64,000 bases of DNA from Hydrurus foetidus (Eukaryota): NCBI GenBank assembly GCA_900617105.1, contig UYFQ01000001.1, forward strand, positions 3,968,001 to 4,032,000, in the 5' to 3' direction. This document shows, in pieces, positions 1 through 64,000 of the stretch; positions within the stretch are counted from its first letter, which is position 1, and each line of letters starts with the position of its first letter. The translations under genes were made by a program, and so were the position numbers. Below the pieces are notes generated by a model that made no database searches, had not been told where the DNA came from, and was given only the letters and a program-made list of their open reading frames with translations.

Positions 1-1189
1 GCTGGCCGTGCAGGTGGCCGAGCAGGTTGAGCTTTATGCCAAGTACACCAACCTGCGCAGCGCGGTCGTTTTCGGCGGCATGGACATGAAACCGCAAACG
101 CTGGCGCTAAAAGCCGGCGTTGAAGTACTGGTAGCCACACCTGGCCGCCTGCTGGACCACATTGAAGCCAAAAACGCGGTGCTAAACCAAGTCGAATACG
201 TCGTGCTGGACGAAGCCGACCGCATGCTGGACATCGGCTTTTTGCCCGATCTGCAGCGCATTTTGAGTTACCTGCCCAAGCAGCGAATCACGCTTTTGTT
301 TTCAGCCACGTTCTCGCCTGAAATCAAACGCTTGGCATCGAGCTATTTGCAAGAACCGGTAACGATTGAAGTTGCCCGTTCTAACGCCACGGCATCTACG
401 GTAGAGCAACATTTCTACAGCGTGAGCGCAGACGACAAGCGCCGCGCGCTGCACCAAATTCTAAAAACACGCGGCATGAAGCAAGCGTTTGTGTTCGTTA
501 ACAGCAAGCTGGGCTGCGCCCGCTTGGCGCGCTCGCTTGAAAAAGAGGGTTTAAAAACCACCGCGCTGCACGGCGACAAAAGCCAGGACGAGCGCCTGAA
601 AGCACTCGAAGCATTCAAAAGCGGAGAGGTCGACTTGCTGGTGTGCACCGATGTAGCCGCTCGCGGGCTGGACATCAAAGACGTGCCAGCCGTGTTTAAC
701 TTCGACGTGCCCTTTAATGCCGAAGACTACGTGCACCGCATCGGCCGTACAGGCCGGGCGGGCGCATCAGGCCTTGCAGTGAGTTTTGTGGCCAGCAGCG
801 ACCAACGCTTGGTCACTGACATTGAAAAACTCATTAAAACCAAAATCGAGCTGGAGCCCATGGTGTTTGATGAAGACCAAGCGCCAACGGGTCGCATCAA
901 CGACGGCAGGCGCATGTACCGCGAAGCCGATGGTGCACCGCCCCGTGACGCAGCCCCGCGTGAGCACCGCGAGCCAAGGCCCTTCAGGGAACGACGCGAA
1001 GCACCACCGCATCGCCAAGCCGCAGTGCCACGTGACCCGTTTTTCGACCAGCCGTACGAGTCCACGGCAGCACCCGATGCGCAACCGGCTTGGGAAGCAG
1101 CTGCCAAAGCTGCGCCCGCACGCAGCGGTGTGTCGGCCAACATCAAACCGAAGAAAAAAATCGCTGCGCTGTTCAAAATCAGTGCTTGA
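1..1189 (+). CDS. rhlE: DEAD-box ATP-dependent RNA helicase (RhlE-like), 5' truncated by window edge
   Basis: TPGRLLD, LDEADRML, SAT, ARGLD and HRIGRTGRAG helicase motifs. Confidence 0.85.
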   Translation, partial: LAVQVAEQVELYAKYTNLRSAVVFGGMDMKPQTLALKAGVEVLVATPGRLLDHIEAKNAVLNQVEYVVLDEADRMLDIGFLPDLQRILSYLPKQRITLLFSATFSPEIKRLASSYLQEPVTIEVARSNATASTVEQHFYSVSADDKRRALHQILKTRGMKQAFVFVNSKLGCARLARSLEKEGLKTTALHGDKSQDERLKALEAFKSGEVDLLVCTDVAARGLDIKDVPAVFNFDVPFNAEDYVHRIGRTGRAGASGLAVSFVASSDQRLVTDIEKLIKTKIELEPMVFDEDQAPTGRINDGRRMYREADGAPPRDAAPREHREPRPFRERREAPPHRQAAVPRDPFFDQPYESTAAPDAQPAWEAAAKAAPARSGVSANIKPKKKIAALFKISA

Positions 1190-1319
1190 TCAAGCTGCGT
1201 AGCGCAGTCTTCTGCACGCAAGACTTCAGCTAATAACCTCACGCTCGTCAGCCGCAGCTTACGAGCTGCCAAGCCCCTGTCTGGTGGCAACTGTCACGGT
1301 CACTGTCTATGCTGGCAAC

Positions 1320-2210
1320 ATGATTGTGAAAGCCGCTCGGCGCGTTTATTTACCACTGTGGCTTGCAGTTAAGCAATGGCTAGATGCCGATGGCCTTCGC
1401 ATGAGCGCCGCCATGTCTTTTTACGGCATTCTCAGCCTGGCGCCGCTGCTGGTTTTACTGGTGGCAGTACTGGGCTGGTGGCTGGACCGCACTTTTATCG
1501 AAACCAGTTTGGTGAACCAGATCAGCAGCGTGATTGGCGAGCAGGGCGCACAAGTTGTCAAGCAAGCTATTGCCAGCGCAAAAGAGCCGTCTGAGGGCAT
1601 TGCTGCTTCACTGATTGCCTTTGTGTTGCTATTGTCTGGCGCTACGGGTGTGTTCGCCGAGCTGCAAGACGCTTTTGAGCGGCTGTGGCGGCAAGGCAGT
1701 GGCCTGGCGCCCACGCAAAAGTGGTGGTACAGCGCCACGCTGCGGCTGCGCGGTGTGGCGTACATATTGGCGTTTGGTTTTTTGCTGTTGATTTCGCTGG
1801 TGGTGTCGACCGCTTTGGGGCTGATGTCGTCTTGGGTTGGCAGCTATTTGCCGATTGAAAAAATTGCGTTTGGCATTAACGAAATTTTTTCGTTTGTGTT
1901 TTGCGTGGCGCTTTTTGTAGCGCTAATGCGTATGAGCGCTGGTCCTAAACCGTCGCTTCGCTACCTGGTGATGGGCGCCGCAGCAGGCGCCGTGTTGTTT
2001 GCCGTCGGCAAGCATTTAATGGCGCTGTATTTATCTACTGCTGCTGTGGTTTCTGCTTATGGAGCGGCGGGGTCGCTGGTCGTGATTTTGATGTGGATTT
2101 ATTTTTCATCCGCCGTGCTGCTGCTGTCGGCCAGCATGGCGCGGGCTTGGTGTGATGCCGGGCAACTCCAACCTAGACCCCAGCCCCAATCGCAGCCGAA
2201 GATTGCTTAG
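1320..2210 (+). CDS. YihY/virulence factor BrkB family membrane protein
   Basis: AAMSFYGILSLAPLL and YGAAGSLVVILMWIYFS motifs, multiple TM segments; start at ATG 1320 is a choice. Confidence 0.85.
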   Translation: MIVKAARRVYLPLWLAVKQWLDADGLRMSAAMSFYGILSLAPLLVLLVAVLGWWLDRTFIETSLVNQISSVIGEQGAQVVKQAIASAKEPSEGIAASLIAFVLLLSGATGVFAELQDAFERLWRQGSGLAPTQKWWYSATLRLRGVAYILAFGFLLLISLVVSTALGLMSSWVGSYLPIEKIAFGINEIFSFVFCVALFVALMRMSAGPKPSLRYLVMGAAAGAVLFAVGKHLMALYLSTAAVVSAYGAAGSLVVILMWIYFSSAVLLLSASMARAWCDAGQLQPRPQPQSQPKIA

Positions 2211-2216
2211 CGAAGC

Positions 2217-3056
2217 TTATTGCGTGAGCTTTTGCGCTTGCTCGCAGGCTATTTGAACCAGCTCAAACTCCCCTGGCGATTGGCCTAATTTGGCCGCAGA
2301 CAGGCAGCCGCCCCACACGCAGCCCGTGTCTAGTGCCAGCGTGTTTTGATGCATCGCCCCGCCCGCATTCAAAGTCGACCAATGCCCAAAAGCAATCGGC
2401 TGGTTTTGGGTAGCCCGGCCGGGCACGTCAAACCACCGCAAGTAGCCCGGTGGCGCTTCGGCCAAACCGCCTTTGGTCACGAATTCCATTTGTCCATCGG
2501 GCGTACAAAACCGCAAACGGGTTAAGGCGTTGACCACCACGCGCAGGCGCTCCGGGCCTTGCAGGTCGTTGGTCCATTTATTCGGCGTGTTGCCAAAAAC
2601 TGTCGACAAAAAATCTTTAAAGTCTGACGCGCGCAAGGCCTGCTCCACTTCGCCTGCCAATGCGAGGGTTTGCTCAATTGTCCATTGCGGCAACACTCCA
2701 GCGTGCACCATCAGCCAGCCACTTGCTTGCAGCGCCAGCGAGCGGTGTCGCAGCCAATGCAGAAGGTTATTGCAGTCAGGTGCTGCCAGCACGCCAGCCA
2801 GCGTATCGTTTTTGCCGCCCGGGCGAATACCCTGCCACACTGCCAATAAATGCAGATCGTGATTGCCAAGCAAGCACTGGGCAGCATTGCCCAGCGCGCT
2901 CAGTCGGCGAAGCACGGCCAGCGAGTCTGGCCCGCGATTAACCAGGTCGCCCAACAAGTAGAGGGTGTCTTGGCTGGGCGAAAAATTGATCTCATCAAGC
3001 AAACGCCCTAGAGCCGCGTCGCAACCTTGCAGGTCGCCAATCAAGTACAGTGACAT
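2217..3056 (-). CDS. apaH: Symmetrical bis(5'-nucleosyl)-tetraphosphatase
   Basis: GDLQGC, GDLVNRGPDS, LGNHDLH, VHAG, FGHW, LDTGCVWGG. Confidence 0.95.
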   Translation of the reverse strand: MSLYLIGDLQGCDAALGRLLDEINFSPSQDTLYLLGDLVNRGPDSLAVLRRLSALGNAAQCLLGNHDLHLLAVWQGIRPGGKNDTLAGVLAAPDCNNLLHWLRHRSLALQASGWLMVHAGVLPQWTIEQTLALAGEVEQALRASDFKDFLSTVFGNTPNKWTNDLQGPERLRVVVNALTRLRFCTPDGQMEFVTKGGLAEAPPGYLRWFDVPGRATQNQPIAFGHWSTLNAGGAMHQNTLALDTGCVWGGCLSAAKLGQSPGEFELVQIACEQAQKLTQ

Positions 3057-3091
3057 GTGTTTATTTTGCTTGAAGAACAAGACCAAGACTC

Positions 3092-4393
3092 ATGGATTTT
3101 TTGCTAATCGCTTTTTTAACGCTGCTGAACGGTGTGTTTGCCATGTCCGAAATGGCGTTGTCGTCTAGCCGCAAAGCCCGACTCACGGCCATGGCGGAGT
3201 CAGGTGATAAAGGCGCAGAAGCGGCGTTGGGCCTGCTAGACAACCCGACCCAATTTTTATCTTCGGTACAGGTCGGCATCACCTCTATCGGCATGCTTAA
3301 CGGCATTATTGGCGAGGCCGCTTTCAGTGGTGATTTATCGGTGTGGCTGCAAAGCCTGGGCATGCCGCTGCGCGCCGCTGAAATTTCTGCCACTGCGCTG
3401 GTGGTGGCCATCATTACTTACATCACCATCGTGTATGGCGAACTGGTGCCCAAACGCATTGGCCAGTTGTATCCTGAAACCGCTGCCAAACTGGTGGCCC
3501 GGCCCATGATGTGGGTGGCGAGCGTGGCCAAACCGTTTGTCAAGCTGTTGTCGTTCAGCACGCATGCCGTTTTGAAGTTGCTGCGCGTAGACAACTCCGC
3601 TGGGCGCGGCGTTACTGAGGAAGAAATTACCGCCAGCCTGGAAGAGGGGGTAGACGCTGGACTGATAGAAGAGCACGAGCACCAGATGGTGCAGAATGTG
3701 TTCTTACTAGACGATCGTTTGCTGACGTCTTTAATGCTGCCGCGCTCGGATATTGAATGGCTGGACGCTTCTTATTCGGTGATTGAGGCAATTCAAAGCG
3801 TCGGCACCACCGGGCATTCTTGGTACCCCGTTTGCCGTGGCGGCCTTGACGACGTGGTGGGCGTGGTCAGCGTGGGCAAACTGCTGGCTGCACGGGGCGC
3901 CGCCGGGCAGCCAAGCGACGAACGCATTGGCGCATTGGTGGTAGCCGCCGTGTTTGTGCCTGAAACGCTAACGGGCATGGAACTGCTCGAGCAATTTCGG
4001 GCCAAGTCCACTCGCATGGTGTTCGTGGTCGACGAATACGGTGTGGTGCAAGGCCTGGTCACGCCGCTCGACATGCTGGAGGCGATTACCGGCGAACTGC
4101 AACCCGGCGCGCAAATTGATGCGTGGGCCACTCGCCGAGATGACGGCAGCTGGCTTATTGACGGCGTGATGCCCGTGTCAGAGCTCAAAGTACGGCTTGA
4201 TATTAGAGACCTGCCCGACGAAGATAAAGGCCGGTACAACACCGTGGCGGGCTTGCTGCAAAGCGTGTCGGGGAGGCTGCTAAAAACTACCGACAAGGTG
4301 GAGTGTGCGGGCTGGCGGTTTGAGGTGGTGGACTTGGATGGCAAGCGGATTGATAAGGTGTTGGCGAGCGCGGTGCCCAACAACAGCAACTGA
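3092..4393 (+). CDS. Hemolysin/CNNM family protein (DUF21 + CBS pair + CorC-HlyC)
   Basis: LNGVFAMSEMA, GELVPK, VVDEYG and C-terminal YNTVAG...RIDKV. Confidence 0.9.
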   Translation: MDFLLIAFLTLLNGVFAMSEMALSSSRKARLTAMAESGDKGAEAALGLLDNPTQFLSSVQVGITSIGMLNGIIGEAAFSGDLSVWLQSLGMPLRAAEISATALVVAIITYITIVYGELVPKRIGQLYPETAAKLVARPMMWVASVAKPFVKLLSFSTHAVLKLLRVDNSAGRGVTEEEITASLEEGVDAGLIEEHEHQMVQNVFLLDDRLLTSLMLPRSDIEWLDASYSVIEAIQSVGTTGHSWYPVCRGGLDDVVGVVSVGKLLAARGAAGQPSDERIGALVVAAVFVPETLTGMELLEQFRAKSTRMVFVVDEYGVVQGLVTPLDMLEAITGELQPGAQIDAWATRRDDGSWLIDGVMPVSELKVRLDIRDLPDEDKGRYNTVAGLLQSVSGRLLKTTDKVECAGWRFEVVDLDGKRIDKVLASAVPNNSN

Positions 4394-4405
4394 AATCAAC
4401 CAACT

Positions 4406-4435
4406 AAAAAGGGGCTGACCACGACAGTCAACCCC
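4406..4435 (-). terminator. Intrinsic terminator downstream of tRNA-Thr
   Basis: GGGGTTGAC-N7-GTCAGCCCC stem followed by TTTTT on the minus strand. Confidence 0.7.
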
Positions 4436-4442
4436 TAGATTT

Positions 4443-4518
4443 TGGTGCCGGAGAGATGAATCGAACACCCGACCTTCTCATTACGAATGAGCTGCTCTAC
4501 CGACTGAGCTACACCGGC
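4443..4518 (-). tRNA. tRNA-Thr(CGT)
   Basis: GCCGGTGTAGCTCAGTCGGTAGAGC...TT-CGT-AA loop...GTTCGATT...CCGGCACCA, 76 nt. Confidence 0.95.
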
Positions 4519-4543
4519 TTGTGTATTTTTCGTTGGCCTTAAA

Positions 4544-5572
4544 TTATAGCCCGGCAGTTGGCTTGTGGTGGTAGGCCGTCACCCGCTCCACCTCGTTCTT
4601 CGACCCCAGCACCACGCTGACGCGCTCATGCAGTTTGTTGGGTTGCAGGTCCATGATGCGCTGCTTGCCGTTGGTAGAGAGGCCGCCGGCTTGCTCGATC
4701 AACCAGCTCATGGGGTTGGCTTCGTACATCAGGCGCAGCTTGCCGGCTTTTTCGGGTTCGCGTTTGTCCCAGGGGTACATGAAGATGCCGCCGCGCGTCA
4801 GGATGCGGTGCACGTCGGCGACCATGGAGGCTATCCAGCGCATGTTGAAGTTTTTGCCGCGTGGGCCGTCTTTGCCTTGGAGGGCTTCGTCGATGTAGCG
4901 TTTGACGGGTTCGTCCCAGTGGCGCATGTTGCTCATGTTGATGGCGAACTCTTGCGTGTCTGGTGGGATTTGCACGTTCTCTTGCGTGAGGACAAACGAG
5001 CCTTGTTCGCGGTCCAGCGTGAACATGGCCACGCCGTCGCCTACCGTCAGCACCAGCGTGGTTTGCGGGCCGTACACGCAATAGCCAGCGGCCACCTGCT
5101 TGTTGCCTGATTGCAAAAAGTCTTTTTCATCAACTACGCCGCTGCCCTCGGGTTTTTTCAACACGCTAAAGATAGTCCCAATGCTGACGTTGACATCAAT
5201 GTTGCTGCTACCGTCCAGCGGGTCAAACAGCAGCAGGTATTCACCTTGTGGGTAGCGGTTGGGCACCACATGGATGCTGTCCATTTCTTCACTGGCCATG
5301 GCAGCCAGGTGCCCACCCCATTCATTGGCTTCAATCAGCACTTCGTTAGCGATGATGTCTAGCTTTTTTTGCACCTCGCCTTGAACGTTTTCACTGCCCG
5401 CTGTGCCTAATATGCTGGCCTCGCCCCCGATGGCGCCTTTGTTGACAGCCTGGCTGATGCTTTTGCAGGCCCTGGCCACCACTTCAAGCAGCAGGCGCAG
5501 CTCAGGTGGGATGTGGCCGTCTTGGCGCTGTTGTTCGACCAGGTAGCGGGTCAGAGAGATGTTTTTGGACAT
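4544..5572 (-). CDS. fbp: Fructose-1,6-bisphosphatase class 1
   Basis: [32 protein letters not shown]. Confidence 0.97.
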
Positions 5573-5598
5573 GATGGATTCCGTTTGATGTCAGTTGA

Positions 5599-8307
5599 TC
5601 AGCCAGCCAGAGCTCTTGTGACCACTTCATGCGTGTCCTTGCTCAAATCATTTTTTGCAGCGACGCGTGAAATCGCTTCACGGGCTGCGCTGCGGTATGG
5701 TTCCGCCAGTTTGCTCCAGCGGTCAAGGGCCCTGGCTAAGCGGGCGGCGACTTGTGGGTTCATGGCGTCAAGCTCAATGACGCGCTCGCTCCAAAATACA
5801 TAACCAGCCGCGTCTGCGCGGTGAAAAGCCGCCGCATTGCCGCAGTAGGTGCTGATGACGCTGCGCGCGCGGTTCGGGTTTTTCAGGCTGAAGTCGCTGT
5901 GCTTCATGAGTTGCTTCACAAATGGCAGGATGTCGCCGTTGCGGTCTGGGCTTGCCGCTTGCAGGCTGAACCATTTGTCGATTACTAGTGCTTCATTTTT
6001 GAACATGGCGTGGAACTGTGCCAACGCTTGAGCTGCCAAGGAATGGCTACTGGTGACCAATGCACTCAGTGCATTAAAGCGGTCAGTCATGTTGCCGGCG
6101 TCTTTGAAACGCTGCAAGGTTTTAACCGGCCATTCATCATTGCCAGTTGCTACAGCAGCGATACAGAGGTAAGCCAGCGCCATGCCTGCCAGCGCACGGC
6201 GGCCTGACGACGCGGCGTCTGGCGTGTAGTTCCCAGTGTCTTGATTGGCCTCGTACACGGCCGACCAATCAGCTTGCAAGCTGGTTGCCAGTTGCAGGCG
6301 CATCGCTTCGCGCACGGCGTGAACTTGCTGCGGGTCCACCACGTCCAATTGCTCGGCCAAGTAGGTTTCAGACGGCAGCGTCAGCACCAGCTCTTTGAAT
6401 GCCGCATCTAGCGTGGGGTGATGTAAAACTTGCTTCATGGCAGCCAAATAGGCATCATTTAGGCCTGTAGCCTTTATATTATATGCGCTAGCAGCTCCTG
6501 AATTAATAGCGATAAGAGCCGACCTGACGGCGAGGCGTTGGCCCGCTTCCCATCGGTTGAACGGATCAGAGTCGTGCGCCAGGAGGTGTAGCAACTGCGC
6601 ATCGGTGTAGTCAAAGTCCAGCACCACCGGGGCAGTGAAGCCGCGCAAGATGGACGGCACTGGCTCTTGCGTTATGCCTGTGAAGGTGAAGGCCTCAGTT
6701 GATTGCGTCAGCACCAGCGTGCGGCATGTGACAGCGGCTGCGCTGTCGCCAGCCAGTTGCAATGCCAAGTCCTGACCATCAACGCCCAGCAAACCCAGCG
6801 CCACCGGAATCACAAACGGTTCTTTGCTTGGCTGGCCTGTGGTGGGCGCGCAGCTTTGACTCAAGGTCAGCGTGTAGGTGCTGGCAGCCGCGTCATACAC
6901 GCCCTGAGCCGTCACACGCGGTGTCCCCGCCTGGCTGTACCAACGCTTGAACTGCGGCAGCAAGCGTGCTAGATCTGACTCGGGATTCGCATCGGCAATC
7001 GCTTGCGCGAAATCGTCACAAGTCACGGCGTGGCCGTCGTGCCGCTCAAAGTACAGCGTCATGCCTTTGGCGAAACCCACCCGGCCGACCAAGGTTTGCA
7101 TCATGCGTACGACTTGAGCACCTTTTTCGTAAATCGTCACGGTGTAAAAGTTGCTGATCTCCACATAGCTGTCAGGCCGCACGGGGTGCGACATCGGGCC
7201 TGCGTCTTCAGGGAACTGAGCGGTACGCAACACGCGCACGTCTTCAATGCGTTTGACGGCTCTGGCTGATGCCTCGCCGCACAAGTCCTGGCTGAATTCC
7301 TGGTCCCGGAAAACCGTCAGGCCTTCCTTCAACGACAGCTGAAACCAGTCGCGGCAGGTGACGCGGTTACCTGTCCAGTTGTGAAAATACTCGTGGCCGA
7401 CCACGCTTTCAATGTTGCCAAAGTCAACGTCCGTCGCAGTAGCCTGGTTGGCCAGCACGTACTTGGTGTTAAAGATGTTCAGGCCCTTGTTTTCCATCGC
7501 GCCCATGTTGAAGTCGCTGGTTGCCACAATCATGAAGCGGTCCAAATCGAGTGGCAGGCCAAAGCGCGCTTCGTCCCACGCCACGGAATGCATGAGCGAT
7601 GTCATGGCGTGTTCAGTTTTGTCTAAATCACCCGGGCGGACATAAACTTGCAGCGTGTGGTCTTTGCCGGCACGTGATGTGATTCTCTGCTCTCGGCAGA
7701 CTAGTTGGCCCGCCACCAGCGCAAACAAATAGGCGGGCTTTTTATGCGGGTCCACCCATTTGGCGAACTGGCGGCCATCGTCCAGCGTGCCTTGCGCTAC
7801 CAGATTACCGTTCGACAGCAGCACCGGAAATTTGGTCTTGTCAGCCCGCAGTGTCACGGTGTACATCGCCATCACATCGGGGCGGTCTAAAAAGTACGTG
7901 ATACGCCTGAAGCCTTCGGCTTCGCACTGGGTAAAAAAAGAATCATCGCTGACATACAGCCCCATCAGCTTGGTGTTTTTTGATGGGTTGGTCGTGGTGA
8001 AAATTTCCAACTCGAAAGCATCTGGCAAGTTGTCAAGTACCAGCTGGTTGCCATCCATCTTGAAAGACGTGCCCTGGCCATTGACCAGCACACGCGACAA
8101 GTTGAGCTCTTCACCATCCAGGCGCAGCGGCTGCGCTGGCACATCCGCATTGCGGCGCAGGGTCATTTTGTTCAGCACGCGGGTTTTGACGGGGTCCAGG
8201 TCAAAGCAGAGGTCTACGGTGTCTATCCAGTAGGCGGGGGCGGTGTAGTCAGCCCGGTTGATGGCGATAGAGGGGCCTTGGCCGTTTTGGTCACGCATGT
8301 TCAACAT
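5599..8307 (-). CDS. pepN: Aminopeptidase N (M1 family); contains in-frame repeat copy R1
   Basis: GAMENKG, HEYFH...E zinc motif, NPNRARS, NPQVAARL. Confidence 0.97.
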   Translation of the reverse strand: MLNMRDQNGQGPSIAINRADYTAPAYWIDTVDLCFDLDPVKTRVLNKMTLRRNADVPAQPLRLDGEELNLSRVLVNGQGTSFKMDGNQLVLDNLPDAFELEIFTTTNPSKNTKLMGLYVSDDSFFTQCEAEGFRRITYFLDRPDVMAMYTVTLRADKTKFPVLLSNGNLVAQGTLDDGRQFAKWVDPHKKPAYLFALVAGQLVCREQRITSRAGKDHTLQVYVRPGDLDKTEHAMTSLMHSVAWDEARFGLPLDLDRFMIVATSDFNMGAMENKGLNIFNTKYVLANQATATDVDFGNIESVVGHEYFHNWTGNRVTCRDWFQLSLKEGLTVFRDQEFSQDLCGEASARAVKRIEDVRVLRTAQFPEDAGPMSHPVRPDSYVEISNFYTVTIYEKGAQVVRMMQTLVGRVGFAKGMTLYFERHDGHAVTCDDFAQAIADANPESDLARLLPQFKRWYSQAGTPRVTAQGVYDAAASTYTLTLSQSCAPTTGQPSKEPFVIPVALGLLGVDGQDLALQLAGDSAAAVTCRTLVLTQSTEAFTFTGITQEPVPSILRGFTAPVVLDFDYTDAQLLHLLAHDSDPFNRWEAGQRLAVRSALIAINSGAASAYNIKATGLNDAYLAAMKQVLHHPTLDAAFKELVLTLPSETYLAEQLDVVDPQQVHAVREAMRLQLATSLQADWSAVYEANQDTGNYTPDAASSGRRALAGMALAYLCIAAVATGNDEWPVKTLQRFKDAGNMTDRFNALSALVTSSHSLAAQALAQFHAMFKNEALVIDKWFSLQAASPDRNGDILPFVKQLMKHSDFSLKNPNRARSVISTYCGNAAAFHRADAAGYVFWSERVIELDAMNPQVAARLARALDRWSKLAEPYRSAAREAISRVAAKNDLSKDTHEVVTRALAG
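6458..6510 (-). repeat. Interspersed ~53-bp repeat R1, in frame within pepN (sense)
   Basis: Reverse complement GCTATTAATTCAGGAGCTGCTAGCGCATATAATATAAAGGCTACAGGCCTAAA, read as AINSGAASAYNIKATGLN. Confidence 0.85.
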
Positions 8308-8959
8308 GGGTCAGTCCTGATAAAAAATGGGGGTCAAGTTCGTTGTAGTCACTCACGCTGGCCATCACGTGTGGGCCAGCCAATTCAGCGGCGCTGTGGG
8401 TACTGCAAATCGCCACAGCGCGCATGCCTGCCCGCCGCGCAGCTTCAATGCCGAAAGGTGCGTCTTCAAAAACAATGCAATTGGCGGGTGCGGCTTCTAA
8501 ACGCCTGGCAACTTCTAAAAATATGGCTGGGTCTGGCTTGCCGGGCAGGCCTTCGTCGCCGCCCACAATCGCTGAAGGTCGGGCAAACATTTTCAGGTGC
8601 GACATGGCAAACAAAATATTGTGTTTATCACCAGCGCTGCCGATGCCCAACTTGAATCCCAAGCCGTGTGCATGGGCTGCAAACTGTTTGAATCCGGCTA
8701 CCTCTGCAAATACGGGCGCGAAAAGCTCGCGGTATATCGCTTCTTTCTCTGCAATCAGTTCCCAGGCGGCAGCGGGCTCAATCTGGCGCTGAAACAACTC
8801 GTTCATACATTCAGCGCCTGTGCGGCCAGTCGTTCGCCGCATCAGATCAGCAATATCGATTTGAATGCTGTGCTTTTGCGCAAACAAGCTCCAGCTTTTT
8901 TGGTGAAACGGCATGGAATTAATCATGGTTCCATCCATGTCAAAAATCAAAGCTGCCAT
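8291..8959 (-). CDS. HAD family phosphatase (beta-PGM/CbbY-like)
   Basis: FDMDGT, KPDP, FEDAPFG. Confidence 0.9.
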   Translation of the reverse strand: MAALIFDMDGTMINSMPFHQKSWSLFAQKHSIQIDIADLMRRTTGRTGAECMNELFQRQIEPAAAWELIAEKEAIYRELFAPVFAEVAGFKQFAAHAHGLGFKLGIGSAGDKHNILFAMSHLKMFARPSAIVGGDEGLPGKPDPAIFLEVARRLEAAPANCIVFEDAPFGIEAARRAGMRAVAICSTHSAAELAGPHVMASVSDYNELDPHFLSGLTHVEHA

Positions 8960-10063
8960 TACACGCCCTGCTTCAAACTGGCCTCAATGAACTGGTCCAA
9001 ATCCCCGTCCAGCACTTTCTGCGTGGCCGAGGTTTCGTAGTTGGTGCGCAGGTCTTTGATGCGGCTGTTGTCTAACACATAGCTGCGGATCTGGTGGCCC
9101 CAGCCAACGTCGGTTTTGGTGTCTTCGAGTTTTTGCTGGGCTTCTTGTTGCTTGCGCAGTTCGAAGTCATACAGACGTGAGCGCAGGCGTTTCCACGCCA
9201 CGTCGCGGTTGCCGTGCTGGCTGCGGCCGTCCTGGCACTGCACCACAATGCCGGTGGGCAGGTGCGTCAGGCGCACGGCTGAATCGGTCTTGTTGATGTG
9301 CTGGCCGCCGGCGCCGCTGGCGCGAAAGGTGTCGACCCGCACGTCCGAGGGATTGATGTCGATTTCAATCGAATCATCAATCTCGGGGTAGACAAATATC
9401 GACGCAAACGAGGTGTGCCTGCCCCCTGATGAATCAAACGGCGACTTGCGCACCAGGCGGTGGACACCAGTCTCAGTGCGCAGCAGGCCAAAAGCGTATT
9501 CGCCTTCGATCTTGATCGTCGCGCCTTTGATGCCTGCTGTGTCGCCTGCAGTTTCGTCTTCAATCGTGGTTTTAAAGCCCTTGCGCTCGGCGTACTTGAG
9601 GTACTGGCGCAGCAACATGCTGGCCCAGTCGCAGGCTTCAGTGCCGCCTGCACCTGACTGCACATCTAAAAAGCAATTGAGCGGATCAGCTGGGTTGTTA
9701 AACATCCGGCGGAATTCCATCTTTTCGACTTCAACCGCTACTAGGGCCGCTTCGCCTTCAATTGACTGAATACCGGCATAGTCGCCTTCTTCTTTAGCCA
9801 TGTCAAACAACTCAGTGTTGTCTGAAAGCTCGGACGTGATGCGGTCTATAACGTGAACGACGTCTTCGAGTGACTTTTTCTCTTTGCCGAGTTCTTGCGC
9901 GCGTTTGGGCACGTCCCAAACTTTGGGGTCATCGAGTGCGGCGTTGACTTCGCTTAACTTGCGTTCTTTAGCAGGGTAGTCAAAGATACCCCCGAAGTTC
10001 GTTCACTCGGGTGCTCAGGTCTGCCAGTTGATTGCCAATAGCGTTGATGTGTTCTGCTTCCAT
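8959..10063 (-). CDS. prfB: Peptide chain release factor 2 with programmed +1 frameshift
   Basis: ATG at 10063 ([10 protein letters not shown]...), 27 codons to CTT-TGA-C at 9985-9979, then +1 frame carrying the SPF and GGQ motifs. Confidence 0.95.
9979..9994 (-). promoter_or_regulatory. prfB frameshift cassette (internal SD-like GGGGG + CTT TGA C)
   Basis: Minus strand reads CGGGGG TAT CTT TGA C. Confidence 0.95.
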
Positions 10064-10142
10064 GAGATAAATCCTGAATAGGTTGCGCGGCTAAGCGAAA
10101 AACCGGATTTTCTCATGGTCTGACCCGAAGAGCAGCGAAAGC

Positions 10143-11315
10143 CTAACGTTTTGCGTAAGCAGTCATGATTTTCCACTTGCCATCGGTGATTTGCGACAGG
10201 CGCGACAAATCGTTACCCAAGCGCTTCGTGGCGCTAAAAGTCATGGCCGGGCTGCCAAACATGTCCGGCTCAATGGTCATTGTGTCCATCGCCTTGATGA
10301 AGGTGTCCGTCGAAAGATTGGTGCCTGCTTTTTGTGCAGCCTTTGCAAAAGCGTCAATGAGCGAATAACCATAAACCGAAAACACCGTTGGATCTTCATT
10401 GAACTTGGTTTTGTACTTGTTGGCCCAAAAGCGGATGGGCTGCGCGGCCTCATCGAGGTAAGGGTGCTGCACGGTGTGCGCAGCGTACAAACCGTTCATG
10501 GCTGCTCCGCCGAGCTTGTGAATCAAATCGGTGTAAGAAGCACTGGAACCGATAAACGTTGGGTTGAACCCTGTTTTGCGGCTTTCGCCGATTGTGCCGA
10601 TAGTTTCCCGAATGATTGTGCCGAGCACCACCAAATCGCAGCCGGCAGCTTTCATTTTCGCAACCTGGCTTGAAAAGTCCGTCGCTCCGCGCTTGAAGCT
10701 GGTTTTTTCGACCAAAGTCATACCGGCGGTTTTAAGGCCTGCTTCTGCGCCGCGAAGCACTTCAAGACCGAAGTCATCGTCTTGGTAAATGGTGCAAACC
10801 TTCTTTGCGTTTTTTTCCTTGATCAGACCTGGAAGCAGCTCACGCATCTGGTCAAAGTAAGTCGCCGCAAAAGAATATTTCAGACGGTCAAGTGGCTCGT
10901 ACATTTCGCGCGCTGCCGTGATCGGAAAAAAGTTGATAACGTTTTTTTCAAACTGCACGGGCATTGATGCCAAATTTTGCGCTGTGCCCAAATGGCCAGC
11001 CATGATGAAAATTTTGTCTTGATTAACCAGCTTTTGCGCAGCTAATACCGCCTTCTTGGGGTCATAGCCGTCATCTTCAACAATCAGTTTGAGCTTGCGG
11101 CCATTGATGCCGCCTTGCTCATTGACTTCGTCAACTCGCAGCTGCATGCCTAAGCGAGACTGCTTGCCAAAGCCCGCAAGGGGGCCAGACTGGTCAAGAA
11201 TGGTGCCAATAATAATTTCGGTTTTGCTGATGCCTTGGCTTTGAGCAATGGATTGCGCTGAACACACTGCCACCACGCTGGCAAGCAGTGCTTGGGTAAG
11301 TTTAGAAAATTTCAT
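10143..11315 (-). CDS. HAAT/LivJ-like ABC transporter substrate-binding protein
   Basis: Signal peptide, GGINGRKL, DDGYDP, type I periplasmic binding protein pattern. Confidence 0.9.
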   Translation of the reverse strand: MKFSKLTQALLASVVAVCSAQSIAQSQGISKTEIIIGTILDQSGPLAGFGKQSRLGMQLRVDEVNEQGGINGRKLKLIVEDDGYDPKKAVLAAQKLVNQDKIFIMAGHLGTAQNLASMPVQFEKNVINFFPITAAREMYEPLDRLKYSFAATYFDQMRELLPGLIKEKNAKKVCTIYQDDDFGLEVLRGAEAGLKTAGMTLVEKTSFKRGATDFSSQVAKMKAAGCDLVVLGTIIRETIGTIGESRKTGFNPTFIGSSASYTDLIHKLGGAAMNGLYAAHTVQHPYLDEAAQPIRFWANKYKTKFNEDPTVFSVYGYSLIDAFAKAAQKAGTNLSTDTFIKAMDTMTIEPDMFGSPAMTFSATKRLGNDLSRLSQITDGKWKIMTAYAKR

Positions 11316-11347
11316 GATTTTTCTCCTTGTAAAAACACAGTAAAAAA

Positions 11348-13207
11348 CTAGCGGTACATGGCCTCAATTTGCGTGGCGTATTTGGTTTGCACCAACTTGC
11401 GCTTCAGCTTCATGGTGGGGGTAAGCTCTTCGTCTTCAGCGGACAGTTGAACGTCCATCAGCCAGAATTTTTTGATCTGCTCAACGCGGGCAAACTTCTT
11501 GTTGACTCGGTCAATGTCGTCTTGAATCAAGGTCTGCACAGGCGCGCTGTGCGTCAAGCTGGTGTAGTTGCTGAAAGGCACATCGTTGTCTTGCGCAAAC
11601 TTTTCAATGTTTTCCTGATCAATCATGATGATGCAGGTAAGGTACGGTTTTTTATCGCCGATAACCACTGCGTCGGTGATGTAGGGTGAAAACTTGAGTT
11701 CGTTTTCAAGCTCGCTGGGGGTGATGTTTTTCCCACCTGCAGTGATGATGATGTCTTTCATGCGGTCGGTAATTTTGAAGTAGCCGTCAGCATCTTGCGT
11801 GCCTACATCGCCGGTGTGCAGCCAGCCATCAGTATCTATTGCCTCGGCTGTTTTGTCTGGCAAGTTAAGGTAGCCCATGAACACATTGGTGCCGCGCACC
11901 AAAATTTCACCGTTCTCGGGGTCGATGCGCATTTCGCAGCCGTAGGACGGCTTGCCGATGGTGCCCGGTTTCATCCGTTCAATAGGCTGGGCGGAGCCCA
12001 TCGCGGTCGACTCAGTCATGCCGAAGCCCTCGAGCATGGGCAGCCCGAGCGCGAGGTACCAGCGTATTAAATCGGGGGCGATAGGGGCGGCACCTGTCAG
12101 CAAGTATTTGGCCTTGTTTATGCCGATCATTTTGCGAACGTTGTCAATAACTAAAACCCGCGCAATAGCGAACTTGATCTTTAGCCAAAATGTTTCGCCT
12201 TGCTGAGCCAATACCCGGTCGGCGATTTCTTGGCCAACGCCGATGCTCCAGGCGTAAACCATTTGCTGAATTTTCCCGGAGTCTTTTAGCGCGATCACAA
12301 TTCCAGAGTAAAACTTTTCCCACACGCGCGGAACCGCAAAAAACACAGAGGGTTGAATTTCCCGAACGTTTTCAGGGATGGTGTCGGGATTTTCAACAAA
12401 GTTTAAAACTGCGCCGTTGTAGATGGACGAATATGCGCCCAACATACGCTCGGCAATGTGGCACAAGGGCAAAAAGCACATGCGCTGGTCGTTCTTGGTC
12501 AGGGGGAACACCACGGCCAGGTTGCGCAGCGAACTCACCAACCCATGGTGGCTGTGCATCGCCCCTTTTGGCTTGCCCGTGGTGCCTGATGTGTAAACCA
12601 AAATTGCCAGGTCTTTTTCGCCTCTAGAGGCGACGCGTTCTTCCAGCAGCCCGGGCGCAAAGTCAGTTGGTACGCTGCCGAGTTTGCGCAGCGCCTCAAA
12701 GCTCATCACCATCGGGTCAGCAAATTGCTGCAAGCCGGTCATGTCCATCACGATGATGTGACGCAGCTTGGGCAGGCCAGATCGCACTTCAAGTGCTTTG
12801 TCAAGTTGCTCTTCGTCTTCTACAAACAAAATCGATGTGCTGGAGTCTTCGCACAGATAGGACACCTGCGACGCTGCGTCTGTGGGGTACACGCCGTTGG
12901 CAACGCCGCCCGCCGACAAAATAGCCAGATCAGCCAGCATCCACTCAACACGCGTGTTGGCCAAAATGCTGGCCGTGTCGCCCACGTTGAACCCAAGCGA
13001 CGTCAAGCCAAGTGCCAGCTCGCGCACGGCCTGACCCGATTGCCGCCATGTCCAGCTGCGCCAAATACCCAGTTCCTTTTGCCTGAGCCAAACGTCATCT
13101 TGGCGTTTTTCTACGCCATTCCAGAACATCGCCGGTATGGTGTCGCCTTCTAAGATAACGCGAGTGTTCGGCTCGGTAGGGCGGGTAAGGGTCCAAAGAT
13201 TTTGCAT
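11348..13207 (-). CDS. Long-chain fatty acyl-CoA synthetase (AMP-binding)
   Basis: YTSGTTGKPKG, GFGMTE, GWLHTGD, LTPTMKLKR. Confidence 0.92.
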   Translation of the reverse strand: MQNLWTLTRPTEPNTRVILEGDTIPAMFWNGVEKRQDDVWLRQKELGIWRSWTWRQSGQAVRELALGLTSLGFNVGDTASILANTRVEWMLADLAILSAGGVANGVYPTDAASQVSYLCEDSSTSILFVEDEEQLDKALEVRSGLPKLRHIIVMDMTGLQQFADPMVMSFEALRKLGSVPTDFAPGLLEERVASRGEKDLAILVYTSGTTGKPKGAMHSHHGLVSSLRNLAVVFPLTKNDQRMCFLPLCHIAERMLGAYSSIYNGAVLNFVENPDTIPENVREIQPSVFFAVPRVWEKFYSGIVIALKDSGKIQQMVYAWSIGVGQEIADRVLAQQGETFWLKIKFAIARVLVIDNVRKMIGINKAKYLLTGAAPIAPDLIRWYLALGLPMLEGFGMTESTAMGSAQPIERMKPGTIGKPSYGCEMRIDPENGEILVRGTNVFMGYLNLPDKTAEAIDTDGWLHTGDVGTQDADGYFKITDRMKDIIITAGGKNITPSELENELKFSPYITDAVVIGDKKPYLTCIIMIDQENIEKFAQDNDVPFSNYTSLTHSAPVQTLIQDDIDRVNKKFARVEQIKKFWLMDVQLSAEDEELTPTMKLKRKLVQTKYATQIEAMYR

Positions 13208-13214
13208 GTTGCTA

Positions 13215-14018
13215 CTACCGCCAATTTTTCTTTTTCTTCCAGCGCCGTTCCCCGCGGACGCTGTCTTCTTTCAAGCCAAGGTAAAACTCTTTGATGTCGT
13301 CTTTTTCGCGCAGCTTGTCGCAGCTGTCTTCCATCACAATACGGCCGTTTTCCAGAACATAGCCATAGTCAGATGCATTCAACGCCATGTTTGCGTTTTG
13401 CTCGACCAGCAAGATGGTGGTGCCGCGCTCACGGTTGATACGCACCACAATCTCAAATATTTCTTTGGTGAGTTTGGGCGACAAGCCCAGGCTGGGTTCA
13501 TCCAGCAAAATCAAGTCTGGCCGGGCCATCAGGGCGCGGGAGATTGACAGCATTTGCTGCTGCCCGCCCGACAGCAAACCGGCGTCTTGTGCGGCACGCT
13601 CTTTCAAAATCGGAAAGTAGCCAAACACTGTTTCCATGTCTGTTGCCACGCCATCGCGGTCAGACCGGGTGTAAGCGCCCATCAGCAAGTTGTCCCGCAC
13701 CGACAGCAAGGGGAACACTTCACGACCTTCGGGCACATGCGACAAACCGCTTTTGACAATGACCCCAGGGTCAGCAGAGGTGATGTCGTGACCCTTAAAT
13801 GCAATGCTGCCTTTGCGTGGGTCAATGATGCCGCTGATAGTCTTTAAAATGGTGCTTTTGCCAGCACCGTTGCTGCCCAAAACAGTCGCAATTTCACCCT
13901 TGCGCACTTGAAGGCTGACCCCGCGAATCGCTTTGATTGGGCCGTACGCGCTTTCAACATTAAGCAGCTTAAGTATGGGCTCTGCCGCTCCGATGGTCGA
14001 TGCTGCAATAACGCTCAT
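13215..14018 (-). CDS. ABC ATPase, LivF-like
   Basis: GSNGAGKST, LSGGQQQM, LLDEPSLGL. Confidence 0.92.
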   Translation of the reverse strand: MSVIAASTIGAAEPILKLLNVESAYGPIKAIRGVSLQVRKGEIATVLGSNGAGKSTILKTISGIIDPRKGSIAFKGHDITSADPGVIVKSGLSHVPEGREVFPLLSVRDNLLMGAYTRSDRDGVATDMETVFGYFPILKERAAQDAGLLSGGQQQMLSISRALMARPDLILLDEPSLGLSPKLTKEIFEIVVRINRERGTTILLVEQNANMALNASDYGYVLENGRIVMEDSCDKLREKDDIKEFYLGLKEDSVRGERRWKKKKNWR

Positions 14019-14839
14019 GCTGCTACCCGCCGCAAGTTGCTGACGTCATCTACCGAGCCCAAATAGGCCTCAATCACGCCGGGGTGAGTTTGAACTTCGC
14101 GCGGCGTACCCAGCGCAAGCACTTCGCCCTGGCTCATGGCCAGCACGCGGTTTGACACCTTCGACACCAGCGACATGTCGTGCTCCACCATCAGCACGGT
14201 AATGCCGAGTTCCCGCTGAATGTCTTGAATCCAAAAGGCCATGTCGTCTGTTTCTTCAACATTCAGCCCCGACGAAGGCTCATCAAGCAGCAACAGCTTG
14301 GGCTCTGCACACAAGGCCCGCGCCAGCTCAACGACTTTGCGCACGCCGTAAGGCAGGCCAGCAACCATCGTGTCGCGGTAGTGCTGCAAGTCAAGCAGCT
14401 CAATGGTGTGTTCAACTTTTTCTCGGGCGGCAACTTCTGACGCGCGGGTGGTAGGCGTGAAAAACATCTCGCGCCACAAGCTGCTGAGCGATTCTTTTGC
14501 GCGCTGGGTGTGCTGGCCAACCAGCAGGTTGTGCAATACGCTGGCATGCTCGAACAGCTCAATGTTTTGGAAGGTTCGAGCTATGCCGAGCTTGGCTATT
14601 GCGTGGGCAGGTAAGCGCAAAAGATCTTGGCCTTCAAAGCTCAAGCTGCCTGATGTCGGTGTGTAAATTCGGCTGATCAGATTGAACACGGTTGTTTTGC
14701 CGGCACCGTTGGGCCCAATCAAGGTGAACACCTCGCCCTGCTTGACATCAAAGCTGACTCTATTAACGGCCAACACACCACCAAAGCGAATGCTGAGGTC
14801 TTTGACCTGCAGCATGAAAGGGGTAGGTGCAGTCGTCAT
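14015..14839 (-). CDS. ABC ATPase, LivG-like
   Basis: GPNGAGKTT, LPYG, LLDEP, VIEAYLG. Confidence 0.92.
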   Translation of the reverse strand: MTTAPTPFMLQVKDLSIRFGGVLAVNRVSFDVKQGEVFTLIGPNGAGKTTVFNLISRIYTPTSGSLSFEGQDLLRLPAHAIAKLGIARTFQNIELFEHASVLHNLLVGQHTQRAKESLSSLWREMFFTPTTRASEVAAREKVEHTIELLDLQHYRDTMVAGLPYGVRKVVELARALCAEPKLLLLDEPSSGLNVEETDDMAFWIQDIQRELGITVLMVEHDMSLVSKVSNRVLAMSQGEVLALGTPREVQTHPGVIEAYLGSVDDVSNLRRVAA

Positions 14840-15912
14840 TTCAATCTATCCGACTTCTGAAAGGTTTTTTGCCGCTTGAACATGCCCTTGCGATAAAACG
14901 GGAACAACTGAATGTAGGCCCGCACTTTGAGCCACCGGCCGTAAAGCCCATAGGGTTCGAACAACACAAAACCTATCAAAACCGCGCCATAAACCACGGC
15001 CTGAAGACCCGGCGCCTGCCCAATAGTGCCCGGCAGGTAGCCTTTGAAAAGCGAGATCAGTTGCGGCATCAGAATCAAAAACATAGCTCCCAAAAACGCG
15101 CCGTGTACCGAGCCAAGGCCGCCAATAACGATCATTAAAAGCAAATCAATCGACTGCAAAATATTGAACTGGTCGGGGGAAATGAATCGCAGTTTATGCG
15201 CGTACAGCGCGCCGCCAATACCAGCCAGTGCCGCCGACACAGCAAACGACAGCGTTTTGTAGCGTGCCAAATTAATTCCCATGCTTTGCGCAGAAATTTC
15301 GGAGTCCCGAATGGCCACAAAGGCACGCCCCGTGGGTGAGCGCAACACGTTAAGTACCGCCAGCGTACACACCACCGCGATGATCAAACACAAGAAGTAA
15401 AAGCTGTCGCCAGTGTCGGCCTTGAACCAGTAAAAATCGGGCGCTTTCAGGTTTTTTCCGGCGTTGCCGCCGGTCACGCTTTCCCAGCGCGCAAATACTT
15501 CTTCAACAATAAAACCAAATGAAAGCGTGGCCATGCCGAGGTAAATGCCCTTTACTCGCAGCGCTGGCAGACCCACCACCACGCCAACCATTGCCGACAG
15601 TGCAGCTGAAAATGCCAGCGCAATCGGAAACGGCACGCCTGCACCCGTCAGCACGGCTTGGGTGTAGGCACCCACGCCAAGAAACGCGGCATGGCCGAGC
15701 GAGAAAAGACCCGTGAAGCCAGCCAGCAGCATCAAACCCAATCCCACAATCGCATAAATCAATACAAAAGTAAGCTGCGCCAGCCAGTACTCGGGAACCA
15801 CCCACGGCGCGACAAGCAGGGCAGCGATCAGCAGGCCATACCAAACCACATGCCCGCTGTGTTTTGCCAGATCAATGTCCTGGGCATAGTCGGTTTTAAA
15901 AATGAATCGCAT
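14836..15912 (-). CDS. ABC permease, LivM-like
   Basis: SLGHAAFLGVGAY, GRAFVAIRD, GGLGS. Confidence 0.9.
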   Translation of the reverse strand: MRFIFKTDYAQDIDLAKHSGHVVWYGLLIAALLVAPWVVPEYWLAQLTFVLIYAIVGLGLMLLAGFTGLFSLGHAAFLGVGAYTQAVLTGAGVPFPIALAFSAALSAMVGVVVGLPALRVKGIYLGMATLSFGFIVEEVFARWESVTGGNAGKNLKAPDFYWFKADTGDSFYFLCLIIAVVCTLAVLNVLRSPTGRAFVAIRDSEISAQSMGINLARYKTLSFAVSAALAGIGGALYAHKLRFISPDQFNILQSIDLLLMIVIGGLGSVHGAFLGAMFLILMPQLISLFKGYLPGTIGQAPGLQAVVYGAVLIGFVLFEPYGLYGRWLKVRAYIQLFPFYRKGMFKRQKTFQKSDRLK

Positions 15913-15944
15913 GGGTTTTAGATAGAGGGTGCGTGGCGTGATGG

Positions 15945-16820
15945 CTAAACTTTTTTGCGAAGCTGGCCGCCGAACAAGCCATTCGGTTTGACCATCAGCA
16001 TGATCAGCACCACGATGTAGGCGGCGATGTCTTTAAAGCCATCAGGCAAGTAAAAACCCGACAGCGACTCAACAATACCAATCACCAGCCCGCCCACAAT
16101 CGCGCCGGGCAAGCTGCCGAAGCCCCCCACTACGGCTGCGGGAAAAGCTTTCAGCCCGATAAACCCCATGTTGGCGTGCACGAATGTGATGGGCGCCAGC
16201 AGCAAGCCCGCTACGGCGGCCACAACGGCGGCCAAACCCCACACCAGCCCATTAATGCGCTGCACAGGAATGCCCATGTAGTAAGCAGCAAGTTGATTTT
16301 GCGACGCCGCCTGCATAGCAACACCGAGCTTGCTGTATTTAAACAGCGCGAAAAGCAACCCGCACAGTAGCACTGTCACGGCAATGACTACCAGTTGTTC
16401 AGCGCTCAAAATCAAGCCGCCCAGCCCCAGCACCTCGTCTTTGTAGGGCACTGGCAAGGTATGGGTTTCAGTACCAATGTTTGGAATCATGGTGATCAGA
16501 CCGCGCAGTACGTAGCCAATGCCGATGGTCAACATCACAATTGAAAAGGCGGGCTGACCCAAAATTGGGCGAATGACGGCGCGCTCCAGCAGCACGCCAA
16601 ACAGGGCCATGGCGGTGATGCTGGCCACGATGGCAATCCAGAACGGCTGGCCCAGAAAAGTCATGACACCCAGGCCGCAAAATGCGCCCAGCATCATGAG
16701 CTCGCCCTGCGCAAAGCTCACGGTTTCGGTAGCTTTGTAGATAAGCACAAAACCCAGCGCTATCAGGCCGTAAATGCAGCCCTGTGCGATACCGCTGATG
16801 ACCAATTGCAAAAATTGCAC
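15945..16820 (-). CDS. ABC permease, LivH-like (probable GTG start)
   Basis: GCIYGLIALG, FAQGEL, GGFGS, KPNGLFG. Confidence 0.9.
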   Translation of the reverse strand: MQFLQLVISGIAQGCIYGLIALGFVLIYKATETVSFAQGELMMLGAFCGLGVMTFLGQPFWIAIVASITAMALFGVLLERAVIRPILGQPAFSIVMLTIGIGYVLRGLITMIPNIGTETHTLPVPYKDEVLGLGGLILSAEQLVVIAVTVLLCGLLFALFKYSKLGVAMQAASQNQLAAYYMGIPVQRINGLVWGLAAVVAAVAGLLLAPITFVHANMGFIGLKAFPAAVVGGFGSLPGAIVGGLVIGIVESLSGFYLPDGFKDIAAYIVVLIMLMVKPNGLFGGQLRKKV

Positions 16821-16919
16821 GTTAAAAATACCTTTGTTTTTTATGCTTTGTTTGACGGGTAAGTTTAGAAACAGTTCGCTGATCGCCACACGGTGCAAAC
16901 CCTCGCCAGCAATGCCCAA

Positions 16920-19073
16920 TCAAGCGGATTGAAATTTTTTAAGCGTTGGAATAACGTCGTGGGTTATCGCAAAGCCAGCCCCGTGCGAATCAGCAAGCGT
17001 TTTTGCTCTGGCGGCAAACGCGTCTACACCTGTTGAGTAGATAAATTGCAGCGCTCCCCCAGTCCAGGCGGGAAATCCAATGCCGAAAATAGAACCAATG
17101 TTTGCATCGTGCACCGAAGACAACACGCCTTCGTGCAGGCAGCGTGCGGTTTCAATGGCTTGCCGGTAAAGAAATCGGTCTTTCAGTTCTTGCATGTCAA
17201 AACCAGCACTGGGTTTTTCAAATACCTTTTTCAAGCCTGTCCACAGCACTTTTTTGCCGCCGCTCGGGTAGTCGTAAAAACCGCCCGACCCGCCTTTAAG
17301 CGCTGCTGCGCGGCCACCGCGGCGAAGTTCTTTGACCATACGTTCCACCAGCAGCTCACCGGCTGTTGCTGTGTATGTCTTACCTTCCGCTAATAAATCA
17401 GCGCGGGTTTGGTCGAGCACGTGCACGCTCAGCGTTAAAGATGTTTCGTCTAAAACCGCTAACGGGCCAACTGGCATGCCAGCTTGCATGGCGGCCTGTT
17501 CAATCACAGGCGCGGCTATGCCTTCGCTCAGCATGGCCGCACCCTCCATGACGAAAGTGCCAAAAGTCCGGCTGGTGTAAAAGCCGCGTGAATCATTGAC
17601 CACAATCGGAATTTTGCCCAGGGCTTGCACGTAGTCGAACGCGCGCGCTACGGTTTCGTCATCGGTCTGCTTGCCCCGAATAATTTCAACCAGCTGCATT
17701 TTGTCGACGGGGCTGAAAAAATGAATGCCAATAAATTTTTCTGGCTTGGCACTGGCCAGCGCCAGGCCAGAGATGGGAAGCGTGGAGGTATTGCTTGCAA
17801 AAAAGCCGCCATCAGCGAGCTGCACCTGTGCTTCTTGCGTCACTGCCGCTTTCAAGTCGCGTTGCTCAAACACCGCTTCAATGATCAAGTCGCAACCGCT
17901 TAAATCGCTGACTTGAGTGGTTGCCGTGATGCGGTCAAGCAAAGTTTTTTGCTCGGCCGGCGTCATGCGATTTTTGTCAACGCGTGCTTGGGTTAGCTTG
18001 GCGCTGTACGCTTTGCCCGCGTCGGCTGCTGGCTGGCTGACATCCTTTAGCACCGTGGTGATTGCGCGACTTGCTTGCACGTAGGCAATGCCCGCACCCA
18101 TCATGCCCGCGCCCAGCACGCCTACCTTCTGCGGTTTGTAGCGCGGCACGCCCTGCGGCCTGCTTTGCCCGCTTTTAACTGCATTCATGTTGAAGAAGAA
18201 CGTGTTGATCATGTTCTTGGCGACCGGCCCCACCATTACTTTGGCAAGATACCGGCTTTCAATGCGCAAAGCAGTATCAAAGTCAACCTGCGCGCCTTCC
18301 ACCATGGCGCAAAGTGCAGCCTCTGGGGCGGGGTACAGGCCACGGGTTTTTTGCTTCAGCATGGCTGGCGCAACGCTGAGTGCTGCAGCAATTTTGGGGT
18401 TGCTGGGTGTGCCGCCCGGCATTTTGTAGTCTTTGGCGTCCCACGGTTGCGCGGATTGCGGATGAGCCGCAATAAACGCAAGTGCCTTGCTGCGCAGCTG
18501 GATTGCGTCGCTCACCAACTCGTGCACCAACCCGAGCGCGAGTGCTTCTGCGGGGTTGAACAACTTGCCTTCCAGCAAGTAAGGCTGCGCGCCTAACAAG
18601 CCCAGCAGGCGCGTCATTTTGGTAATCCCGCTTGCGCCCGGAATCAAGCCCAGCGTAACCTCTGGCAAGCCAAACTGAATTTTGGGGTTGTCTACCGCAA
18701 CCCTGTGGTGCCCGACCAGCGCCAGTTCCCAGCCGCCGCCAAGTGCCGTGCCGTTTAAACAGCTCACGACTGGCAAGCCAAGGGTTTCGAGCGTGCGAAA
18801 GTTCTTTTTGACCAGCTCAATTTCGTCGTACACCAAGCTGACCTGCTCGGGCTGCAAAGCCAGCGTCGCTTTCAGGTCTGCGCCCGCAAAAAATGTGGTT
18901 TTGTTTGACGCCAGTACGATGCCTCTAATGAGGGCTTTGTCTCGCAGAACTAATGCGGTCGCCTCAGTCAAGTCAGCCTGCCACTGCGCGCACATGGTGT
19001 TGACCGGAGAGTTGGGCTCGTCAAACGTCAGGGTAGCGATGCCCGCATTCAATTCGTAAAGGATAGTTTTCAT
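16920..19073 (-). CDS. Enoyl-CoA hydratase/3-hydroxyacyl-CoA dehydrogenase (FadB/FadJ-like)
   Basis: FFAGADL, ALGGGWE, LPEVTLG, GAGMMG, SNTS, IHFFSP. Confidence 0.93.
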   Translation of the reverse strand: MKTILYELNAGIATLTFDEPNSPVNTMCAQWQADLTEATALVLRDKALIRGIVLASNKTTFFAGADLKATLALQPEQVSLVYDEIELVKKNFRTLETLGLPVVSCLNGTALGGGWELALVGHHRVAVDNPKIQFGLPEVTLGLIPGASGITKMTRLLGLLGAQPYLLEGKLFNPAEALALGLVHELVSDAIQLRSKALAFIAAHPQSAQPWDAKDYKMPGGTPSNPKIAAALSVAPAMLKQKTRGLYPAPEAALCAMVEGAQVDFDTALRIESRYLAKVMVGPVAKNMINTFFFNMNAVKSGQSRPQGVPRYKPQKVGVLGAGMMGAGIAYVQASRAITTVLKDVSQPAADAGKAYSAKLTQARVDKNRMTPAEQKTLLDRITATTQVSDLSGCDLIIEAVFEQRDLKAAVTQEAQVQLADGGFFASNTSTLPISGLALASAKPEKFIGIHFFSPVDKMQLVEIIRGKQTDDETVARAFDYVQALGKIPIVVNDSRGFYTSRTFGTFVMEGAAMLSEGIAAPVIEQAAMQAGMPVGPLAVLDETSLTLSVHVLDQTRADLLAEGKTYTATAGELLVERMVKELRRGGRAAALKGGSGGFYDYPSGGKKVLWTGLKKVFEKPSAGFDMQELKDRFLYRQAIETARCLHEGVLSSVHDANIGSIFGIGFPAWTGGALQFIYSTGVDAFAARAKTLADSHGAGFAITHDVIPTLKKFQSA

Positions 19074-20278
19074 CAAAGCGCCTCGACAATCGTGGCAATG
19101 CCCATACCACCGCCTACGCACAAAGTGGCCAGACCGTAGCGCAACTGGCGCCTGTGCAACTCATCAATTAGCGTGGCCAAAATCATTGCGCCGGTAGCGC
19201 CCAGCGGGTGGCCCATGGCAATCGCGCCACCATTCACGTTGACTTTTTCATGCGGCACGTTGAGCTCTTTCAGGAATCGCATCGGCACAGCGGCAAACGC
19301 CTCATTGACTTCAAAAAGATCAATTTGCTCAATTGTTAGCCCTGCTTTAGCCAGTGCCTTGCGCGCGGCAGGCACTGGGCCGGTCAGCATGATGGTGGGG
19401 TCGGCGCCGCTCACGGCTACAGCCACAATGCGGGCTTTTGGCGTTAACTTATGCACCTTGCCAGCGGCTTGGGAGCCAATCAGCACCGCCGCCGCTCCGT
19501 CGACAATGCCCGACGAATTGCCCGCATGATGCACATGAATGATGCGCTCTACTGCCGGGTACTTGGCAAGCGCCACGGCGTCAAAACCCATCGCGCCAAG
19601 TTGCTCAAACGAAGGCTTTAAAGCGCCCAAACCTTCGATCGTGGTGTGCGGCTTGATGAACTCGTCGGCATCCAAAATGGTTTGGCCCAAGAAATCTTTT
19701 ACCGCCACGATGGAGCCCGAAAAGTAGCCGTTGCTGCGAGCGTGCGCGGCGCGGCGTTGTGATTCCACTGCAAAAGCATCAACGTCGGCCCGGCTGTAGC
19801 CATCAATGGTGGCGATCAAATCCGCACCTATGCCTTGCGGCACAAAGTTGGTGGCGCTGTTGGTCTCGGGGTCTTGCGCCCATGCGCCTCCGTCAGAGCC
19901 AATCGGCACGCGGCTCATGCTTTCAACGCCGCCTGCCACCACCAGGTCTTCCCAGCCGGAGCGCACTTTTTGCGCTGCCAGGTTCACGGCCTCAAGGCCC
20001 GATGCGCAAAACCTGTTTAATTGCACGCCTGAACAGCGGAAGTCCCACCCGGCTTTCAGTGCCGCTACTTTGGCAATCACTGAGCCTTGCTCGCCGATGG
20101 GTGACACCACGCCCATGACTACATCGTCTACCAGCGCGGTGTCAAACTGGTTGCGGCGCTGCAGCTCAGTCAATACCCCAGCCAATAAATTGACGGGCTT
20201 GACTTCGTGCAGGCTGCCGTCTTTTTTGCCTTTGCCGCGAGGAGTGCGAATCGCGTCGTAGATGAAAGCCTCAAGCAT
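19073..20278 (-). CDS. Acetyl-CoA C-acyltransferase (thiolase)
   Basis: [26 protein letters not shown]. Confidence 0.95.
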
Positions 20279-20332
20279 GTCATTTACCTTTTCGGTGGTG
20301 CAAACTTTGAGCGTGAAGTATATTTGCACACT

Positions 20333-21490
20333 ATGATTACACGCACTCTGTTTACCCCCGATCATGTTGCTTTTGGCGACAGTTTTCAGCGCTTTATTGA
20401 CCACGAAATTGCACCGCACCATGCTGCCTGGGAAGACCAAGGCTACGTGAACAAAGATGTTTGGCGCAGCGCCGGCGCAAATGGGTTCTTGTGCATGTCG
20501 ATGCCCGAGGCGTATGGCGGCTCGGGTGCTGACAAGCTTTACAGCGTGCTGCAAATGGAGGCTTTGGGCAGGGCGGGCTTCAGCGGTATTGGGTACGGCT
20601 TGCACACTGAAATCATCGCGCCGTATTTCTTGCACTACGGCACAGACGCCCAAAAAGCGCACTACTTGCCCAAAATGGCAACCGGCGAGATGGTAGGCGC
20701 CATCGCCATGACCGAGCCCGGCGCGGGTAGCGACCTGCAGGGCTTGACTACCACCGCACTTTTGCAACCGGACGGCAGCTATCTGCTCAATGGCAGCAAG
20801 ACTTACATTACCAACGGCTGGCATTCAGACGTGGTGATTGTGGTCGCCAAAACCAACCCGGCAGCGGGCGGCAAGGGCACGAGTTTGTTGATTGTTGAGC
20901 GCGGTATGGCGGGCTTTACCAAAGGCAAGCCACTTAAAAAGCTGGGCCTGAAAGCGCAGGACACCTGCGAGCTGTTTTTTGACAACGTGCACGTGCCCGC
21001 AGCAAACCTGCTGGGCGGACAAGATTTCGAAAATCGCGGCTTTATCTGCCTGATGGAGCAACTGCCTTGGGAGCGTTTACAAATTGCCATTACGGCGGTG
21101 TCTTCAGCGCAAGCTGCTATTGATTGGACTATTGATTACGTCAAGCAGCGCCAGGTGTTTGGCAAAACTGTGGCCAGCTACCAAAACACCCGATTCACGC
21201 TGGCCGAATTGCAAACTGAAGTGCAGGTAGCGCAAGTGTTTGTGGACAAGTGCATTGAGCTGGTGATAGCCGACAAGCTGGATACGGCTACTGCCAGCAT
21301 GGCCAAGTACTGGACCACTGACTTGCAATGCAAAGTGATGGATGAATGTGTACAGCTGCACGGCGGCGCGGGCTATATGTGGGACTACCCGATAACCCGG
21401 GCTTATGCCGACGCGCGGGTGCAGCGAATCTACGGCGGCACGAACGAGATCATGAAAGAGGTGATTTCACGGTCTATCGGCTTGGGTTGA
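20333..21490 (+). CDS. Acyl-CoA dehydrogenase (long-chain type)
   Basis: [35 protein letters not shown]. Confidence 0.93.
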
Positions 21491-21541
21491 GCCTTGCTGC
21501 GCAGAGTTGCACTGCGTTGCCTCGCTAAAATTGCCACCATC

Positions 21542-21594
21542 GCTATAAATATAGGAGCTGCTCGCGCCCGTATTTATTGATTAAAAGCCCTAAA
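21542..21594 (+). repeat. Interspersed repeat R2 (intergenic, between convergent genes)
   Basis: GCTATAAATATAGGAGCTGCTCGCGCCCGTATTTATTGATTAAAAGCCCTAAA. Confidence 0.9.
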
Positions 21595-21635
21595 ACACTC
21601 TCGAAAAGCCGAAATAAATCGCTAAAAAGAGCAAT

Positions 21636-22562
21636 TCACGGCTGGTTTAGAAAATGGGCAAGCATGTCGGCCAGTTGCTCAGGCTGGTCATGGTGCAGCA
21701 TGTGACCCGCGTCCTCAATGCGAGCCACGCGAACGTCGGCAATCACCTTGAGTCGCTCGTGGTAGTCGGCCAGCGTGTAGCGGCCCTGGTTCCATTTGTC
21801 GAGTGAATCATCACTGGCTTCTACCGCCAGCACTGGCGCGGTGATGCGCTTGTATGCCTCTAGCGCTTCTTCAACTTTATAGATGTTTGCGCTAGTCACT
21901 TTATGGCCTGGCTCGCCCAAAATCACCCACTTGCCGTTGGCATCTTGTCGAGACCAATGCGCTGCCAGCCAGTTGGCTTTGTCAGTCGTTAATCTGGGGT
22001 TGGTTTTCATCAGGCGCCTGGCCACGCCATCGAGCTCGTCATATGCCTTCAAATCAAGTTCGCCTTTGTGCACAGACTTCAACTCGTCTATCCATTTGGC
22101 GTAGCGAGTCGGGGCTTGTGCGGGCTTGCTGGGCGCCAGGCCAAAACCTTCAAGGTTGACAAGTTTGCGAATCCGCTCTGGGCGCACGCCGGCGTAAATC
22201 ATGGCCACGTTGCCGCCCATGCTGTGGCCGACCAAATCGACCTTTTGGTCTTGAACGTAATGGTCAAGTAAAAAATCAAGGTCGGCGAGGTAGTCTGCAA
22301 ACCAATAGTTGTCGGTAGCGCCGCCAGCGGTTAAGCCAAAGCCGCGCCAGTCGGGCGCAATGATGGTGCGGCCTGCTGCAAAAGCATCAGGCAGTGCGTC
22401 GACCATGAACTGATAAGACGCCGCCACGTCCATCCAGCCGTGAACCAGCACTAACGGGGGCAGCTTGCTGGATGCGGCTTCATCGCCCCATATCCACACG
22501 TGATAGTTGAGGCTGCGCACAGGAACAAACTGACTTCTAGATGCGCGTTTTTCTTTGTACAT
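21636..22562 (-). CDS. Alpha/beta hydrolase
   Basis: HGWMD, DWRGFG, GHSMGG nucleophile elbow, GHMLH. Confidence 0.9.
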   Translation of the reverse strand: MYKEKRASRSQFVPVRSLNYHVWIWGDEAASSKLPPLVLVHGWMDVAASYQFMVDALPDAFAAGRTIIAPDWRGFGLTAGGATDNYWFADYLADLDFLLDHYVQDQKVDLVGHSMGGNVAMIYAGVRPERIRKLVNLEGFGLAPSKPAQAPTRYAKWIDELKSVHKGELDLKAYDELDGVARRLMKTNPRLTTDKANWLAAHWSRQDANGKWVILGEPGHKVTSANIYKVEEALEAYKRITAPVLAVEASDDSLDKWNQGRYTLADYHERLKVIADVRVARIEDAGHMLHHDQPEQLADMLAHFLNQP

Positions 22563-22650
22563 GGCGGCAATGATAAATTGCCTTTACCTGCAGCTTAGTC
22601 CGTGCGGTGACATCGGGGTCTGCAAAATAACCCCAACGGGGCGAGCAGAT

Positions 22651-22703
22651 ACTATAAAAATAATAGCTGGTCACACCCGTATTTATTGGGTTTTACTGGT
22701 ATT
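22651..22703 (+). repeat. Interspersed repeat R3 (intergenic)
   Basis: ACTATAAAAATAATAGCTGGTCACACCCGTATTTATTGGGTTTTACTGGTATT. Confidence 0.85.
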
Positions 22704-22708
22704 TAAAC

Positions 22709-23386
22709 CTATTTTGCCGCGACTTGTTCGGCTACAAATATTTCGATGCGGCGGTTTTTGTCTCGGCCTTGGGCAGAGCCGTTATCAGACACCGGCTCCC
22801 GTGAACCTCTGCCGTCCGTGGCGATGCGGGTGCGGGCCACGCCTCGGCCCACCAAGTAGTCGCGCGCGGAGTTGGCCCGGTCAATTGACAACGGGTTGTT
22901 AATGGCGTCTGTGCCAGTACTGTCCGTGTGCCCAATGATGCTGATTGTGGTTTCAGGGTGCTGAGTCAGGGTGGTGGCAAACTGATTCAAGATGGGGTCG
23001 AAGTTGGGTTTAATGGCTGAGCGGCCCACGTCAAAAGACACATCGCTGGGGATGTCCAGCTTCAAACGGTTGTCGCTGGTCTGCGTAACAGCAACGCCGG
23101 TGCCGGCAGTGGCTTTTTCCATTGCAGCTTTCTGGTCTTGCATTTTTTTAGACCAAATGTAGCCGCCGCCGGCGCCGACCGCACCGCCCAATACAGCCCC
23201 CGTCACCGCGCCTTTTGAGCCACCTACTGCAGCACCCAGCACAGCGCCACCCAGCGCGCCAATACCGGCACCTTTGGCGGTGCCTTGCTGGGTTTCACTC
23301 ATGTTGGCGCAGCCTGTAAGGACGGCAAGGCTCAGTGCCAACGCGCTGAGGGGGAAAGTTTTAGCTGAATGCGATGTTGTGGTCAT
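22709..23386 (-). CDS. OmpA family lipoprotein with glycine zipper (YiaD-like)
   Basis: Lipobox LTGC, Gly-zipper, GHTDSTG, NRRIEI. Confidence 0.92.
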   Translation of the reverse strand: MTTTSHSAKTFPLSALALSLAVLTGCANMSETQQGTAKGAGIGALGGAVLGAAVGGSKGAVTGAVLGGAVGAGGGYIWSKKMQDQKAAMEKATAGTGVAVTQTSDNRLKLDIPSDVSFDVGRSAIKPNFDPILNQFATTLTQHPETTISIIGHTDSTGTDAINNPLSIDRANSARDYLVGRGVARTRIATDGRGSREPVSDNGSAQGRDKNRRIEIFVAEQVAAK

Positions 23387-23635
23387 GTAAGACTCCTTGG
23401 GGTTTTTCATAAATGTTGTCGTCGCTGTCGTTGGGGTAGCCGGGGTAGTTGGCGAATCGCGGTTAGCTTGATGCTACTAGCCCCACACTGCATTTTTTGT
23501 AAGACAGACGCTTTAAATGCAAGCAATTTCTCGCACAGAGTTGCCTGCATAAACGCTATTACCAATGTGTTTAACAGCCTGCAAAGGGGCAACGCTTTAA
23601 ACTCTTGCTCATTGAAATAAAAACTTACAGCGCAC

Positions 23636-24700
23636 ATGAAATTAATCCAACTCGGCAGCAGCGACCTACACGTCACCCCCATTTGTTTGGGCACCATGAC
23701 ATTTGGCGAGCAGGTCAACCCGAATGATTCACACGCGATTCTTGACCGCTCGATGGAGCGGGGCGTTAACTTTCTGGATGCAGCCGAGATGTATTCAGTG
23801 CCGCCCAAGGCCGAAACCTTTGGTTTGACTGAAACCATTTTGGGCAACTGGTTTGCCAAAACTCCGGGCGCACGGCAAAAGCTGGTGCTGGCTACAAAAG
23901 TAGCGGGCCCCGCGCGCGGCATGAACTGGATTCGCAGCGGTAGCCCCGATGTGACTGCTGCCGACATCACTCAAGCATGTGAAGACAGCTTAAAGCGCCT
24001 GCAAACGGATGTGATTGATCTGTACCAAATTCACTGGCCGTCGCGGCATGTACCGGCGTTTGGCATGATGTATTTTGACCCTGCAAAAGACATGCAGGTG
24101 TCGTCGATTCACGTACAGCTGGAAGCGCTCGGCGCGCTGGTTAATGCCGGTAAGGTGCGGGCAATCGGCTTGTCAAATGAATCGCCGTATGGCGTGCACG
24201 AGTTTTGCCGGCTCGCTGACCAGCACGGCCTGCCGCGTGTGGCCACCGTGCAAAACCCGTATTGCCTGATTAACCGCACCGTAGAAAACGGGCTGGACGA
24301 AACCATGCACCGCTTGGGCGTGTCGCTGCTGGGCTATTCGCCGCTTGGCTTTGGCTTGTTAACGGGGAAATACGACAAGTCAGGCATTGCCGACCCGGCG
24401 CACAAAGACATCGGGCGAATGAGCCTGTTCGAAAGCATGCAAAAGCAGCGCTGGGGCAGGCCAGATTCATTGGCCGCCGCACGGCGTTACAACGCATTGG
24501 CCACCGTCAATGGCATGACCCCAACGCAAATGGCGCTGGCGTTTTGCTACACCAAGTGGCAGGTGGCAAGCACCATCATCGGCGTGACTTCGTTAGCGCA
24601 ACTTGATGCAGACATCGACGCGTATGGCACCGTTCTCAGCGCCGACACTTTGCTAGAGATTGACAAAATTCGCTGGGAAATTCGCGACCCTGCGGTTTAG
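23636..24700 (+). CDS. Aldo/keto reductase (Tas-like)
   Basis: LGTMTFGEQ, DAAEMY, DLYQIHWP, IGLSNE. Confidence 0.9.
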   Translation: MKLIQLGSSDLHVTPICLGTMTFGEQVNPNDSHAILDRSMERGVNFLDAAEMYSVPPKAETFGLTETILGNWFAKTPGARQKLVLATKVAGPARGMNWIRSGSPDVTAADITQACEDSLKRLQTDVIDLYQIHWPSRHVPAFGMMYFDPAKDMQVSSIHVQLEALGALVNAGKVRAIGLSNESPYGVHEFCRLADQHGLPRVATVQNPYCLINRTVENGLDETMHRLGVSLLGYSPLGFGLLTGKYDKSGIADPAHKDIGRMSLFESMQKQRWGRPDSLAAARRYNALATVNGMTPTQMALAFCYTKWQVASTIIGVTSLAQLDADIDAYGTVLSADTLLEIDKIRWEIRDPAV

Positions 24701-24752
24701 CGCGGCACAGCCAAATTAAGCCCGGTTGATCGCAAGTCAAATTGAACGGCGC

Positions 24753-25241
24753 ATGCCCAAGAACCACATCAGCGAAACACCGGCCACCCAATGGCTCAGG
24801 GCCAACAACGTTGAATTTACTGAGCACCCGTACGACTACCTTGAGCACGGCGGCGCGCAGCACAGCGCTCAGGTGCTGGGGTTTGACCCCTTTACTGTCG
24901 TTAAAACGCTGGTGATGCAAGACCAGGACGGCGCCCCGCTGCTGGTGCTGATGCACGGCAATCGAACGGTGTCCACCAAAAATTTGGCTCGGCAAATTGG
25001 CGCCAAGTCAGTCGAGCCGTGCAAGCCAGAAGTTGCCAACAGGCACAGCGGTTACCTGGTCGGCGGCACGTCGCCTTTTGCCACCCGCAAAACGATGCCG
25101 GTGTATGTTGAAGCCAGCATTTTGACTTTGCCTAAAATCGCTATCAACGGTGGCCGGCGCGGCTACTTGGTGTGCGTTGAGCCGCAAGGCTGCTTGGCGC
25201 TGATTGGCGCAACACCCGTGCAGTGCGCGCTGGCTGCCTGA
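24753..25241 (+). CDS. ybaK: Cys-tRNA(Pro) deacylase, YbaK/EbsC family
   Basis: TPATQWL, VKTL, GYLVGGTSPF, INGGRRG. Confidence 0.88.
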   Translation: MPKNHISETPATQWLRANNVEFTEHPYDYLEHGGAQHSAQVLGFDPFTVVKTLVMQDQDGAPLLVLMHGNRTVSTKNLARQIGAKSVEPCKPEVANRHSGYLVGGTSPFATRKTMPVYVEASILTLPKIAINGGRRGYLVCVEPQGCLALIGATPVQCALAA

Positions 25242-25288
25242 CCAACCCGCGCAGCGCGAGCGTGATTCAACCCTTAAGAGGATTTGTT

Positions 25289-25927
25289 TTGGACTATTTG
25301 TATTCAATCGTCGCTGCGGTAGCGGCTTACCTGGTGGGCTCGCTGTCTTTCGCCGTGATCGTCAGCCGCGCAATGGGGCTGAAAGACCCGCGCACCTATG
25401 GCAGCAGCAACCCTGGCGCGACCAACGTGCTGCGCTCGGGCAGCACCACGGCTGCAGTTGTAACGCTAATTCTGGACGCCTTCAAAGGCTGGCTGCCGGT
25501 GATGCTGGTGAAGTGGTTTGGCAAAGACTTTGGCTTGGGCGACGGCACGATTGCTTTGGTTGGTTTTGCCGCGTTTTTAGGGCACTTGTTTCCGGTGTTT
25601 TTTGGCTTTAAAGGCGGAAAAGGCGTGGCAACTGCTGCAGGGGTTCTGTTCGGGTTTGAATGGGTGCTGGGCTTGGCTACGCTTGCTACATGGGTGATCG
25701 TGGCGTTTTTCTCGCGTTACTCGTCGCTGGCGTCCATGGCCAGCGCGGCTTTTGCACCTGTTTTTTACCTGATGGGCGACCGCGCCGCCTGGTACACCGA
25801 GCGCAGCATATTGCTGGCCATTTTCATGATGGGTTTGTTGCTGGTGGTGCGCCACAAAGACAACATCAACAAACTCGTTAAAGGCACTGAGTCAAAGTTG
25901 GCGTTTGGCAAGAAACCTGCGCCTTGA
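25289..25927 (+). CDS. plsY: Glycerol-3-phosphate acyltransferase (probable TTG start)
   Basis: GSSNPGATNVLR, DAFKG, FKGGKGVAT, HKDNI. Confidence 0.95.
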   Translation: MDYLYSIVAAVAAYLVGSLSFAVIVSRAMGLKDPRTYGSSNPGATNVLRSGSTTAAVVTLILDAFKGWLPVMLVKWFGKDFGLGDGTIALVGFAAFLGHLFPVFFGFKGGKGVATAAGVLFGFEWVLGLATLATWVIVAFFSRYSSLASMASAAFAPVFYLMGDRAAWYTERSILLAIFMMGLLLVVRHKDNINKLVKGTESKLAFGKKPAP

Positions 25928-25930
25928 CGC

Positions 25931-25980
25931 TCAAAATAACGCTCAACAATTTTCAATAATCCTCAACAATCCTCAATAAC
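25931..25980. repeat. Degenerate 10-bp tandem repeat over the stop codon of the aspartic protease gene
   Basis: GCTCAACAAT TTTCAATAAT CCTCAACAAT CCTCAATAAC. Confidence 0.75.
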
Positions 25981-26635
25981 GCTTGACCAAAGTCATCTGA
26001 TCGCTCTCACGCGTCATTTGAAAACGCGTTAAAAAGCTGTTGCCGAGCAGCATGAAGGGCATGGCTTGCGGCGTAACCACAGCATCCACATCAAACACTT
26101 CTACATCGCCAATGCGAACCGAATTGAGCTTGATGCGGTAGCCCTGCGTATTGCCATTGGCGGTTGAAATGCCAATGACTTGCCCGGTTTTGTAATTGAT
26201 GCCCGCGCGTTCGGCATCTTGCATGCCCATGGCAATTGATGTGGCGCCCGTGTCGACCATGAACTGCACGGCTTTGCCATTGATTTGACCAGCAGTCACG
26301 AAGTGCCCACCGCTGCCTGCGGTCAGCACAATGCGCGTGCCGCGCGAAATGGTGGTGCTGCCGCCGGTGCTGACGGGCGCATCACCCACTCGCAGTGTGG
26401 CGCGCTTGCCTCCTTGTTCAATCACGGCTTGATCAGCTGTGGTGGAAAGCACTTTGACACCCTGATGCGTCTCACCAGGCGCAACAGTTTTGGGTGCGCC
26501 GCCGTTCACAATCAGCAAGGCTTTGCTGCCCATCATGCCCGCGAGCGACACCGAATCAGCTTGGGCGGCCGCTGATAAGCAGGCTACAGCTGCCAGGGCT
26601 ACGACCCGCAACAGGCCAATGCGTGGAGTTTTCAC
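25973..26635 (-). CDS. Clan AA aspartic protease (TIGR02281-like), exported
   Basis: Signal peptide, GHF, VDTGAT, LLGNSFL. Confidence 0.88.
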   Translation of the reverse strand: MKTPRIGLLRVVALAAVACLSAAAQADSVSLAGMMGSKALLIVNGGAPKTVAPGETHQGVKVLSTTADQAVIEQGGKRATLRVGDAPVSTGGSTTISRGTRIVLTAGSGGHFVTAGQINGKAVQFMVDTGATSIAMGMQDAERAGINYKTGQVIGISTANGNTQGYRIKLNSVRIGDVEVFDVDAVVTPQAMPFMLLGNSFLTRFQMTRESDQMTLVKRY

Positions 26636-26637
26636 CG

Positions 26638-27123
26638 TTAATCCCGAAAGTTGTTAAAACTTAGCGGAAAGTCGGGGTTCTCAGACTTGATCAACGCCAT
26701 CGCCGCCTGCAAGTCGTCGCGCTTGGCACCCGTCACCCGCACCTTTTCTTCTTGAATCGCGCCTTGCACTTTGATTTTGCTGCCTTTGAGCAGCACCTGA
26801 ATCTTTTTTGCGAGCTCGCTCTCAATGCCGTCCCGCACCTTGTTGGTTTGCTTGACTTTGTCGCCGCCGATTTTGCTGGACTTGCCCACATCTAAAAAGC
26901 GGGCATCTACCGCAGCTTTGGTCAGCTTGCTGCGCAAAATGTCGTTGATCTGGTCGAGCTGAAAGTCGCTGTCGCCAATCAAAATAATTTCTTTGTCTTT
27001 TAGTTCAATCGACGCCGACGTGCCTTTGAAATCAAAGCGCGTGCCGATTTCTTTGCCGGTATTTTCCACAGCGTTCTTTACCTTGACCAGGTCCGCTTCA
27101 AGCACAGTGTCAAAAGAAGGCAT
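26638..27123 (-). CDS. yajQ: YajQ family nucleotide/c-di-GMP-binding protein
   Basis: [26 protein letters not shown]. Confidence 0.95.
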
Positions 27124-27173
27124 GATTTTTAAAAGTTAGGTGAAGCTAGGCGTTGCAATGGGACAATCACCTC

Positions 27174-28220
27174 ATGTTAGTCGAGAAAAACGTCCCTCTT
27201 CAGTCTTTTAATACCTTTGGCATTGTTGCCAAAGCACTATCGCTGGTGCGCCTTGAGAGCGCAGCCGATATTGATGCCCTGCTGGCTAATGAGTCTTTGA
27301 AAAACGCACCCCAATTTATATTGGGCGGTGGCAGCAACATTGTGCTCACGGGCGATGTCAAATCGCTGATACTGAAGGTTGAGATCAAAGGGAAACGGCT
27401 GGTCAGCGAAACACGCAAAGCATGGATTGTTGAAGCCGGTGCAGGTGAAAATTGGCACGACGTAGTGACCTGGACGCTGCAAAGCGGTTACCCAGGCCTT
27501 GAAAACTTGGCGTTGATTCCCGGCTGCGTGGGCGCATCGCCGGTGCAAAACATTGGCGCGTACGGCGTAGAGCTGCAAGACCGCTTTGACTCGCTTGACG
27601 CTTTTGACTTGACCACCGGCCAGCGCTTTACGCTGAACGCGGCGCAGTGCGCTTTTGGTTACCGCGACTCGGTGTTTAAACATGTGGGCAACCCCGGCTT
27701 TGGGCTGGCGGGCAAGGCATTAATCACCCATGTGCGTTTTGCACTACCTAAAAATTGGAAGCCGGTGCTGGGCTACGCTGATATTGAAAAAAAACGCCTG
27801 CAAGCCGGCATTAACGCACCAACAGCGCTACAAATTTATGACTGGGTGTGCGAGATTCGACGCGCTAAACTGCCCGATTGGACAGTGCTGGGCAACGCTG
27901 GCAGCTTTTTTAAAAACCCAACCGTGAGCGCCGAACAGTGCACTGACATCATTGCCCGAGAGCCAAAAATCGTGCATTACGTGCTGGCTGATGGCTCAGT
28001 CAAGCTGGCCGCAGGCTGGTTGATTGACGCCTGCGGCTGGAAAGGCAAAACCATAGGCAACGCCGGGGTCTACGACAAGCAGGCACTGGTGCTGGTCAAC
28101 CTCGGTGGCAAGGCCAATCCGGTCACAGGCGGCGAGGTCATGACGCTGGCTAAGTCGATTCAAACCAGCGTGTACGAGCGTTTCGGCATACTGCTGGAGC
28201 CCGAGCCCGTGGTGGTTTGA
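27174..28220 (+). CDS. murB: UDP-N-acetylmuramate dehydrogenase
   Basis: GGGSN, PVQNIGAYG, GNAGSFFKNP, LEPEP. Confidence 0.96.
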   Translation: MLVEKNVPLQSFNTFGIVAKALSLVRLESAADIDALLANESLKNAPQFILGGGSNIVLTGDVKSLILKVEIKGKRLVSETRKAWIVEAGAGENWHDVVTWTLQSGYPGLENLALIPGCVGASPVQNIGAYGVELQDRFDSLDAFDLTTGQRFTLNAAQCAFGYRDSVFKHVGNPGFGLAGKALITHVRFALPKNWKPVLGYADIEKKRLQAGINAPTALQIYDWVCEIRRAKLPDWTVLGNAGSFFKNPTVSAEQCTDIIAREPKIVHYVLADGSVKLAAGWLIDACGWKGKTIGNAGVYDKQALVLVNLGGKANPVTGGEVMTLAKSIQTSVYERFGILLEPEPVVV

Positions 28221-28374
28221 ATTTAAGCGACTGATGTTTGATACGGCCGCTTGATGCATCACGTCTTGCCTCTTAAGCCAGTTCAGCGCCAACGGCGGCA
28301 TGAAGCAGCAAGCGATTGACGCAGTCAAGGGCTGGATGCACAAGTTGCAAACGTTAGCGCTCAGGCTTTTTTAT

Positions 28375-28426
28375 GCTGTAGAAATATAGCTGCTAGCGCC
28401 GGTATTCATTAGTCAAAACGCTTAAA
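28375..28426 (+). repeat. Interspersed repeat R4 (intergenic, 1-nt shorter core)
   Basis: GCTGTAGAAATATAGCTGCTAGCGCCGGTATTCATTAGTCAAAACGCTTAAA. Confidence 0.8.
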
Positions 28427-28479
28427 AGCGGCCTAAAAATGGCTCTTTTTCACCTTTCTGCGCTTGAAACCGTTTCCTT

Positions 28480-29166
28480 TTAAAGCTCCCCCAGCTTGCT
28501 TTTAGGAATCAGCTTCCAGATGGCGGCCGCACCGGACTTGGCGATCTCAATTCTGTAAATTTCGTCATTGCCTTGGTTGATGGCGCTTGCCCCTTCTTGC
28601 GTCGCCGCGCCGATCAGTTGCGACACCAGCAAGGGCTTGATACCGCCGTGGCCGACGATCACCACAGTGCCGCCGTTCGGGTGCTTGGCGGTGATTTGTT
28701 TGAGCGCAGCCTCGGCCCGCTTCGACTGGTTTTCCAGCGTTTCGCCGCCTTCCATGTCGTCTGCCAAGGTAAAACGGCGCTTGATCCAATCGGCCACGAC
28801 GGCCGGGTCTTTGTCGTTGGCGCCTTCAAACTTGCCAAAAAACCGCTCGCGCAACTCGTCCATCGCCACGATAGGCGCGCGGCCTTCAAACACCGCTGCG
28901 GTTTGGCGTGCGCGCTGGTGTGAGCTGACATACACCGCATCAACACGCACGTCGCCCAAGGTCTTGGCAATGGTGGCGGCTTGCTCACGGCCCGTGGCGT
29001 TCAGCGGGTTGTCGGTGCCGCCCTGAATGCGGCCATCCTTGTTCCAGTCCGTCTGGCCATGGCGCACCACGTAAACGGTGAGTTGGGCTTGCGCTGCGGT
29101 GGTTATGAAGGCGCAGGCAATGAGCGCTGCGCTAACCAAGCCGCGAATAGAAAGCGACAATGTCAT
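28480..29166 (-). CDS. Histidine phosphatase family protein with signal peptide
   Basis: RHGQT, LRERFFG, VGHGG; N-terminal hydrophobic segment ending AQA. Confidence 0.88.
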   Translation of the reverse strand: MTLSLSIRGLVSAALIACAFITTAAQAQLTVYVVRHGQTDWNKDGRIQGGTDNPLNATGREQAATIAKTLGDVRVDAVYVSSHQRARQTAAVFEGRAPIVAMDELRERFFGKFEGANDKDPAVVADWIKRRFTLADDMEGGETLENQSKRAEAALKQITAKHPNGGTVVIVGHGGIKPLLVSQLIGAATQEGASAINQGNDEIYRIEIAKSGAAAIWKLIPKSKLGEL

Positions 29167-29265
29167 GGTGAGCTCCTTGCAGGGTTGATCGAGCTGCGTC
29201 GTCAACTCAGTCGATCAAGCGCAGGCATTTGCAAGTCTCTTTTGCTCTTATGACGTGGGTGTGAC

Positions 29266-29300
29266 GGCGCCCTAAGCCCTAGCAATTAGGGTTAGGCGCC
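29266..29300. terminator. GC-rich hairpin downstream of argG
   Basis: GGCGCCCTAAGCCCTA-GCAAT-TAGGGTTAGGCGCC; no clear U-tract. Confidence 0.5.
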
Positions 29301-29325
29301 CCGGCTTAAACACCTTTAAACACCT

Positions 29326-30684
<1,359 letters not shown>

Positions 30685-30688
30685 TTAG

Positions 30689-31006
30689 TTATTCAAAATG
30701 GCAGATGTAGTGATACGGCTCCGTCACTCTGATGTCGAATTTTGAGTCGCCCGGCACGTTGAATTTGTCACCCGCTGATGATTTAACCCACGTGTCGCTG
30801 CCTGCCAGCTTGTACTCGCAACTGCCCGCCACGCATTCCATGACCTCAGCCGCGCGGGTGTTAAAGGTCAAGGTGCTGGGCAATATCACACCGACTGATT
30901 TTTTGGTGCCGTCAAGGTAAGTGACGCCGTGGCTGATGCATTTGCCATCAAAGTACACATTGGCTTGGGTAGTGACAGTGATGTTGGAGATTTGTTGGGT
31001 AGTCAT
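30689..31006 (-). CDS. ppnP: Pyrimidine/purine nucleoside phosphorylase (DUF1255)
   Basis: ANVYFDGKCIS, KKSVGV, YICHF. Confidence 0.9.
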   Translation of the reverse strand: MTTQQISNITVTTQANVYFDGKCISHGVTYLDGTKKSVGVILPSTLTFNTRAAEVMECVAGSCEYKLAGSDTWVKSSAGDKFNVPGDSKFDIRVTEPYHYICHFE

Positions 31007-31040
31007 ACCCGGATTTTAAAGGACAGCTTGTCGGGGTCGT

Positions 31041-31067
31041 TGAATCTGTTGCTTGCCAGCTTGCGTA
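31041..31067 (+). promoter_or_regulatory. Candidate ECF-sigma promoter TGAATC-N17-CGTA upstream of the sigma gene
   Basis: Resembles SigK/RpoT-type ECF promoter consensus as recalled; lies ~40 nt upstream of the sigma start. Confidence 0.4.
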
Positions 31068-31105
31068 TTACAGAAGAATCGACGTATTGATAGACAATCC
31101 CATGC

Positions 31106-31681
31106 ATGACCACACTCACCCCGGACACCACCTTGATCGCCCTGATTGACCGCGTCGCCGTAGCCGACGAAAAGGCCCTGCGCGAGCTGTACGAGCTGAC
31201 CTCGTCCAAGCTCTACGGCGTGGCGGTGCGTGTGGTCACTAATCGGGAGTGGGCTGAAGACGTGCTGCAAGAGGCGTTTATCAACATCTGGCGAATAGCG
31301 GGCGACTACAAAGCGTCGCTTTCGCCGCCCATGGCCTGGATGGCGCTGGTGGTGCGCAGCCGGGGGCTGGACTTTTTGCGCCGCCGCGCCTCTGACCGCG
31401 CCGACAAAATGCAAGAGCTTGATGACGTGATTTCAGACACGGTGGAGGGCGATTCACCCAACCCGATGGACACCGCCATGGCCAGCGAGCAGGCACGCGT
31501 GCTCCACCACTGCCTGGGTCAGCTGGGCAACAAGCAACGCGAAGTGGTTAGCCTCGCTTACCTGCGCGATTTAAGCCACGGCGAGCTGGCCGAGCAGCTC
31601 AAGTTGCCGCTGGGCACCGTCAAAACTTGGATACGGCGCGGGTTAGAGCAACTGCGCGGCTGCATGGGCCGGCTGGCTTAG
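31106..31681 (+). CDS. ECF RNA polymerase sigma factor (SigK-like)
   Basis: AEDVLQEAF, SHGELA, PLGTVKTWIRRGL. Confidence 0.92.
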   Translation: MTTLTPDTTLIALIDRVAVADEKALRELYELTSSKLYGVAVRVVTNREWAEDVLQEAFINIWRIAGDYKASLSPPMAWMALVVRSRGLDFLRRRASDRADKMQELDDVISDTVEGDSPNPMDTAMASEQARVLHHCLGQLGNKQREVVSLAYLRDLSHGELAEQLKLPLGTVKTWIRRGLEQLRGCMGRLA

Positions 31682-31696
31682 TCGAAGGTAAACACC

Positions 31697-32497
31697 ATGA
31701 ACTTAAAACGAAACCCCGCATTAATCGAGCAACTGGCCGCTAGCTACGCACTGGGCACACTGCGCGGCGGTGCACGTCGCCGTTTTGAAACGCTGGCTCG
31801 GCTTGACCCGGCGCTGCGCGCGGCGGCGCTGATCTGGCAAAGCCGCATGGCATCGGTTTCTGAGCTTCAGCCTGAAGTCGCGCCCAGCGCCGCCGTTTGG
31901 AAGCGCATTGAAAACTTGGTTGACGGCGAGAAACAAGCCCAAGCCATGCAGGCCACCCGAGTGCCGGTCAAGACCCCTACAAGCTGGTGGGCCAGCCTGA
32001 ACTTGTGGCGCGGCCTGACCAGCGTGGGTGCTGGCGCAGCAGTAGCCGCCGTGTTGGTCAGTGCTAACTTGAACACGATTAATGGCAGGCTGGGCGGCGA
32101 AGTGCAAGCCCTGGGTGGCCAGGTGCAAACACTCAATGCGAGGCTAGCAGCCACGCCTGAAATTCAATACGTTGCCGTGCTGGCTGACGACAAAGCGGCG
32201 GCATCAATGCTGGTCACGTTTGACCCGAAAAGCAACCGCCTGACATTAAAACGCGTGGGTGGTTTTCAAGAGCCGGCTGACCAGTCACTGCAGCTGTGGG
32301 CGTTGCCGCAGGCGGGTGGTGCCAAATCGCTTGGCGTGCTGGGCGCAGACCCGGTCATTAAGCTGACGGCGTTAGGCAACGACGTGAATGTGCCCACGCT
32401 GGCGATTAGCCTGGAGCCAAAAGGTGGTGTGCCCTCAAGTGGCGGGCCTACCGGGCCAGTGCTGTTCAAGGGTGCGATGATTCAGACAGCGCTTTAG
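31697..32497 (+). CDS. Anti-sigma factor, RskA family
   Basis: YALGTL, TM segment, LQLW, LAISLEPKGG, PTGPV. Confidence 0.9.
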   Translation: MNLKRNPALIEQLAASYALGTLRGGARRRFETLARLDPALRAAALIWQSRMASVSELQPEVAPSAAVWKRIENLVDGEKQAQAMQATRVPVKTPTSWWASLNLWRGLTSVGAGAAVAAVLVSANLNTINGRLGGEVQALGGQVQTLNARLAATPEIQYVAVLADDKAAASMLVTFDPKSNRLTLKRVGGFQEPADQSLQLWALPQAGGAKSLGVLGADPVIKLTALGNDVNVPTLAISLEPKGGVPSSGGPTGPVLFKGAMIQTAL

Positions 32498-32571
32498 TCA
32501 AAATTTCAGAGGCTTTGCCTGTCCTGTTGGCTGTGACGTTCTTGTTTGAGCATCGCACCCCGTGAGCAGAA

Positions 32572-32624
32572 ACTATAAAAATAGGAGCTGCTTACGCCCG
32601 TATTGATTGGGCTAGTGGCTTATC
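32572..32624 (+). repeat. Interspersed repeat R5 (left of RHS island)
   Basis: ACTATAAAAATAGGAGCTGCTTACGCCCGTATTGATTGGGCTAGTGGCTTATC. Confidence 0.9.
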
Positions 32625-32730
32625 TGATTGCTGTTTTCTATAGTTTTGAAGTCCCTGAGCCTGCGCTTCAATCTGGTGATGAAAATCCTGAAACCGGCCC
32701 CCCGAACCCATTCCCACCGTCTACATTTAA

Positions 32731-33684
32731 AGCAGCATTGGTGTTGGCTCTAACCCAGTTAGCCCCGGCCAGACGGTTCAATACCTGTACGAAGGCAGCC
32801 AAGCCCTGGGCGAGATCAAAGACGGCAAGTTAAGCCACCGCCTGCTGACGGGCCTCAACCTTGACGAGACCATTGCCCGCATCGCCATCAACAGCGCCGG
32901 ACAAAAAGACGCCGCCAACAGCCGCATCTACCTGACGGACGCCTTAAACAGCGTGGTCGCCAAACTCAGCGACGACAACGCCAACGCAGGTGCCCTGCAA
33001 AACAGCTACGGCTACAGTCCCTACGGCCAAAGCACCACGGTAGGCCCGGACACTACCAACAACCCGATCCAGTAAACGTCTAGAGAAAACGACCAGACAG
33101 GGCTGAATTTCTACCGAGCCCGGTACTACGACCCCATCCTCAAGCGCTTCATCAGCGAAGACCCGGCCGGGCTAAAGGCCGGATTAAACGGTTACCGCTA
33201 TGTAGACAACTCCCCCACTGAATATTCAGGCCCAGAAGGCGAGATACCGGTCATCCCGGTAGCCATTCAGTACGCCAGATGCGTAGCCATTCGCATGGCC
33301 CAAGCGGCGGCGGGTGCGGCCATGTTCGATGAGATAGAGTGCTTTGATGTCGGCGACAATGCAAAGGACTGTGCGCTTGATTGCTTGAATTCTTTTAATT
33401 GGAGTGGGAAGGCGGGGTCTAGGAATTCTGCAAGAGGCGCTGGTAAAAATAAGCCCAACGTACCTAAGACCGGAAAGAACGATACCCACATCGACCAAGC
33501 GGCGAAGGATCGAGCACTTGAAAAGTGGAAAGATTTGAAAGAACAGCTTGATGAGGCGAAGAGAACGCCAAACAAAACGCCAGCTGACAAAGATGCTGAG
33601 CAACGCCTAAAACGTCAAGTCGATCACGCAAAGAGGCAAGCCGATGCGGCTGGCGAGAATCACTCAATGAAGCCGAAAAAATAG
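32731..33684 (+). pseudogene. Truncated RHS-repeat core fused to an intact C-terminal toxin-like domain; premature TAA at 33073
   Basis: One frame reads ...YLTDALNSV...YGYSPYG...NPIQ*TSRENDQTGLNFYRARYYDPILKRFISEDP...YVDNSPTEYSGPEG, then the C-terminal domain (33241-33684); no start codon or N-terminal RHS part. Confidence 0.88.
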
Positions 33685-33693
33685 GGTTAAAAG

Positions 33694-33966
33694 ATGGCGC
33701 TGTATACATTTGTTCTGGAGTACGCGGGAGGTACTTACATCAAACAAGCTCGCGCTACAAGCATTATTGCTGCATCAAAAAAATTCCATGCTCAGCTCGA
33801 TACCGACGATGGAATACCACTTCATTTAGAAATTGTTAACAAGCTGCGCGATGAAGACGCAGCAGGTACAAAGCCAATTGCTTTAAACGGACTAACTGGT
33901 GTTTGGTGCACGAGTTTGACTTTGAGGCGCAAATATCTGCTTCTAAATATCGTTGCCTGCTGTTAA
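33694..33966 (+). CDS. Putative immunity protein (90 aa) of the RHS C-terminal toxin
   Basis: Small AT-rich ORF starting 9 nt after the toxin stop; family not recognised. Confidence 0.65.
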   Translation: MALYTFVLEYAGGTYIKQARATSIIAASKKFHAQLDTDDGIPLHLEIVNKLRDEDAAGTKPIALNGLTGVWCTSLTLRRKYLLLNIVACC

Positions 33967-34044
33967 TAATACTAGGCAGGTCGACCGAATCAAATTTGAG
34001 GAACGATCGTAATTAAGCTCTAATTTGCTCAAATTTCAGTATTC

Positions 34045-34097
34045 ATAATTGCTGCAGCTTAATAAACATGGGCGCGGGCAGATCCTAAATAAATAGC
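34045..34097 (-). repeat. Interspersed repeat R6
   Basis: Reverse complement GCTATTTATTTAGGATCTGCCCGCGCCCATGTTTATTAAGCTGCAGCAATTAT. Confidence 0.85.
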
Positions 34098-34122
34098 ATT
34101 TCTCGCCTGCACGGGTAGCGCC

Positions 34123-34289
34123 CAACAACCCGCTTGCGCACCCGCCCGGAGAAAACGACCAGACGGGCTTCAATTTCTAACGAGGCAGGTGTTACGACTC
34201 CGTCCTAAAGCGCTTCAGGAGTGCAAACGCGGCGGGGCAGACAGCCGCGTCAAACGGCTACCGCTACGTCAACAACGCCATTGCTGAAT
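34123..34289 (+). pseudogene. Second, more decayed RHS core remnant (copy of 33057-33223)
   Basis: Reads GENDQTGFNF*RGRCYDSVLKRF...NGYRYVNN and aligns at DNA level with the first RHS core. Confidence 0.85.
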
Positions 34290-34373
34290 CACGTCGCCCC
34301 GCGTCAGCGCGATGTGGGTTGTAGCGCGTATGATCTCTGGCAAAGCAGCAAGACGCCCGGTAAATGCAAGTCT

Positions 34374-34426
34374 TTTAGCGGCTTTTGCCAAACGATACGG
34401 GCGCAAGCAGCTCCTGAAATAATAGC
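34374..34426 (-). repeat. Interspersed repeat R7 (upstream of mmsA)
   Basis: Reverse complement GCTATTATTTCAGGAGCTGCTTGCGCCCGTATCGTTTGGCAAAAGCCGCTAAA. Confidence 0.88.
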
Positions 34427-34461
34427 ATTCTGAACATCATTCACCCCACCTGGAGATTCTC

Positions 34462-36021
34462 ATGAACACCGCTACCGCGACCCCGCCCAAAACCAGTACC
34501 GCCACAGCAACTGCGGCTAAGCCCATTCCTACCGTCAAGCTGCTGATCAACGGCAAGTTCATTGAGTCCAAAACCACCGAGTGGCGCGACATCATCAACC
34601 CGGCCACGCAGCAGGTGCTGGCCCGCGTGCCGATGGCTACCGCAGCTGAAGTCGATGCGGCAGTGGCTGCTGGCAAAGAAGCTTTCAAAACCTGGCGCCA
34701 TGCGCCGATTGGCGTGCGTGCCCGCATCTTTTTAAAGTACCAGCAACTCATTCGTGAAAACATGAAAGAAGTCGCTGCAATTTTGACGGCCGAGCAGGGC
34801 AAAACACTGCCCGATGCAGAAGGCGATATTTTTCGCGGCCTGGAAGTCGTTGAGCAAGCTGCCAACATCGGCAGCCTGCAAATGGGCGAGCTGGCCAACA
34901 ATGTGGCCACCGGCGTTGACACTTACACCGTGCAGCAGCCGCTGGGCGTTTGCGCGGGCATCACGCCGTTTAACTTTCCGGCCATGATTCCGCTGTGGAT
35001 GTTCCCGATGGCGATTGCCTGCGGCAATACCTTTGTGCTGAAGCCGTCTGAGCAAGACCCAATGAGCACCATGCGCCTGGTTGAGTTGGCGATTGAAGCA
35101 GGCATCCCACCCGGCGTGCTGAACGTGGTGCACGGCGGTGAAGAAGTCGTCAACGCCATCTGCGACCATGCAGACATCAAGGCCGTGTCGTTTGTAGGTT
35201 CTACCAGAGTCGGCACACACGTGTACCACCGTTCGTCTGCCTCAGGCAAGCGAGTGCAGTGCATGATGGGTGCGAAAAATCACGCCATTATTTTGCCGGA
35301 CGCCAACAAAGAACAAACGCTCAACGCACTGGTGGGCGCAGGCTTTGGCGCGGCTGGTCAGCGCTGCATGGCAGTGTCGGTGGCCGTGATGGTCGGCGCC
35401 GCCAACGACTGGATTCCCGAGCTGGCCGAGCGCGCCAAAACACTGAAGATGGGCGACGGCTCGCAAGCCGGCGTTGACATTGGCCCGGTGATTTCGTGCC
35501 ACGCCAAAGACCGCGTTGAAGGCTTGATTGCCAAAGGCATTGCCGAAGGCGCAACCTTGGTGCTTGACGGCCGCAAGCCCGCGCTGCCTGCTGGTTTAGA
35601 CAAAGGTAACTTCGTCGGCCCGACGATTTTTTCAGGCGTCAAGCCCGGCATGCATGTGTATGACCAGGAAATTTTTGGCCCGGTGCTGTGCATTGCGAGC
35701 GCGGCGAGCCTTGACGAAGCGATTGCCATGATCAATGCCAACCCAAACGGCAATGGCACGGCGCTGTTCACGCAATCAGGCGCCGCTGCACGCAAATTTC
35801 AGGAAGAAATTGATGTGGGCCAGGTCGGCATCAACGTGCCAATTCCGGTGCCAGTGCCGCTGTTTTCATTCACCGGCTCACGTGCCTCCAAGCTCGGCGA
35901 CTTGGGCCCGTACGGCAAGCAGGTGATTTTGTTTTACACACAAACCAAAACGATTACTGAGCGCTGGTTTGACGACTCGAGCGTTGCGGGGCCGGTGAAC
36001 ACGACTATCAGTTTGAAGTAA
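34462..36021 (+). CDS. mmsA: CoA-acylating methylmalonate-semialdehyde dehydrogenase
   Basis: [42 protein letters not shown]. Confidence 0.95.
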
Positions 36022-36035
36022 TCGGCGGAGTCAAA

Positions 36036-37193
36036 ATGAACTTTGACTTGACTGAAGACCAGCTGGCCTTTCAGCAAGCCGCGCGCGATTTTGCGGCGGG
36101 CGAGCTGGCACCGCACGCTGCCAAGTGGGACGCTGAAAGTATCTTTCCGGTAGACACCATTGCTGCGGCAGGGCAGCTCGGGTTTTGCGGCCTGTACGCA
36201 GCTGAAGCGCACGGCGGCCTGGGTTTGCCCCGACTTGATGCAACGCTGGTGTTTGAAGAGCTTGCTGCTGCTTGCCCATCGACTACCGCGTACATCACCA
36301 TCCACAACATGGCGACGTGGATGATCACGAATTGGGCGCGGCCTGAAGTTGCCGCCGAGTGGGGGCCACAGCTTACGGCGGGTAGCAAACTGGCGTCTTA
36401 TTGCCTGACTGAAGCAGGCGCGGGCTCTGATGCTGCGTCGCTGCGCACCACGGCCACCTTGGTTGATGGGCACTACGAAATTACGGGCAGCAAAGCCTTC
36501 ATTTCAGGTGCAGGCGCAACCGACGCGCTGGTGGTGATGACGCGCACCGGCGGGCCGGGCGCGGCGGGTATTTCGGCTTTGCTGGTGCCTGCCAACACGC
36601 CCGGCATCACCTATGGCCGCAATGAAGAAAAAATGGGTTGGCACAGCCAGCCGACCCGCACCATCACGTTCGACAAAGTGCGCGTGCCCGCTAACCATTT
36701 GCTGGGCGAAGAGGGTGAGGGCTTTCGTATTGCCATGAAGGGCCTGGACGGCGGACGCATCAACATTGCGACGTGTTCGGTGGGCGCCGCGCAAGGCGCG
36801 TTGGACGCAGCCCGGGCGTACATGCACGAGCGCAGCCAGTTTGGCAAGCCACTGGCCGGGTTTCAGGCGCTGCAATTCAAAATTGCAGACATGGCGACCG
36901 AGCTGGTTGCGGCCCGGCAAATGGTGCGGCTGGCAGCAAGCAAGCTCGATGCCGGCTCAAGCGAGGCCAGCGTGTACTGCGCCATGGCCAAGCAGCTGGC
37001 TACTGACGCAGGCTTCAAAATTTGCAATGAGGCGCTGCAAATTCATGGCGGCTACGGATATATTCGCGACTACCCGCTCGAGCGGTTGGTGCGCGACACG
37101 CGGGTGCACCAAATTCTGGAAGGCACGAACGAGATCATGCGCGTGATTGTGTCGCGCCACATGCTGGATTCTTCCGCCGCTGACATCAGATAA
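36036..37193 (+). CDS. Acyl-CoA dehydrogenase (isobutyryl-CoA type)
   Basis: YCLTEAGAGSD, GGRINIA, ILEGTNE; mms gene context. Confidence 0.9.
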   Translation: MNFDLTEDQLAFQQAARDFAAGELAPHAAKWDAESIFPVDTIAAAGQLGFCGLYAAEAHGGLGLPRLDATLVFEELAAACPSTTAYITIHNMATWMITNWARPEVAAEWGPQLTAGSKLASYCLTEAGAGSDAASLRTTATLVDGHYEITGSKAFISGAGATDALVVMTRTGGPGAAGISALLVPANTPGITYGRNEEKMGWHSQPTRTITFDKVRVPANHLLGEEGEGFRIAMKGLDGGRINIATCSVGAAQGALDAARAYMHERSQFGKPLAGFQALQFKIADMATELVAARQMVRLAASKLDAGSSEASVYCAMAKQLATDAGFKICNEALQIHGGYGYIRDYPLERLVRDTRVHQILEGTNEIMRVIVSRHMLDSSAADIR

Positions 37194-37212
37194 AAACACT
37201 CGGAGACTTGTC

Positions 37213-38103
37213 ATGAACATCGCATTTATTGGCTTGGGTAACATGGGCGCGCCCATGGCGCTTAATTTGCACAAGGCGGGTCACACCGTGGTGGGTTTTG
37301 ATTTGACGCCAGCAGCCTGCAAACCGCTGGGCGATGCAGGTGCACGCATTGCCACATCGGCAATTGACGCCGTGCGCGGCGCTGAAGTCGTGATCAGCAT
37401 GCTGCCAGCCAGCCAGCATGTCGATGCTCTGTATTGCGGAGATGCCGGGCTGCTGGCCGCGCTGCCTGCAGGCACGCTGGTGATTGACTGCAGCACCATT
37501 GCTGCCGCTACCTCTCGTAAAGTGACACAAGAAGCCGCCAAAAAAAGCATTGCCTGCATTGACGCGCCCGTATCTGGCGGCACCGGCGGCGCCATTGCAG
37601 GCACGCTGACCTTCATGGTCGGCGGCGAAGCGGCAGACCTGGAGCGCGCGCGCCCGTTGCTTGAAAAAATGGGTCAAAACATCTTTCACGCAGGCGCCGC
37701 AGGCGCTGGCCAAGCCGCCAAAATCTGCAACAACATGCTGCTGGGTATTTTGATGATTGGCACGTCTGAGGCGCTGGCACTCGGCGTGGCCAACGGGCTT
37801 GACCCAACGGTGCTGTCAGAAATAATGCGCCGCAGCTCAGGCGGCAATTGGGCGCTTGAAAAATACAACCCGATGCCGGGCGTGATGGCAACTGCACCTG
37901 CGTCTAAAAACTATGCTGGTGGTTTTGGCGCGGACTTGATGCTGAAAGATTTAGGGCTGGCACAAGAAAACGCGGCTGCCGTTCGCGCTGCAACGCCGCT
38001 CGGCGGGCTGGCCCGCAGTTTGTATGCTGCGCACAGCCTGGGTGGCAACGGCGCACTTGATTTCTCGAGTGTGATCCGCTTGCTGCAAAAAAGCGGCAGC
38101 TAA
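37213..38103 (+). CDS. mmsB: 3-hydroxyisobutyrate dehydrogenase
   Basis: FIGLGNMG, DAPVSGG, AKICNN, KDLGLA. Confidence 0.95.
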   Translation: MNIAFIGLGNMGAPMALNLHKAGHTVVGFDLTPAACKPLGDAGARIATSAIDAVRGAEVVISMLPASQHVDALYCGDAGLLAALPAGTLVIDCSTIAAATSRKVTQEAAKKSIACIDAPVSGGTGGAIAGTLTFMVGGEAADLERARPLLEKMGQNIFHAGAAGAGQAAKICNNMLLGILMIGTSEALALGVANGLDPTVLSEIMRRSSGGNWALEKYNPMPGVMATAPASKNYAGGFGADLMLKDLGLAQENAAAVRAATPLGGLARSLYAAHSLGGNGALDFSSVIRLLQKSGS

Positions 38104-38128
38104 ACAAGCAGCAGGCTAACCTTTGTTA

Positions 38129-38181
38129 GCTACTAAATAAATAGCTGCTCGCGCCCGTATTTATTGGGCTGCAGCCTTATT
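38129..38181 (+). repeat. Interspersed repeat R8 (near-consensus, between convergent genes)
   Basis: GCTACTAAATAAATAGCTGCTCGCGCCCGTATTTATTGGGCTGCAGCCTTATT. Confidence 0.92.
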
Positions 38182-38193
38182 TGGCAATAAAAT

Positions 38194-38967
38194 TCAGTAG
38201 CGGTAGCCATAACCGTGGTTAAACCCGCGGCTGTAGCCAAAATTCAGCGACACGTTGGGCACCACGCGCTGTTGGTATAGGGGTGCGTAGTACGGCTGGC
38301 CGTAGTAGCTTGAGGATGACTGCACCACGACTGGCGCTAAAAATATCGGTTGCTGCTGTTGCACGTAAATGGGTTGCACCGTGATCGGCTGATACGCTTG
38401 TGACTGTACCAATTGAGCTGGCGGCTGAACCTGCGACTGACCATTAGCTTGCGGCTGAACTTGCTGAACAGACTGGTTTTGCTGCGGTTGCGCTGCACCT
38501 ACTGGCGTGACCTGCAACTTGACGAATGGACCCGGGTCTTGGGGCATTTGCACCGAATATTGCGTGCCTTGGTATTCGTAGACCACGTTGTAGTGGCTGG
38601 CGCGATTTTCGTAAAAAGTTTGTGTGGTGCATTGCTGCACGTTTTGCGTCTGCTGGTTGCCGCCTTCGATTTGGTTGCCCAATACTCCGCCGCCAACAAT
38701 TCCAATAAACGTGGCAAGAGCGCGGCCGCCTCCGTTGCCAACTGCGTTGCCTAGCGCGCCGCCTGCCAGTGCACCCATGGCAAAACCGGCGCCAGACTTG
38801 GGCGCTTCGGTAGTGATGGTTTGACCGCTGCATACCTGGCGCGGCACAGCTACTTGCTGCACGACAGGCGTGCTGGAAATGACGCGGCCCATGATGTCGG
38901 CCGCCGACGCGTTCGCGCTGAAAAAGGCGACGGTAACAGCGGAAATAAGAGTCAGGTTCGTTTTCAT
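38194..38967 (-). CDS. Exported glycine zipper 2TM protein (YcfJ-like) with Q/P/Y-rich tail
   Basis: Signal peptide, GRVISSTPV, Gly-zipper, YNVVYEYQG. Confidence 0.8.
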   Translation of the reverse strand: MKTNLTLISAVTVAFFSANASAADIMGRVISSTPVVQQVAVPRQVCSGQTITTEAPKSGAGFAMGALAGGALGNAVGNGGGRALATFIGIVGGGVLGNQIEGGNQQTQNVQQCTTQTFYENRASHYNVVYEYQGTQYSVQMPQDPGPFVKLQVTPVGAAQPQQNQSVQQVQPQANGQSQVQPPAQLVQSQAYQPITVQPIYVQQQQPIFLAPVVVQSSSSYYGQPYYAPLYQQRVVPNVSLNFGYSRGFNHGYGYRY

Positions 38968-39045
38968 ACTGAACTACCAATGAAAAGTTGATCGAATAAC
39001 CAGCACTATGACCGATTTGACGGGTTTTGGTTCAAAAGCGCCTTT

Positions 39046-39080
39046 TTTACTTGGTTTTACTCGAATTTACTTGGTTTTAT
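39046..39080 (-). repeat. Four phased pentamers (A/G)TAAA at 10-bp period
   Basis: Minus strand reads ATAAA ACCAA GTAAA TTCGA GTAAA ACCAA GTAAA. Confidence 0.75.
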
Positions 39081-39442
39081 TTGGGCAGAGCGTGTAAAGA
39101 TTCCGCCCACACTGTGGCGTTAAAGCCAACCGTTACACCTCCGTTTGGCCACTCCACCACAGGCCGCTTGATAACGCTGGGTTGCGCCAAAGCCAACGCC
39201 AGCGCGCCAGCCGGGCTGCTTGCCTCAGCCTGGCCGTCCGAGCTCAGTTTCCGCCACGTCGTGCCTTGACGGTTAATCAGCTTGTCCCAGCCGACAGCGC
39301 TGGCCCAGCCTGGCAAGCGGTCGGCAGGCGCGCCAGTTTTTTTAAAATCTACAAAGTGGTGGTCAATGCCCTGTGTGGCTAGCCAGGCTCTGGCCTTTTT
39401 CACGCTGTCGCAATTGGGTATGCCGTAAAGACTAATGGCCAA
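39077..39442 (-). CDS. ArsC/Spx (YffB-like) family protein
   Basis: YGIPNCDSVKKA, TTWRKL, IKRPV. Confidence 0.9.
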   Translation of the reverse strand: MAISLYGIPNCDSVKKARAWLATQGIDHHFVDFKKTGAPADRLPGWASAVGWDKLINRQGTTWRKLSSDGQAEASSPAGALALALAQPSVIKRPVVEWPNGGVTVGFNATVWAESLHALPK

Positions 39443-39499
39443 AGAAAACTCCTAAAATCAGGCTTGAACAGGCCTTCAATAGGCCCTAAAAAGGCACAA

Positions 39500-39552
39500 C
39501 ATTGCTCACAATCCCAATAAATTCGGGCGCAAGCAGCTACTAAATATATAGC
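39500..39552 (-). repeat. Interspersed repeat R9 (between divergent arsC-like gene and folC)
   Basis: Reverse complement GCTATATATTTAGTAGCTGCTTGCGCCCGAATTTATTGGGATTGTGAGCAATG. Confidence 0.9.
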
Positions 39553-39602
39553 AAAATGGAACTGCACAGCCTACGACTGCAGCAGCGACAATCACCTTCA
39601 CC

Positions 39603-40913
39603 ATGAATTATTTACAGACTTTAGCCGACTGGCTAGCGCATTGCGAGCGGCTGCACCCCGTTGCCATTGACATGACGCTGGAGCGCGTAAAAATCGTCGC
39701 CGATCGCATGGGGCTGCGCTTTGCCTGCCCCATCATTACCGTGGCTGGCACCAACGGCAAGGGCTCCACCTGCGCCATGCTGGAAGCTATTTTGCTGGAA
39801 GCCGGTTACCGCACGGGCGTTTACACGTCCCCCCATTTGGTGGACTTTGAAGAGCGCTGCCGGGTGCGGGGAGACATCGCCAGCGCTACTGATTTAGTAG
39901 TAGCTTTCGCCCATGTTGAGGCGGCCAGGACGCAAAACGGCCCGGAAATAACACTCACTTACTTTGAGTTCACCACGCTGGCCATCATGCAACTGCTGGT
40001 TGATGCCAAGCTGGACGTGGTGATTCTTGAAGTGGGCTTGGGCGGGCGGCTGGATGCCGTCAATATCTTTGATACCGACTGCGCCATCATCACCAGCGTT
40101 GACCTCGACCACATGGCGTTTCTGGGCAACACCCGTGAAGCCATTGGGTTTGAGAAAGCCGGCATCATGCGGCCCGGCAAGCCGGTGGTGGTGAGCGACC
40201 CGCAGCCACCCCAAAGCGTGCTCGACCACGCTGCCACGGTGGGTGCTGACTTATGGAAATTTGGTACCGACTTCAATTTTTCAGGCGACAAACAGCAGTG
40301 GGGCTGGGCTGGTCGCGGGCGAAGATATGCGGGCCTGGCCTACCCGGCGCTGCGCGGCGCCAATCAGTTGATGAATGCTGCCGGGGTGTTGGCGGCACTG
40401 ACTGCGCTGCGCGATGTGCTGCCGATTACCGCGCAAGCCGTGCGGGTGGGTCTGTCGATGGTGGAGTTGCCCGGTCGTTTTCAGATCATTGCTGGCCAAC
40501 CCACGCTGGTGCTGGACGTGGCGCACAACCCGCATTCGGTCGCTGCCTTGGTTGAAAACCTCGACGCCATGGGCTTTTACCCCTGCACCCACGCCGTGTT
40601 TGGTGCCATGGCCGACAAAGACGTGACCCCGATGCTGGCCAGAATGGGCCCGTTGATTGACAAGTGGTACTTCACTGATTTGCCAACCGAGCGCGCCGCA
40701 ACCGCCGACGCGTTGCTAGGCAAATGGCGCGCTAACAACACACGAAAAGACGCCCTTGCCAGCGCTTACATATCGCCTGAAACCGCACTCGCTTCAGCAG
40801 TCGCTGCGGCTGACCCCGCTGATAGAATTGTGGTGTTCGGATCGTTCTATACCGTCGGTGGAATTTTGAAAAACGGTCTGCCGCGCCTTGGTGCCAAACA
40901 CTTAGCTGCCTAA
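39603..40913 (+). CDS. folC: Dihydrofolate synthase/folylpolyglutamate synthase
   Basis: GTNGKGS, TSPHL, EVGLGGRLD, LDVAHNP, FGSF. Confidence 0.96.
   Translation: MNYLQTLADWLAHCERLHPVAIDMTLERVKIVADRMGLRFACPIITVAGTNGKGSTCAMLEAILLEAGYRTGVYTSPHLVDFEERCRVRGDIASATDLVVAFAHVEAARTQNGPEITLTYFEFTTLAIMQLLVDAKLDVVILEVGLGGRLDAVNIFDTDCAIITSVDLDHMAFLGNTREAIGFEKAGIMRPGKPVVVSDPQPPQSVLDHAATVGADLWKFGTDFNFSGDKQQWGWAGRGRRYAGLAYPALRGANQLMNAAGVLAALTALRDVLPITAQAVRVGLSMVELPGRFQIIAGQPTLVLDVAHNPHSVAALVENLDAMGFYPCTHAVFGAMADKDVTPMLARMGPLIDKWYFTDLPTERAATADALLGKWRANNTRKDALASAYISPETALASAVAAADPADRIVVFGSFYTVGGILKNGLPRLGAKHLAA
39885..39937 (+). repeat. Degenerate repeat copy R10, in frame within folC (sense)
   Basis: GCTACTGATTTAGTAGTAGCTTTCGCCCATGTTGAGGCGGCCAGGACGCAAAA, read as ATDLVVAFAHVEAARTQN in the same register as R1 and R13. 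Confidence 0.55.
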
Positions 40914-40996
40914 GGCAGAAAACCGTAGTTAAACCTCCCTCAGTAATCGCCCGCACCCAGGCCTCATTTTGAGCACTACAAGTCACACCACGCACC

Positions 40997-41872
40997 ATGT
41001 CGTTTTTTAACTTTCGCCGGGGTTCCAATTCTGCACCCCAGCCGCCGGGCGCCGGGCAGCCAGAAACGATGGACGCGATTCGCAAACGGGCCAAGCACAG
41101 GTTGATAGGTGCAGCCGTTTTGGTGCTGATTGGCGTAGTTGGCTTTCCGCTGCTTTTTGATGCACAGCCCCGCCCGGTGGCCGTCGACATCCCGATCGAG
41201 ATCCCTGGCAAAAATAGCGTCAAGCCTTTGACGCTGCCCGCCAAACCCGATGCGCTGAGCAGCGCACCGAACAAATCCGAGTCCCAAGCAGTTGCGGCAA
41301 AACCTGAACAGACCGAAAAGACCGAAAAGACCGAAAAGACAGACAAAGTGGCTGCTGCGGCCAGTTTGGGCAGCCAAGAAGAAATAGTGACAGATAAAAA
41401 GCCTGAAGCCCAATTAAAACAGGCGCCAGCGGCTATAAAAAAAGAAGCAGATAAAGTCGCTAAGGCAGAGCCAGCAACTCCTTCAAAACCTGAACCGAAG
41501 CCTGAAGCCAAGCCCGAACCCAAGCCCGAAACCAAACCTGAAACCAAGCCAGTTGCCAAGATTGACGACGGCGCCCGAGCCAAGGCTTTGCTAGACGGCC
41601 AAAGCGCCACCGCCCCCAAGCCTGCAGCTGCTAATGCTGCCGATCAACGATTGGTGGTGCAGGTCGGCGCGTTCGCAGACGCCGACAAGGCCAAAGAAGT
41701 ACGGCAAAAACTCGAAAAAGCGGGCCTCAAAACCTACACCCAAGTAGCGCAAACCAAAGACGGCGAGCGCACCCGCGTGCGTGTGGGCCCGTTTGCCAGC
41801 AAGGCTGATGCCGAAAAAGCCGCCAGCAAAATCAAATCGCTTGATTTGCCCGCCGCCATATTGACGCTGTGA
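40997..41872 (+). CDS. dedD: SPOR-domain cell division protein, DedD-like
   Basis: RLIGAAVLV TM segment, Pro/Lys/Glu linker, VQVGAF...RVRVGPF SPOR domain; folC-dedD-cvpA-purF synteny. Confidence 0.88.
   Translation: MSFFNFRRGSNSAPQPPGAGQPETMDAIRKRAKHRLIGAAVLVLIGVVGFPLLFDAQPRPVAVDIPIEIPGKNSVKPLTLPAKPDALSSAPNKSESQAVAAKPEQTEKTEKTEKTDKVAAAASLGSQEEIVTDKKPEAQLKQAPAAIKKEADKVAKAEPATPSKPEPKPEAKPEPKPETKPETKPVAKIDDGARAKALLDGQSATAPKPAAANAADQRLVVQVGAFADADKAKEVRQKLEKAGLKTYTQVAQTKDGERTRVRVGPFASKADAEKAASKIKSLDLPAAILTL
41311..41345 (+). repeat. 9-bp coding tandem repeat (GACCGAAAA; TEK) in the dedD linker
   Basis: GACCGAAAA x3 followed by GACAGACA. Confidence 0.85.
41396..41448 (-). repeat. Repeat copy R11, in frame within dedD (antisense)
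   Basis: Plus strand GCCCAATTAAAACAGGCGCCAGCGGCTATAAAAAAAGAAGC aligns ungapped with R14; read as AQLKQAPAAIKKEA. Confidence 0.75.
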
Positions 41873-42354
41873 CCACACTGGATTGGGCGCTGCTCGGCGT
41901 GTTGGGGCTGTCGATGTTGATCGGCGCCTGGCGCGGGCTGGTGTACGAAGTTTTGTCGGTGATGGGCTGGGCGGTGTCTTTTTTCGCGGCACAGTGGTTT
42001 GCGCCTGTTGTGGCCAGCATGTTGCCGCTGCAGTCGGCTGGCCAGTCTGTGCGTTATGCGGCGGCGTTCGTGCTGGTATTTATCGGTGTGCTGGTGGTGT
42101 GCAGCTTGTTAACGGTAGCGATTAAAAAGTTTGTGCAGGCGGTGGGGCTGCGGCCAATAGACAGAACTCTAGGCGCAGGTTTTGGCCTGCTGCGTGGGGT
42201 AATTTTGCTGCTGGCGGCTACCGTCGTGATGAACATGACCGCGCTGAAAAACAGCAGCTGGTGGCAAGAGTCCACGGGGGCAGGTGTATTGAATACAGCC
42301 TTGATTACGCTCAAGCCGATGCTGCCAGAACAGTTTGCAAAGTATTTGATTTAA
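41869..42354 (+). CDS. cvpA: CvpA family protein
   Basis: RGLVYE, DRTLGAGFGLLRG; synteny. Confidence 0.9.
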   Translation: MTTLDWALLGVLGLSMLIGAWRGLVYEVLSVMGWAVSFFAAQWFAPVVASMLPLQSAGQSVRYAAAFVLVFIGVLVVCSLLTVAIKKFVQAVGLRPIDRTLGAGFGLLRGVILLLAATVVMNMTALKNSSWWQESTGAGVLNTALITLKPMLPEQFAKYLI

Positions 42355-42392
42355 CCCGAAATTCGAACCAAAATTTTCATGAAGAAAACACC

Positions 42393-43910
42393 ATGTGCGG
42401 CATAGTCGGCGTCGTTAGCCAAGCGCCGGTTAACCAGTTAATTTACGACGGCTTGCTGCTGCTGCAACACCGTGGGCAAGACGCGGCGGGCATCGTTACG
42501 CAGCTTGACCGCAAATTTTTCATGCATAAAGCCAAAGGCATGGTGCGCGATGTTTTTCGTACCCGCAACATGCGTGCGCTGCCGGGCAATGTCGGTTTGG
42601 GGCAGGTGCGTTACCCCACTGCAGGCAATGCGTTCAGTGAAGACGAGGCGCAGCCGTTTTACGTCAACGCGCCTTTCGGCTTGGTGCTGTCGCACAACGG
42701 CAACTTAACCAACGCGGCCGAGCTAAAGGCCGAGCTGTTCAACACCGACCATCGGCACATCAACACCGACAGCGACTCTGAAGTACTTCTCAATGTGCTG
42801 GCCCATGAGCTCGAAAAAACCACGCGCGGCCTGCCGTTAAAAGCAGCTGATGTGTTTGCCGCGGTGCGCGGCGTACACCAGCGCGTGAAGGGCTCTTACG
42901 CCGTGGTGGCGCTGATTGCGGGGCACGGCTTGCTGGCGTTTCGTGACCCGTTCGGCATCAGGCCGCTGTGCATGGGCAGCACATCGGTCGGCGGCGCGCG
43001 CACCGTGATGGTGGCCAGCGAGTCCGTGGCGCTTGACGGCACAGGCCACCAGTTTGACCGCGACATCGACCCCGGCGAGGCCGTGTTTGTCGATTTGGAC
43101 GGCCAGGTGTACGCCCAGCAATGCGCTGCCAACGCGGTGCTCAAACCCTGCATTTTTGAATTTGTGTACTTGGCCCGGCCCGACTCGGTACTCAGCGGTA
43201 TTTCGGTTTACCAGGCGCGACTAAATCTCGGTGAAACGCTGGCCAAGAGAGTCATTTCTACTGTGCCGCCGAACGAGATTGACGTGATTATTCCGATCCC
43301 CGAGTCGAGCCGCCCAAGTGCCACGCAACTCGCGCATTTACTGGGTATTCCGTATCGCGAAGGCTTTGTTAAAAACCGCTACGTGGGCCGCACCTTCATC
43401 ATGCCGGGGCAGGGCGTGCGCAAAAAATCGGTGCGCCAAAAGCTCAACGTGATTGCCAGCGAATTCAAAGGCCGCAACGTGCTGCTGGTAGACGACTCAA
43501 TTGTGCGCGGCACCACCAGCCGAGAGATTGTGCAAATGGCGCGTGATGCCGGCGCAAAAAAAGTGTATTTAGCCAGCGCTGCGCCGCCCGTTCGCTTTCC
43601 TAACGTGTACGGCATTGACATGCCGACCTCAGCCGAGCTGGTGGCGCACGACCGCACTGTGGAGCAGATTCGCGTGGCGATTGGGTGCGACGCGCTGATT
43701 TATCAAGATGTTGACGGCATGAAGCGCGCCATCGGCTCGCTTAACCCGAAGCTCGATGGCTTTGATGCATCGTGTTTTGATGGCGTGTACGTCACGGGCG
43801 ACATCACGCCCGAATCAATTGCCAAAATGAACGCGGGCCGCATAGACAGCGGTGAAGAAGGCGGCGTGGATGTGTCGCGCCTGGCGCTGCCCAATCCTGA
43901 AGAAGTGTGA
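42393..43910 (+). CDS. purF: Amidophosphoribosyltransferase
   Basis: MCGIVG, QHRGQD, VDDSIVRGTTS. Confidence 0.97.
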   Translation: MCGIVGVVSQAPVNQLIYDGLLLLQHRGQDAAGIVTQLDRKFFMHKAKGMVRDVFRTRNMRALPGNVGLGQVRYPTAGNAFSEDEAQPFYVNAPFGLVLSHNGNLTNAAELKAELFNTDHRHINTDSDSEVLLNVLAHELEKTTRGLPLKAADVFAAVRGVHQRVKGSYAVVALIAGHGLLAFRDPFGIRPLCMGSTSVGGARTVMVASESVALDGTGHQFDRDIDPGEAVFVDLDGQVYAQQCAANAVLKPCIFEFVYLARPDSVLSGISVYQARLNLGETLAKRVISTVPPNEIDVIIPIPESSRPSATQLAHLLGIPYREGFVKNRYVGRTFIMPGQGVRKKSVRQKLNVIASEFKGRNVLLVDDSIVRGTTSREIVQMARDAGAKKVYLASAAPPVRFPNVYGIDMPTSAELVAHDRTVEQIRVAIGCDALIYQDVDGMKRAIGSLNPKLDGFDASCFDGVYVTGDITPESIAKMNAGRIDSGEEGGVDVSRLALPNPEEV

Positions 43911-43911
43911 A

Positions 43912-45126
43912 ATGACTACCAACAAATTACCCGACAACCTGCACCGCGACACGCTGGCCGTGCGCGTGGCCATCGAGCCTAGCCAGTACGGCGAAAACTC
44001 CGAAGCGCTGTACTTGACCAGCGGCTTTTTGCAACCTGATGCCGAGACGTCGGCACGGCGTTTTGCAGGCACTGAAGACGGCTATACCTACGGCCGCACT
44101 TCCAACCCAACCGTGACCAGTTTTGAGCGCCGCCTTGCCGCAATGGAGGGTACTGAAGCCGCCATTGGCGCGTCGACTGGCATGGGCGCTATTTTGATGA
44201 TGTGCATGGGCCTCTTGAAGTCAGGTGACCACGTCATCTGCTCGCGCTCGATGTTCGGCTCCACCATTAATTTGATTGGCCGCGAGTTTGGCAAGTTTGG
44301 TGTGGAGACCAGCTTTGTTTCACAAACCGATGTGACTGAGTGGAAAGCCGCGCTGCGCCCCAACACCAAAATACTTTTTGCTGAAACGCCGACCAACCCC
44401 TTGACTGAGGTTTGCGACATTGCGGCGCTGGCTGACCTGGCACACAGCGCAGGCGCGTTGCTGGCCGTAGACAACTGTTTTTGCTCGCCTGCCTTGCAGC
44501 GCCCGATTGAGTTTGGTGCAGACTTGATCATCCATTCCGGCACTAAATATCTGGATGGCCAGGGCCGCGTGATGGCAGGCGCGATTTGCGGGCCCAGCAA
44601 ACTCATCGTCGATGTGTTCGGCCCGATTGTGCGCACCGCCGGCATGACGCTTGCGCCCTTTAATGCATGGGTAGTGCTCAAGGGGTTAGAGACTCTTGGT
44701 ATACGCATGCAGGCGCAAAGCGCCAATGCGCTGGCTATAGCGAAGTGGCTCGAAACCCAAAGCGCCGTGGCGCGTGTTTATTACCCCGGTTTGGCATCGC
44801 ACTCGCAGCACGATTTGGCGATGCGCCAGCAGTCAGGTGTGGGCGGGCCCGTGCTGTCGTTTGAGCTGCGGGGTGACACAGCTGATGCAGCTCGCGCCAA
44901 TGCATTTCATGTCATCAACAGCACCCAAGTGGTGAGTATTGCCACCAACTTGGGTGACACCAAAACCATCATTTGTCACCCGGGTACCACGTCGCATGGC
45001 CGCTTGACCGAGCAGCAACGCCAAGCTGCGGGCATTAGCCAAGGTTTGATTCGCCTGGCAGTTGGCCTGGACCATGTGGAAGACATCAAGGCCGATTTAC
45101 GGCGCGGCCTGGACAGCTTGAAATGA
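43912..45126 (+). CDS. metZ: O-succinylhomoserine sulfhydrylase
   Basis: [26 protein letters not shown]; follows purF. Confidence 0.88.
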
Positions 45127-46547
45127 CACCAACAACCCAAACGCGCACACGTTTTGCGCCGTCGCCGACAGGATTTATTCACCTTGGCAATATTCGCTCG
45201 GCGCTGTACCCGTGGGCATTTGCTCGCGCTACAGGCGGCGTGTTTGTGCTGCGTATTGAAGACACGGATGTTGAGCGCTCAAGTCAAGAGGCGGTAGATG
45301 TCATCATTGAAGGCATGCGCTGGCTGGGGCTTAACCACGACGAAGGCCCGTTTTTTCAAATGCAGCGCATGGCGCGGTACAAAGCGGTGCTGGCTGATTT
45401 GTTAGCCGCCGGTCATGTGTACCCCTGCTACATGAGCGTGGCCGAGCTTGACACACTGCGCGAAGCGCAAACCGCAGCCAAGCAAAAGCCGCGCTACGAC
45501 GGAACCTGGCGGCCCGAGCCGGGCAAAACGCTGCCAGCGGTGCCTGCAGGCGTACAACCCGTGCTGCGTTTCAAAAACCCGCAAGGCGGCTCGGTGGTGT
45601 GGGAAGACAAGGTCAAAGGCCGCATTGAAATCAGTAACGACGAGCTCGATGATTTGGTCATCGCCCGGCCGGACGGAACACCAACTTATAACTTTTGCGT
45701 GGTCGTAGACGATATCGACATGTCGATTACGCACGTGATTCGCGGCGACGACCACGTCAACAACACGCCGCGCCAAATCAATATTTTTCAAGCGTTGGGA
45801 AAAGACGTGCCGGTGTATGCGCACCTGCCCACCGTGATGACTGAGTCGGTTGATGAGCACGGCGAAAAACACGTGGCGAAGATGTCCAAGCGCAACGGGG
45901 CAAAACCCGTTACGCAATTTGCCGCTGAAGGATTTTTGCCTGATGCAGTGGTTAACTATCTCGCGCGGCTGGGTTGGAGTCACGGCGACGATGAAATCTT
46001 CAGTCGCGAGCAGTTTGTGAGCTGGTTTAATTTGGATCATTTGGGCAAAAGCGCAGCGCAGTTTGATGAAGCCAAACTGCGTTGGGTCAATGCCCAACAC
46101 CTCAAAGCGATGAGCGATGAAGCGTTGGCCGAAAGTGTTAAACCGTTTTTGGCAGTTGGCGTTGCTGCCGCCATTGCGCCTGCTCAGTTGGTTCGCGGCT
46201 GTGGCTTATTCAAAGACCGCTGCAGCACGCTGGTGGAACTTGCGGCTTGGCTAGACAAACTGGTATTGCCCGCGCAGCCCGGCGCCGACGATATGGCGGC
46301 GCACGTCACACCCGCCGCGCGGCCAGCAATCGAAAAATTAAGTCTGGCACTGGCCGCCTGCGAATGGAATAAAGCGGGTATCGCAGCGGCCATCAAGCAA
46401 GTGCTGCAAGACACCGGCTTGAAAATGCCGCAACTTGCCATGCCAGTGCGAGTCCTGGTGATGGGTACGCCACAAACCCCGTCGGTTGACGCGATTTTGG
46501 AGTTGATGACGCCCGCGGATGTGATTGCCCGGCTTTCGGTCTATTGA
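45123..46547 (+). CDS. gltX: Glutamate--tRNA ligase
   Basis: [29 protein letters not shown]. Confidence 0.96.
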
Positions 46548-46551
46548 GCCC

Positions 46552-46581
46552 TTGAAAGGCCTCGCTTTTTCGGGCTATAAT
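46552..46581 (+). promoter_or_regulatory. Sigma70-type promoter of the tRNA operon
   Basis: TTGAAA-N18-TATAAT, 39 nt upstream of tRNA-Ala. Confidence 0.65.
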
Positions 46582-46620
46582 TCAAGGCTCGACAGAAATT
46601 GCAGCAATGCAAAATCTAAA

Positions 46621-46627
46621 GGGGGTA

Positions 46628-46669
<42 letters not shown>

Positions 46670-46696
46670 TCGGTTCGATCCCGTTTACCTCCACCA
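46621..46696 (+). tRNA. tRNA-Ala(GGC)
   Basis: Cloverleaf, CTTGC-AT-GGC-AT-GCAAG anticodon arm, CCA end. Confidence 0.96.
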
Positions 46697-46796
46697 ATTC
46701 ACATTGGTGAGTCGTTGAGAAGGATTTGATTTTTGAGAGAGTTTTTGTCTGGTTGATGCAGAAATGCTAAAACCTTTCTGGAAGTTCCAAGGCTTT

Positions 46797-46872
46797 GACC
46801 CCATCGTCTAGAGGCCTAGGACATCACCCTTTCACGGTGAGTACCGGGGTTCGAATCCCCGTGGGGTCGCCA
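46797..46872 (+). tRNA. tRNA-Glu(TTC)
   Basis: TCACC-CT-TTC-AC-GGTGA anticodon arm, GTTCGAATC, CCA end. Confidence 0.96.
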
Positions 46873-46994
46873 AGTTTTTACTGCAAAGTAAAATGGCACA
46901 AGCAGGCAGCAGCCTTCAGCAATGAAGGCACTTGGCTCGAAAGAGTGAACGCTGTTTAAAGTTGCCTAGTCGAGAAATCGGCTAGCGGCTACCA

Positions 46995-47071
46995 GGAGTG
47001 GTAGTTCAGTTGGTTAGAATACCGGCCTGTCACGCCGGGGGTCGCGGGTTCGAGTCCCGTCCGCTCCGCCA
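46995..47071 (+). tRNA. tRNA-Asp(GTC)
   Basis: CCGGC-CT-GTC-AC-GCCGG anticodon arm, CCA end. Confidence 0.96.
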
Positions 47072-47075
47072 GTTT

Positions 47076-47111
47076 AAAAGCCTTGTTGCTCATTGAGTAA
47101 CAAGGCTTTTT
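47076..47111 (+). terminator. Intrinsic terminator of the tRNA operon
   Basis: AAAAGCCTTGTTGCTC-ATT-GAGTAACAAGGCTTTTT. Confidence 0.85.
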
Positions 47112-47152
47112 GCTTACTCAAGCTCAGCAAAGTTTGCCCCACAATCGTTTGC

Positions 47153-47809
47153 ATGAAAAAACACTTTTCTGAAACTACTGGCCCGCAGCGTTTGGCCTAC
47201 GGCCTGGTTACCGCCGTGGCAGTAGCCGCACTGCCTTTGCCTATGGGCGGGGAATTTCGGGCGCTGCTGGCGTGGTGCGCCGGGTTGGCGGTGTATTTGG
47301 GCCTGGCCTGGTGGCTGTGTGTGGGCTTTGACGCTGAGCGCACTCGCGCGCGGGCGCAGGCGCAAGACGAGCCAAGCGCAGTGTTGTTTTTGGTGCTGCT
47401 GTTGGCCAATGTAGTTTGCGTGGCGGCTATCACGGTGCTGATGCAGCAAAGCCAGGATTTGTCGGGCCTGCAGCGCGGGCTGCATATTGGCTTGTCGGTG
47501 CTGGCGCTGGCGGCGTCGTGGCTGTTTATTCAAACCATGTTTACGTTTCGGTATGCGCACCGCTATTACTTTGAAGAAAAGCAAGCCGAGTCTGATGGTG
47601 CGGGCCTGAAATTTCCGGGCGGTTTGGATCCGGATTATTTTGACTTTTTGTACTACGCTTTTGTGGTGGGCATGACGTCTCAGGTGTCTGACGTGCAAGT
47701 CACGTCGCGTGAAATGCGCCGGTTAACCATGCTGCATGGCGTGCTGTCTTTTGGCTTCAATATGCTTATATTGGCGCTTAGTATCAACGTGGTGGCGGGC
47801 CTGCTCTAA
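47153..47809 (+). CDS. DUF1345 family membrane protein
   Basis: YAHRYY, FPGG..PDYFDFLY, GMTSQVSDV. Confidence 0.88.
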   Translation: MKKHFSETTGPQRLAYGLVTAVAVAALPLPMGGEFRALLAWCAGLAVYLGLAWWLCVGFDAERTRARAQAQDEPSAVLFLVLLLANVVCVAAITVLMQQSQDLSGLQRGLHIGLSVLALAASWLFIQTMFTFRYAHRYYFEEKQAESDGAGLKFPGGLDPDYFDFLYYAFVVGMTSQVSDVQVTSREMRRLTMLHGVLSFGFNMLILALSINVVAGLL

Positions 47810-48689
47810 ATTTGACCAAACCGGTGGCCAGTGCCGTTCCACAAACAATGATTGCCGCGCAAAGCACCATCCACGGCGTGATGACTTCTTTTAAAAACAC
47901 GGCGCCATAAAGCACTGCAAACACCGGGATTAAAAATGTCACGGTCAGCGTTCGCTGCGGGCCGGCTTTTTCAATCAGTCTGAAAAACAAAATGTAGGCG
48001 ATGCCGGTGCACGCCACGCCTAGCACCACCAGCGCGGCCCAGGCAGTGGCGCTGGGTGCGGTTTGTGGCCACAGCCAGAGGGCAGGCAAACACAGCCCAA
48101 GCGTGGCGCCGATCTGGCTCCCCGCTGCGGTCACCATGGGGTTGATGCCGCCCATGTATTTTTTGGTGAAACTTGCTGCGTAGCCGTAGCACACGCAGGC
48201 CAGCAAACACGCCAGCACCGCCCAACCGGGCGCGATGCCCGAGGCGTCAGGTTTGAAGGTGGCCTTGTCCCACGCCAGCAGGGCGACGCCTGCAAAGCCA
48301 ATCACCAGCCCTGCAACGCGGGTCAGCGCGGGCTTGTCTTTAAGCCAGACCCATGCGATCAATGCGGCAAACATGGGCGTGGTGGCATTCAAAATGGCTG
48401 ACAAACCCGTGGTGATGGCCAGCAATGAAAACGCAAAACACGCAAACGGAATAGCCGAGTTGAAAAGGCCCAGAAAAAAGATCTTTTTCCAGTGTTGCTT
48501 CAACTCTGGCAGCAGGCCTTTCAGCACCACAATCGGCAGCAAAAACAGCGCGGCTATGCCCACGCGGGCAGCCGCTACGGGCAGCGGCCCAAAGTCGGCC
48601 AAAGCCAGCCGCGTGAATAAAAAGGATGAACCCCACATCGCGCCCAGGGCCACGTAGTCGGCCAGCCAGGCTTTTTTAGCAGTCGTCAA
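47784..48689 (-). CDS. EamA/DMT family transporter
   Basis: WGSSF, ILNATTP, ten hydrophobic segments. Confidence 0.9.
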   Translation of the reverse strand: MTTAKKAWLADYVALGAMWGSSFLFTRLALADFGPLPVAAARVGIAALFLLPIVVLKGLLPELKQHWKKIFFLGLFNSAIPFACFAFSLLAITTGLSAILNATTPMFAALIAWVWLKDKPALTRVAGLVIGFAGVALLAWDKATFKPDASGIAPGWAVLACLLACVCYGYAASFTKKYMGGINPMVTAAGSQIGATLGLCLPALWLWPQTAPSATAWAALVVLGVACTGIAYILFFRLIEKAGPQRTLTVTFLIPVFAVLYGAVFLKEVITPWMVLCAAIIVCGTALATGLVKFRAGPPPR

Positions 48690-49207
48690 AACAGATTCTC
48701 GGCAATTGCGCCCTCAAGCTTGAGCAGCGCGGTTTTACGGTCAAGCCCACCAGCATAGCCCGTTAGCGAGCCGTCTGCGCCCAGCGCCCGATGGCACGGC
48801 ACGATGATGCTGATCGGGTTGCGGCCTACAGCAGCGCCCACTGCCCGCACGGCCGCGGTGTTGCCGATGGTTTTACTGATACTGCCGTAGCTGCAAGTTT
48901 GGCCGGTGGCAATTTGCAACAGCGCTTGCCACACCGCTTGTTGAAAGGCGGTACCGCCAGACAAATCAAGCGTTAAATCGAACCCACTGCGCTCCCCCGC
49001 AAAGTATTCGGTGAGTTGCTTGGCGGCTTTTTTCAATACCGGATGCGCCGGATTCACTGGCCAACCTGGCGCCGCTGACAGCTCTGCGGGCAAGTGGCGC
49101 TGGCCGTCAAACCACACGCCCGCCAGCCCTGCGTGGGTTGCTGCCAGCGTCATGCTGCCCAAGGGGCTTTGGTAGGCACTTTGAACGATTGAAGGGTCGA
49201 ATTTCAT
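48686..49207 (-). CDS. ogt: Methylated-DNA--protein-cysteine methyltransferase
   Basis: GTAFQ, RAVG, VPCHR, LLKLE; start taken at ATG 49207. Confidence 0.92.
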   Translation of the reverse strand: MKFDPSIVQSAYQSPLGSMTLAATHAGLAGVWFDGQRHLPAELSAAPGWPVNPAHPVLKKAAKQLTEYFAGERSGFDLTLDLSGGTAFQQAVWQALLQIATGQTCSYGSISKTIGNTAAVRAVGAAVGRNPISIIVPCHRALGADGSLTGYAGGLDRKTALLKLEGAIAENLF

Positions 49208-49222
49208 GGTGTTTCCGTATAT

Positions 49223-49275
49223 TTTAGGGCTGTAGCCCAATAAATTCGGGCGCGAGCAGCTCATTAATTAATAGC
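49223..49275 (-). repeat. Interspersed repeat R12 (inside the ada-alkA/ogt operon spacer)
   Basis: Reverse complement GCTATTAATTAATGAGCTGCTCGCGCCCGAATTTATTGGGCTACAGCCCTAAA. Confidence 0.92.
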
Positions 49276-49278
49276 AAT

Positions 49279-50829
49279 TTATGCTAGTTTCATCTCTGCC
49301 CCACGCCACGTACCGGACCACGCTCGTATCACGGCATAACTGCGCCAGGGCTTCCACGGCAACGATGCAGCATCAGCCAGCCGTGCGGGGTTTTTAAGAC
49401 CCTGCACACCCAATATTTTGTGCAGCGCTACATCGCCCGCTGGAAAAGCGTCGGGCCAGCGCAGCGCGCGCATGGCGATGTACTGGGCCGTCCAGTCGCC
49501 AATGCCAGGCAACGCCTTCAGAGCTGCAACCGTGGCCTCTACATCTGCGCCGCCGTGCAGCTGCAATCCGCCAGCCACTGCCTTGGCCAGGCCAACGATG
49601 GCCGCTTGGCGTTGCCTGACGATGCCGAGTTGCCCCAGTTCATCGCCACTTGCCGCCGCCAGCACGGAAGGCGACGGAAACAGCTTGGTCAGCTCAGGCC
49701 ACGGCGTAACCATGGGCTCGCCGAACTTGTCGACCAGGCGCTGCGCCAGCGTGCGCGCCGCTGCCACCGTGATCTGCTGGCCCAACACGGCGCGCACCGC
49801 CAGCTCAAAGCCATCTAGTGCGCCGGGTACGCGCAGGCCGTCGCCTGTGGGAAAGTCGTCATGCAGCACCGTGTTAATGGCCTGGGGGTCGGCGTCTAAA
49901 TCAAATGCGGCACGTACCCGGCGAATCACCAGTGGCAGTACGCCGCAAAGCGAATCTGACACGGTCACCACCAGCTGCGAGCGCGCAATATCAAAGCGCA
50001 TTGCCAGCCAGCCAATGTGCTTTTTGCCTGCTGTTTCAGTACTAAATGTGCGTCTAGCCCAATATTCTTGGGCGTTAGCAGCTATAGATTCAATAGCAAT
50101 TGATTCGATGGTTTTAATGCGCCGGGTTTCCATGAACGCCAGCATGGCGGCCACGTCGTACGGTGGCCGAAAGCCCAGTTTGATAGTGATGCCTTGCGCA
50201 CTGCTGGTTGCGGGCGCGGCACGCCGCAACTGGGTTGGGTTGAGGTGGTAGTGCGCCAAAAACGCGGCATTAAAGCGCCGCACGCTGGCAAAGCCGCTCA
50301 TCAATGCAATCTGCGTGATGGGCAATAGCGTGTCTGCCAGCAGTTGCTTGGCATTGAGCAGCCTTCGCGTTTGCAGGTATCGCAGGGGCGACACGCCAAA
50401 TTGCGCTTCAAAAATACGGTGCAGATGCCTGGCCGAAATGCCAAGCTTTAACGCCAGCTTTTCTACAGACACCGGGGCGCTTGAACAACCCTCTGGTTCA
50501 TCCAGCAAACGCGCTGCCTGGTGCGCCAAAATATAAGAAGCATCTTGAATCGACCACACCACCGAATGCGGCGCCAGCTCTGGCCGGCAGCGCAGGCAAG
50601 GCCGGAAACCTGCGCTTTCTGCCTGCGCAGCCATACCGAAAAAGCGGCAGTTTTCGCGCTTGGGCGCTTTGACGCTGCACACCGGGCGGCAGTAAATACC
50701 GGTGGATGTCACGCCAGTAAAAAAGCTGCCGTCAAACCGGGCGTCGCGTGCCTTCATGGCAGCGTAGCAAGCGTCTGCCGATTCGCTGATATGGCTGCGG
50801 GTGGGGGTGCTGATCGTTTGCACTGACAT
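49279..50829 (-). CDS. alkA: Ada Zn-binding + AraC HTH + AlkA DNA-3-methyladenine glycosylase fusion
   Basis: GIYCRPVC, FRPCLRCRP, HTH, LGQQIT, LPGIGDWTA, WRSYA. Confidence 0.93.
   Translation of the reverse strand: MSVQTISTPTRSHISESADACYAAMKARDARFDGSFFTGVTSTGIYCRPVCSVKAPKRENCRFFGMAAQAESAGFRPCLRCRPELAPHSVVWSIQDASYILAHQAARLLDEPEGCSSAPVSVEKLALKLGISARHLHRIFEAQFGVSPLRYLQTRRLLNAKQLLADTLLPITQIALMSGFASVRRFNAAFLAHYHLNPTQLRRAAPATSSAQGITIKLGFRPPYDVAAMLAFMETRRIKTIESIAIESIAANAQEYWARRTFSTETAGKKHIGWLAMRFDIARSQLVVTVSDSLCGVLPLVIRRVRAAFDLDADPQAINTVLHDDFPTGDGLRVPGALDGFELAVRAVLGQQITVAAARTLAQRLVDKFGEPMVTPWPELTKLFPSPSVLAAASGDELGQLGIVRQRQAAIVGLAKAVAGGLQLHGGADVEATVAALKALPGIGDWTAQYIAMRALRWPDAFPAGDVALHKILGVQGLKNPARLADAASLPWKPWRSYAVIRAWSGTWRGAEMKLA
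50045..50097 (-). repeat. Repeat copy R13, in frame within ada-alkA (sense)
   Basis: Reverse complement GCTATTGAATCTATAGCTGCTAACGCCCAAGAATATTGGGCTAGACGCACATT, read as AIESIAANAQEYWARRTF. Confidence 0.88.
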
Positions 50830-50944
50830 GGCATTTATCTTACCTGCGCTGTCGGTTTTGACTGGCCGTTTTCGGACATGTCATCGGCGCCTTGGCAACC
50901 TACAATAAAATTCTTTTTCTCCTCAAGCACCTGGCTCACACTCC

Positions 50945-52354
50945 ATGCAACTCAACCCTTCGATCTTCAAGGCTTACGACATACGCGGCGTCGTGCCTGC
51001 TGCGATCAATGAAGACATGGCTTTCTTGCTGGGCAAGGCATTTGGTGTGGCGGCCATTGCTGCCAAAGAAAAAACGGTTGCGGTTGGCCGTGATGGGCGT
51101 TTAAGCGGCCCGGCGCTGGCTGCGGCGTTGATGCGCGGGCTGGTCGCCAGCGGTGTTGACGTGATTGACGTGGGCATGGTCACCACGCCTATGCTGTACT
51201 TTGCTGCCAACACACTGTGCACATCAGGCATTCAGGTCACGGGCAGCCACAACCCGAAGGACTACAACGGTTTCAAAATGGTATTGGCAGGCCGTGCCAT
51301 TTATGGCGACGAAATACAAGCGTTGCGCCACGCGATGGTCAATGATGGTTTGGCTGCGCAGTTGCTCGGCAGCGCAACACCGCAGGCAACTGACGGCAAG
51401 GTAACGCAACATGACGTAACTGCGGCCTACTCGGCACGCATTGCCAGTGACGTCAAGCTGGCACGCCCCATGAAGATCGTGATCGACTCTGGCAACGGCG
51501 TTGCAGGCAACTCGGCACCTGGTATTTTCAGAGCCTTGGGTTGCGAGGTGATTGAGCTTTTCAGTGAAGTCGACGGCAATTTTCCTAACCACCACCCCGA
51601 CCCCAGCAAGCCTGAGAATTTGACCGATTTGATAGCCGCACTAAAAACCAGCGGCGCTGAGCTGGGCCTGGCATTTGACGGCGACGGTGACCGGCTGGGC
51701 ATCGTCACGCAAGACGGCCAAAACATTTACCCTGACCGGCAAATGATGCTGTTTGCCCGCGACGTGCTTTCACGCGTGCCCGGCGGCACGATTGTGTTTG
51801 ACGTGAAATGCTCACAGCGCCTGGCGCCTGAAATTGCTGCCGCAGGCGGCGTACCGCTGATGTACAAAACCGGCCACTCGCTGATCAAAGCCAAAATGAA
51901 GGAAATAAATTCACCTTTGGGCGGCGAGATGAGCGGGCACATCTTTTTTAAAGAGCGCTGGTACGGGTTTGACGACGGCACCTATGCCGGAGCGCGCCTG
52001 CTTGAAATACTCAGCCGCTCAAAAGAGGCGAGCGCAGTGCTCAATGCGCTGCCAACCAGCTTTAGCACGCCTGAGCTGAACGTGTCTTGCAATGAAGGCG
52101 AACCGCATGCGCTGGTTGATGCTTTGTTGAAAACTTCTCACTTTGCGCCGCCAGCTGTAATCAATAGCATCGACGGGATTCGAGTTGATTGGCCAGACGG
52201 CTTTGGTTTGATTCGCGCATCTAACACCACGCCGGTGCTGGTGCTGCGCTTTGAAGGCCACACCCAGGAAGCCCTGCACCGCATTGAGGCCGACATGTGG
52301 GCGCTGCTGCGCACGGTGAAGCCCGATGCCGGCGTTGCGGCTGCCAGTCATTGA
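50945..52354 (+). CDS. Phosphomannomutase/phosphoglucomutase (AlgC-like)
   Basis: FKAYDIRG, TGSHNP, FDGDGDR, GEMSGH, RASNT. Confidence 0.94.
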   Translation: MQLNPSIFKAYDIRGVVPAAINEDMAFLLGKAFGVAAIAAKEKTVAVGRDGRLSGPALAAALMRGLVASGVDVIDVGMVTTPMLYFAANTLCTSGIQVTGSHNPKDYNGFKMVLAGRAIYGDEIQALRHAMVNDGLAAQLLGSATPQATDGKVTQHDVTAAYSARIASDVKLARPMKIVIDSGNGVAGNSAPGIFRALGCEVIELFSEVDGNFPNHHPDPSKPENLTDLIAALKTSGAELGLAFDGDGDRLGIVTQDGQNIYPDRQMMLFARDVLSRVPGGTIVFDVKCSQRLAPEIAAAGGVPLMYKTGHSLIKAKMKEINSPLGGEMSGHIFFKERWYGFDDGTYAGARLLEILSRSKEASAVLNALPTSFSTPELNVSCNEGEPHALVDALLKTSHFAPPAVINSIDGIRVDWPDGFGLIRASNTTPVLVLRFEGHTQEALHRIEADMWALLRTVKPDAGVAAASH

Positions 52355-52369
52355 GCTGACTGATCGTTG

Positions 52370-53365
52370 ATGCGGGTTTTGATTGTCAAACTGTCGTCGC
52401 TGGGCGACGTGGTGCATACGCTGCCGGTGGTGCAAGACATGTTGAGCGCACTGCCTGACGCGCAGATTGACTGGGTGGTTGAAAAAGCTTTTGCGCCGCT
52501 CCTCAAGCAGGTACAAGGCTTGAGCCGAGTCATTCCGTGCGAGCTGCGGCGCTGGCGCAAATCATGGTGGGCAGCACAAACGCGGCGAGAGTGGCGGGCA
52601 TTTAAAACTGACTTGCAAACCAATAGCTACGACGCCATCATTGACCTGCAAGGCTTGACCAAATCTGCCGTGGTAGCGCGCACTGCCAAGCTGACATCTG
52701 CGGGCAAACGCTACGCTATGGCCAACCAAACCGATGGCTCAGCTTACGAAGCGCCAACCCGCTGGGTGGCCGATGTACCGATTGCGCTGGACAGGCATTT
52801 GCATGCTGTGGCGCGCGGCAGGCAGCTGGTTGCAACTGCTTTGGGTTACAGCGCTGAATTGCCCAAAAAGGTGCTTGATTACGGCTTAAATGTGCCTATA
52901 GCCCAATTAATACGGGCGCGAGCAGCTCCTAAAAATATAGCGTTTATTCATGGCACATCACGTGCCGACAAGCAGTGGCCGCTGCAAAACTGGATAGAAC
53001 TGGGCCAGCGCTGTGTGGCCCAGGGTAGCCACATCACGCTGGTGCACGGCGGCGCACAAGAGCTGGCCACCAGCCAGGCGATAGCAAAGCAATTGGGCAG
53101 CAACTGCACCGTTTTGCCTTTACTTGCCCTCGACGCTTTGGCCGAGGCACTTGGCCGCTGCACAGGCGCAATCGGTGTCGACAGCGGCGTTAGCCACATT
53201 GCAGTGGCGCTGGGTTTGCCACATGTGCAAATTTATAACTTTGACACTGCCTGGCGCACAGGGCCGCTGGGTTGCAGCCAACAGGTCAGCGTGTTTGCCC
53301 AGCCTCATCCGTCTGTTGATGTGGTGTGGCAGGCTTGGCTGCAATCTGAAAGCGCTTTACCGTGA
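52370..53365 (+). CDS. waaC: LPS heptosyltransferase I
   Basis: KLSSLGDVVH, DLQGL, HGTSR, GVDSG..H. Confidence 0.9.
   Translation: MRVLIVKLSSLGDVVHTLPVVQDMLSALPDAQIDWVVEKAFAPLLKQVQGLSRVIPCELRRWRKSWWAAQTRREWRAFKTDLQTNSYDAIIDLQGLTKSAVVARTAKLTSAGKRYAMANQTDGSAYEAPTRWVADVPIALDRHLHAVARGRQLVATALGYSAELPKKVLDYGLNVPIAQLIRARAAPKNIAFIHGTSRADKQWPLQNWIELGQRCVAQGSHITLVHGGAQELATSQAIAKQLGSNCTVLPLLALDALAEALGRCTGAIGVDSGVSHIAVALGLPHVQIYNFDTAWRTGPLGCSQQVSVFAQPHPSVDVVWQAWLQSESALP
52889..52941 (-). repeat. Repeat copy R14, in frame within waaC (antisense)
   Basis: Reverse complement GCTATATTTTTAGGAGCTGCTCGCGCCCGTATTAATTGGGCTATAGGCACATT; gene reads NVPIAQLIRARAAPKNIA. Confidence 0.92.
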
Positions 53366-54696
53366 GTGCTTTGTTGCTCCGTTTGTATTCGGCCGCAATG
53401 CGCCTGGCCCAGCCGCTGCTGCGTCGCAAAATGGCGCGGCGAGCCGTACAAGAGCCTGGTTATGCCGAGGCAATTGATGAACGCTTCGGGCGCTACACCC
53501 AGCCGCGCGAAACCGCTTCAAACCTGGTGTGGCTGCACGCCGTGTCGCTGGGCGAAACCCGTGCTGCTGCCATCTTGCTAAAAGCGCTGCGGGCGCGTGA
53601 CCCCGGCTTGCGCGTGTTGCTAACGCACGGCACCGCTACGGGCCGTGCCGAGGGCAGGGCGCTGTTGCAGCCCGGCGATGTGCAGGTGTGGCAACCGTGG
53701 GACACCCATGCAGTCGTGGAGCATTTTTTTGAACATTTCAAGCCGCGCTTGGGCTTGCTGATGGAAACCGAGGTCTGGCCCAGCCTGGTGGCAAGCGCGC
53801 ATGCACGCGGCATACCGCTGGTGCTGGTCAATGGCAGGTTGTCTGAAAAGTCATTGCAGCAAGCCTTGCGCCTGTCGCCACTGGCCCGCCCAGCCTACGG
53901 CGTGTTGACGGCGGTGTACGCGCAAACCGAGAGCGACGCCGCGCGTTACCGGCAATTAGGTGCGCATGTTGCCGGTGTGTTTGGAAACCTTAAATTTGAT
54001 GCCCAGCCCGACCCTGCTCAGCAGGCGTTGGCCAAGGCGTGGCGAGAATCGTGGCCGCAGCAAATGCGTCAGCCGGTGGTCATGCTGGCCAGCTCGCGGG
54101 AAGGCGAAGAAGCCCTTTTTTTAGAGCAAATAAAGCTCTTTGCCCAACAAATACGGGCGCGAGCAGCTATTAATTCAACAGTACCGAAGTGGCTCATCGT
54201 GCCGCGCCATCCGCAGCGTTTTGATGAAGTGGCGGCGTTGGCTGCGCAATCCGGGCTGTCGGTGTCGCGCCGTTCAAGCTGGCCAGGCAGCCCCGCCCAA
54301 AGTGCTGATGCGTTGCAGGCCGATGTGTGGCTGGGCGATTCGCTCGGCGAAATGGCGCTTTACTATTGCCTGGCTGATGTAGCGCTGCTGGGCGGTAGTT
54401 TTGAAAAGCTCGGTGGTCAAAACTTGATTGAAGCAGCAGCTGCGGGTTGCCCCGTGGTGATGGGACCGCATACTTTTAATTTTGCTGAAGCTGCGCAGTT
54501 GGCCGTCGAAAGCGGTGCTGCTTTCAGTTGCGCCGACATCAGCGGCGCTGTTGCGTTTGCTCTTCAATTAGTAGCTGATGAACCAGCACTAGCAAGTGCC
54601 AGCCTGGCTGCAGCGGCATTTTCATCGAACCACCAAGGGGTAACTGAGCGGTATGCTGGCGCGCTAGCTGCCTTCCTTGAGCCCAGTGCCGCTTAA
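53362..54696 (+). CDS. waaA: 3-deoxy-D-manno-octulosonic acid (Kdo) transferase
   Basis: WLHAVSLGE, ETEVWP, GNLKFD, VPRHPQRF, GGQNLIEAA. Confidence 0.95.
   Translation: MSALLLRLYSAAMRLAQPLLRRKMARRAVQEPGYAEAIDERFGRYTQPRETASNLVWLHAVSLGETRAAAILLKALRARDPGLRVLLTHGTATGRAEGRALLQPGDVQVWQPWDTHAVVEHFFEHFKPRLGLLMETEVWPSLVASAHARGIPLVLVNGRLSEKSLQQALRLSPLARPAYGVLTAVYAQTESDAARYRQLGAHVAGVFGNLKFDAQPDPAQQALAKAWRESWPQQMRQPVVMLASSREGEEALFLEQIKLFAQQIRARAAINSTVPKWLIVPRHPQRFDEVAALAAQSGLSVSRRSSWPGSPAQSADALQADVWLGDSLGEMALYYCLADVALLGGSFEKLGGQNLIEAAAAGCPVVMGPHTFNFAEAAQLAVESGAAFSCADISGAVAFALQLVADEPALASASLAAAAFSSNHQGVTERYAGALAAFLEPSAA
54130..54182 (-). repeat. Repeat copy R15, in frame within waaA (antisense)
   Basis: Reverse complement ACTGTTGAATTAATAGCTGCTCGCGCCCGTATTTGTTGGGCAAAGAGCTTTAT; gene reads IKLFAQQIRARAAINSTV. 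Confidence 0.9.
54559..54611 (+). repeat. Possible highly degenerate repeat copy R16 near the waaA 3' end
   Basis: GCTCTTCAATTAGTAGCTGAT matches only the first ~20 nt; same register (ALQLVADE). Confidence 0.35.
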
Positions 54697-54722
54697 CGAA
54701 ATGCAGTGTGGGCCAGCAGCGC

Positions 54723-55775
54723 TCAGCGTGCAGCCGAAGCCAGCGCTTTGGCCACCGCAGGCAGCGGAAAAAATCCACCGAGCTTGACCTGCGCATCACC
54801 CTGCGCCACAGCACTTTGAATAAACGGCAGCGCACTGGTGCGGCCCTTTTTCGGGGTAATGGGAACCAGCGCATACGGCACTACCGTCAATGGGTAAGCG
54901 CCCAGCCCGGCAGAACCGTCAAGATCCGCCGCGTTCGCGTCTTTTACCCACTGCGCCCGTTCCAGTGCTTCGCCGATAGATGCGGCGTTGGGCGCAATAC
55001 TTTTGCCGGAACTGTTGAGGAGTTCAGCAATCGATAAGCCTGCTTTTTGTGCAGCGCCCAGTGACTCATAACCGACTGCTCCGGGCGTTGTTTTAACCAA
55101 GTCCAGCAACGCCTGGCCACCTTTTGCGCTGCGGCCGGCTGTCAAACTCAAATTATTGGTGGGGCCAACTACCCGGCGCCACTTTGCATTGCCGCGAGAA
55201 AGATAAGTTGAAAACACGTGGGACTGGCCTGAACCATCTGCCCGCCAAATCGGCACGATGGCCCGGTTCGGCAGGGTAAGGCCCGGGTTGGCGCCAACGA
55301 TTTGCGCGTGATTCCACTGCGTGATGGTGCCTTGATAAATTTCAGCCAAAACGTCGCCATTGAGCTTGATCGTTTTTCCGCTCAATTCAGGCAGGTTCAC
55401 AATCACGGCCACTGCTGCGCCTGCTAACGGTATTTGCCGCAAACCCGCTTGGCGCAGGGCGACCGCCGTAAGCGCGACATCACTGACACCAAAATCGATG
55501 CTTTGCTCGGCTGCGCGAGACACACCTGCAGAAGAGCCTTGCGCTTCATAGCTAACCCCGCCAGAAGCCGGCCCAAACTGCGTAGCCCACCCGAACATCA
55601 GGTCTCGCACCAAGCTAGACCCCGCGCCGGTGACTTGAGCTTGCGCCGTACTGGCAAACGCTAGCAAGACGAGGCTACAGAAAGCGCCCGCCAGCCGTGA
55701 AGATGGGGCAGAACGTAGAAACGCGTCTGACGTTTTCGCTACGTTGGAAAAGCGCGACGTCAAGTAATAGGTCAT
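54723..55775 (-). CDS. Divergent PstS-like (PBP2) substrate-binding protein, stand-alone
   Basis: GAGSS, GSSAG, FGVSD, RADGSG, GAVGY, AYPL. Confidence 0.8.
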   Translation of the reverse strand: MTYYLTSRFSNVAKTSDAFLRSAPSSRLAGAFCSLVLLAFASTAQAQVTGAGSSLVRDLMFGWATQFGPASGGVSYEAQGSSAGVSRAAEQSIDFGVSDVALTAVALRQAGLRQIPLAGAAVAVIVNLPELSGKTIKLNGDVLAEIYQGTITQWNHAQIVGANPGLTLPNRAIVPIWRADGSGQSHVFSTYLSRGNAKWRRVVGPTNNLSLTAGRSAKGGQALLDLVKTTPGAVGYESLGAAQKAGLSIAELLNSSGKSIAPNAASIGEALERAQWVKDANAADLDGSAGLGAYPLTVVPYALVPITPKKGRTSALPFIQSAVAQGDAQVKLGGFFPLPAVAKALASAAR

Positions 55776-55862
55776 TCATGGGCAATCTGTTGTGGCGCAG
55801 CGCAGGTGCGCTGCGCGCTACTTCTAAAAGCTGTCAAGCTACTCGGGTGCAGAAACTCCAGC

Positions 55863-56441
55863 TTACAGGCGGCAGCCCAAAACGCCTTTTTTGGCGTTTT
55901 CAAAGTAGCCAGTATTGCCAGCGCATTCCAGCTTCTTTTCGGGCAGGGCGGTGCCGACTTTGGCGACGCAAGTGAAGGCTTGCGTTTTCTTGTTGACCGA
56001 TTTGGCGTCCAATTTCCAGCCTGCTGGGCAGCTGTTGGCTGCTACCTTGGCGGCCGAAGCGGCGGGTGCGGGTGCTGCCGCCGCGACTGGCGCTGCTGCA
56101 ATGACTTTGAGTTTGGTGCTTTGGTCTTTGCCGTTGCAGCGCAGGTGGCTAGTGACTTTTTCAGGCTTGACGGTGACTAAAAAGTCGCCCGGCTTGGTGT
56201 AGGTGTGGCTGATCAGGTACGGAATTTTTGTTGGCTTGTCAATTTTCAGCTCGTCGCCAATGCCATCGCCCCAGTCGATTCGCACGCCGCAAAACGTGTT
56301 GCCAGTGACTTCAAAATCAATCGTTGCCTTCACTGGCTGACCCACTGTGCCTTGCGGCGCGTCGAGTTTAAAGCCAGTCAGCGTTTGCGCCATGGAAGCG
56401 CTGCACACCAACGAGAGCAATAGGGCGGAAATGATTTTCAT
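55863..56441 (-). CDS. Exported PKD-domain, Cys-rich hypothetical protein
   Basis: Signal peptide, IDWGDG and HTYTKPGDF PKD pattern, C-terminal domain with 4 Cys. Confidence 0.7.
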   Translation of the reverse strand: MKIISALLLSLVCSASMAQTLTGFKLDAPQGTVGQPVKATIDFEVTGNTFCGVRIDWGDGIGDELKIDKPTKIPYLISHTYTKPGDFLVTVKPEKVTSHLRCNGKDQSTKLKVIAAAPVAAAAPAPAASAAKVAANSCPAGWKLDAKSVNKKTQAFTCVAKVGTALPEKKLECAGNTGYFENAKKGVLGCRL

Positions 56442-56540
56442 GAAAGTCCCCGGGTTGTCTTGTTTAAAGCGGTGTATTTTAGCTACGGCTTGGGGCAAAG
56501 TCGCAGTAAAAGTTACCCTTCGGCGGGTTGGCCGTGCGCT

Positions 56541-57881
56541 TTATTTGGCCAGAAGCGAATTAATTGGCAATAAATCGTCAGGCACCAGCGTGCCGTTGGC
56601 TTGGCGCAAGCGCAGCCCGCCTAGCAGCACGTCGTAGCGGGCTTTTGCCAAATCGCGCTTGGTTTGAAACAGCTGGCTTTGTGAATTGAGCACGTCGATA
56701 TTGATGCGTACGCCCACTTGGTAGCCTAGCTTGTTGGCGTCCAGCGCGCTTTGGCTCGAACGCTCGGCAGCTTCGAGTGCTTTGACCTGCCCGATACCAG
56801 ACTGCACGCCGAAGTAAGCAGTGCGCGTGGCCAGTGCAACCGAGCGGCGAGCGCCGTCGAGGTCGCTGCGGGCTTTGTCTTTTAACGACACCGTTTCTCG
56901 AATGCGGTTTTGTGTGGAGAACCCGGCGAACAACGGCAGGTTAAATGCCAAGCCAACGGTAGTGGTGTTGTTGCGCGAGGCAAAGGGGCTTGTGGCGCTG
57001 CCCGACGGGTTGCGATTCAAGTTGTGGCTGGCGGTTAAATCAAGCGTGGGCTTGTGGCCCGCTTCAGCCTTGGCAATTTCAAGCTCAGCCACTTCAAAAG
57101 CCGTTTGCGCCTGGCGAATACTGGGGTGTACCAACTCAGATTTTTCAACCCACGCGTTGACGTCTTGCGGCACCACGGCTGGCAAGTTGGCGGGCAAGCT
57201 CAAGGGTTTGGGCTGCGCGCCAGTAACGCCAGCAACGGTATCGAGCGCGAGTTTTTTCACCCGCACGTCGTTTTCGGCGGCAATTTCTTGCGCAATGACC
57301 AGGTCAAACCGGGCCTGCGCCTCACGCGTGTCAGTGATGGTTGAAGTACCGACTTCAAAATTTCTTTTGGCAGACGCCAGCTGCTCCGCCACAGCCGCTT
57401 TTTGGGCCTGTACAAACGCCAGGGTGTCTTGCGCCGCCAACGCGTCGAAGTAGGCCTGGCTCGTGCGTATCAGAAGGTCTTGCTGGGCAGCGTCGAGCAG
57501 CGCTTTGGCCGCATCAACTTGCTTGAAGCCTTGCTCATAAGTGGCCCAGTTCGCGGGCCGATACAGGGGTTGGCTGGCGTTGAGCGTGGCGGTTCGTGTG
57601 TTGTAAGTTCTGTCAATAACGGGCGCGCTGTTTTCAAAAGCACTTCGAGAGATACCCGCTGACAAACCTGCCGTTGGCAAAATGCCCGCTCTGGCTTGTT
57701 CAGCCTTAGCGAGGTTGGCGTCGTACTGCAATTTGGCAGATTGAAAATTGGCATCAAATGCGCGGGCAGCCTCGTAAATGTCCGCCAGACTTTGAGCGCG
57801 AGCTGCGCTGCTGGCGGCAAACAGCGCGGCTGCGGCTGCAATGGCAATCACGGTGCGAGCAGGCGTTTTTGGAGCGATCAT
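56541..57881 (-). CDS. tolC: TolC family outer membrane protein
   Basis: FEVG..TITD..EAQA, GHKPTLDL, GYQVGVR..IDVLN. Confidence 0.9.
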   Translation of the reverse strand: MIAPKTPARTVIAIAAAAALFAASSAARAQSLADIYEAARAFDANFQSAKLQYDANLAKAEQARAGILPTAGLSAGISRSAFENSAPVIDRTYNTRTATLNASQPLYRPANWATYEQGFKQVDAAKALLDAAQQDLLIRTSQAYFDALAAQDTLAFVQAQKAAVAEQLASAKRNFEVGTSTITDTREAQARFDLVIAQEIAAENDVRVKKLALDTVAGVTGAQPKPLSLPANLPAVVPQDVNAWVEKSELVHPSIRQAQTAFEVAELEIAKAEAGHKPTLDLTASHNLNRNPSGSATSPFASRNNTTTVGLAFNLPLFAGFSTQNRIRETVSLKDKARSDLDGARRSVALATRTAYFGVQSGIGQVKALEAAERSSQSALDANKLGYQVGVRINIDVLNSQSQLFQTKRDLAKARYDVLLGGLRLRQANGTLVPDDLLPINSLLAK

Positions 57882-57950
57882 GAAAAGACTTTCCTGAAAA
57901 TGGTGAAAGGCGAACATTGTTCAAAGTCGGTAAAAGTCATTAAAAGTACT

Positions 57951-58304
57951 TTAGTAGCTAGGCACGTTCGAGTCAATTTGCTGCGACCAGGCGTCGATGC
58001 CGCCGCTCAAGTTGACCACTGCCGTGAACCCATGATGCGCTAAAAAGTTGGCCACCTGCGCACTGCGAATACCGTGGTGGCACAAGCAGGCGACTGGGTG
58101 GTCAGCGGCGTAAGTTTGCTGCAGCTCGGCCAGGCGTGCCGGAATACTTTGCATGGGGATGGGCAACACCTCAAAACCATCGGCAATGACGGCGGCGGTT
58201 TGCAGCTCCCAGGGCTCGCGCACGTCCAGCACCAGCGGCACTGCGCTAACGCCGCTGGCCGCGCGCCATGCGGCAAAATCATCAAGGTCGAGCTGGGCGG
58301 TCAT
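57951..58304 (-). CDS. Rhodanese-like sulfurtransferase
   Basis: LDVREPWE, CHHGIRS, LSGGIDAW. Confidence 0.9.
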   Translation of the reverse strand: MTAQLDLDDFAAWRAASGVSAVPLVLDVREPWELQTAAVIADGFEVLPIPMQSIPARLAELQQTYAADHPVACLCHHGIRSAQVANFLAHHGFTAVVNLSGGIDAWSQQIDSNVPSY

Positions 58305-58353
58305 GCAGAAAAATGGAGTTGAATCGACTCAGGGAAAATTTAGAATTCAGTTT

Positions 58354-59046
58354 TTAAAACTGAAACCTGGACGGCTCGGCAAAATTAAGCAGCCGTGGTG
58401 CCACGGTGTCCCAAGCCTGCGTGGTGTGCCAGGCGGCCTCGCCCACCCGGGTGATCAAGGTTGCGCGCATCACGGGCTCGTCGCCCACGATAGCGCTCAA
58501 ACGCCCACCCATCTTCAGCAGGGTCAGCAGCTGCGGCGGCACAGAAGCCACAGAGCCGCTGAGCACAATCACATCAAACGGGCCGCCCAGCGCCAGCGCG
58601 CTTTCCGGGTTGCTGACAAGTGCAGCGCCGTCAGCGCAGCGCACTTCTGCGTTGTACACGCCTGCGTTGTGCAAATTGCGCTGCGCGGTGCCGGCCAATG
58701 CCGCATCAATTTCAAGCGCTAGCACTTGCTGGGCGCGGTGGCTAAGCAGGGCTGCCATGTAGCCTGAGCCGGCACCAATTTCCAGCACTTTTTCATGCTT
58801 TTGTACTGCCAGGTCTTGCAAAATACGCGCCTCGACTTTGGGCGACAGCATGCATTGGCCTGGGTCGTTGTCAGCTTGGTTGGACAGCGGAATTTCCAGG
58901 TCAGCAAAGGCCAGCGCCTGGTGGCCAGCAGGCACAAAATCCTCTCGCTTGACCAGCGCCAACAAGCTGAGCACATGGGTATCCAGCACTTCCCAAGGGC
59001 GGATCTGCTGCTCGATCATATTAAAGCGGGCTTGTTCGTAGTTCAT
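58354..59046 (-). CDS. pcm: Protein-L-isoaspartate O-methyltransferase family protein
   Basis: ARFNMIEQQIRPW, LEIGAGSGY, PFDVI. Confidence 0.88.
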   Translation of the reverse strand: MNYEQARFNMIEQQIRPWEVLDTHVLSLLALVKREDFVPAGHQALAFADLEIPLSNQADNDPGQCMLSPKVEARILQDLAVQKHEKVLEIGAGSGYMAALLSHRAQQVLALEIDAALAGTAQRNLHNAGVYNAEVRCADGAALVSNPESALALGGPFDVIVLSGSVASVPPQLLTLLKMGGRLSAIVGDEPVMRATLITRVGEAAWHTTQAWDTVAPRLLNFAEPSRFQF

Positions 59047-59130
59047 CGGGTGTCGGGTTAGAAAGAAATTAAAAATGCGATTAAAGCTGATGACAGGGGC
59101 TGAGTATGAGCGCCATGCGCGGGTGCGCGG

Positions 59131-62100
59131 CTATTCACCGCTCGCCAAAGCAGGGGCGGCGGACGCTTTGGCGACGAATCTACGTTTGAACCATTGAGCC
59201 AGATCGTCCATAAAGCAATAGGTAACGGGAACGACAACCAACGTCAGCAATGACGAGGTCAACACGCCGCCAATCACGGCCTGGCCCATAGGCGCGCGTT
59301 GCTCTGAGCCTTCAGTCAGGGCAAACGCCAGTGGGATCATGCCAAAAATCATGGCCAGTGTGGTCATCAAAATTGGGCGTAGCCGCACTTTGGCGGCCAC
59401 AAGCAAAGCCTCATTGCGCGCCATGCCGGGGACGTGGTGGCCTTGCGCGTCCAGCGTGGGCTCGCGCATTCGAATCGCAAAGTCCACCAGCAAAATGGCG
59501 TTTTTAGTGACCAGGCCCATCAGCATGACGACGCCAATCACTGAAAACATCGACAGCGTTGAGCCGAACATCAGCAGCGCCAACACCACGCCAATCAGCG
59601 TCAGCGGCAAAGACGTCATGAGCGCCAGTGGCTGCAAAAAGCTCTTGAACTGACTGGCCAAAATCATGTAAATAAACAAAATGGCCAGCACCAGCGCGGA
59701 TATAGCGTAGCCAAAAGATTCCGCCATGTTTTTGGTAGAGCCGCCAAACTTGTAGCTGTAGCCCGGTGGAAAGCTGATGGTGCCCAGCGCGGTTTTAATG
59801 TCGTTGGACACCTCACCAGCTGAACGGTTTTGCACGTTGCCATTAATCGCGACTTCGCGGGCCAGGTCGCGGCGATTGATCTGGTTTGGCCCGGTGGTTT
59901 CCTTAATGCTGGCCACTTGGCCAAGCCTGACGACGCGGGTTGATCCATCGGCGTTGGCGCCCATGGCAGCGCTGGTAAACGGCAGCCGCGCAAGGTCAGC
60001 CGGTGCGTTGCGGGCTTCAGGAGCCAGGCGAACATTAACGTCGTAAGTCTGGTCGTCAGGTGCGCGCCAGTTACCCACGGTTTGCCCGGCCACCAGCGTG
60101 CGCAAAGCATTGGCAATGCTGGACACCGACAAACCCAAATCGCTAGCGGCGTCGGTGCGTACATCGATTTGAATTACCGGCTTGTCAGCTTTGATGCTGG
60201 AGTCCATGTCGACCAATCCAGGCGTGGTGCGAATTTTGTCTTGCACCACGCGGGTCAGTCGCTCAAGCTCTTTTAAGTCTGGCCCTTGCAATGAAAACTC
60301 CACCTGCTTGTTGCCGCCTACCGAGTCGGTCAGACCAACGTGGGTAACGGTTATGCCTTGCACTTGGGCAAGGCGTTGGCGCAGCACGCTAGACAAGTCA
60401 TCCACGCTGCGGGCTCTGGCTTTGCGGTCGACCAGACGCACATACACGTTGGCGTAAATTTTGCCTTGGGCGTTGCCGGTGTTGATGGTGGCCAGCGTGT
60501 AACGCACCTCAGGAAATTCGCGCACGATGGTTTCGACCTGACGCGCCTTGGCTTCAGTGGCTTCAAGCGAGGAGCCTACCGGCGTGTAAAAGGTTAGCGA
60601 CGTTTCCGAGAAGTCTGCTTTTGGCACAAACTCGGTGCCCAGCAGGGGCACCATAAAAATACTGGCAACAAAAATGGCCACAGCGACCAGCAGTGTTTTG
60701 ATTTTATGAACCAGCGCCCAGCCCAAAATAACCTGGTAGCAGTTACTCAGTGATTCACTGGCGCGGTCAAACCAGCCGGTTACCCGGCCAATGGTTTTGT
60801 CATACAGGGTGACTGGCGGGCCGCGCTTGCCGTCGGTATTGATCGCCGGGTCGTGCCAGATGCTCGACAGCATAGGGTCAAGCGTAAAGCTCACAAACAT
60901 CGAGATCAACACCGCCGCCACGATGGTGATGCCGAACTCGTGAAAAAACTTGCCAATGATGCCGCCCATAAAACCAATGGGCAAAAACACCGCCACGATA
61001 GAAAACGTGGTGGCCAGTACCGCCAGGCCAATTTCGCGTGTGCCGTCCATCGACGCTTGGTAGGGCGCCTTGCCCATTTGTACGTGCCGCACAATGTTTT
61101 CGCGCACCACAATCGCGTCGTCAATCAACAGGCCTACACACAGCGACAGCGCCATTAGCGTGATCATGTTGATGGTAAAACCAAACAGGTTCATGAACAA
61201 AAACGTACCGATGATCGAGATCGGCAGCGTCAGGCCGGTAATCACGGTGGAGCGCCAAGAGTTCAAAAATAAAAACACAATCAGCACGGTGAGTAGCGCG
61301 CCTTCAATCAGCGTGCGGCGCACGTTTTCAACCCCGACCCGAATCGGGCGTGAGCCGTCTGTGACCAGCTCCAGCTTCAAGCCTGCAGGCAGGCTGGGCG
61401 TGATGTCGACGATGGCTTTGTTCAAACTGTCGACCACCGCAATCGTGTTTTCAGCTTGCGCTTTTTGCACCGATAGCAGCAGCGTGCGCTGGCCGTTGTA
61501 AAGCGCCAGGCTGTCGACCTCTTGTGCGCCGTCGCTGACACGGGCCACTTGGTCCAGCGTAATGGCCGCGCCGTTGCCGCTTGCGCCCGCTTTTCTGGCA
61601 ACGATGATGTTGCCAAAGTCTTCGGGGCGCTTGATGCGCGCATCAATTTTGACAACCCGCTCTTGCGTGAGCGATCTGATTGCGCCAATTGGCAGGTCCT
61701 GGTTTTCACTGCGCACGGCGTTCACCACTTGCTCAGCCGTTACTCCAAGTGATTCCATGGCTTGCGGGTTCAAGTACAAGTTGATTTCCCGACGCGTACC
61801 GCCAACCAGCGTTACGGCCCCTGCACCACGCACGTTTTCAAGCCGCTTTTTGAGGACCTGGTCGGCCCAGTTGGTCAGCTCAACTGCAGACATGACGGAT
61901 TTCTCGTCTTTAGGCACCACCGCCACCGACCAAATCGCGCGGCTGGCTGGGTCAAAGCGCAACACGCGCGGCTCTTTGACTTCAGCGCGAAACAGCGGCC
62001 GTATCACGCCGAGTTTTTCGCGCACGTCTTCAGCGGCTTTGCGGCCGTCTACGTACAACTGAAATTCAATGATGACAACCGCTTGGCCTTCGTAGCTGCG

Positions 62101-62346
62101 CGACGTCAGGGCGCTAACGCCAGCAATAGAGTTGACGCCTTCTTCAATTTTTTTGGTGACTTCGCTCTCAACGATTTCAGGCGAGGCGCCGGGGTATTCA
62201 GCGGTAATCACCACGACTGGCAAGTCAATATTGGGGAACTGGTCAACCTGCATGCGCTGATACGAAAACAGCCCCAGCACCACAATGGCCAGCATCACCA
62301 TGGTGGCGAAAACTGGATTTTTTAAGCTGACTTGTGTGAACCACAT
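59131..62346 (-). CDS. RND efflux permease (AcrB/AcrD/AcrF family)
   Basis: [29 protein letters not shown]. Confidence 0.95.
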
Positions 62347-62414
62347 ACTGAATTGCCTGGTAACGAAACGGGTAACTGAACTGGGGCCTGAGCGCGGTAA
62401 TTAATCGGTGCCAA

Positions 62415-63620
62415 TCAAGGCGCTTTGGCGCTCGATGCTGCCGAGGCCGACGCTGACGCTGACGCGCCGCCCACCAACGTGAATCGAACTGGCGTGCCTT
62501 CCCGCAACGCGCCTACATTGGCCCGAATAACCTGCGCCCCTTCGGCCAGGCCGGTTACGGCCACCATGGCTTCGCCGTTGGCGCTGCCGCGCGCGCCTAA
62601 AACAACGGGTTTAATCACCACGCGGCCGTCTTCAACGGCTTGCACATAGGGCGCGGGTCGGTCGATGCGCACCGCACTTAAAGGCAGCGCCAGCAAGGTT
62701 TGTTTAGACAAGCCCAGCACGCCTTGCGCAAACAGGCCCTGGCGCAGCGGCTGCGCGCCAGACGGCGCACTGTTGTCGATGCTCAAGTAAACCAGCACGC
62801 CCCGGCTGCCCGCTTGCGCGCTAGGGTTGATGCGCGCAATTTTTGCGGCAATGCTCTGACTCAAACCTTCGACTTGCAATTGCGCGGATTGGCCGACCTG
62901 CGCCTGGCTGGCTTCAAGCGCGCTCAGCGTTGCGTCCAGCTCCAGGCGACTCAGGTCCACAATTTCAACGATGCGGGTGTCCACGCTGACGCGTTCGCCG
63001 TTTTGCGCCATGCGCTGGGCAACCTGGCCTGAAATGGGGGCGCGCAAGGCGGCGTCAGCTGCCGATTTGGCGGCAACATCGGTCGCTGATTTCGCGGCGT
63101 TGTAGGTGGACTGCGCTGCATTTAAATTAGCCAGCGAGGTATCAAGCGCAGTTTTTGAAATAAAACCCTGGTCAACGAGTGCCTTGTTGTTGTCAAACTG
63201 GCGCTGGACTACGTCGACCTGCGCTTTGGCCGACTGGGCTTGCTCGCGCGCTTGATTCACGCGCAGTTGCAACTCGCTGGCCTCAACCCGGCCCAGCACT
63301 TGCCCGGCTTCGACCACGTCACCTTCACGCACCAGCAGCCCCTGCAGCTCACCCGGCACGCGGGCTTTAACCACCGCTGAGTTAACCGCGCGCAGCGCAC
63401 CCGACACCGCTACGCCTTGGCTAATTTCTATGGTCTGCGCTTTAACGATGTCAGTCGCCGCCAGCTCCGCTGCGCTTTGATTTTTTTCGGTGGTTTGGGC
63501 ATCGAGCGCTTTTTGCGTGGCTTGCCGAGCCAGCAGAGTTCGCGCGGCAACCATCCCGACCAGCACCACGACTGCCAGTGCAACGACCCATTTAATAACA
63601 GTTTTCTTAGCTAAGCGCAT
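62415..63620 (-). CDS. RND periplasmic adaptor (membrane fusion protein)
   Basis: N-terminal TM, VREGDVV..GQVL, LRAPISG; start uncertain (63620 or 63719). Confidence 0.9.
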   Translation of the reverse strand: MRLAKKTVIKWVVALAVVVLVGMVAARTLLARQATQKALDAQTTEKNQSAAELAATDIVKAQTIEISQGVAVSGALRAVNSAVVKARVPGELQGLLVREGDVVEAGQVLGRVEASELQLRVNQAREQAQSAKAQVDVVQRQFDNNKALVDQGFISKTALDTSLANLNAAQSTYNAAKSATDVAAKSAADAALRAPISGQVAQRMAQNGERVSVDTRIVEIVDLSRLELDATLSALEASQAQVGQSAQLQVEGLSQSIAAKIARINPSAQAGSRGVLVYLSIDNSAPSGAQPLRQGLFAQGVLGLSKQTLLALPLSAVRIDRPAPYVQAVEDGRVVIKPVVLGARGSANGEAMVAVTGLAEGAQVIRANVGALREGTPVRFTLVGGASASASASAASSAKAP

Positions 63621-64000
63621 GCGTCGGTGGTCCAGTAAGGTTGTGCTTTTGAGTAGGTTCAGCGGCCAGGCCGCGCAAGATGGTGCCCAGCAGCGTGGCA
63701 ATGTATTTTTTGGGGTCAAGCTCGAACTTGCTGCTGGTGCAAACGCCGTCAGAGTGTTTGGCCAGCATTAAAAAAATCATGGGTGCTACCACGCAGTACA
63801 CCCCGTAGTCGAGGTCCATGGCGCGAAACTCGCCCCGGTCAATGCCGCGCTGCAAAATGCGGCGAATCAGCGTTTGCCCGGGCTCCACCACTTGTTGCTG
63901 GTAAAACAGCGCAATGTCGGGGAAGTTTTTGGCCTCGCTCATCATGAGCTTGGGTATGCCCGATGCCTTGCTGGCGCCCACCGAGTCCCACCAGGAGTGC
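63607..64000 (-). CDS. TetR/AcrR family regulator, C-terminal part (5' end outside window)
   Basis: KLMMSEA.NFP, RGIDRGEFR; position upstream of MFP-RND. Confidence 0.75.
   Translation of the reverse strand, partial: HSWWDSVGASKASGIPKLMMSEAKNFPDIALFYQQQVVEPGQTLIRRILQRGIDRGEFRAMDLDYGVYCVVAPMIFLMLAKHSDGVCTSSKFELDPKKYIATLLGTILRGLAAEPTQKHNLTGPPTHALS

Follow-up and report, generated by a model that had tools for sequence, protein, structure and literature searches.

The stretch of DNA analysed here (the window, 64,000 nt of contig UYFQ01000001.1) carries 15 copies of a long motif, R1 to R15, of which nine lie between genes and six within them. In the window, host genes use one antisense register, here A2, and one sense register, S0; the A2 codon is the third codon of the antisense reading GCC CAA TAA ATA. 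The copies are listed by their cores. A tail-side arm is expected at each core, and the extent given for R14 rests on the profile averaged over the copies and not on R14 itself.

6465..6510, minus strand: R1, core in pepN (5599-8307, minus), frame S0; +4 aa relative to the solved PepN structures 4qme/2gtq
21542..21587, plus strand: R2, intergenic core; A2 codon TAA, with a stop also in S0
22651..22696, plus strand: R3, intergenic core; A2 codon TAA
28374..28419, plus strand: R4, very weak intergenic copy (score 1.4); A2 codon TGA
32572..32617, plus strand: R5, intergenic core; A2 codon TCA, a non-stop
34052..34097, minus strand: R6, intergenic core; A2 codon TAA
34381..34426, minus strand: R7, intergenic core; A2 codon a non-stop
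38129..38174, plus strand: R8, intergenic core between convergent genes; A2 codon TAA, with a stop also in S0
39507..39552, minus strand: R9, intergenic core upstream of folC; A2 codon TAA; common to the relatives G001 and G031
39885..39930, plus strand: R10, degenerate core in folC (39603-40913, plus), frame S0, over a conserved segment without indel
41403..41448, minus strand: R11, core in the SPOR-domain gene dedD (40997-41872, plus), frame A2, low-complexity linker; A2 codon TTA; score 38.5
49230..49275, minus strand: R12, intergenic core, flanked by the stop of alkA (49279) and the likely start of ogt (49207); A2 codon TAA, with a stop also in S0; score 69.6
50052..50097, minus strand: R13, core in ada/alkA (49279-50829, minus), frame S0
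52896..52941, minus strand: R14, core in waaC (52370-53365, plus), frame A2, interdomain linker; A2 codon TTA
52826..52895, minus strand: phased A/T arm of R14, expected extent (motif positions about +47 to +115)
54137..54182, minus strand: R15, core in waaA (53362-54696, plus), frame A2, variable loop; A2 codon CAA

Two copies are weak (R4 with a score of 1, R10 with 14), and the other 13 score 39-70. The folC orthologue of G031 scores 65 at the R10 site, and the R12 site is found at the same place in that genome. Its dedD orthologue, on the other hand, lacks the R11 site (score -46; 10 aa shorter over 66 aa), and remnants of the R11 peptide occur in other genera. Ahead of R13, the head is duplicated in tandem (15 bp, giving IESIA twice), which is not the case in G031; relative to a site-free Polaromonas orthologue, the net length is +4 aa in G031 and +9 aa in the window. 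R14 adds 3 aa relative to E. coli WaaC and 6 to 15 aa relative to the shortest site-free family orthologues, and R15 about 10 to 12 aa relative to the shortest site-free orthologues. In Variovorax, waaA keeps a remnant of the R15 peptide at a DNA score near -40.

Anatomy and distribution of the motif

The motif measures about 115 bp and consists of a core of about 49 bp (60 bits, 46% GC), the head of which is a palindrome, followed on one side by an arm (17 bits) of A/T tracts phased at 10.5 bp and reaching to about +115; the average profiles of the copies have no fixed right boundary. The periodic amplitude of the arm is 0.26, compared with 0.02 on the opposite flank and 0.01 in background A-tracts, and in 104 coding copies it exceeds that of all 100 synonymous shuffles. 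Mutual information is highest between adjacent AA/TT positions, a pattern that fits a readout of DNA shape.

Hairpin covariation was sought in 206 copies and is lacking: cross-arm mutual information stays at or below 0.06, against a shuffle ceiling of 0.10, and only the spacer pairs 7/11 and 8/10 exceed this ceiling. In the same copies, positions 13-14 read GT (39), GG (75) or AT (70) and precede an invariant AG, giving a GTAG/GGAG/ATAG tetramer. No target duplication was detected (best duplication excess 0.03-0.06). Among 152 cores, no two are identical, and the nearest-neighbour identity is 0.863 versus 0.841 in column shuffles; the copies resemble one another no more closely than independent sites would. 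Together, the covariation, duplication and core-identity results rule out hairpin, target-duplication and master-copy models. The head and core may resemble relaxase nick regions. Rfam returned no family at gathering score and a single unrelated match below threshold; a blastn search with a single 91-bp copy as query, run on plasmid and phage sequences and of low sensitivity for so degenerate a motif, gave no match, and in the open-access literature we found no description of the motif.

Copies number hundreds per genome in Polaromonas and related bacteria (about 200 per Mb), and G031 has 694 matches versus 30 for a control. The motif is nonetheless patchy across the family, and since two near-complete genomes of the same genus (G028 and G256) have no head match whatsoever, it must be dispensable. 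Copies also occur inside phage genes, and in 5-kb bins copy density is not clearly depleted in DNA of atypical dicodon usage (rho 0.10, p=0.11). Scores are bimodal with few intermediate sites.

Genes hold 31% of the copies, evenly split between sense (56) and antisense (55). Between genes, convergent gaps are enriched (51 copies in 117 gaps) relative to tandem gaps (114 in 579), and divergent gaps are avoided (22 in 199); the distance from a stop codon to the start of an intergenic copy is often no more than 25 bp (median 24.5 bp). Neighbours closer than 1 kb are fewer than random (15.8% versus 22.8+/-2.3%), the variation in gap length does not clearly differ from random (CV 0.91 versus 0.98+/-0.06), and no gap between the cores of 284 neighbours is shorter than 95 bp. 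Some copies form inverted doublets with arms facing each other at 108-121 bp, the interiors of which are mutually unrelated, bar one local duplicate. The full copy list of a closed genome (G067) has mixed strands (38/30) and uniform bins, which rules out replichore polarity.

Stop codons, reading frames and length at coding sites

An earlier note on this DNA had proposed that the repeat carries a built-in stop codon, lost from all antisense coding copies, and that selection filters for insertions that are translated and tolerated. Its readings of the window are correct. The A2 codon is TAA in R2, R3, R6, R8, R9 and R12 and TGA in R4, so that seven of nine intergenic copies have a stop there, compared with none of the three antisense coding copies (TTA in dedD and waaC, CAA in waaA; Fisher p=0.045); sense-register stops are present in R2, R8 and R12, and the peptide AINS appears in both pepN and waaA. 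For a larger sample, we combined the window with 1.37 Mb of G031 and 0.28 Mb of G001 (355 copies), the two relatives on which the genome-scale counts rest. Here the tabulation that the note had proposed gives an A2 stop in 128 of 210 intergenic copies versus 0 of 47 coding copies in A2 (Fisher p=8e-17), a contrast that follows from the label ‘coding’ and is circular because an open gene cannot contain an in-frame stop; alone, it is of little weight. Nor is the stop built in, because the middle base of the A2 codon is among the most variable positions of the motif (T105, C56, G32 and A17 of 210 intergenic copies) and 82 of these 210 copies have no stop.

The use of a single register per orientation holds for all six coding copies in the window, but in the larger sample 25 of 111 in-gene copies fall in the other four frames (A2 47, S0 39, S1 15, A1 6, S2 2, A0 2), leaving 86 in the two window frames. 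Frame use departs from that expected of a pure stop filter, which would yield 16 copies in A2 and 21 in S2, where 47 and 2 are observed (chi2=89), and the host ORFs in the window are intact with Pfam matches. A near-invariant TAG closes A0, which is open in a single intergenic copy out of 210. When frame use is set against openness, it tracks the abundance of the residues encoded (rho 0.9, n=5). Protein-level filtering of frames, as the note suggested, is thus supported, whereas its picture of coding copies as insertions that shed a stop is not. If the copies evolved largely in place, as proposed below, the A2 codon would be a degenerate motif position that is a non-stop when in frame, and the idea of a stop ‘lost’ by an inserted element would not apply.

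Protein lengths speak to the same question. Among 48 testable in-gene copies, the net length relative to Pfam is at most +5 aa in 29 (median +3; this comparison ran without a random-fragment control). The folC site is gap-free against E. coli FolC and a second enterobacterial FolC (0 aa within the core) and across 32 aligned orthologues; its DNA scores are graded and differ between 16 motif-rich and 11 motif-free genomes (Mann-Whitney p=2e-4, with kin not independent). Sites in CbiX and a YggS-type gene have the same length as, and are in register with, a motif-free outgroup. At 10 of the 48 sites, on the other hand, at least 15 aa are added, which would suffice for an entire inserted unit (comEC gains 37 aa, and several sites gain some 36-45 aa, close to the length of the full unit), and these look like true length gains; relative to the outgroup, glpK gains 11 aa and a methylase 24 aa. 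Because the outgroup comparison covers 0.4 Mb of the 2.6 Mb of G151, several of the 19 matches listed being paralogous, Pfam and PDB lengths bear most of the length argument. The coding copies are old and found across the genus, and strain contigs from four DNA runs have no gap at a site among the matches listed. Reading the copies as inserted repeats mostly fails; the motif often lies codon for codon over existing protein sequence.

Coding copies are not merely tolerated, because their silent positions are constrained. Synonymous-shuffle z values at orthologous sites are higher in motif-rich than in motif-free genomes for folC (5.1 versus 1.75; 16 and 11 genomes), waaC (4.8 versus 1.5; 29 and 16) and waaA (4.6 versus 2.1; 32 and 31). 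Four-fold-site identity reaches 487/608 and 437/548 (0.80) in peptide-anchored sites, that is, in the 19 of 27 and 19 of 32 rows passing the peptide anchor, versus 0.53 elsewhere; counted by alignment column, it is only 0.56 and 0.59 inside the site. Amino acid identity is lower inside the sites than elsewhere, so residues drift while silent bases stay.

Possible nature of the motif

The explanation that we tentatively place first is a double-stranded site read and bent by a host protein complex, most likely akin to an uptake signal, that evolved largely in place. Protein binding and DNA wrapping are predicted because AA and TT are interchangeable in the helically phased tracts. Sites would accumulate by point mutation and biased recombination, improving step by step wherever the encoded peptide is tolerated. 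As a minor route, loops may also have taken up short duplications or insertions that keep the frame. The selecting process would be DNA uptake, a putative role suggested by analogy with the uptake sequences of Pasteurellaceae. Genes for competence are widespread: comEC occurs in 76 of 81 genomes (50 of 50 good ones), and ComEA-type HHH_3 genes and pilins in 20 of 20, in motif-free and motif-rich genomes alike. Neither these genes nor RAYT can be the factor that tracks the motif, as all are present whatever the motif count. The parity of the two orientations, the shortage of close neighbours, the frame bias and the one-sided phased tracts all recall the USS. Counting against an uptake signal are the information content, which far exceeds that of an uptake core of 9-12 bp, the competence genes in motif-free genomes, the lack of clear depletion in atypical DNA, the sites that gain at least 15 aa, the bimodal scores, the low four-fold identity by alignment column, the near-random gap CV and the lack of terminator pairs.

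A site that structures the chromosome (resembling a strong gyrase site or bound by a clade-specific nucleoid protein), wrapped by protein and selected in cis every few kilobases, also within genes, would draw on the same evidence of a core with a phased arm, yet we consider it unlikely. Positive supercoils build up between convergent genes, where copies are enriched, although neutral space-filling gives this enrichment as well. The inverted doublets with facing arms and the copies in phage genes fit such a role, as does the preference of E. coli gyrase for arms with a 10.75-bp G/C-A/T period (PMC6379681). However, the gyrase motif is degenerate and two-armed, as opposed to a specific 60-bit core with one arm, the closed genome has no gradient (chi2 p=0.41), and the genomes entirely without the motif make it dispensable.

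An ancient mobile repeat of REP or RPE type, moved by a Y1 (RAYT) nuclease into tolerated frames, later trimmed and refreshed by conversion from other copies, would extend the note's view and is likewise improbable. The sites gaining at least 15 aa, the glpK and methylase gains, the core tetramer and the bimodal scores all suit it. So does a single-copy Y1/RAYT gene in 81 of 81 genomes of the genus, together with inverted doublets adjoining a second RAYT (G027) and toxin-antitoxin modules (G031); a doublet lies to one side of one second RAYT. Against this, the conserved RAYT is also present in motif-free genomes, and in G001 and G031 the 1.5 kb on either side of it are free of the motif (G027 has one copy nearby, and G108 weak copies). 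Near-identical subfamilies, hairpin covariation, target duplication and a fixed right end are all lacking, doublet interiors are unrelated bar the one local duplicate, and no gap appears at a site among the strain-contig matches listed. The zero-indel, in-register overprints of conserved segments in folC and CbiX cannot be plain insertions. A transcription-factor box or a structured RNA element (terminator or stabiliser) seems very improbable: the T-N11-A palindrome of the head, presumably of LysR type, and the many copies starting close behind stop codons would fit, but copies have no orientation bias in genes, avoid divergent promoter gaps and lack both base-pair covariation and an Rfam family.

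Returning to the uptake-like reading, its boldest form remains doubtful. It would make the motif a third, independent and far longer DNA self-recognition signal, in Comamonadaceae, with a 60-bit core and an eight-turn wrapping arm, and with a drive strong enough to rewrite conserved segments of the essential enzymes FolC, WaaA and WaaC as well as resident-phage genes, gained and lost wholesale between species of one genus. If true, a family abundant in fresh water and soil would have a long wrapped signal, the third uptake system, and a new protein that reads the sequence would be expected. Whichever leading explanation is right, there is measurable selection at the DNA level that overrides codon choice and amino acid conservation in essential genes, and the motif-rich and motif-free species within one genus offer a comparative handle for finding the factor.

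Comparison with known systems

We compare the motif here with known elements as portrayed in the cited papers. BRE elements are also reported in Polaromonas and other Comamonadaceae, sometimes in genes, but they are about 90 bp long, 69% GC and tandem, with at most 29 copies (PMC3110155). Compared by eye, the BRE sequences listed in that paper do not contain the motif core and differ in GC, so we rejected this identity. Like the RPE of Rickettsia, the motif is a dispersed palindromic repeat found in frame within unrelated housekeeping genes; RPEs, however, are insertions of about 150 bp that add a conserved peptide, whereas testable motif copies mostly add at most 5 aa and encode peptides that diverge faster than the host protein, the DNA being conserved instead (PMC10969869, PMC3733652). 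Terminal inverted repeats, target-site duplication and fixed ends, as in MITEs and RPEs, are not features of the motif, and most in-gene copies are not insertions relative to orthologues, although a minority may be.

With REP/REPIN-RAYT systems (GTAG and CGTC families), the motif shares high copy number, patchiness among species, convergent-gap enrichment, occasional inverted doublets, some in-gene copies and a Y1 gene in the genome (PMC3733652). It differs in having no compensated stem-loop, mostly singletons, low identity between copies, a long phased arm and 31% of its copies inside genes; the main text of that paper has no occurrence of Polaromonas, Acidovorax or Comamona-. In E. coli, the gyrase motif and the strong sites of gyrase have a comparable total length (about 115-130 bp) and, likewise, an arm in which A/T alternates with G/C at the helical period, which fits wrapping and indirect readout. 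The arms of the gyrase motif are 47 bp long, and it is symmetric and degenerate (PMC6379681), in contrast to an asymmetric motif with a highly specific core.

In the cited papers, sequence-specific DNA uptake signals are described for two bacterial families (the USS of Pasteurellaceae and the DUS of Neisseria; PMC2817400, PMC3458573). Their core is 9-12 bp and non-palindromic, whereas the motif core is about 49 bp and 60 bits with a palindromic head; the USS arm has two tracts against about eight turns; their density is 0.8-0.9 per kb against about 0.2; and, unlike USS/DUS, some motif sites add length (PMC2817400, PMC3458573). Close inverted pairs acting as terminators are typical of USS/DUS and absent among the 284 motif neighbours, and USS/DUS are reported to be absent from genes without homologues, whereas the motif has no clear depletion in atypical DNA and is present in phage genes. 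On the other hand, both count hundreds of dispersed copies in the two orientations, many of them in genes with a strong frame bias and over poorly conserved residues. USS/DUS arise in place and not by insertion, as most motif copies probably do, and T tracts in helical phase flank the USS core, too, on one side (PMC2817400, PMC3458573).

Stop codons and reading frames

A profile search found 15 copies of the motif in the window (shuffled maximum 4), six of them in genes: pepN, folC and alkA are read through the copy in sense frame S0, and dedD, waaC and waaA in antisense frame A2. The window's waaA is 95–97% identical to that of Polaromonas sp., and its DNA is that of a Polaromonas-like bacterium. 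An earlier note had proposed that antisense coding copies have lost a stop built into the third A2 codon. The contrast itself is present in the window (a stop in 7 of 9 intergenic against 0 of 3 A2 copies, p=0.045) and in an enlarged set (128 of 210 against 0 of 47), but it is circular in both, and as posed the finding is mostly a tautology. Nor is the stop built in, as the middle base of that codon is variable (T105, C56, G32 and A17 in the 210 intergenic copies).

Genome-scale counts draw on the window, 1.37 Mb of a 3.6-Mb relative (G031) and 0.28 Mb of a second relative (G001), whose DNA is 96–97% identical to the window and whose motif density is biased upward, its contigs having been picked for holding matches. 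Genes were called with our own dicodon model (85% coding) rather than taken from annotation; 56 of 76 fragments from called genes matched a Pfam family. The 355 copies comprise 210 intergenic ones, 34 overlapping a gene end and 111 inside genes, about ten of the last being orthologous pairs and hence non-independent. A non-circular test compares in-gene frame use with the openness of each frame among intergenic copies.

Frame openness and frame use (S, sense; A, antisense)
Frame: open among 210 intergenic copies; in-gene copies predicted by a pure stop filter; in-gene copies observed (n=111)
S0: 140; 40; 39
A1: 76; 22; 6
S2: 73; 21; 2
A2: 55; 16; 47
S1: 46; 13; 15
A0: 1; 0; 2

Observed use departs from a pure stop filter (chi2=89, p=2e-18), with A2 three times over-used and S2 ten times under-used, and the deviations are ordered by the commonness of the encoded residues (rho 0.9, n=5). 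The single register per orientation described in the earlier note is a small-sample effect. Other features of the window are as follows.

4446-4518: a tRNA gene
33056-33223 and 34122-34289: a second direct repeat (168 nt, 73% identical) in the gene-poor 32.5-34.4 kb region
33295-33684: a 129-aa ORF in the same region, with no Pfam match
41306-41340 and 41490-41550: short tandem repeats within the linker of dedD; three strain contigs lack a 9-bp unit
46621-47068: three tRNA genes after a gltX-like gene
49264: ATG upstream of ogt that would add 19 codons by reading across intergenic copy R12 in S2, a rarely used frame; the caller chose 49207
50098-50112: motif head tandemly duplicated in alkA (15 bp, IESIA twice), a feature shared with G001 but not with G031

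Anatomy and distribution of the motif

The motif opens abruptly on an imperfect palindrome, the head (GCTAT, seven AT-rich bases, ATAGC). A GC-rich block comes next, then a second AT-centred block, and the core thus formed measures ~49 bp and 60 bits. On the right there is no defined end: A/T tracts with a 10.5-bp period run on, on the tail side only, to about +115. The amplitude of this arm at +49 to +81 is 0.26 in 208 intergenic copies, against 0.02 on the opposite side and 0.01 behind background A-tracts. For 104 coding copies the value is 0.25, and none of 100 synonymous shuffles goes beyond 0.18. The top column dependences are neighbouring AA-or-TT tracts, and covariation across either palindrome yielded no pair outside the spacer. 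The motif is probably recognized as double-stranded DNA, in part through its shape.

Density is ~200 copies per Mb, and G031 holds 694 pattern matches against 30 for controls. Distribution in the Comamonadaceae is patchy, with at least one exact match in 75 of 151 genomes and more than 20 in about 30. Within Polaromonas, 70 of 81 genomes have matches (range 0 to 427), and even the head is missing from two near-complete genomes. Along a closed genome strands are mixed and bins uniform; copies prefer convergent gaps. In five inverted doublets the cores are 108–121 bp apart, with the arms facing. Those of G031 lie on contigs L147 (~4276), L141 (~1145), L146 (~14079) and L193 (~14477 and ~15612), with another at L220 1112-1324; inverted doublets adjoin small RelE/HigB- and PIN-like toxin-antitoxin modules (assigned by eye on the translated sequence) or a second RAYT. 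At the spot after trpA, cargo differs between G031 and another relative, G027.

The exact head also occurs in 64 viral-contig loci, some of which may be host flanks of prophages, and phage copies lie at or in terminase, primase, portal and repressor genes (46 proteins scanned). Copies on phage and prophage contigs (L264-L327) are single and in some cases lie in frame within large genes; their arm is shorter than in Polaromonas and also weaker, with an amplitude of 0.12.

Overprinting, insertion and selection on the DNA

The folC copy aligns gap-free on the solved FolC chains 1w78 and 3n2a, with four extra residues immediately after it. Across 32 aligned orthologues its segment keeps the same length, and DNA scores form a gradient between -101 and +65, with 16 motif-rich genomes scoring higher than 11 motif-free ones. 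Against solved homologues pepN gains four residues and waaC three; waaA gains ~10-12 against the shortest family orthologues. For the Pfam length test, 91 of the 111 in-gene copies had enough flank and 76 were submitted, 15 being dropped as window copies or orthologous duplicates. Among 48 site-spanning matches, at most 5 residues are added in 29, 7–14 in nine and at least 15 in ten (median 3; run without a random-fragment control), so the tolerated insertions of the earlier note do not describe most testable copies. Comparison with a motif-free outgroup finds same-length and lengthened sites alike. On these length comparisons, in-place overprinting appears to be the commoner state and length gains a real minority. 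The top-scoring copy, in comEC of G031 (L148 11694-14346; 76 bits), adds ~37 aa; judged by eye, the match to comEC spans ~830-900 nt in most motif-free genomes and up to 981 nt in many motif-rich ones.

Selection was assessed at sites chosen by orthology, not score, with a profile built from intergenic copies only. When their own codons are shuffled synonymously, such sites in motif-bearing lineages stand z ~5 above the shuffles; the selection baseline is 1.5–2. In peptide-anchored waaC and waaA copies, four-fold sites are 80% identical (19/27 and 19/32 rows used), against 53% elsewhere (orthologues below 80% protein identity); by raw alignment columns the figure at these sites is just 56–59%. 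Residues are less conserved inside the two copies than outside. One row of the waaC and waaA sets, and one genome in the genus-wide counts, belongs to G032, which is flagged unpublished; none of the conclusions relies on it. In Variovorax, whose three scanned loci are copy-free, a remnant of the waaA peptide survives at a DNA score near -40. Intact, conserved ORFs argue for translation across the sites.

What maintains the motif

The element is real, more unusual than the earlier note supposed, and without published description in the open-access literature searched. We consider it probable that the motif is a site constrained at the DNA level, as an uptake signal or a chromosome-structuring site would be, and not a tolerated insertion.

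An old mobile repeat of REP/RPE type, homogenized by conversion, seems unlikely. The 152 intergenic G031 copies include no pair of identical cores; their nearest-neighbour identity is 0.863, against 0.841 for shuffled columns, with four sequences exceeding 95%. No target duplication was found at copies. RAYT was rejected as a motif-tracking factor: 81 of 81 genus genomes carry a single-copy gene, however many motif copies they have, a pattern suggestive of a domesticated role independent of motif number. This Y1/RAYT-family gene lies upstream of a glutamate-synthase-like gene (L216 1378-2175; L217 1363-2166). A chromosome-structuring or gyrase-like site is likewise doubtful.

Maintenance by an uptake-signal-like drive is our tentative first choice, as the pattern agrees with that reported for uptake sequences. 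Against it stand the very high information content of the motif, competence genes that do not track it, the lack of a clear depletion in atypical DNA, and the long length gains at some sites. Uptake sequences are reported to combine in-place origin, frame bias, poorly conserved residues and one-sided phased tracts (PMC2817400, PMC3458573); the present motif is like them in the last three and, for most testable copies, apparently in the first.
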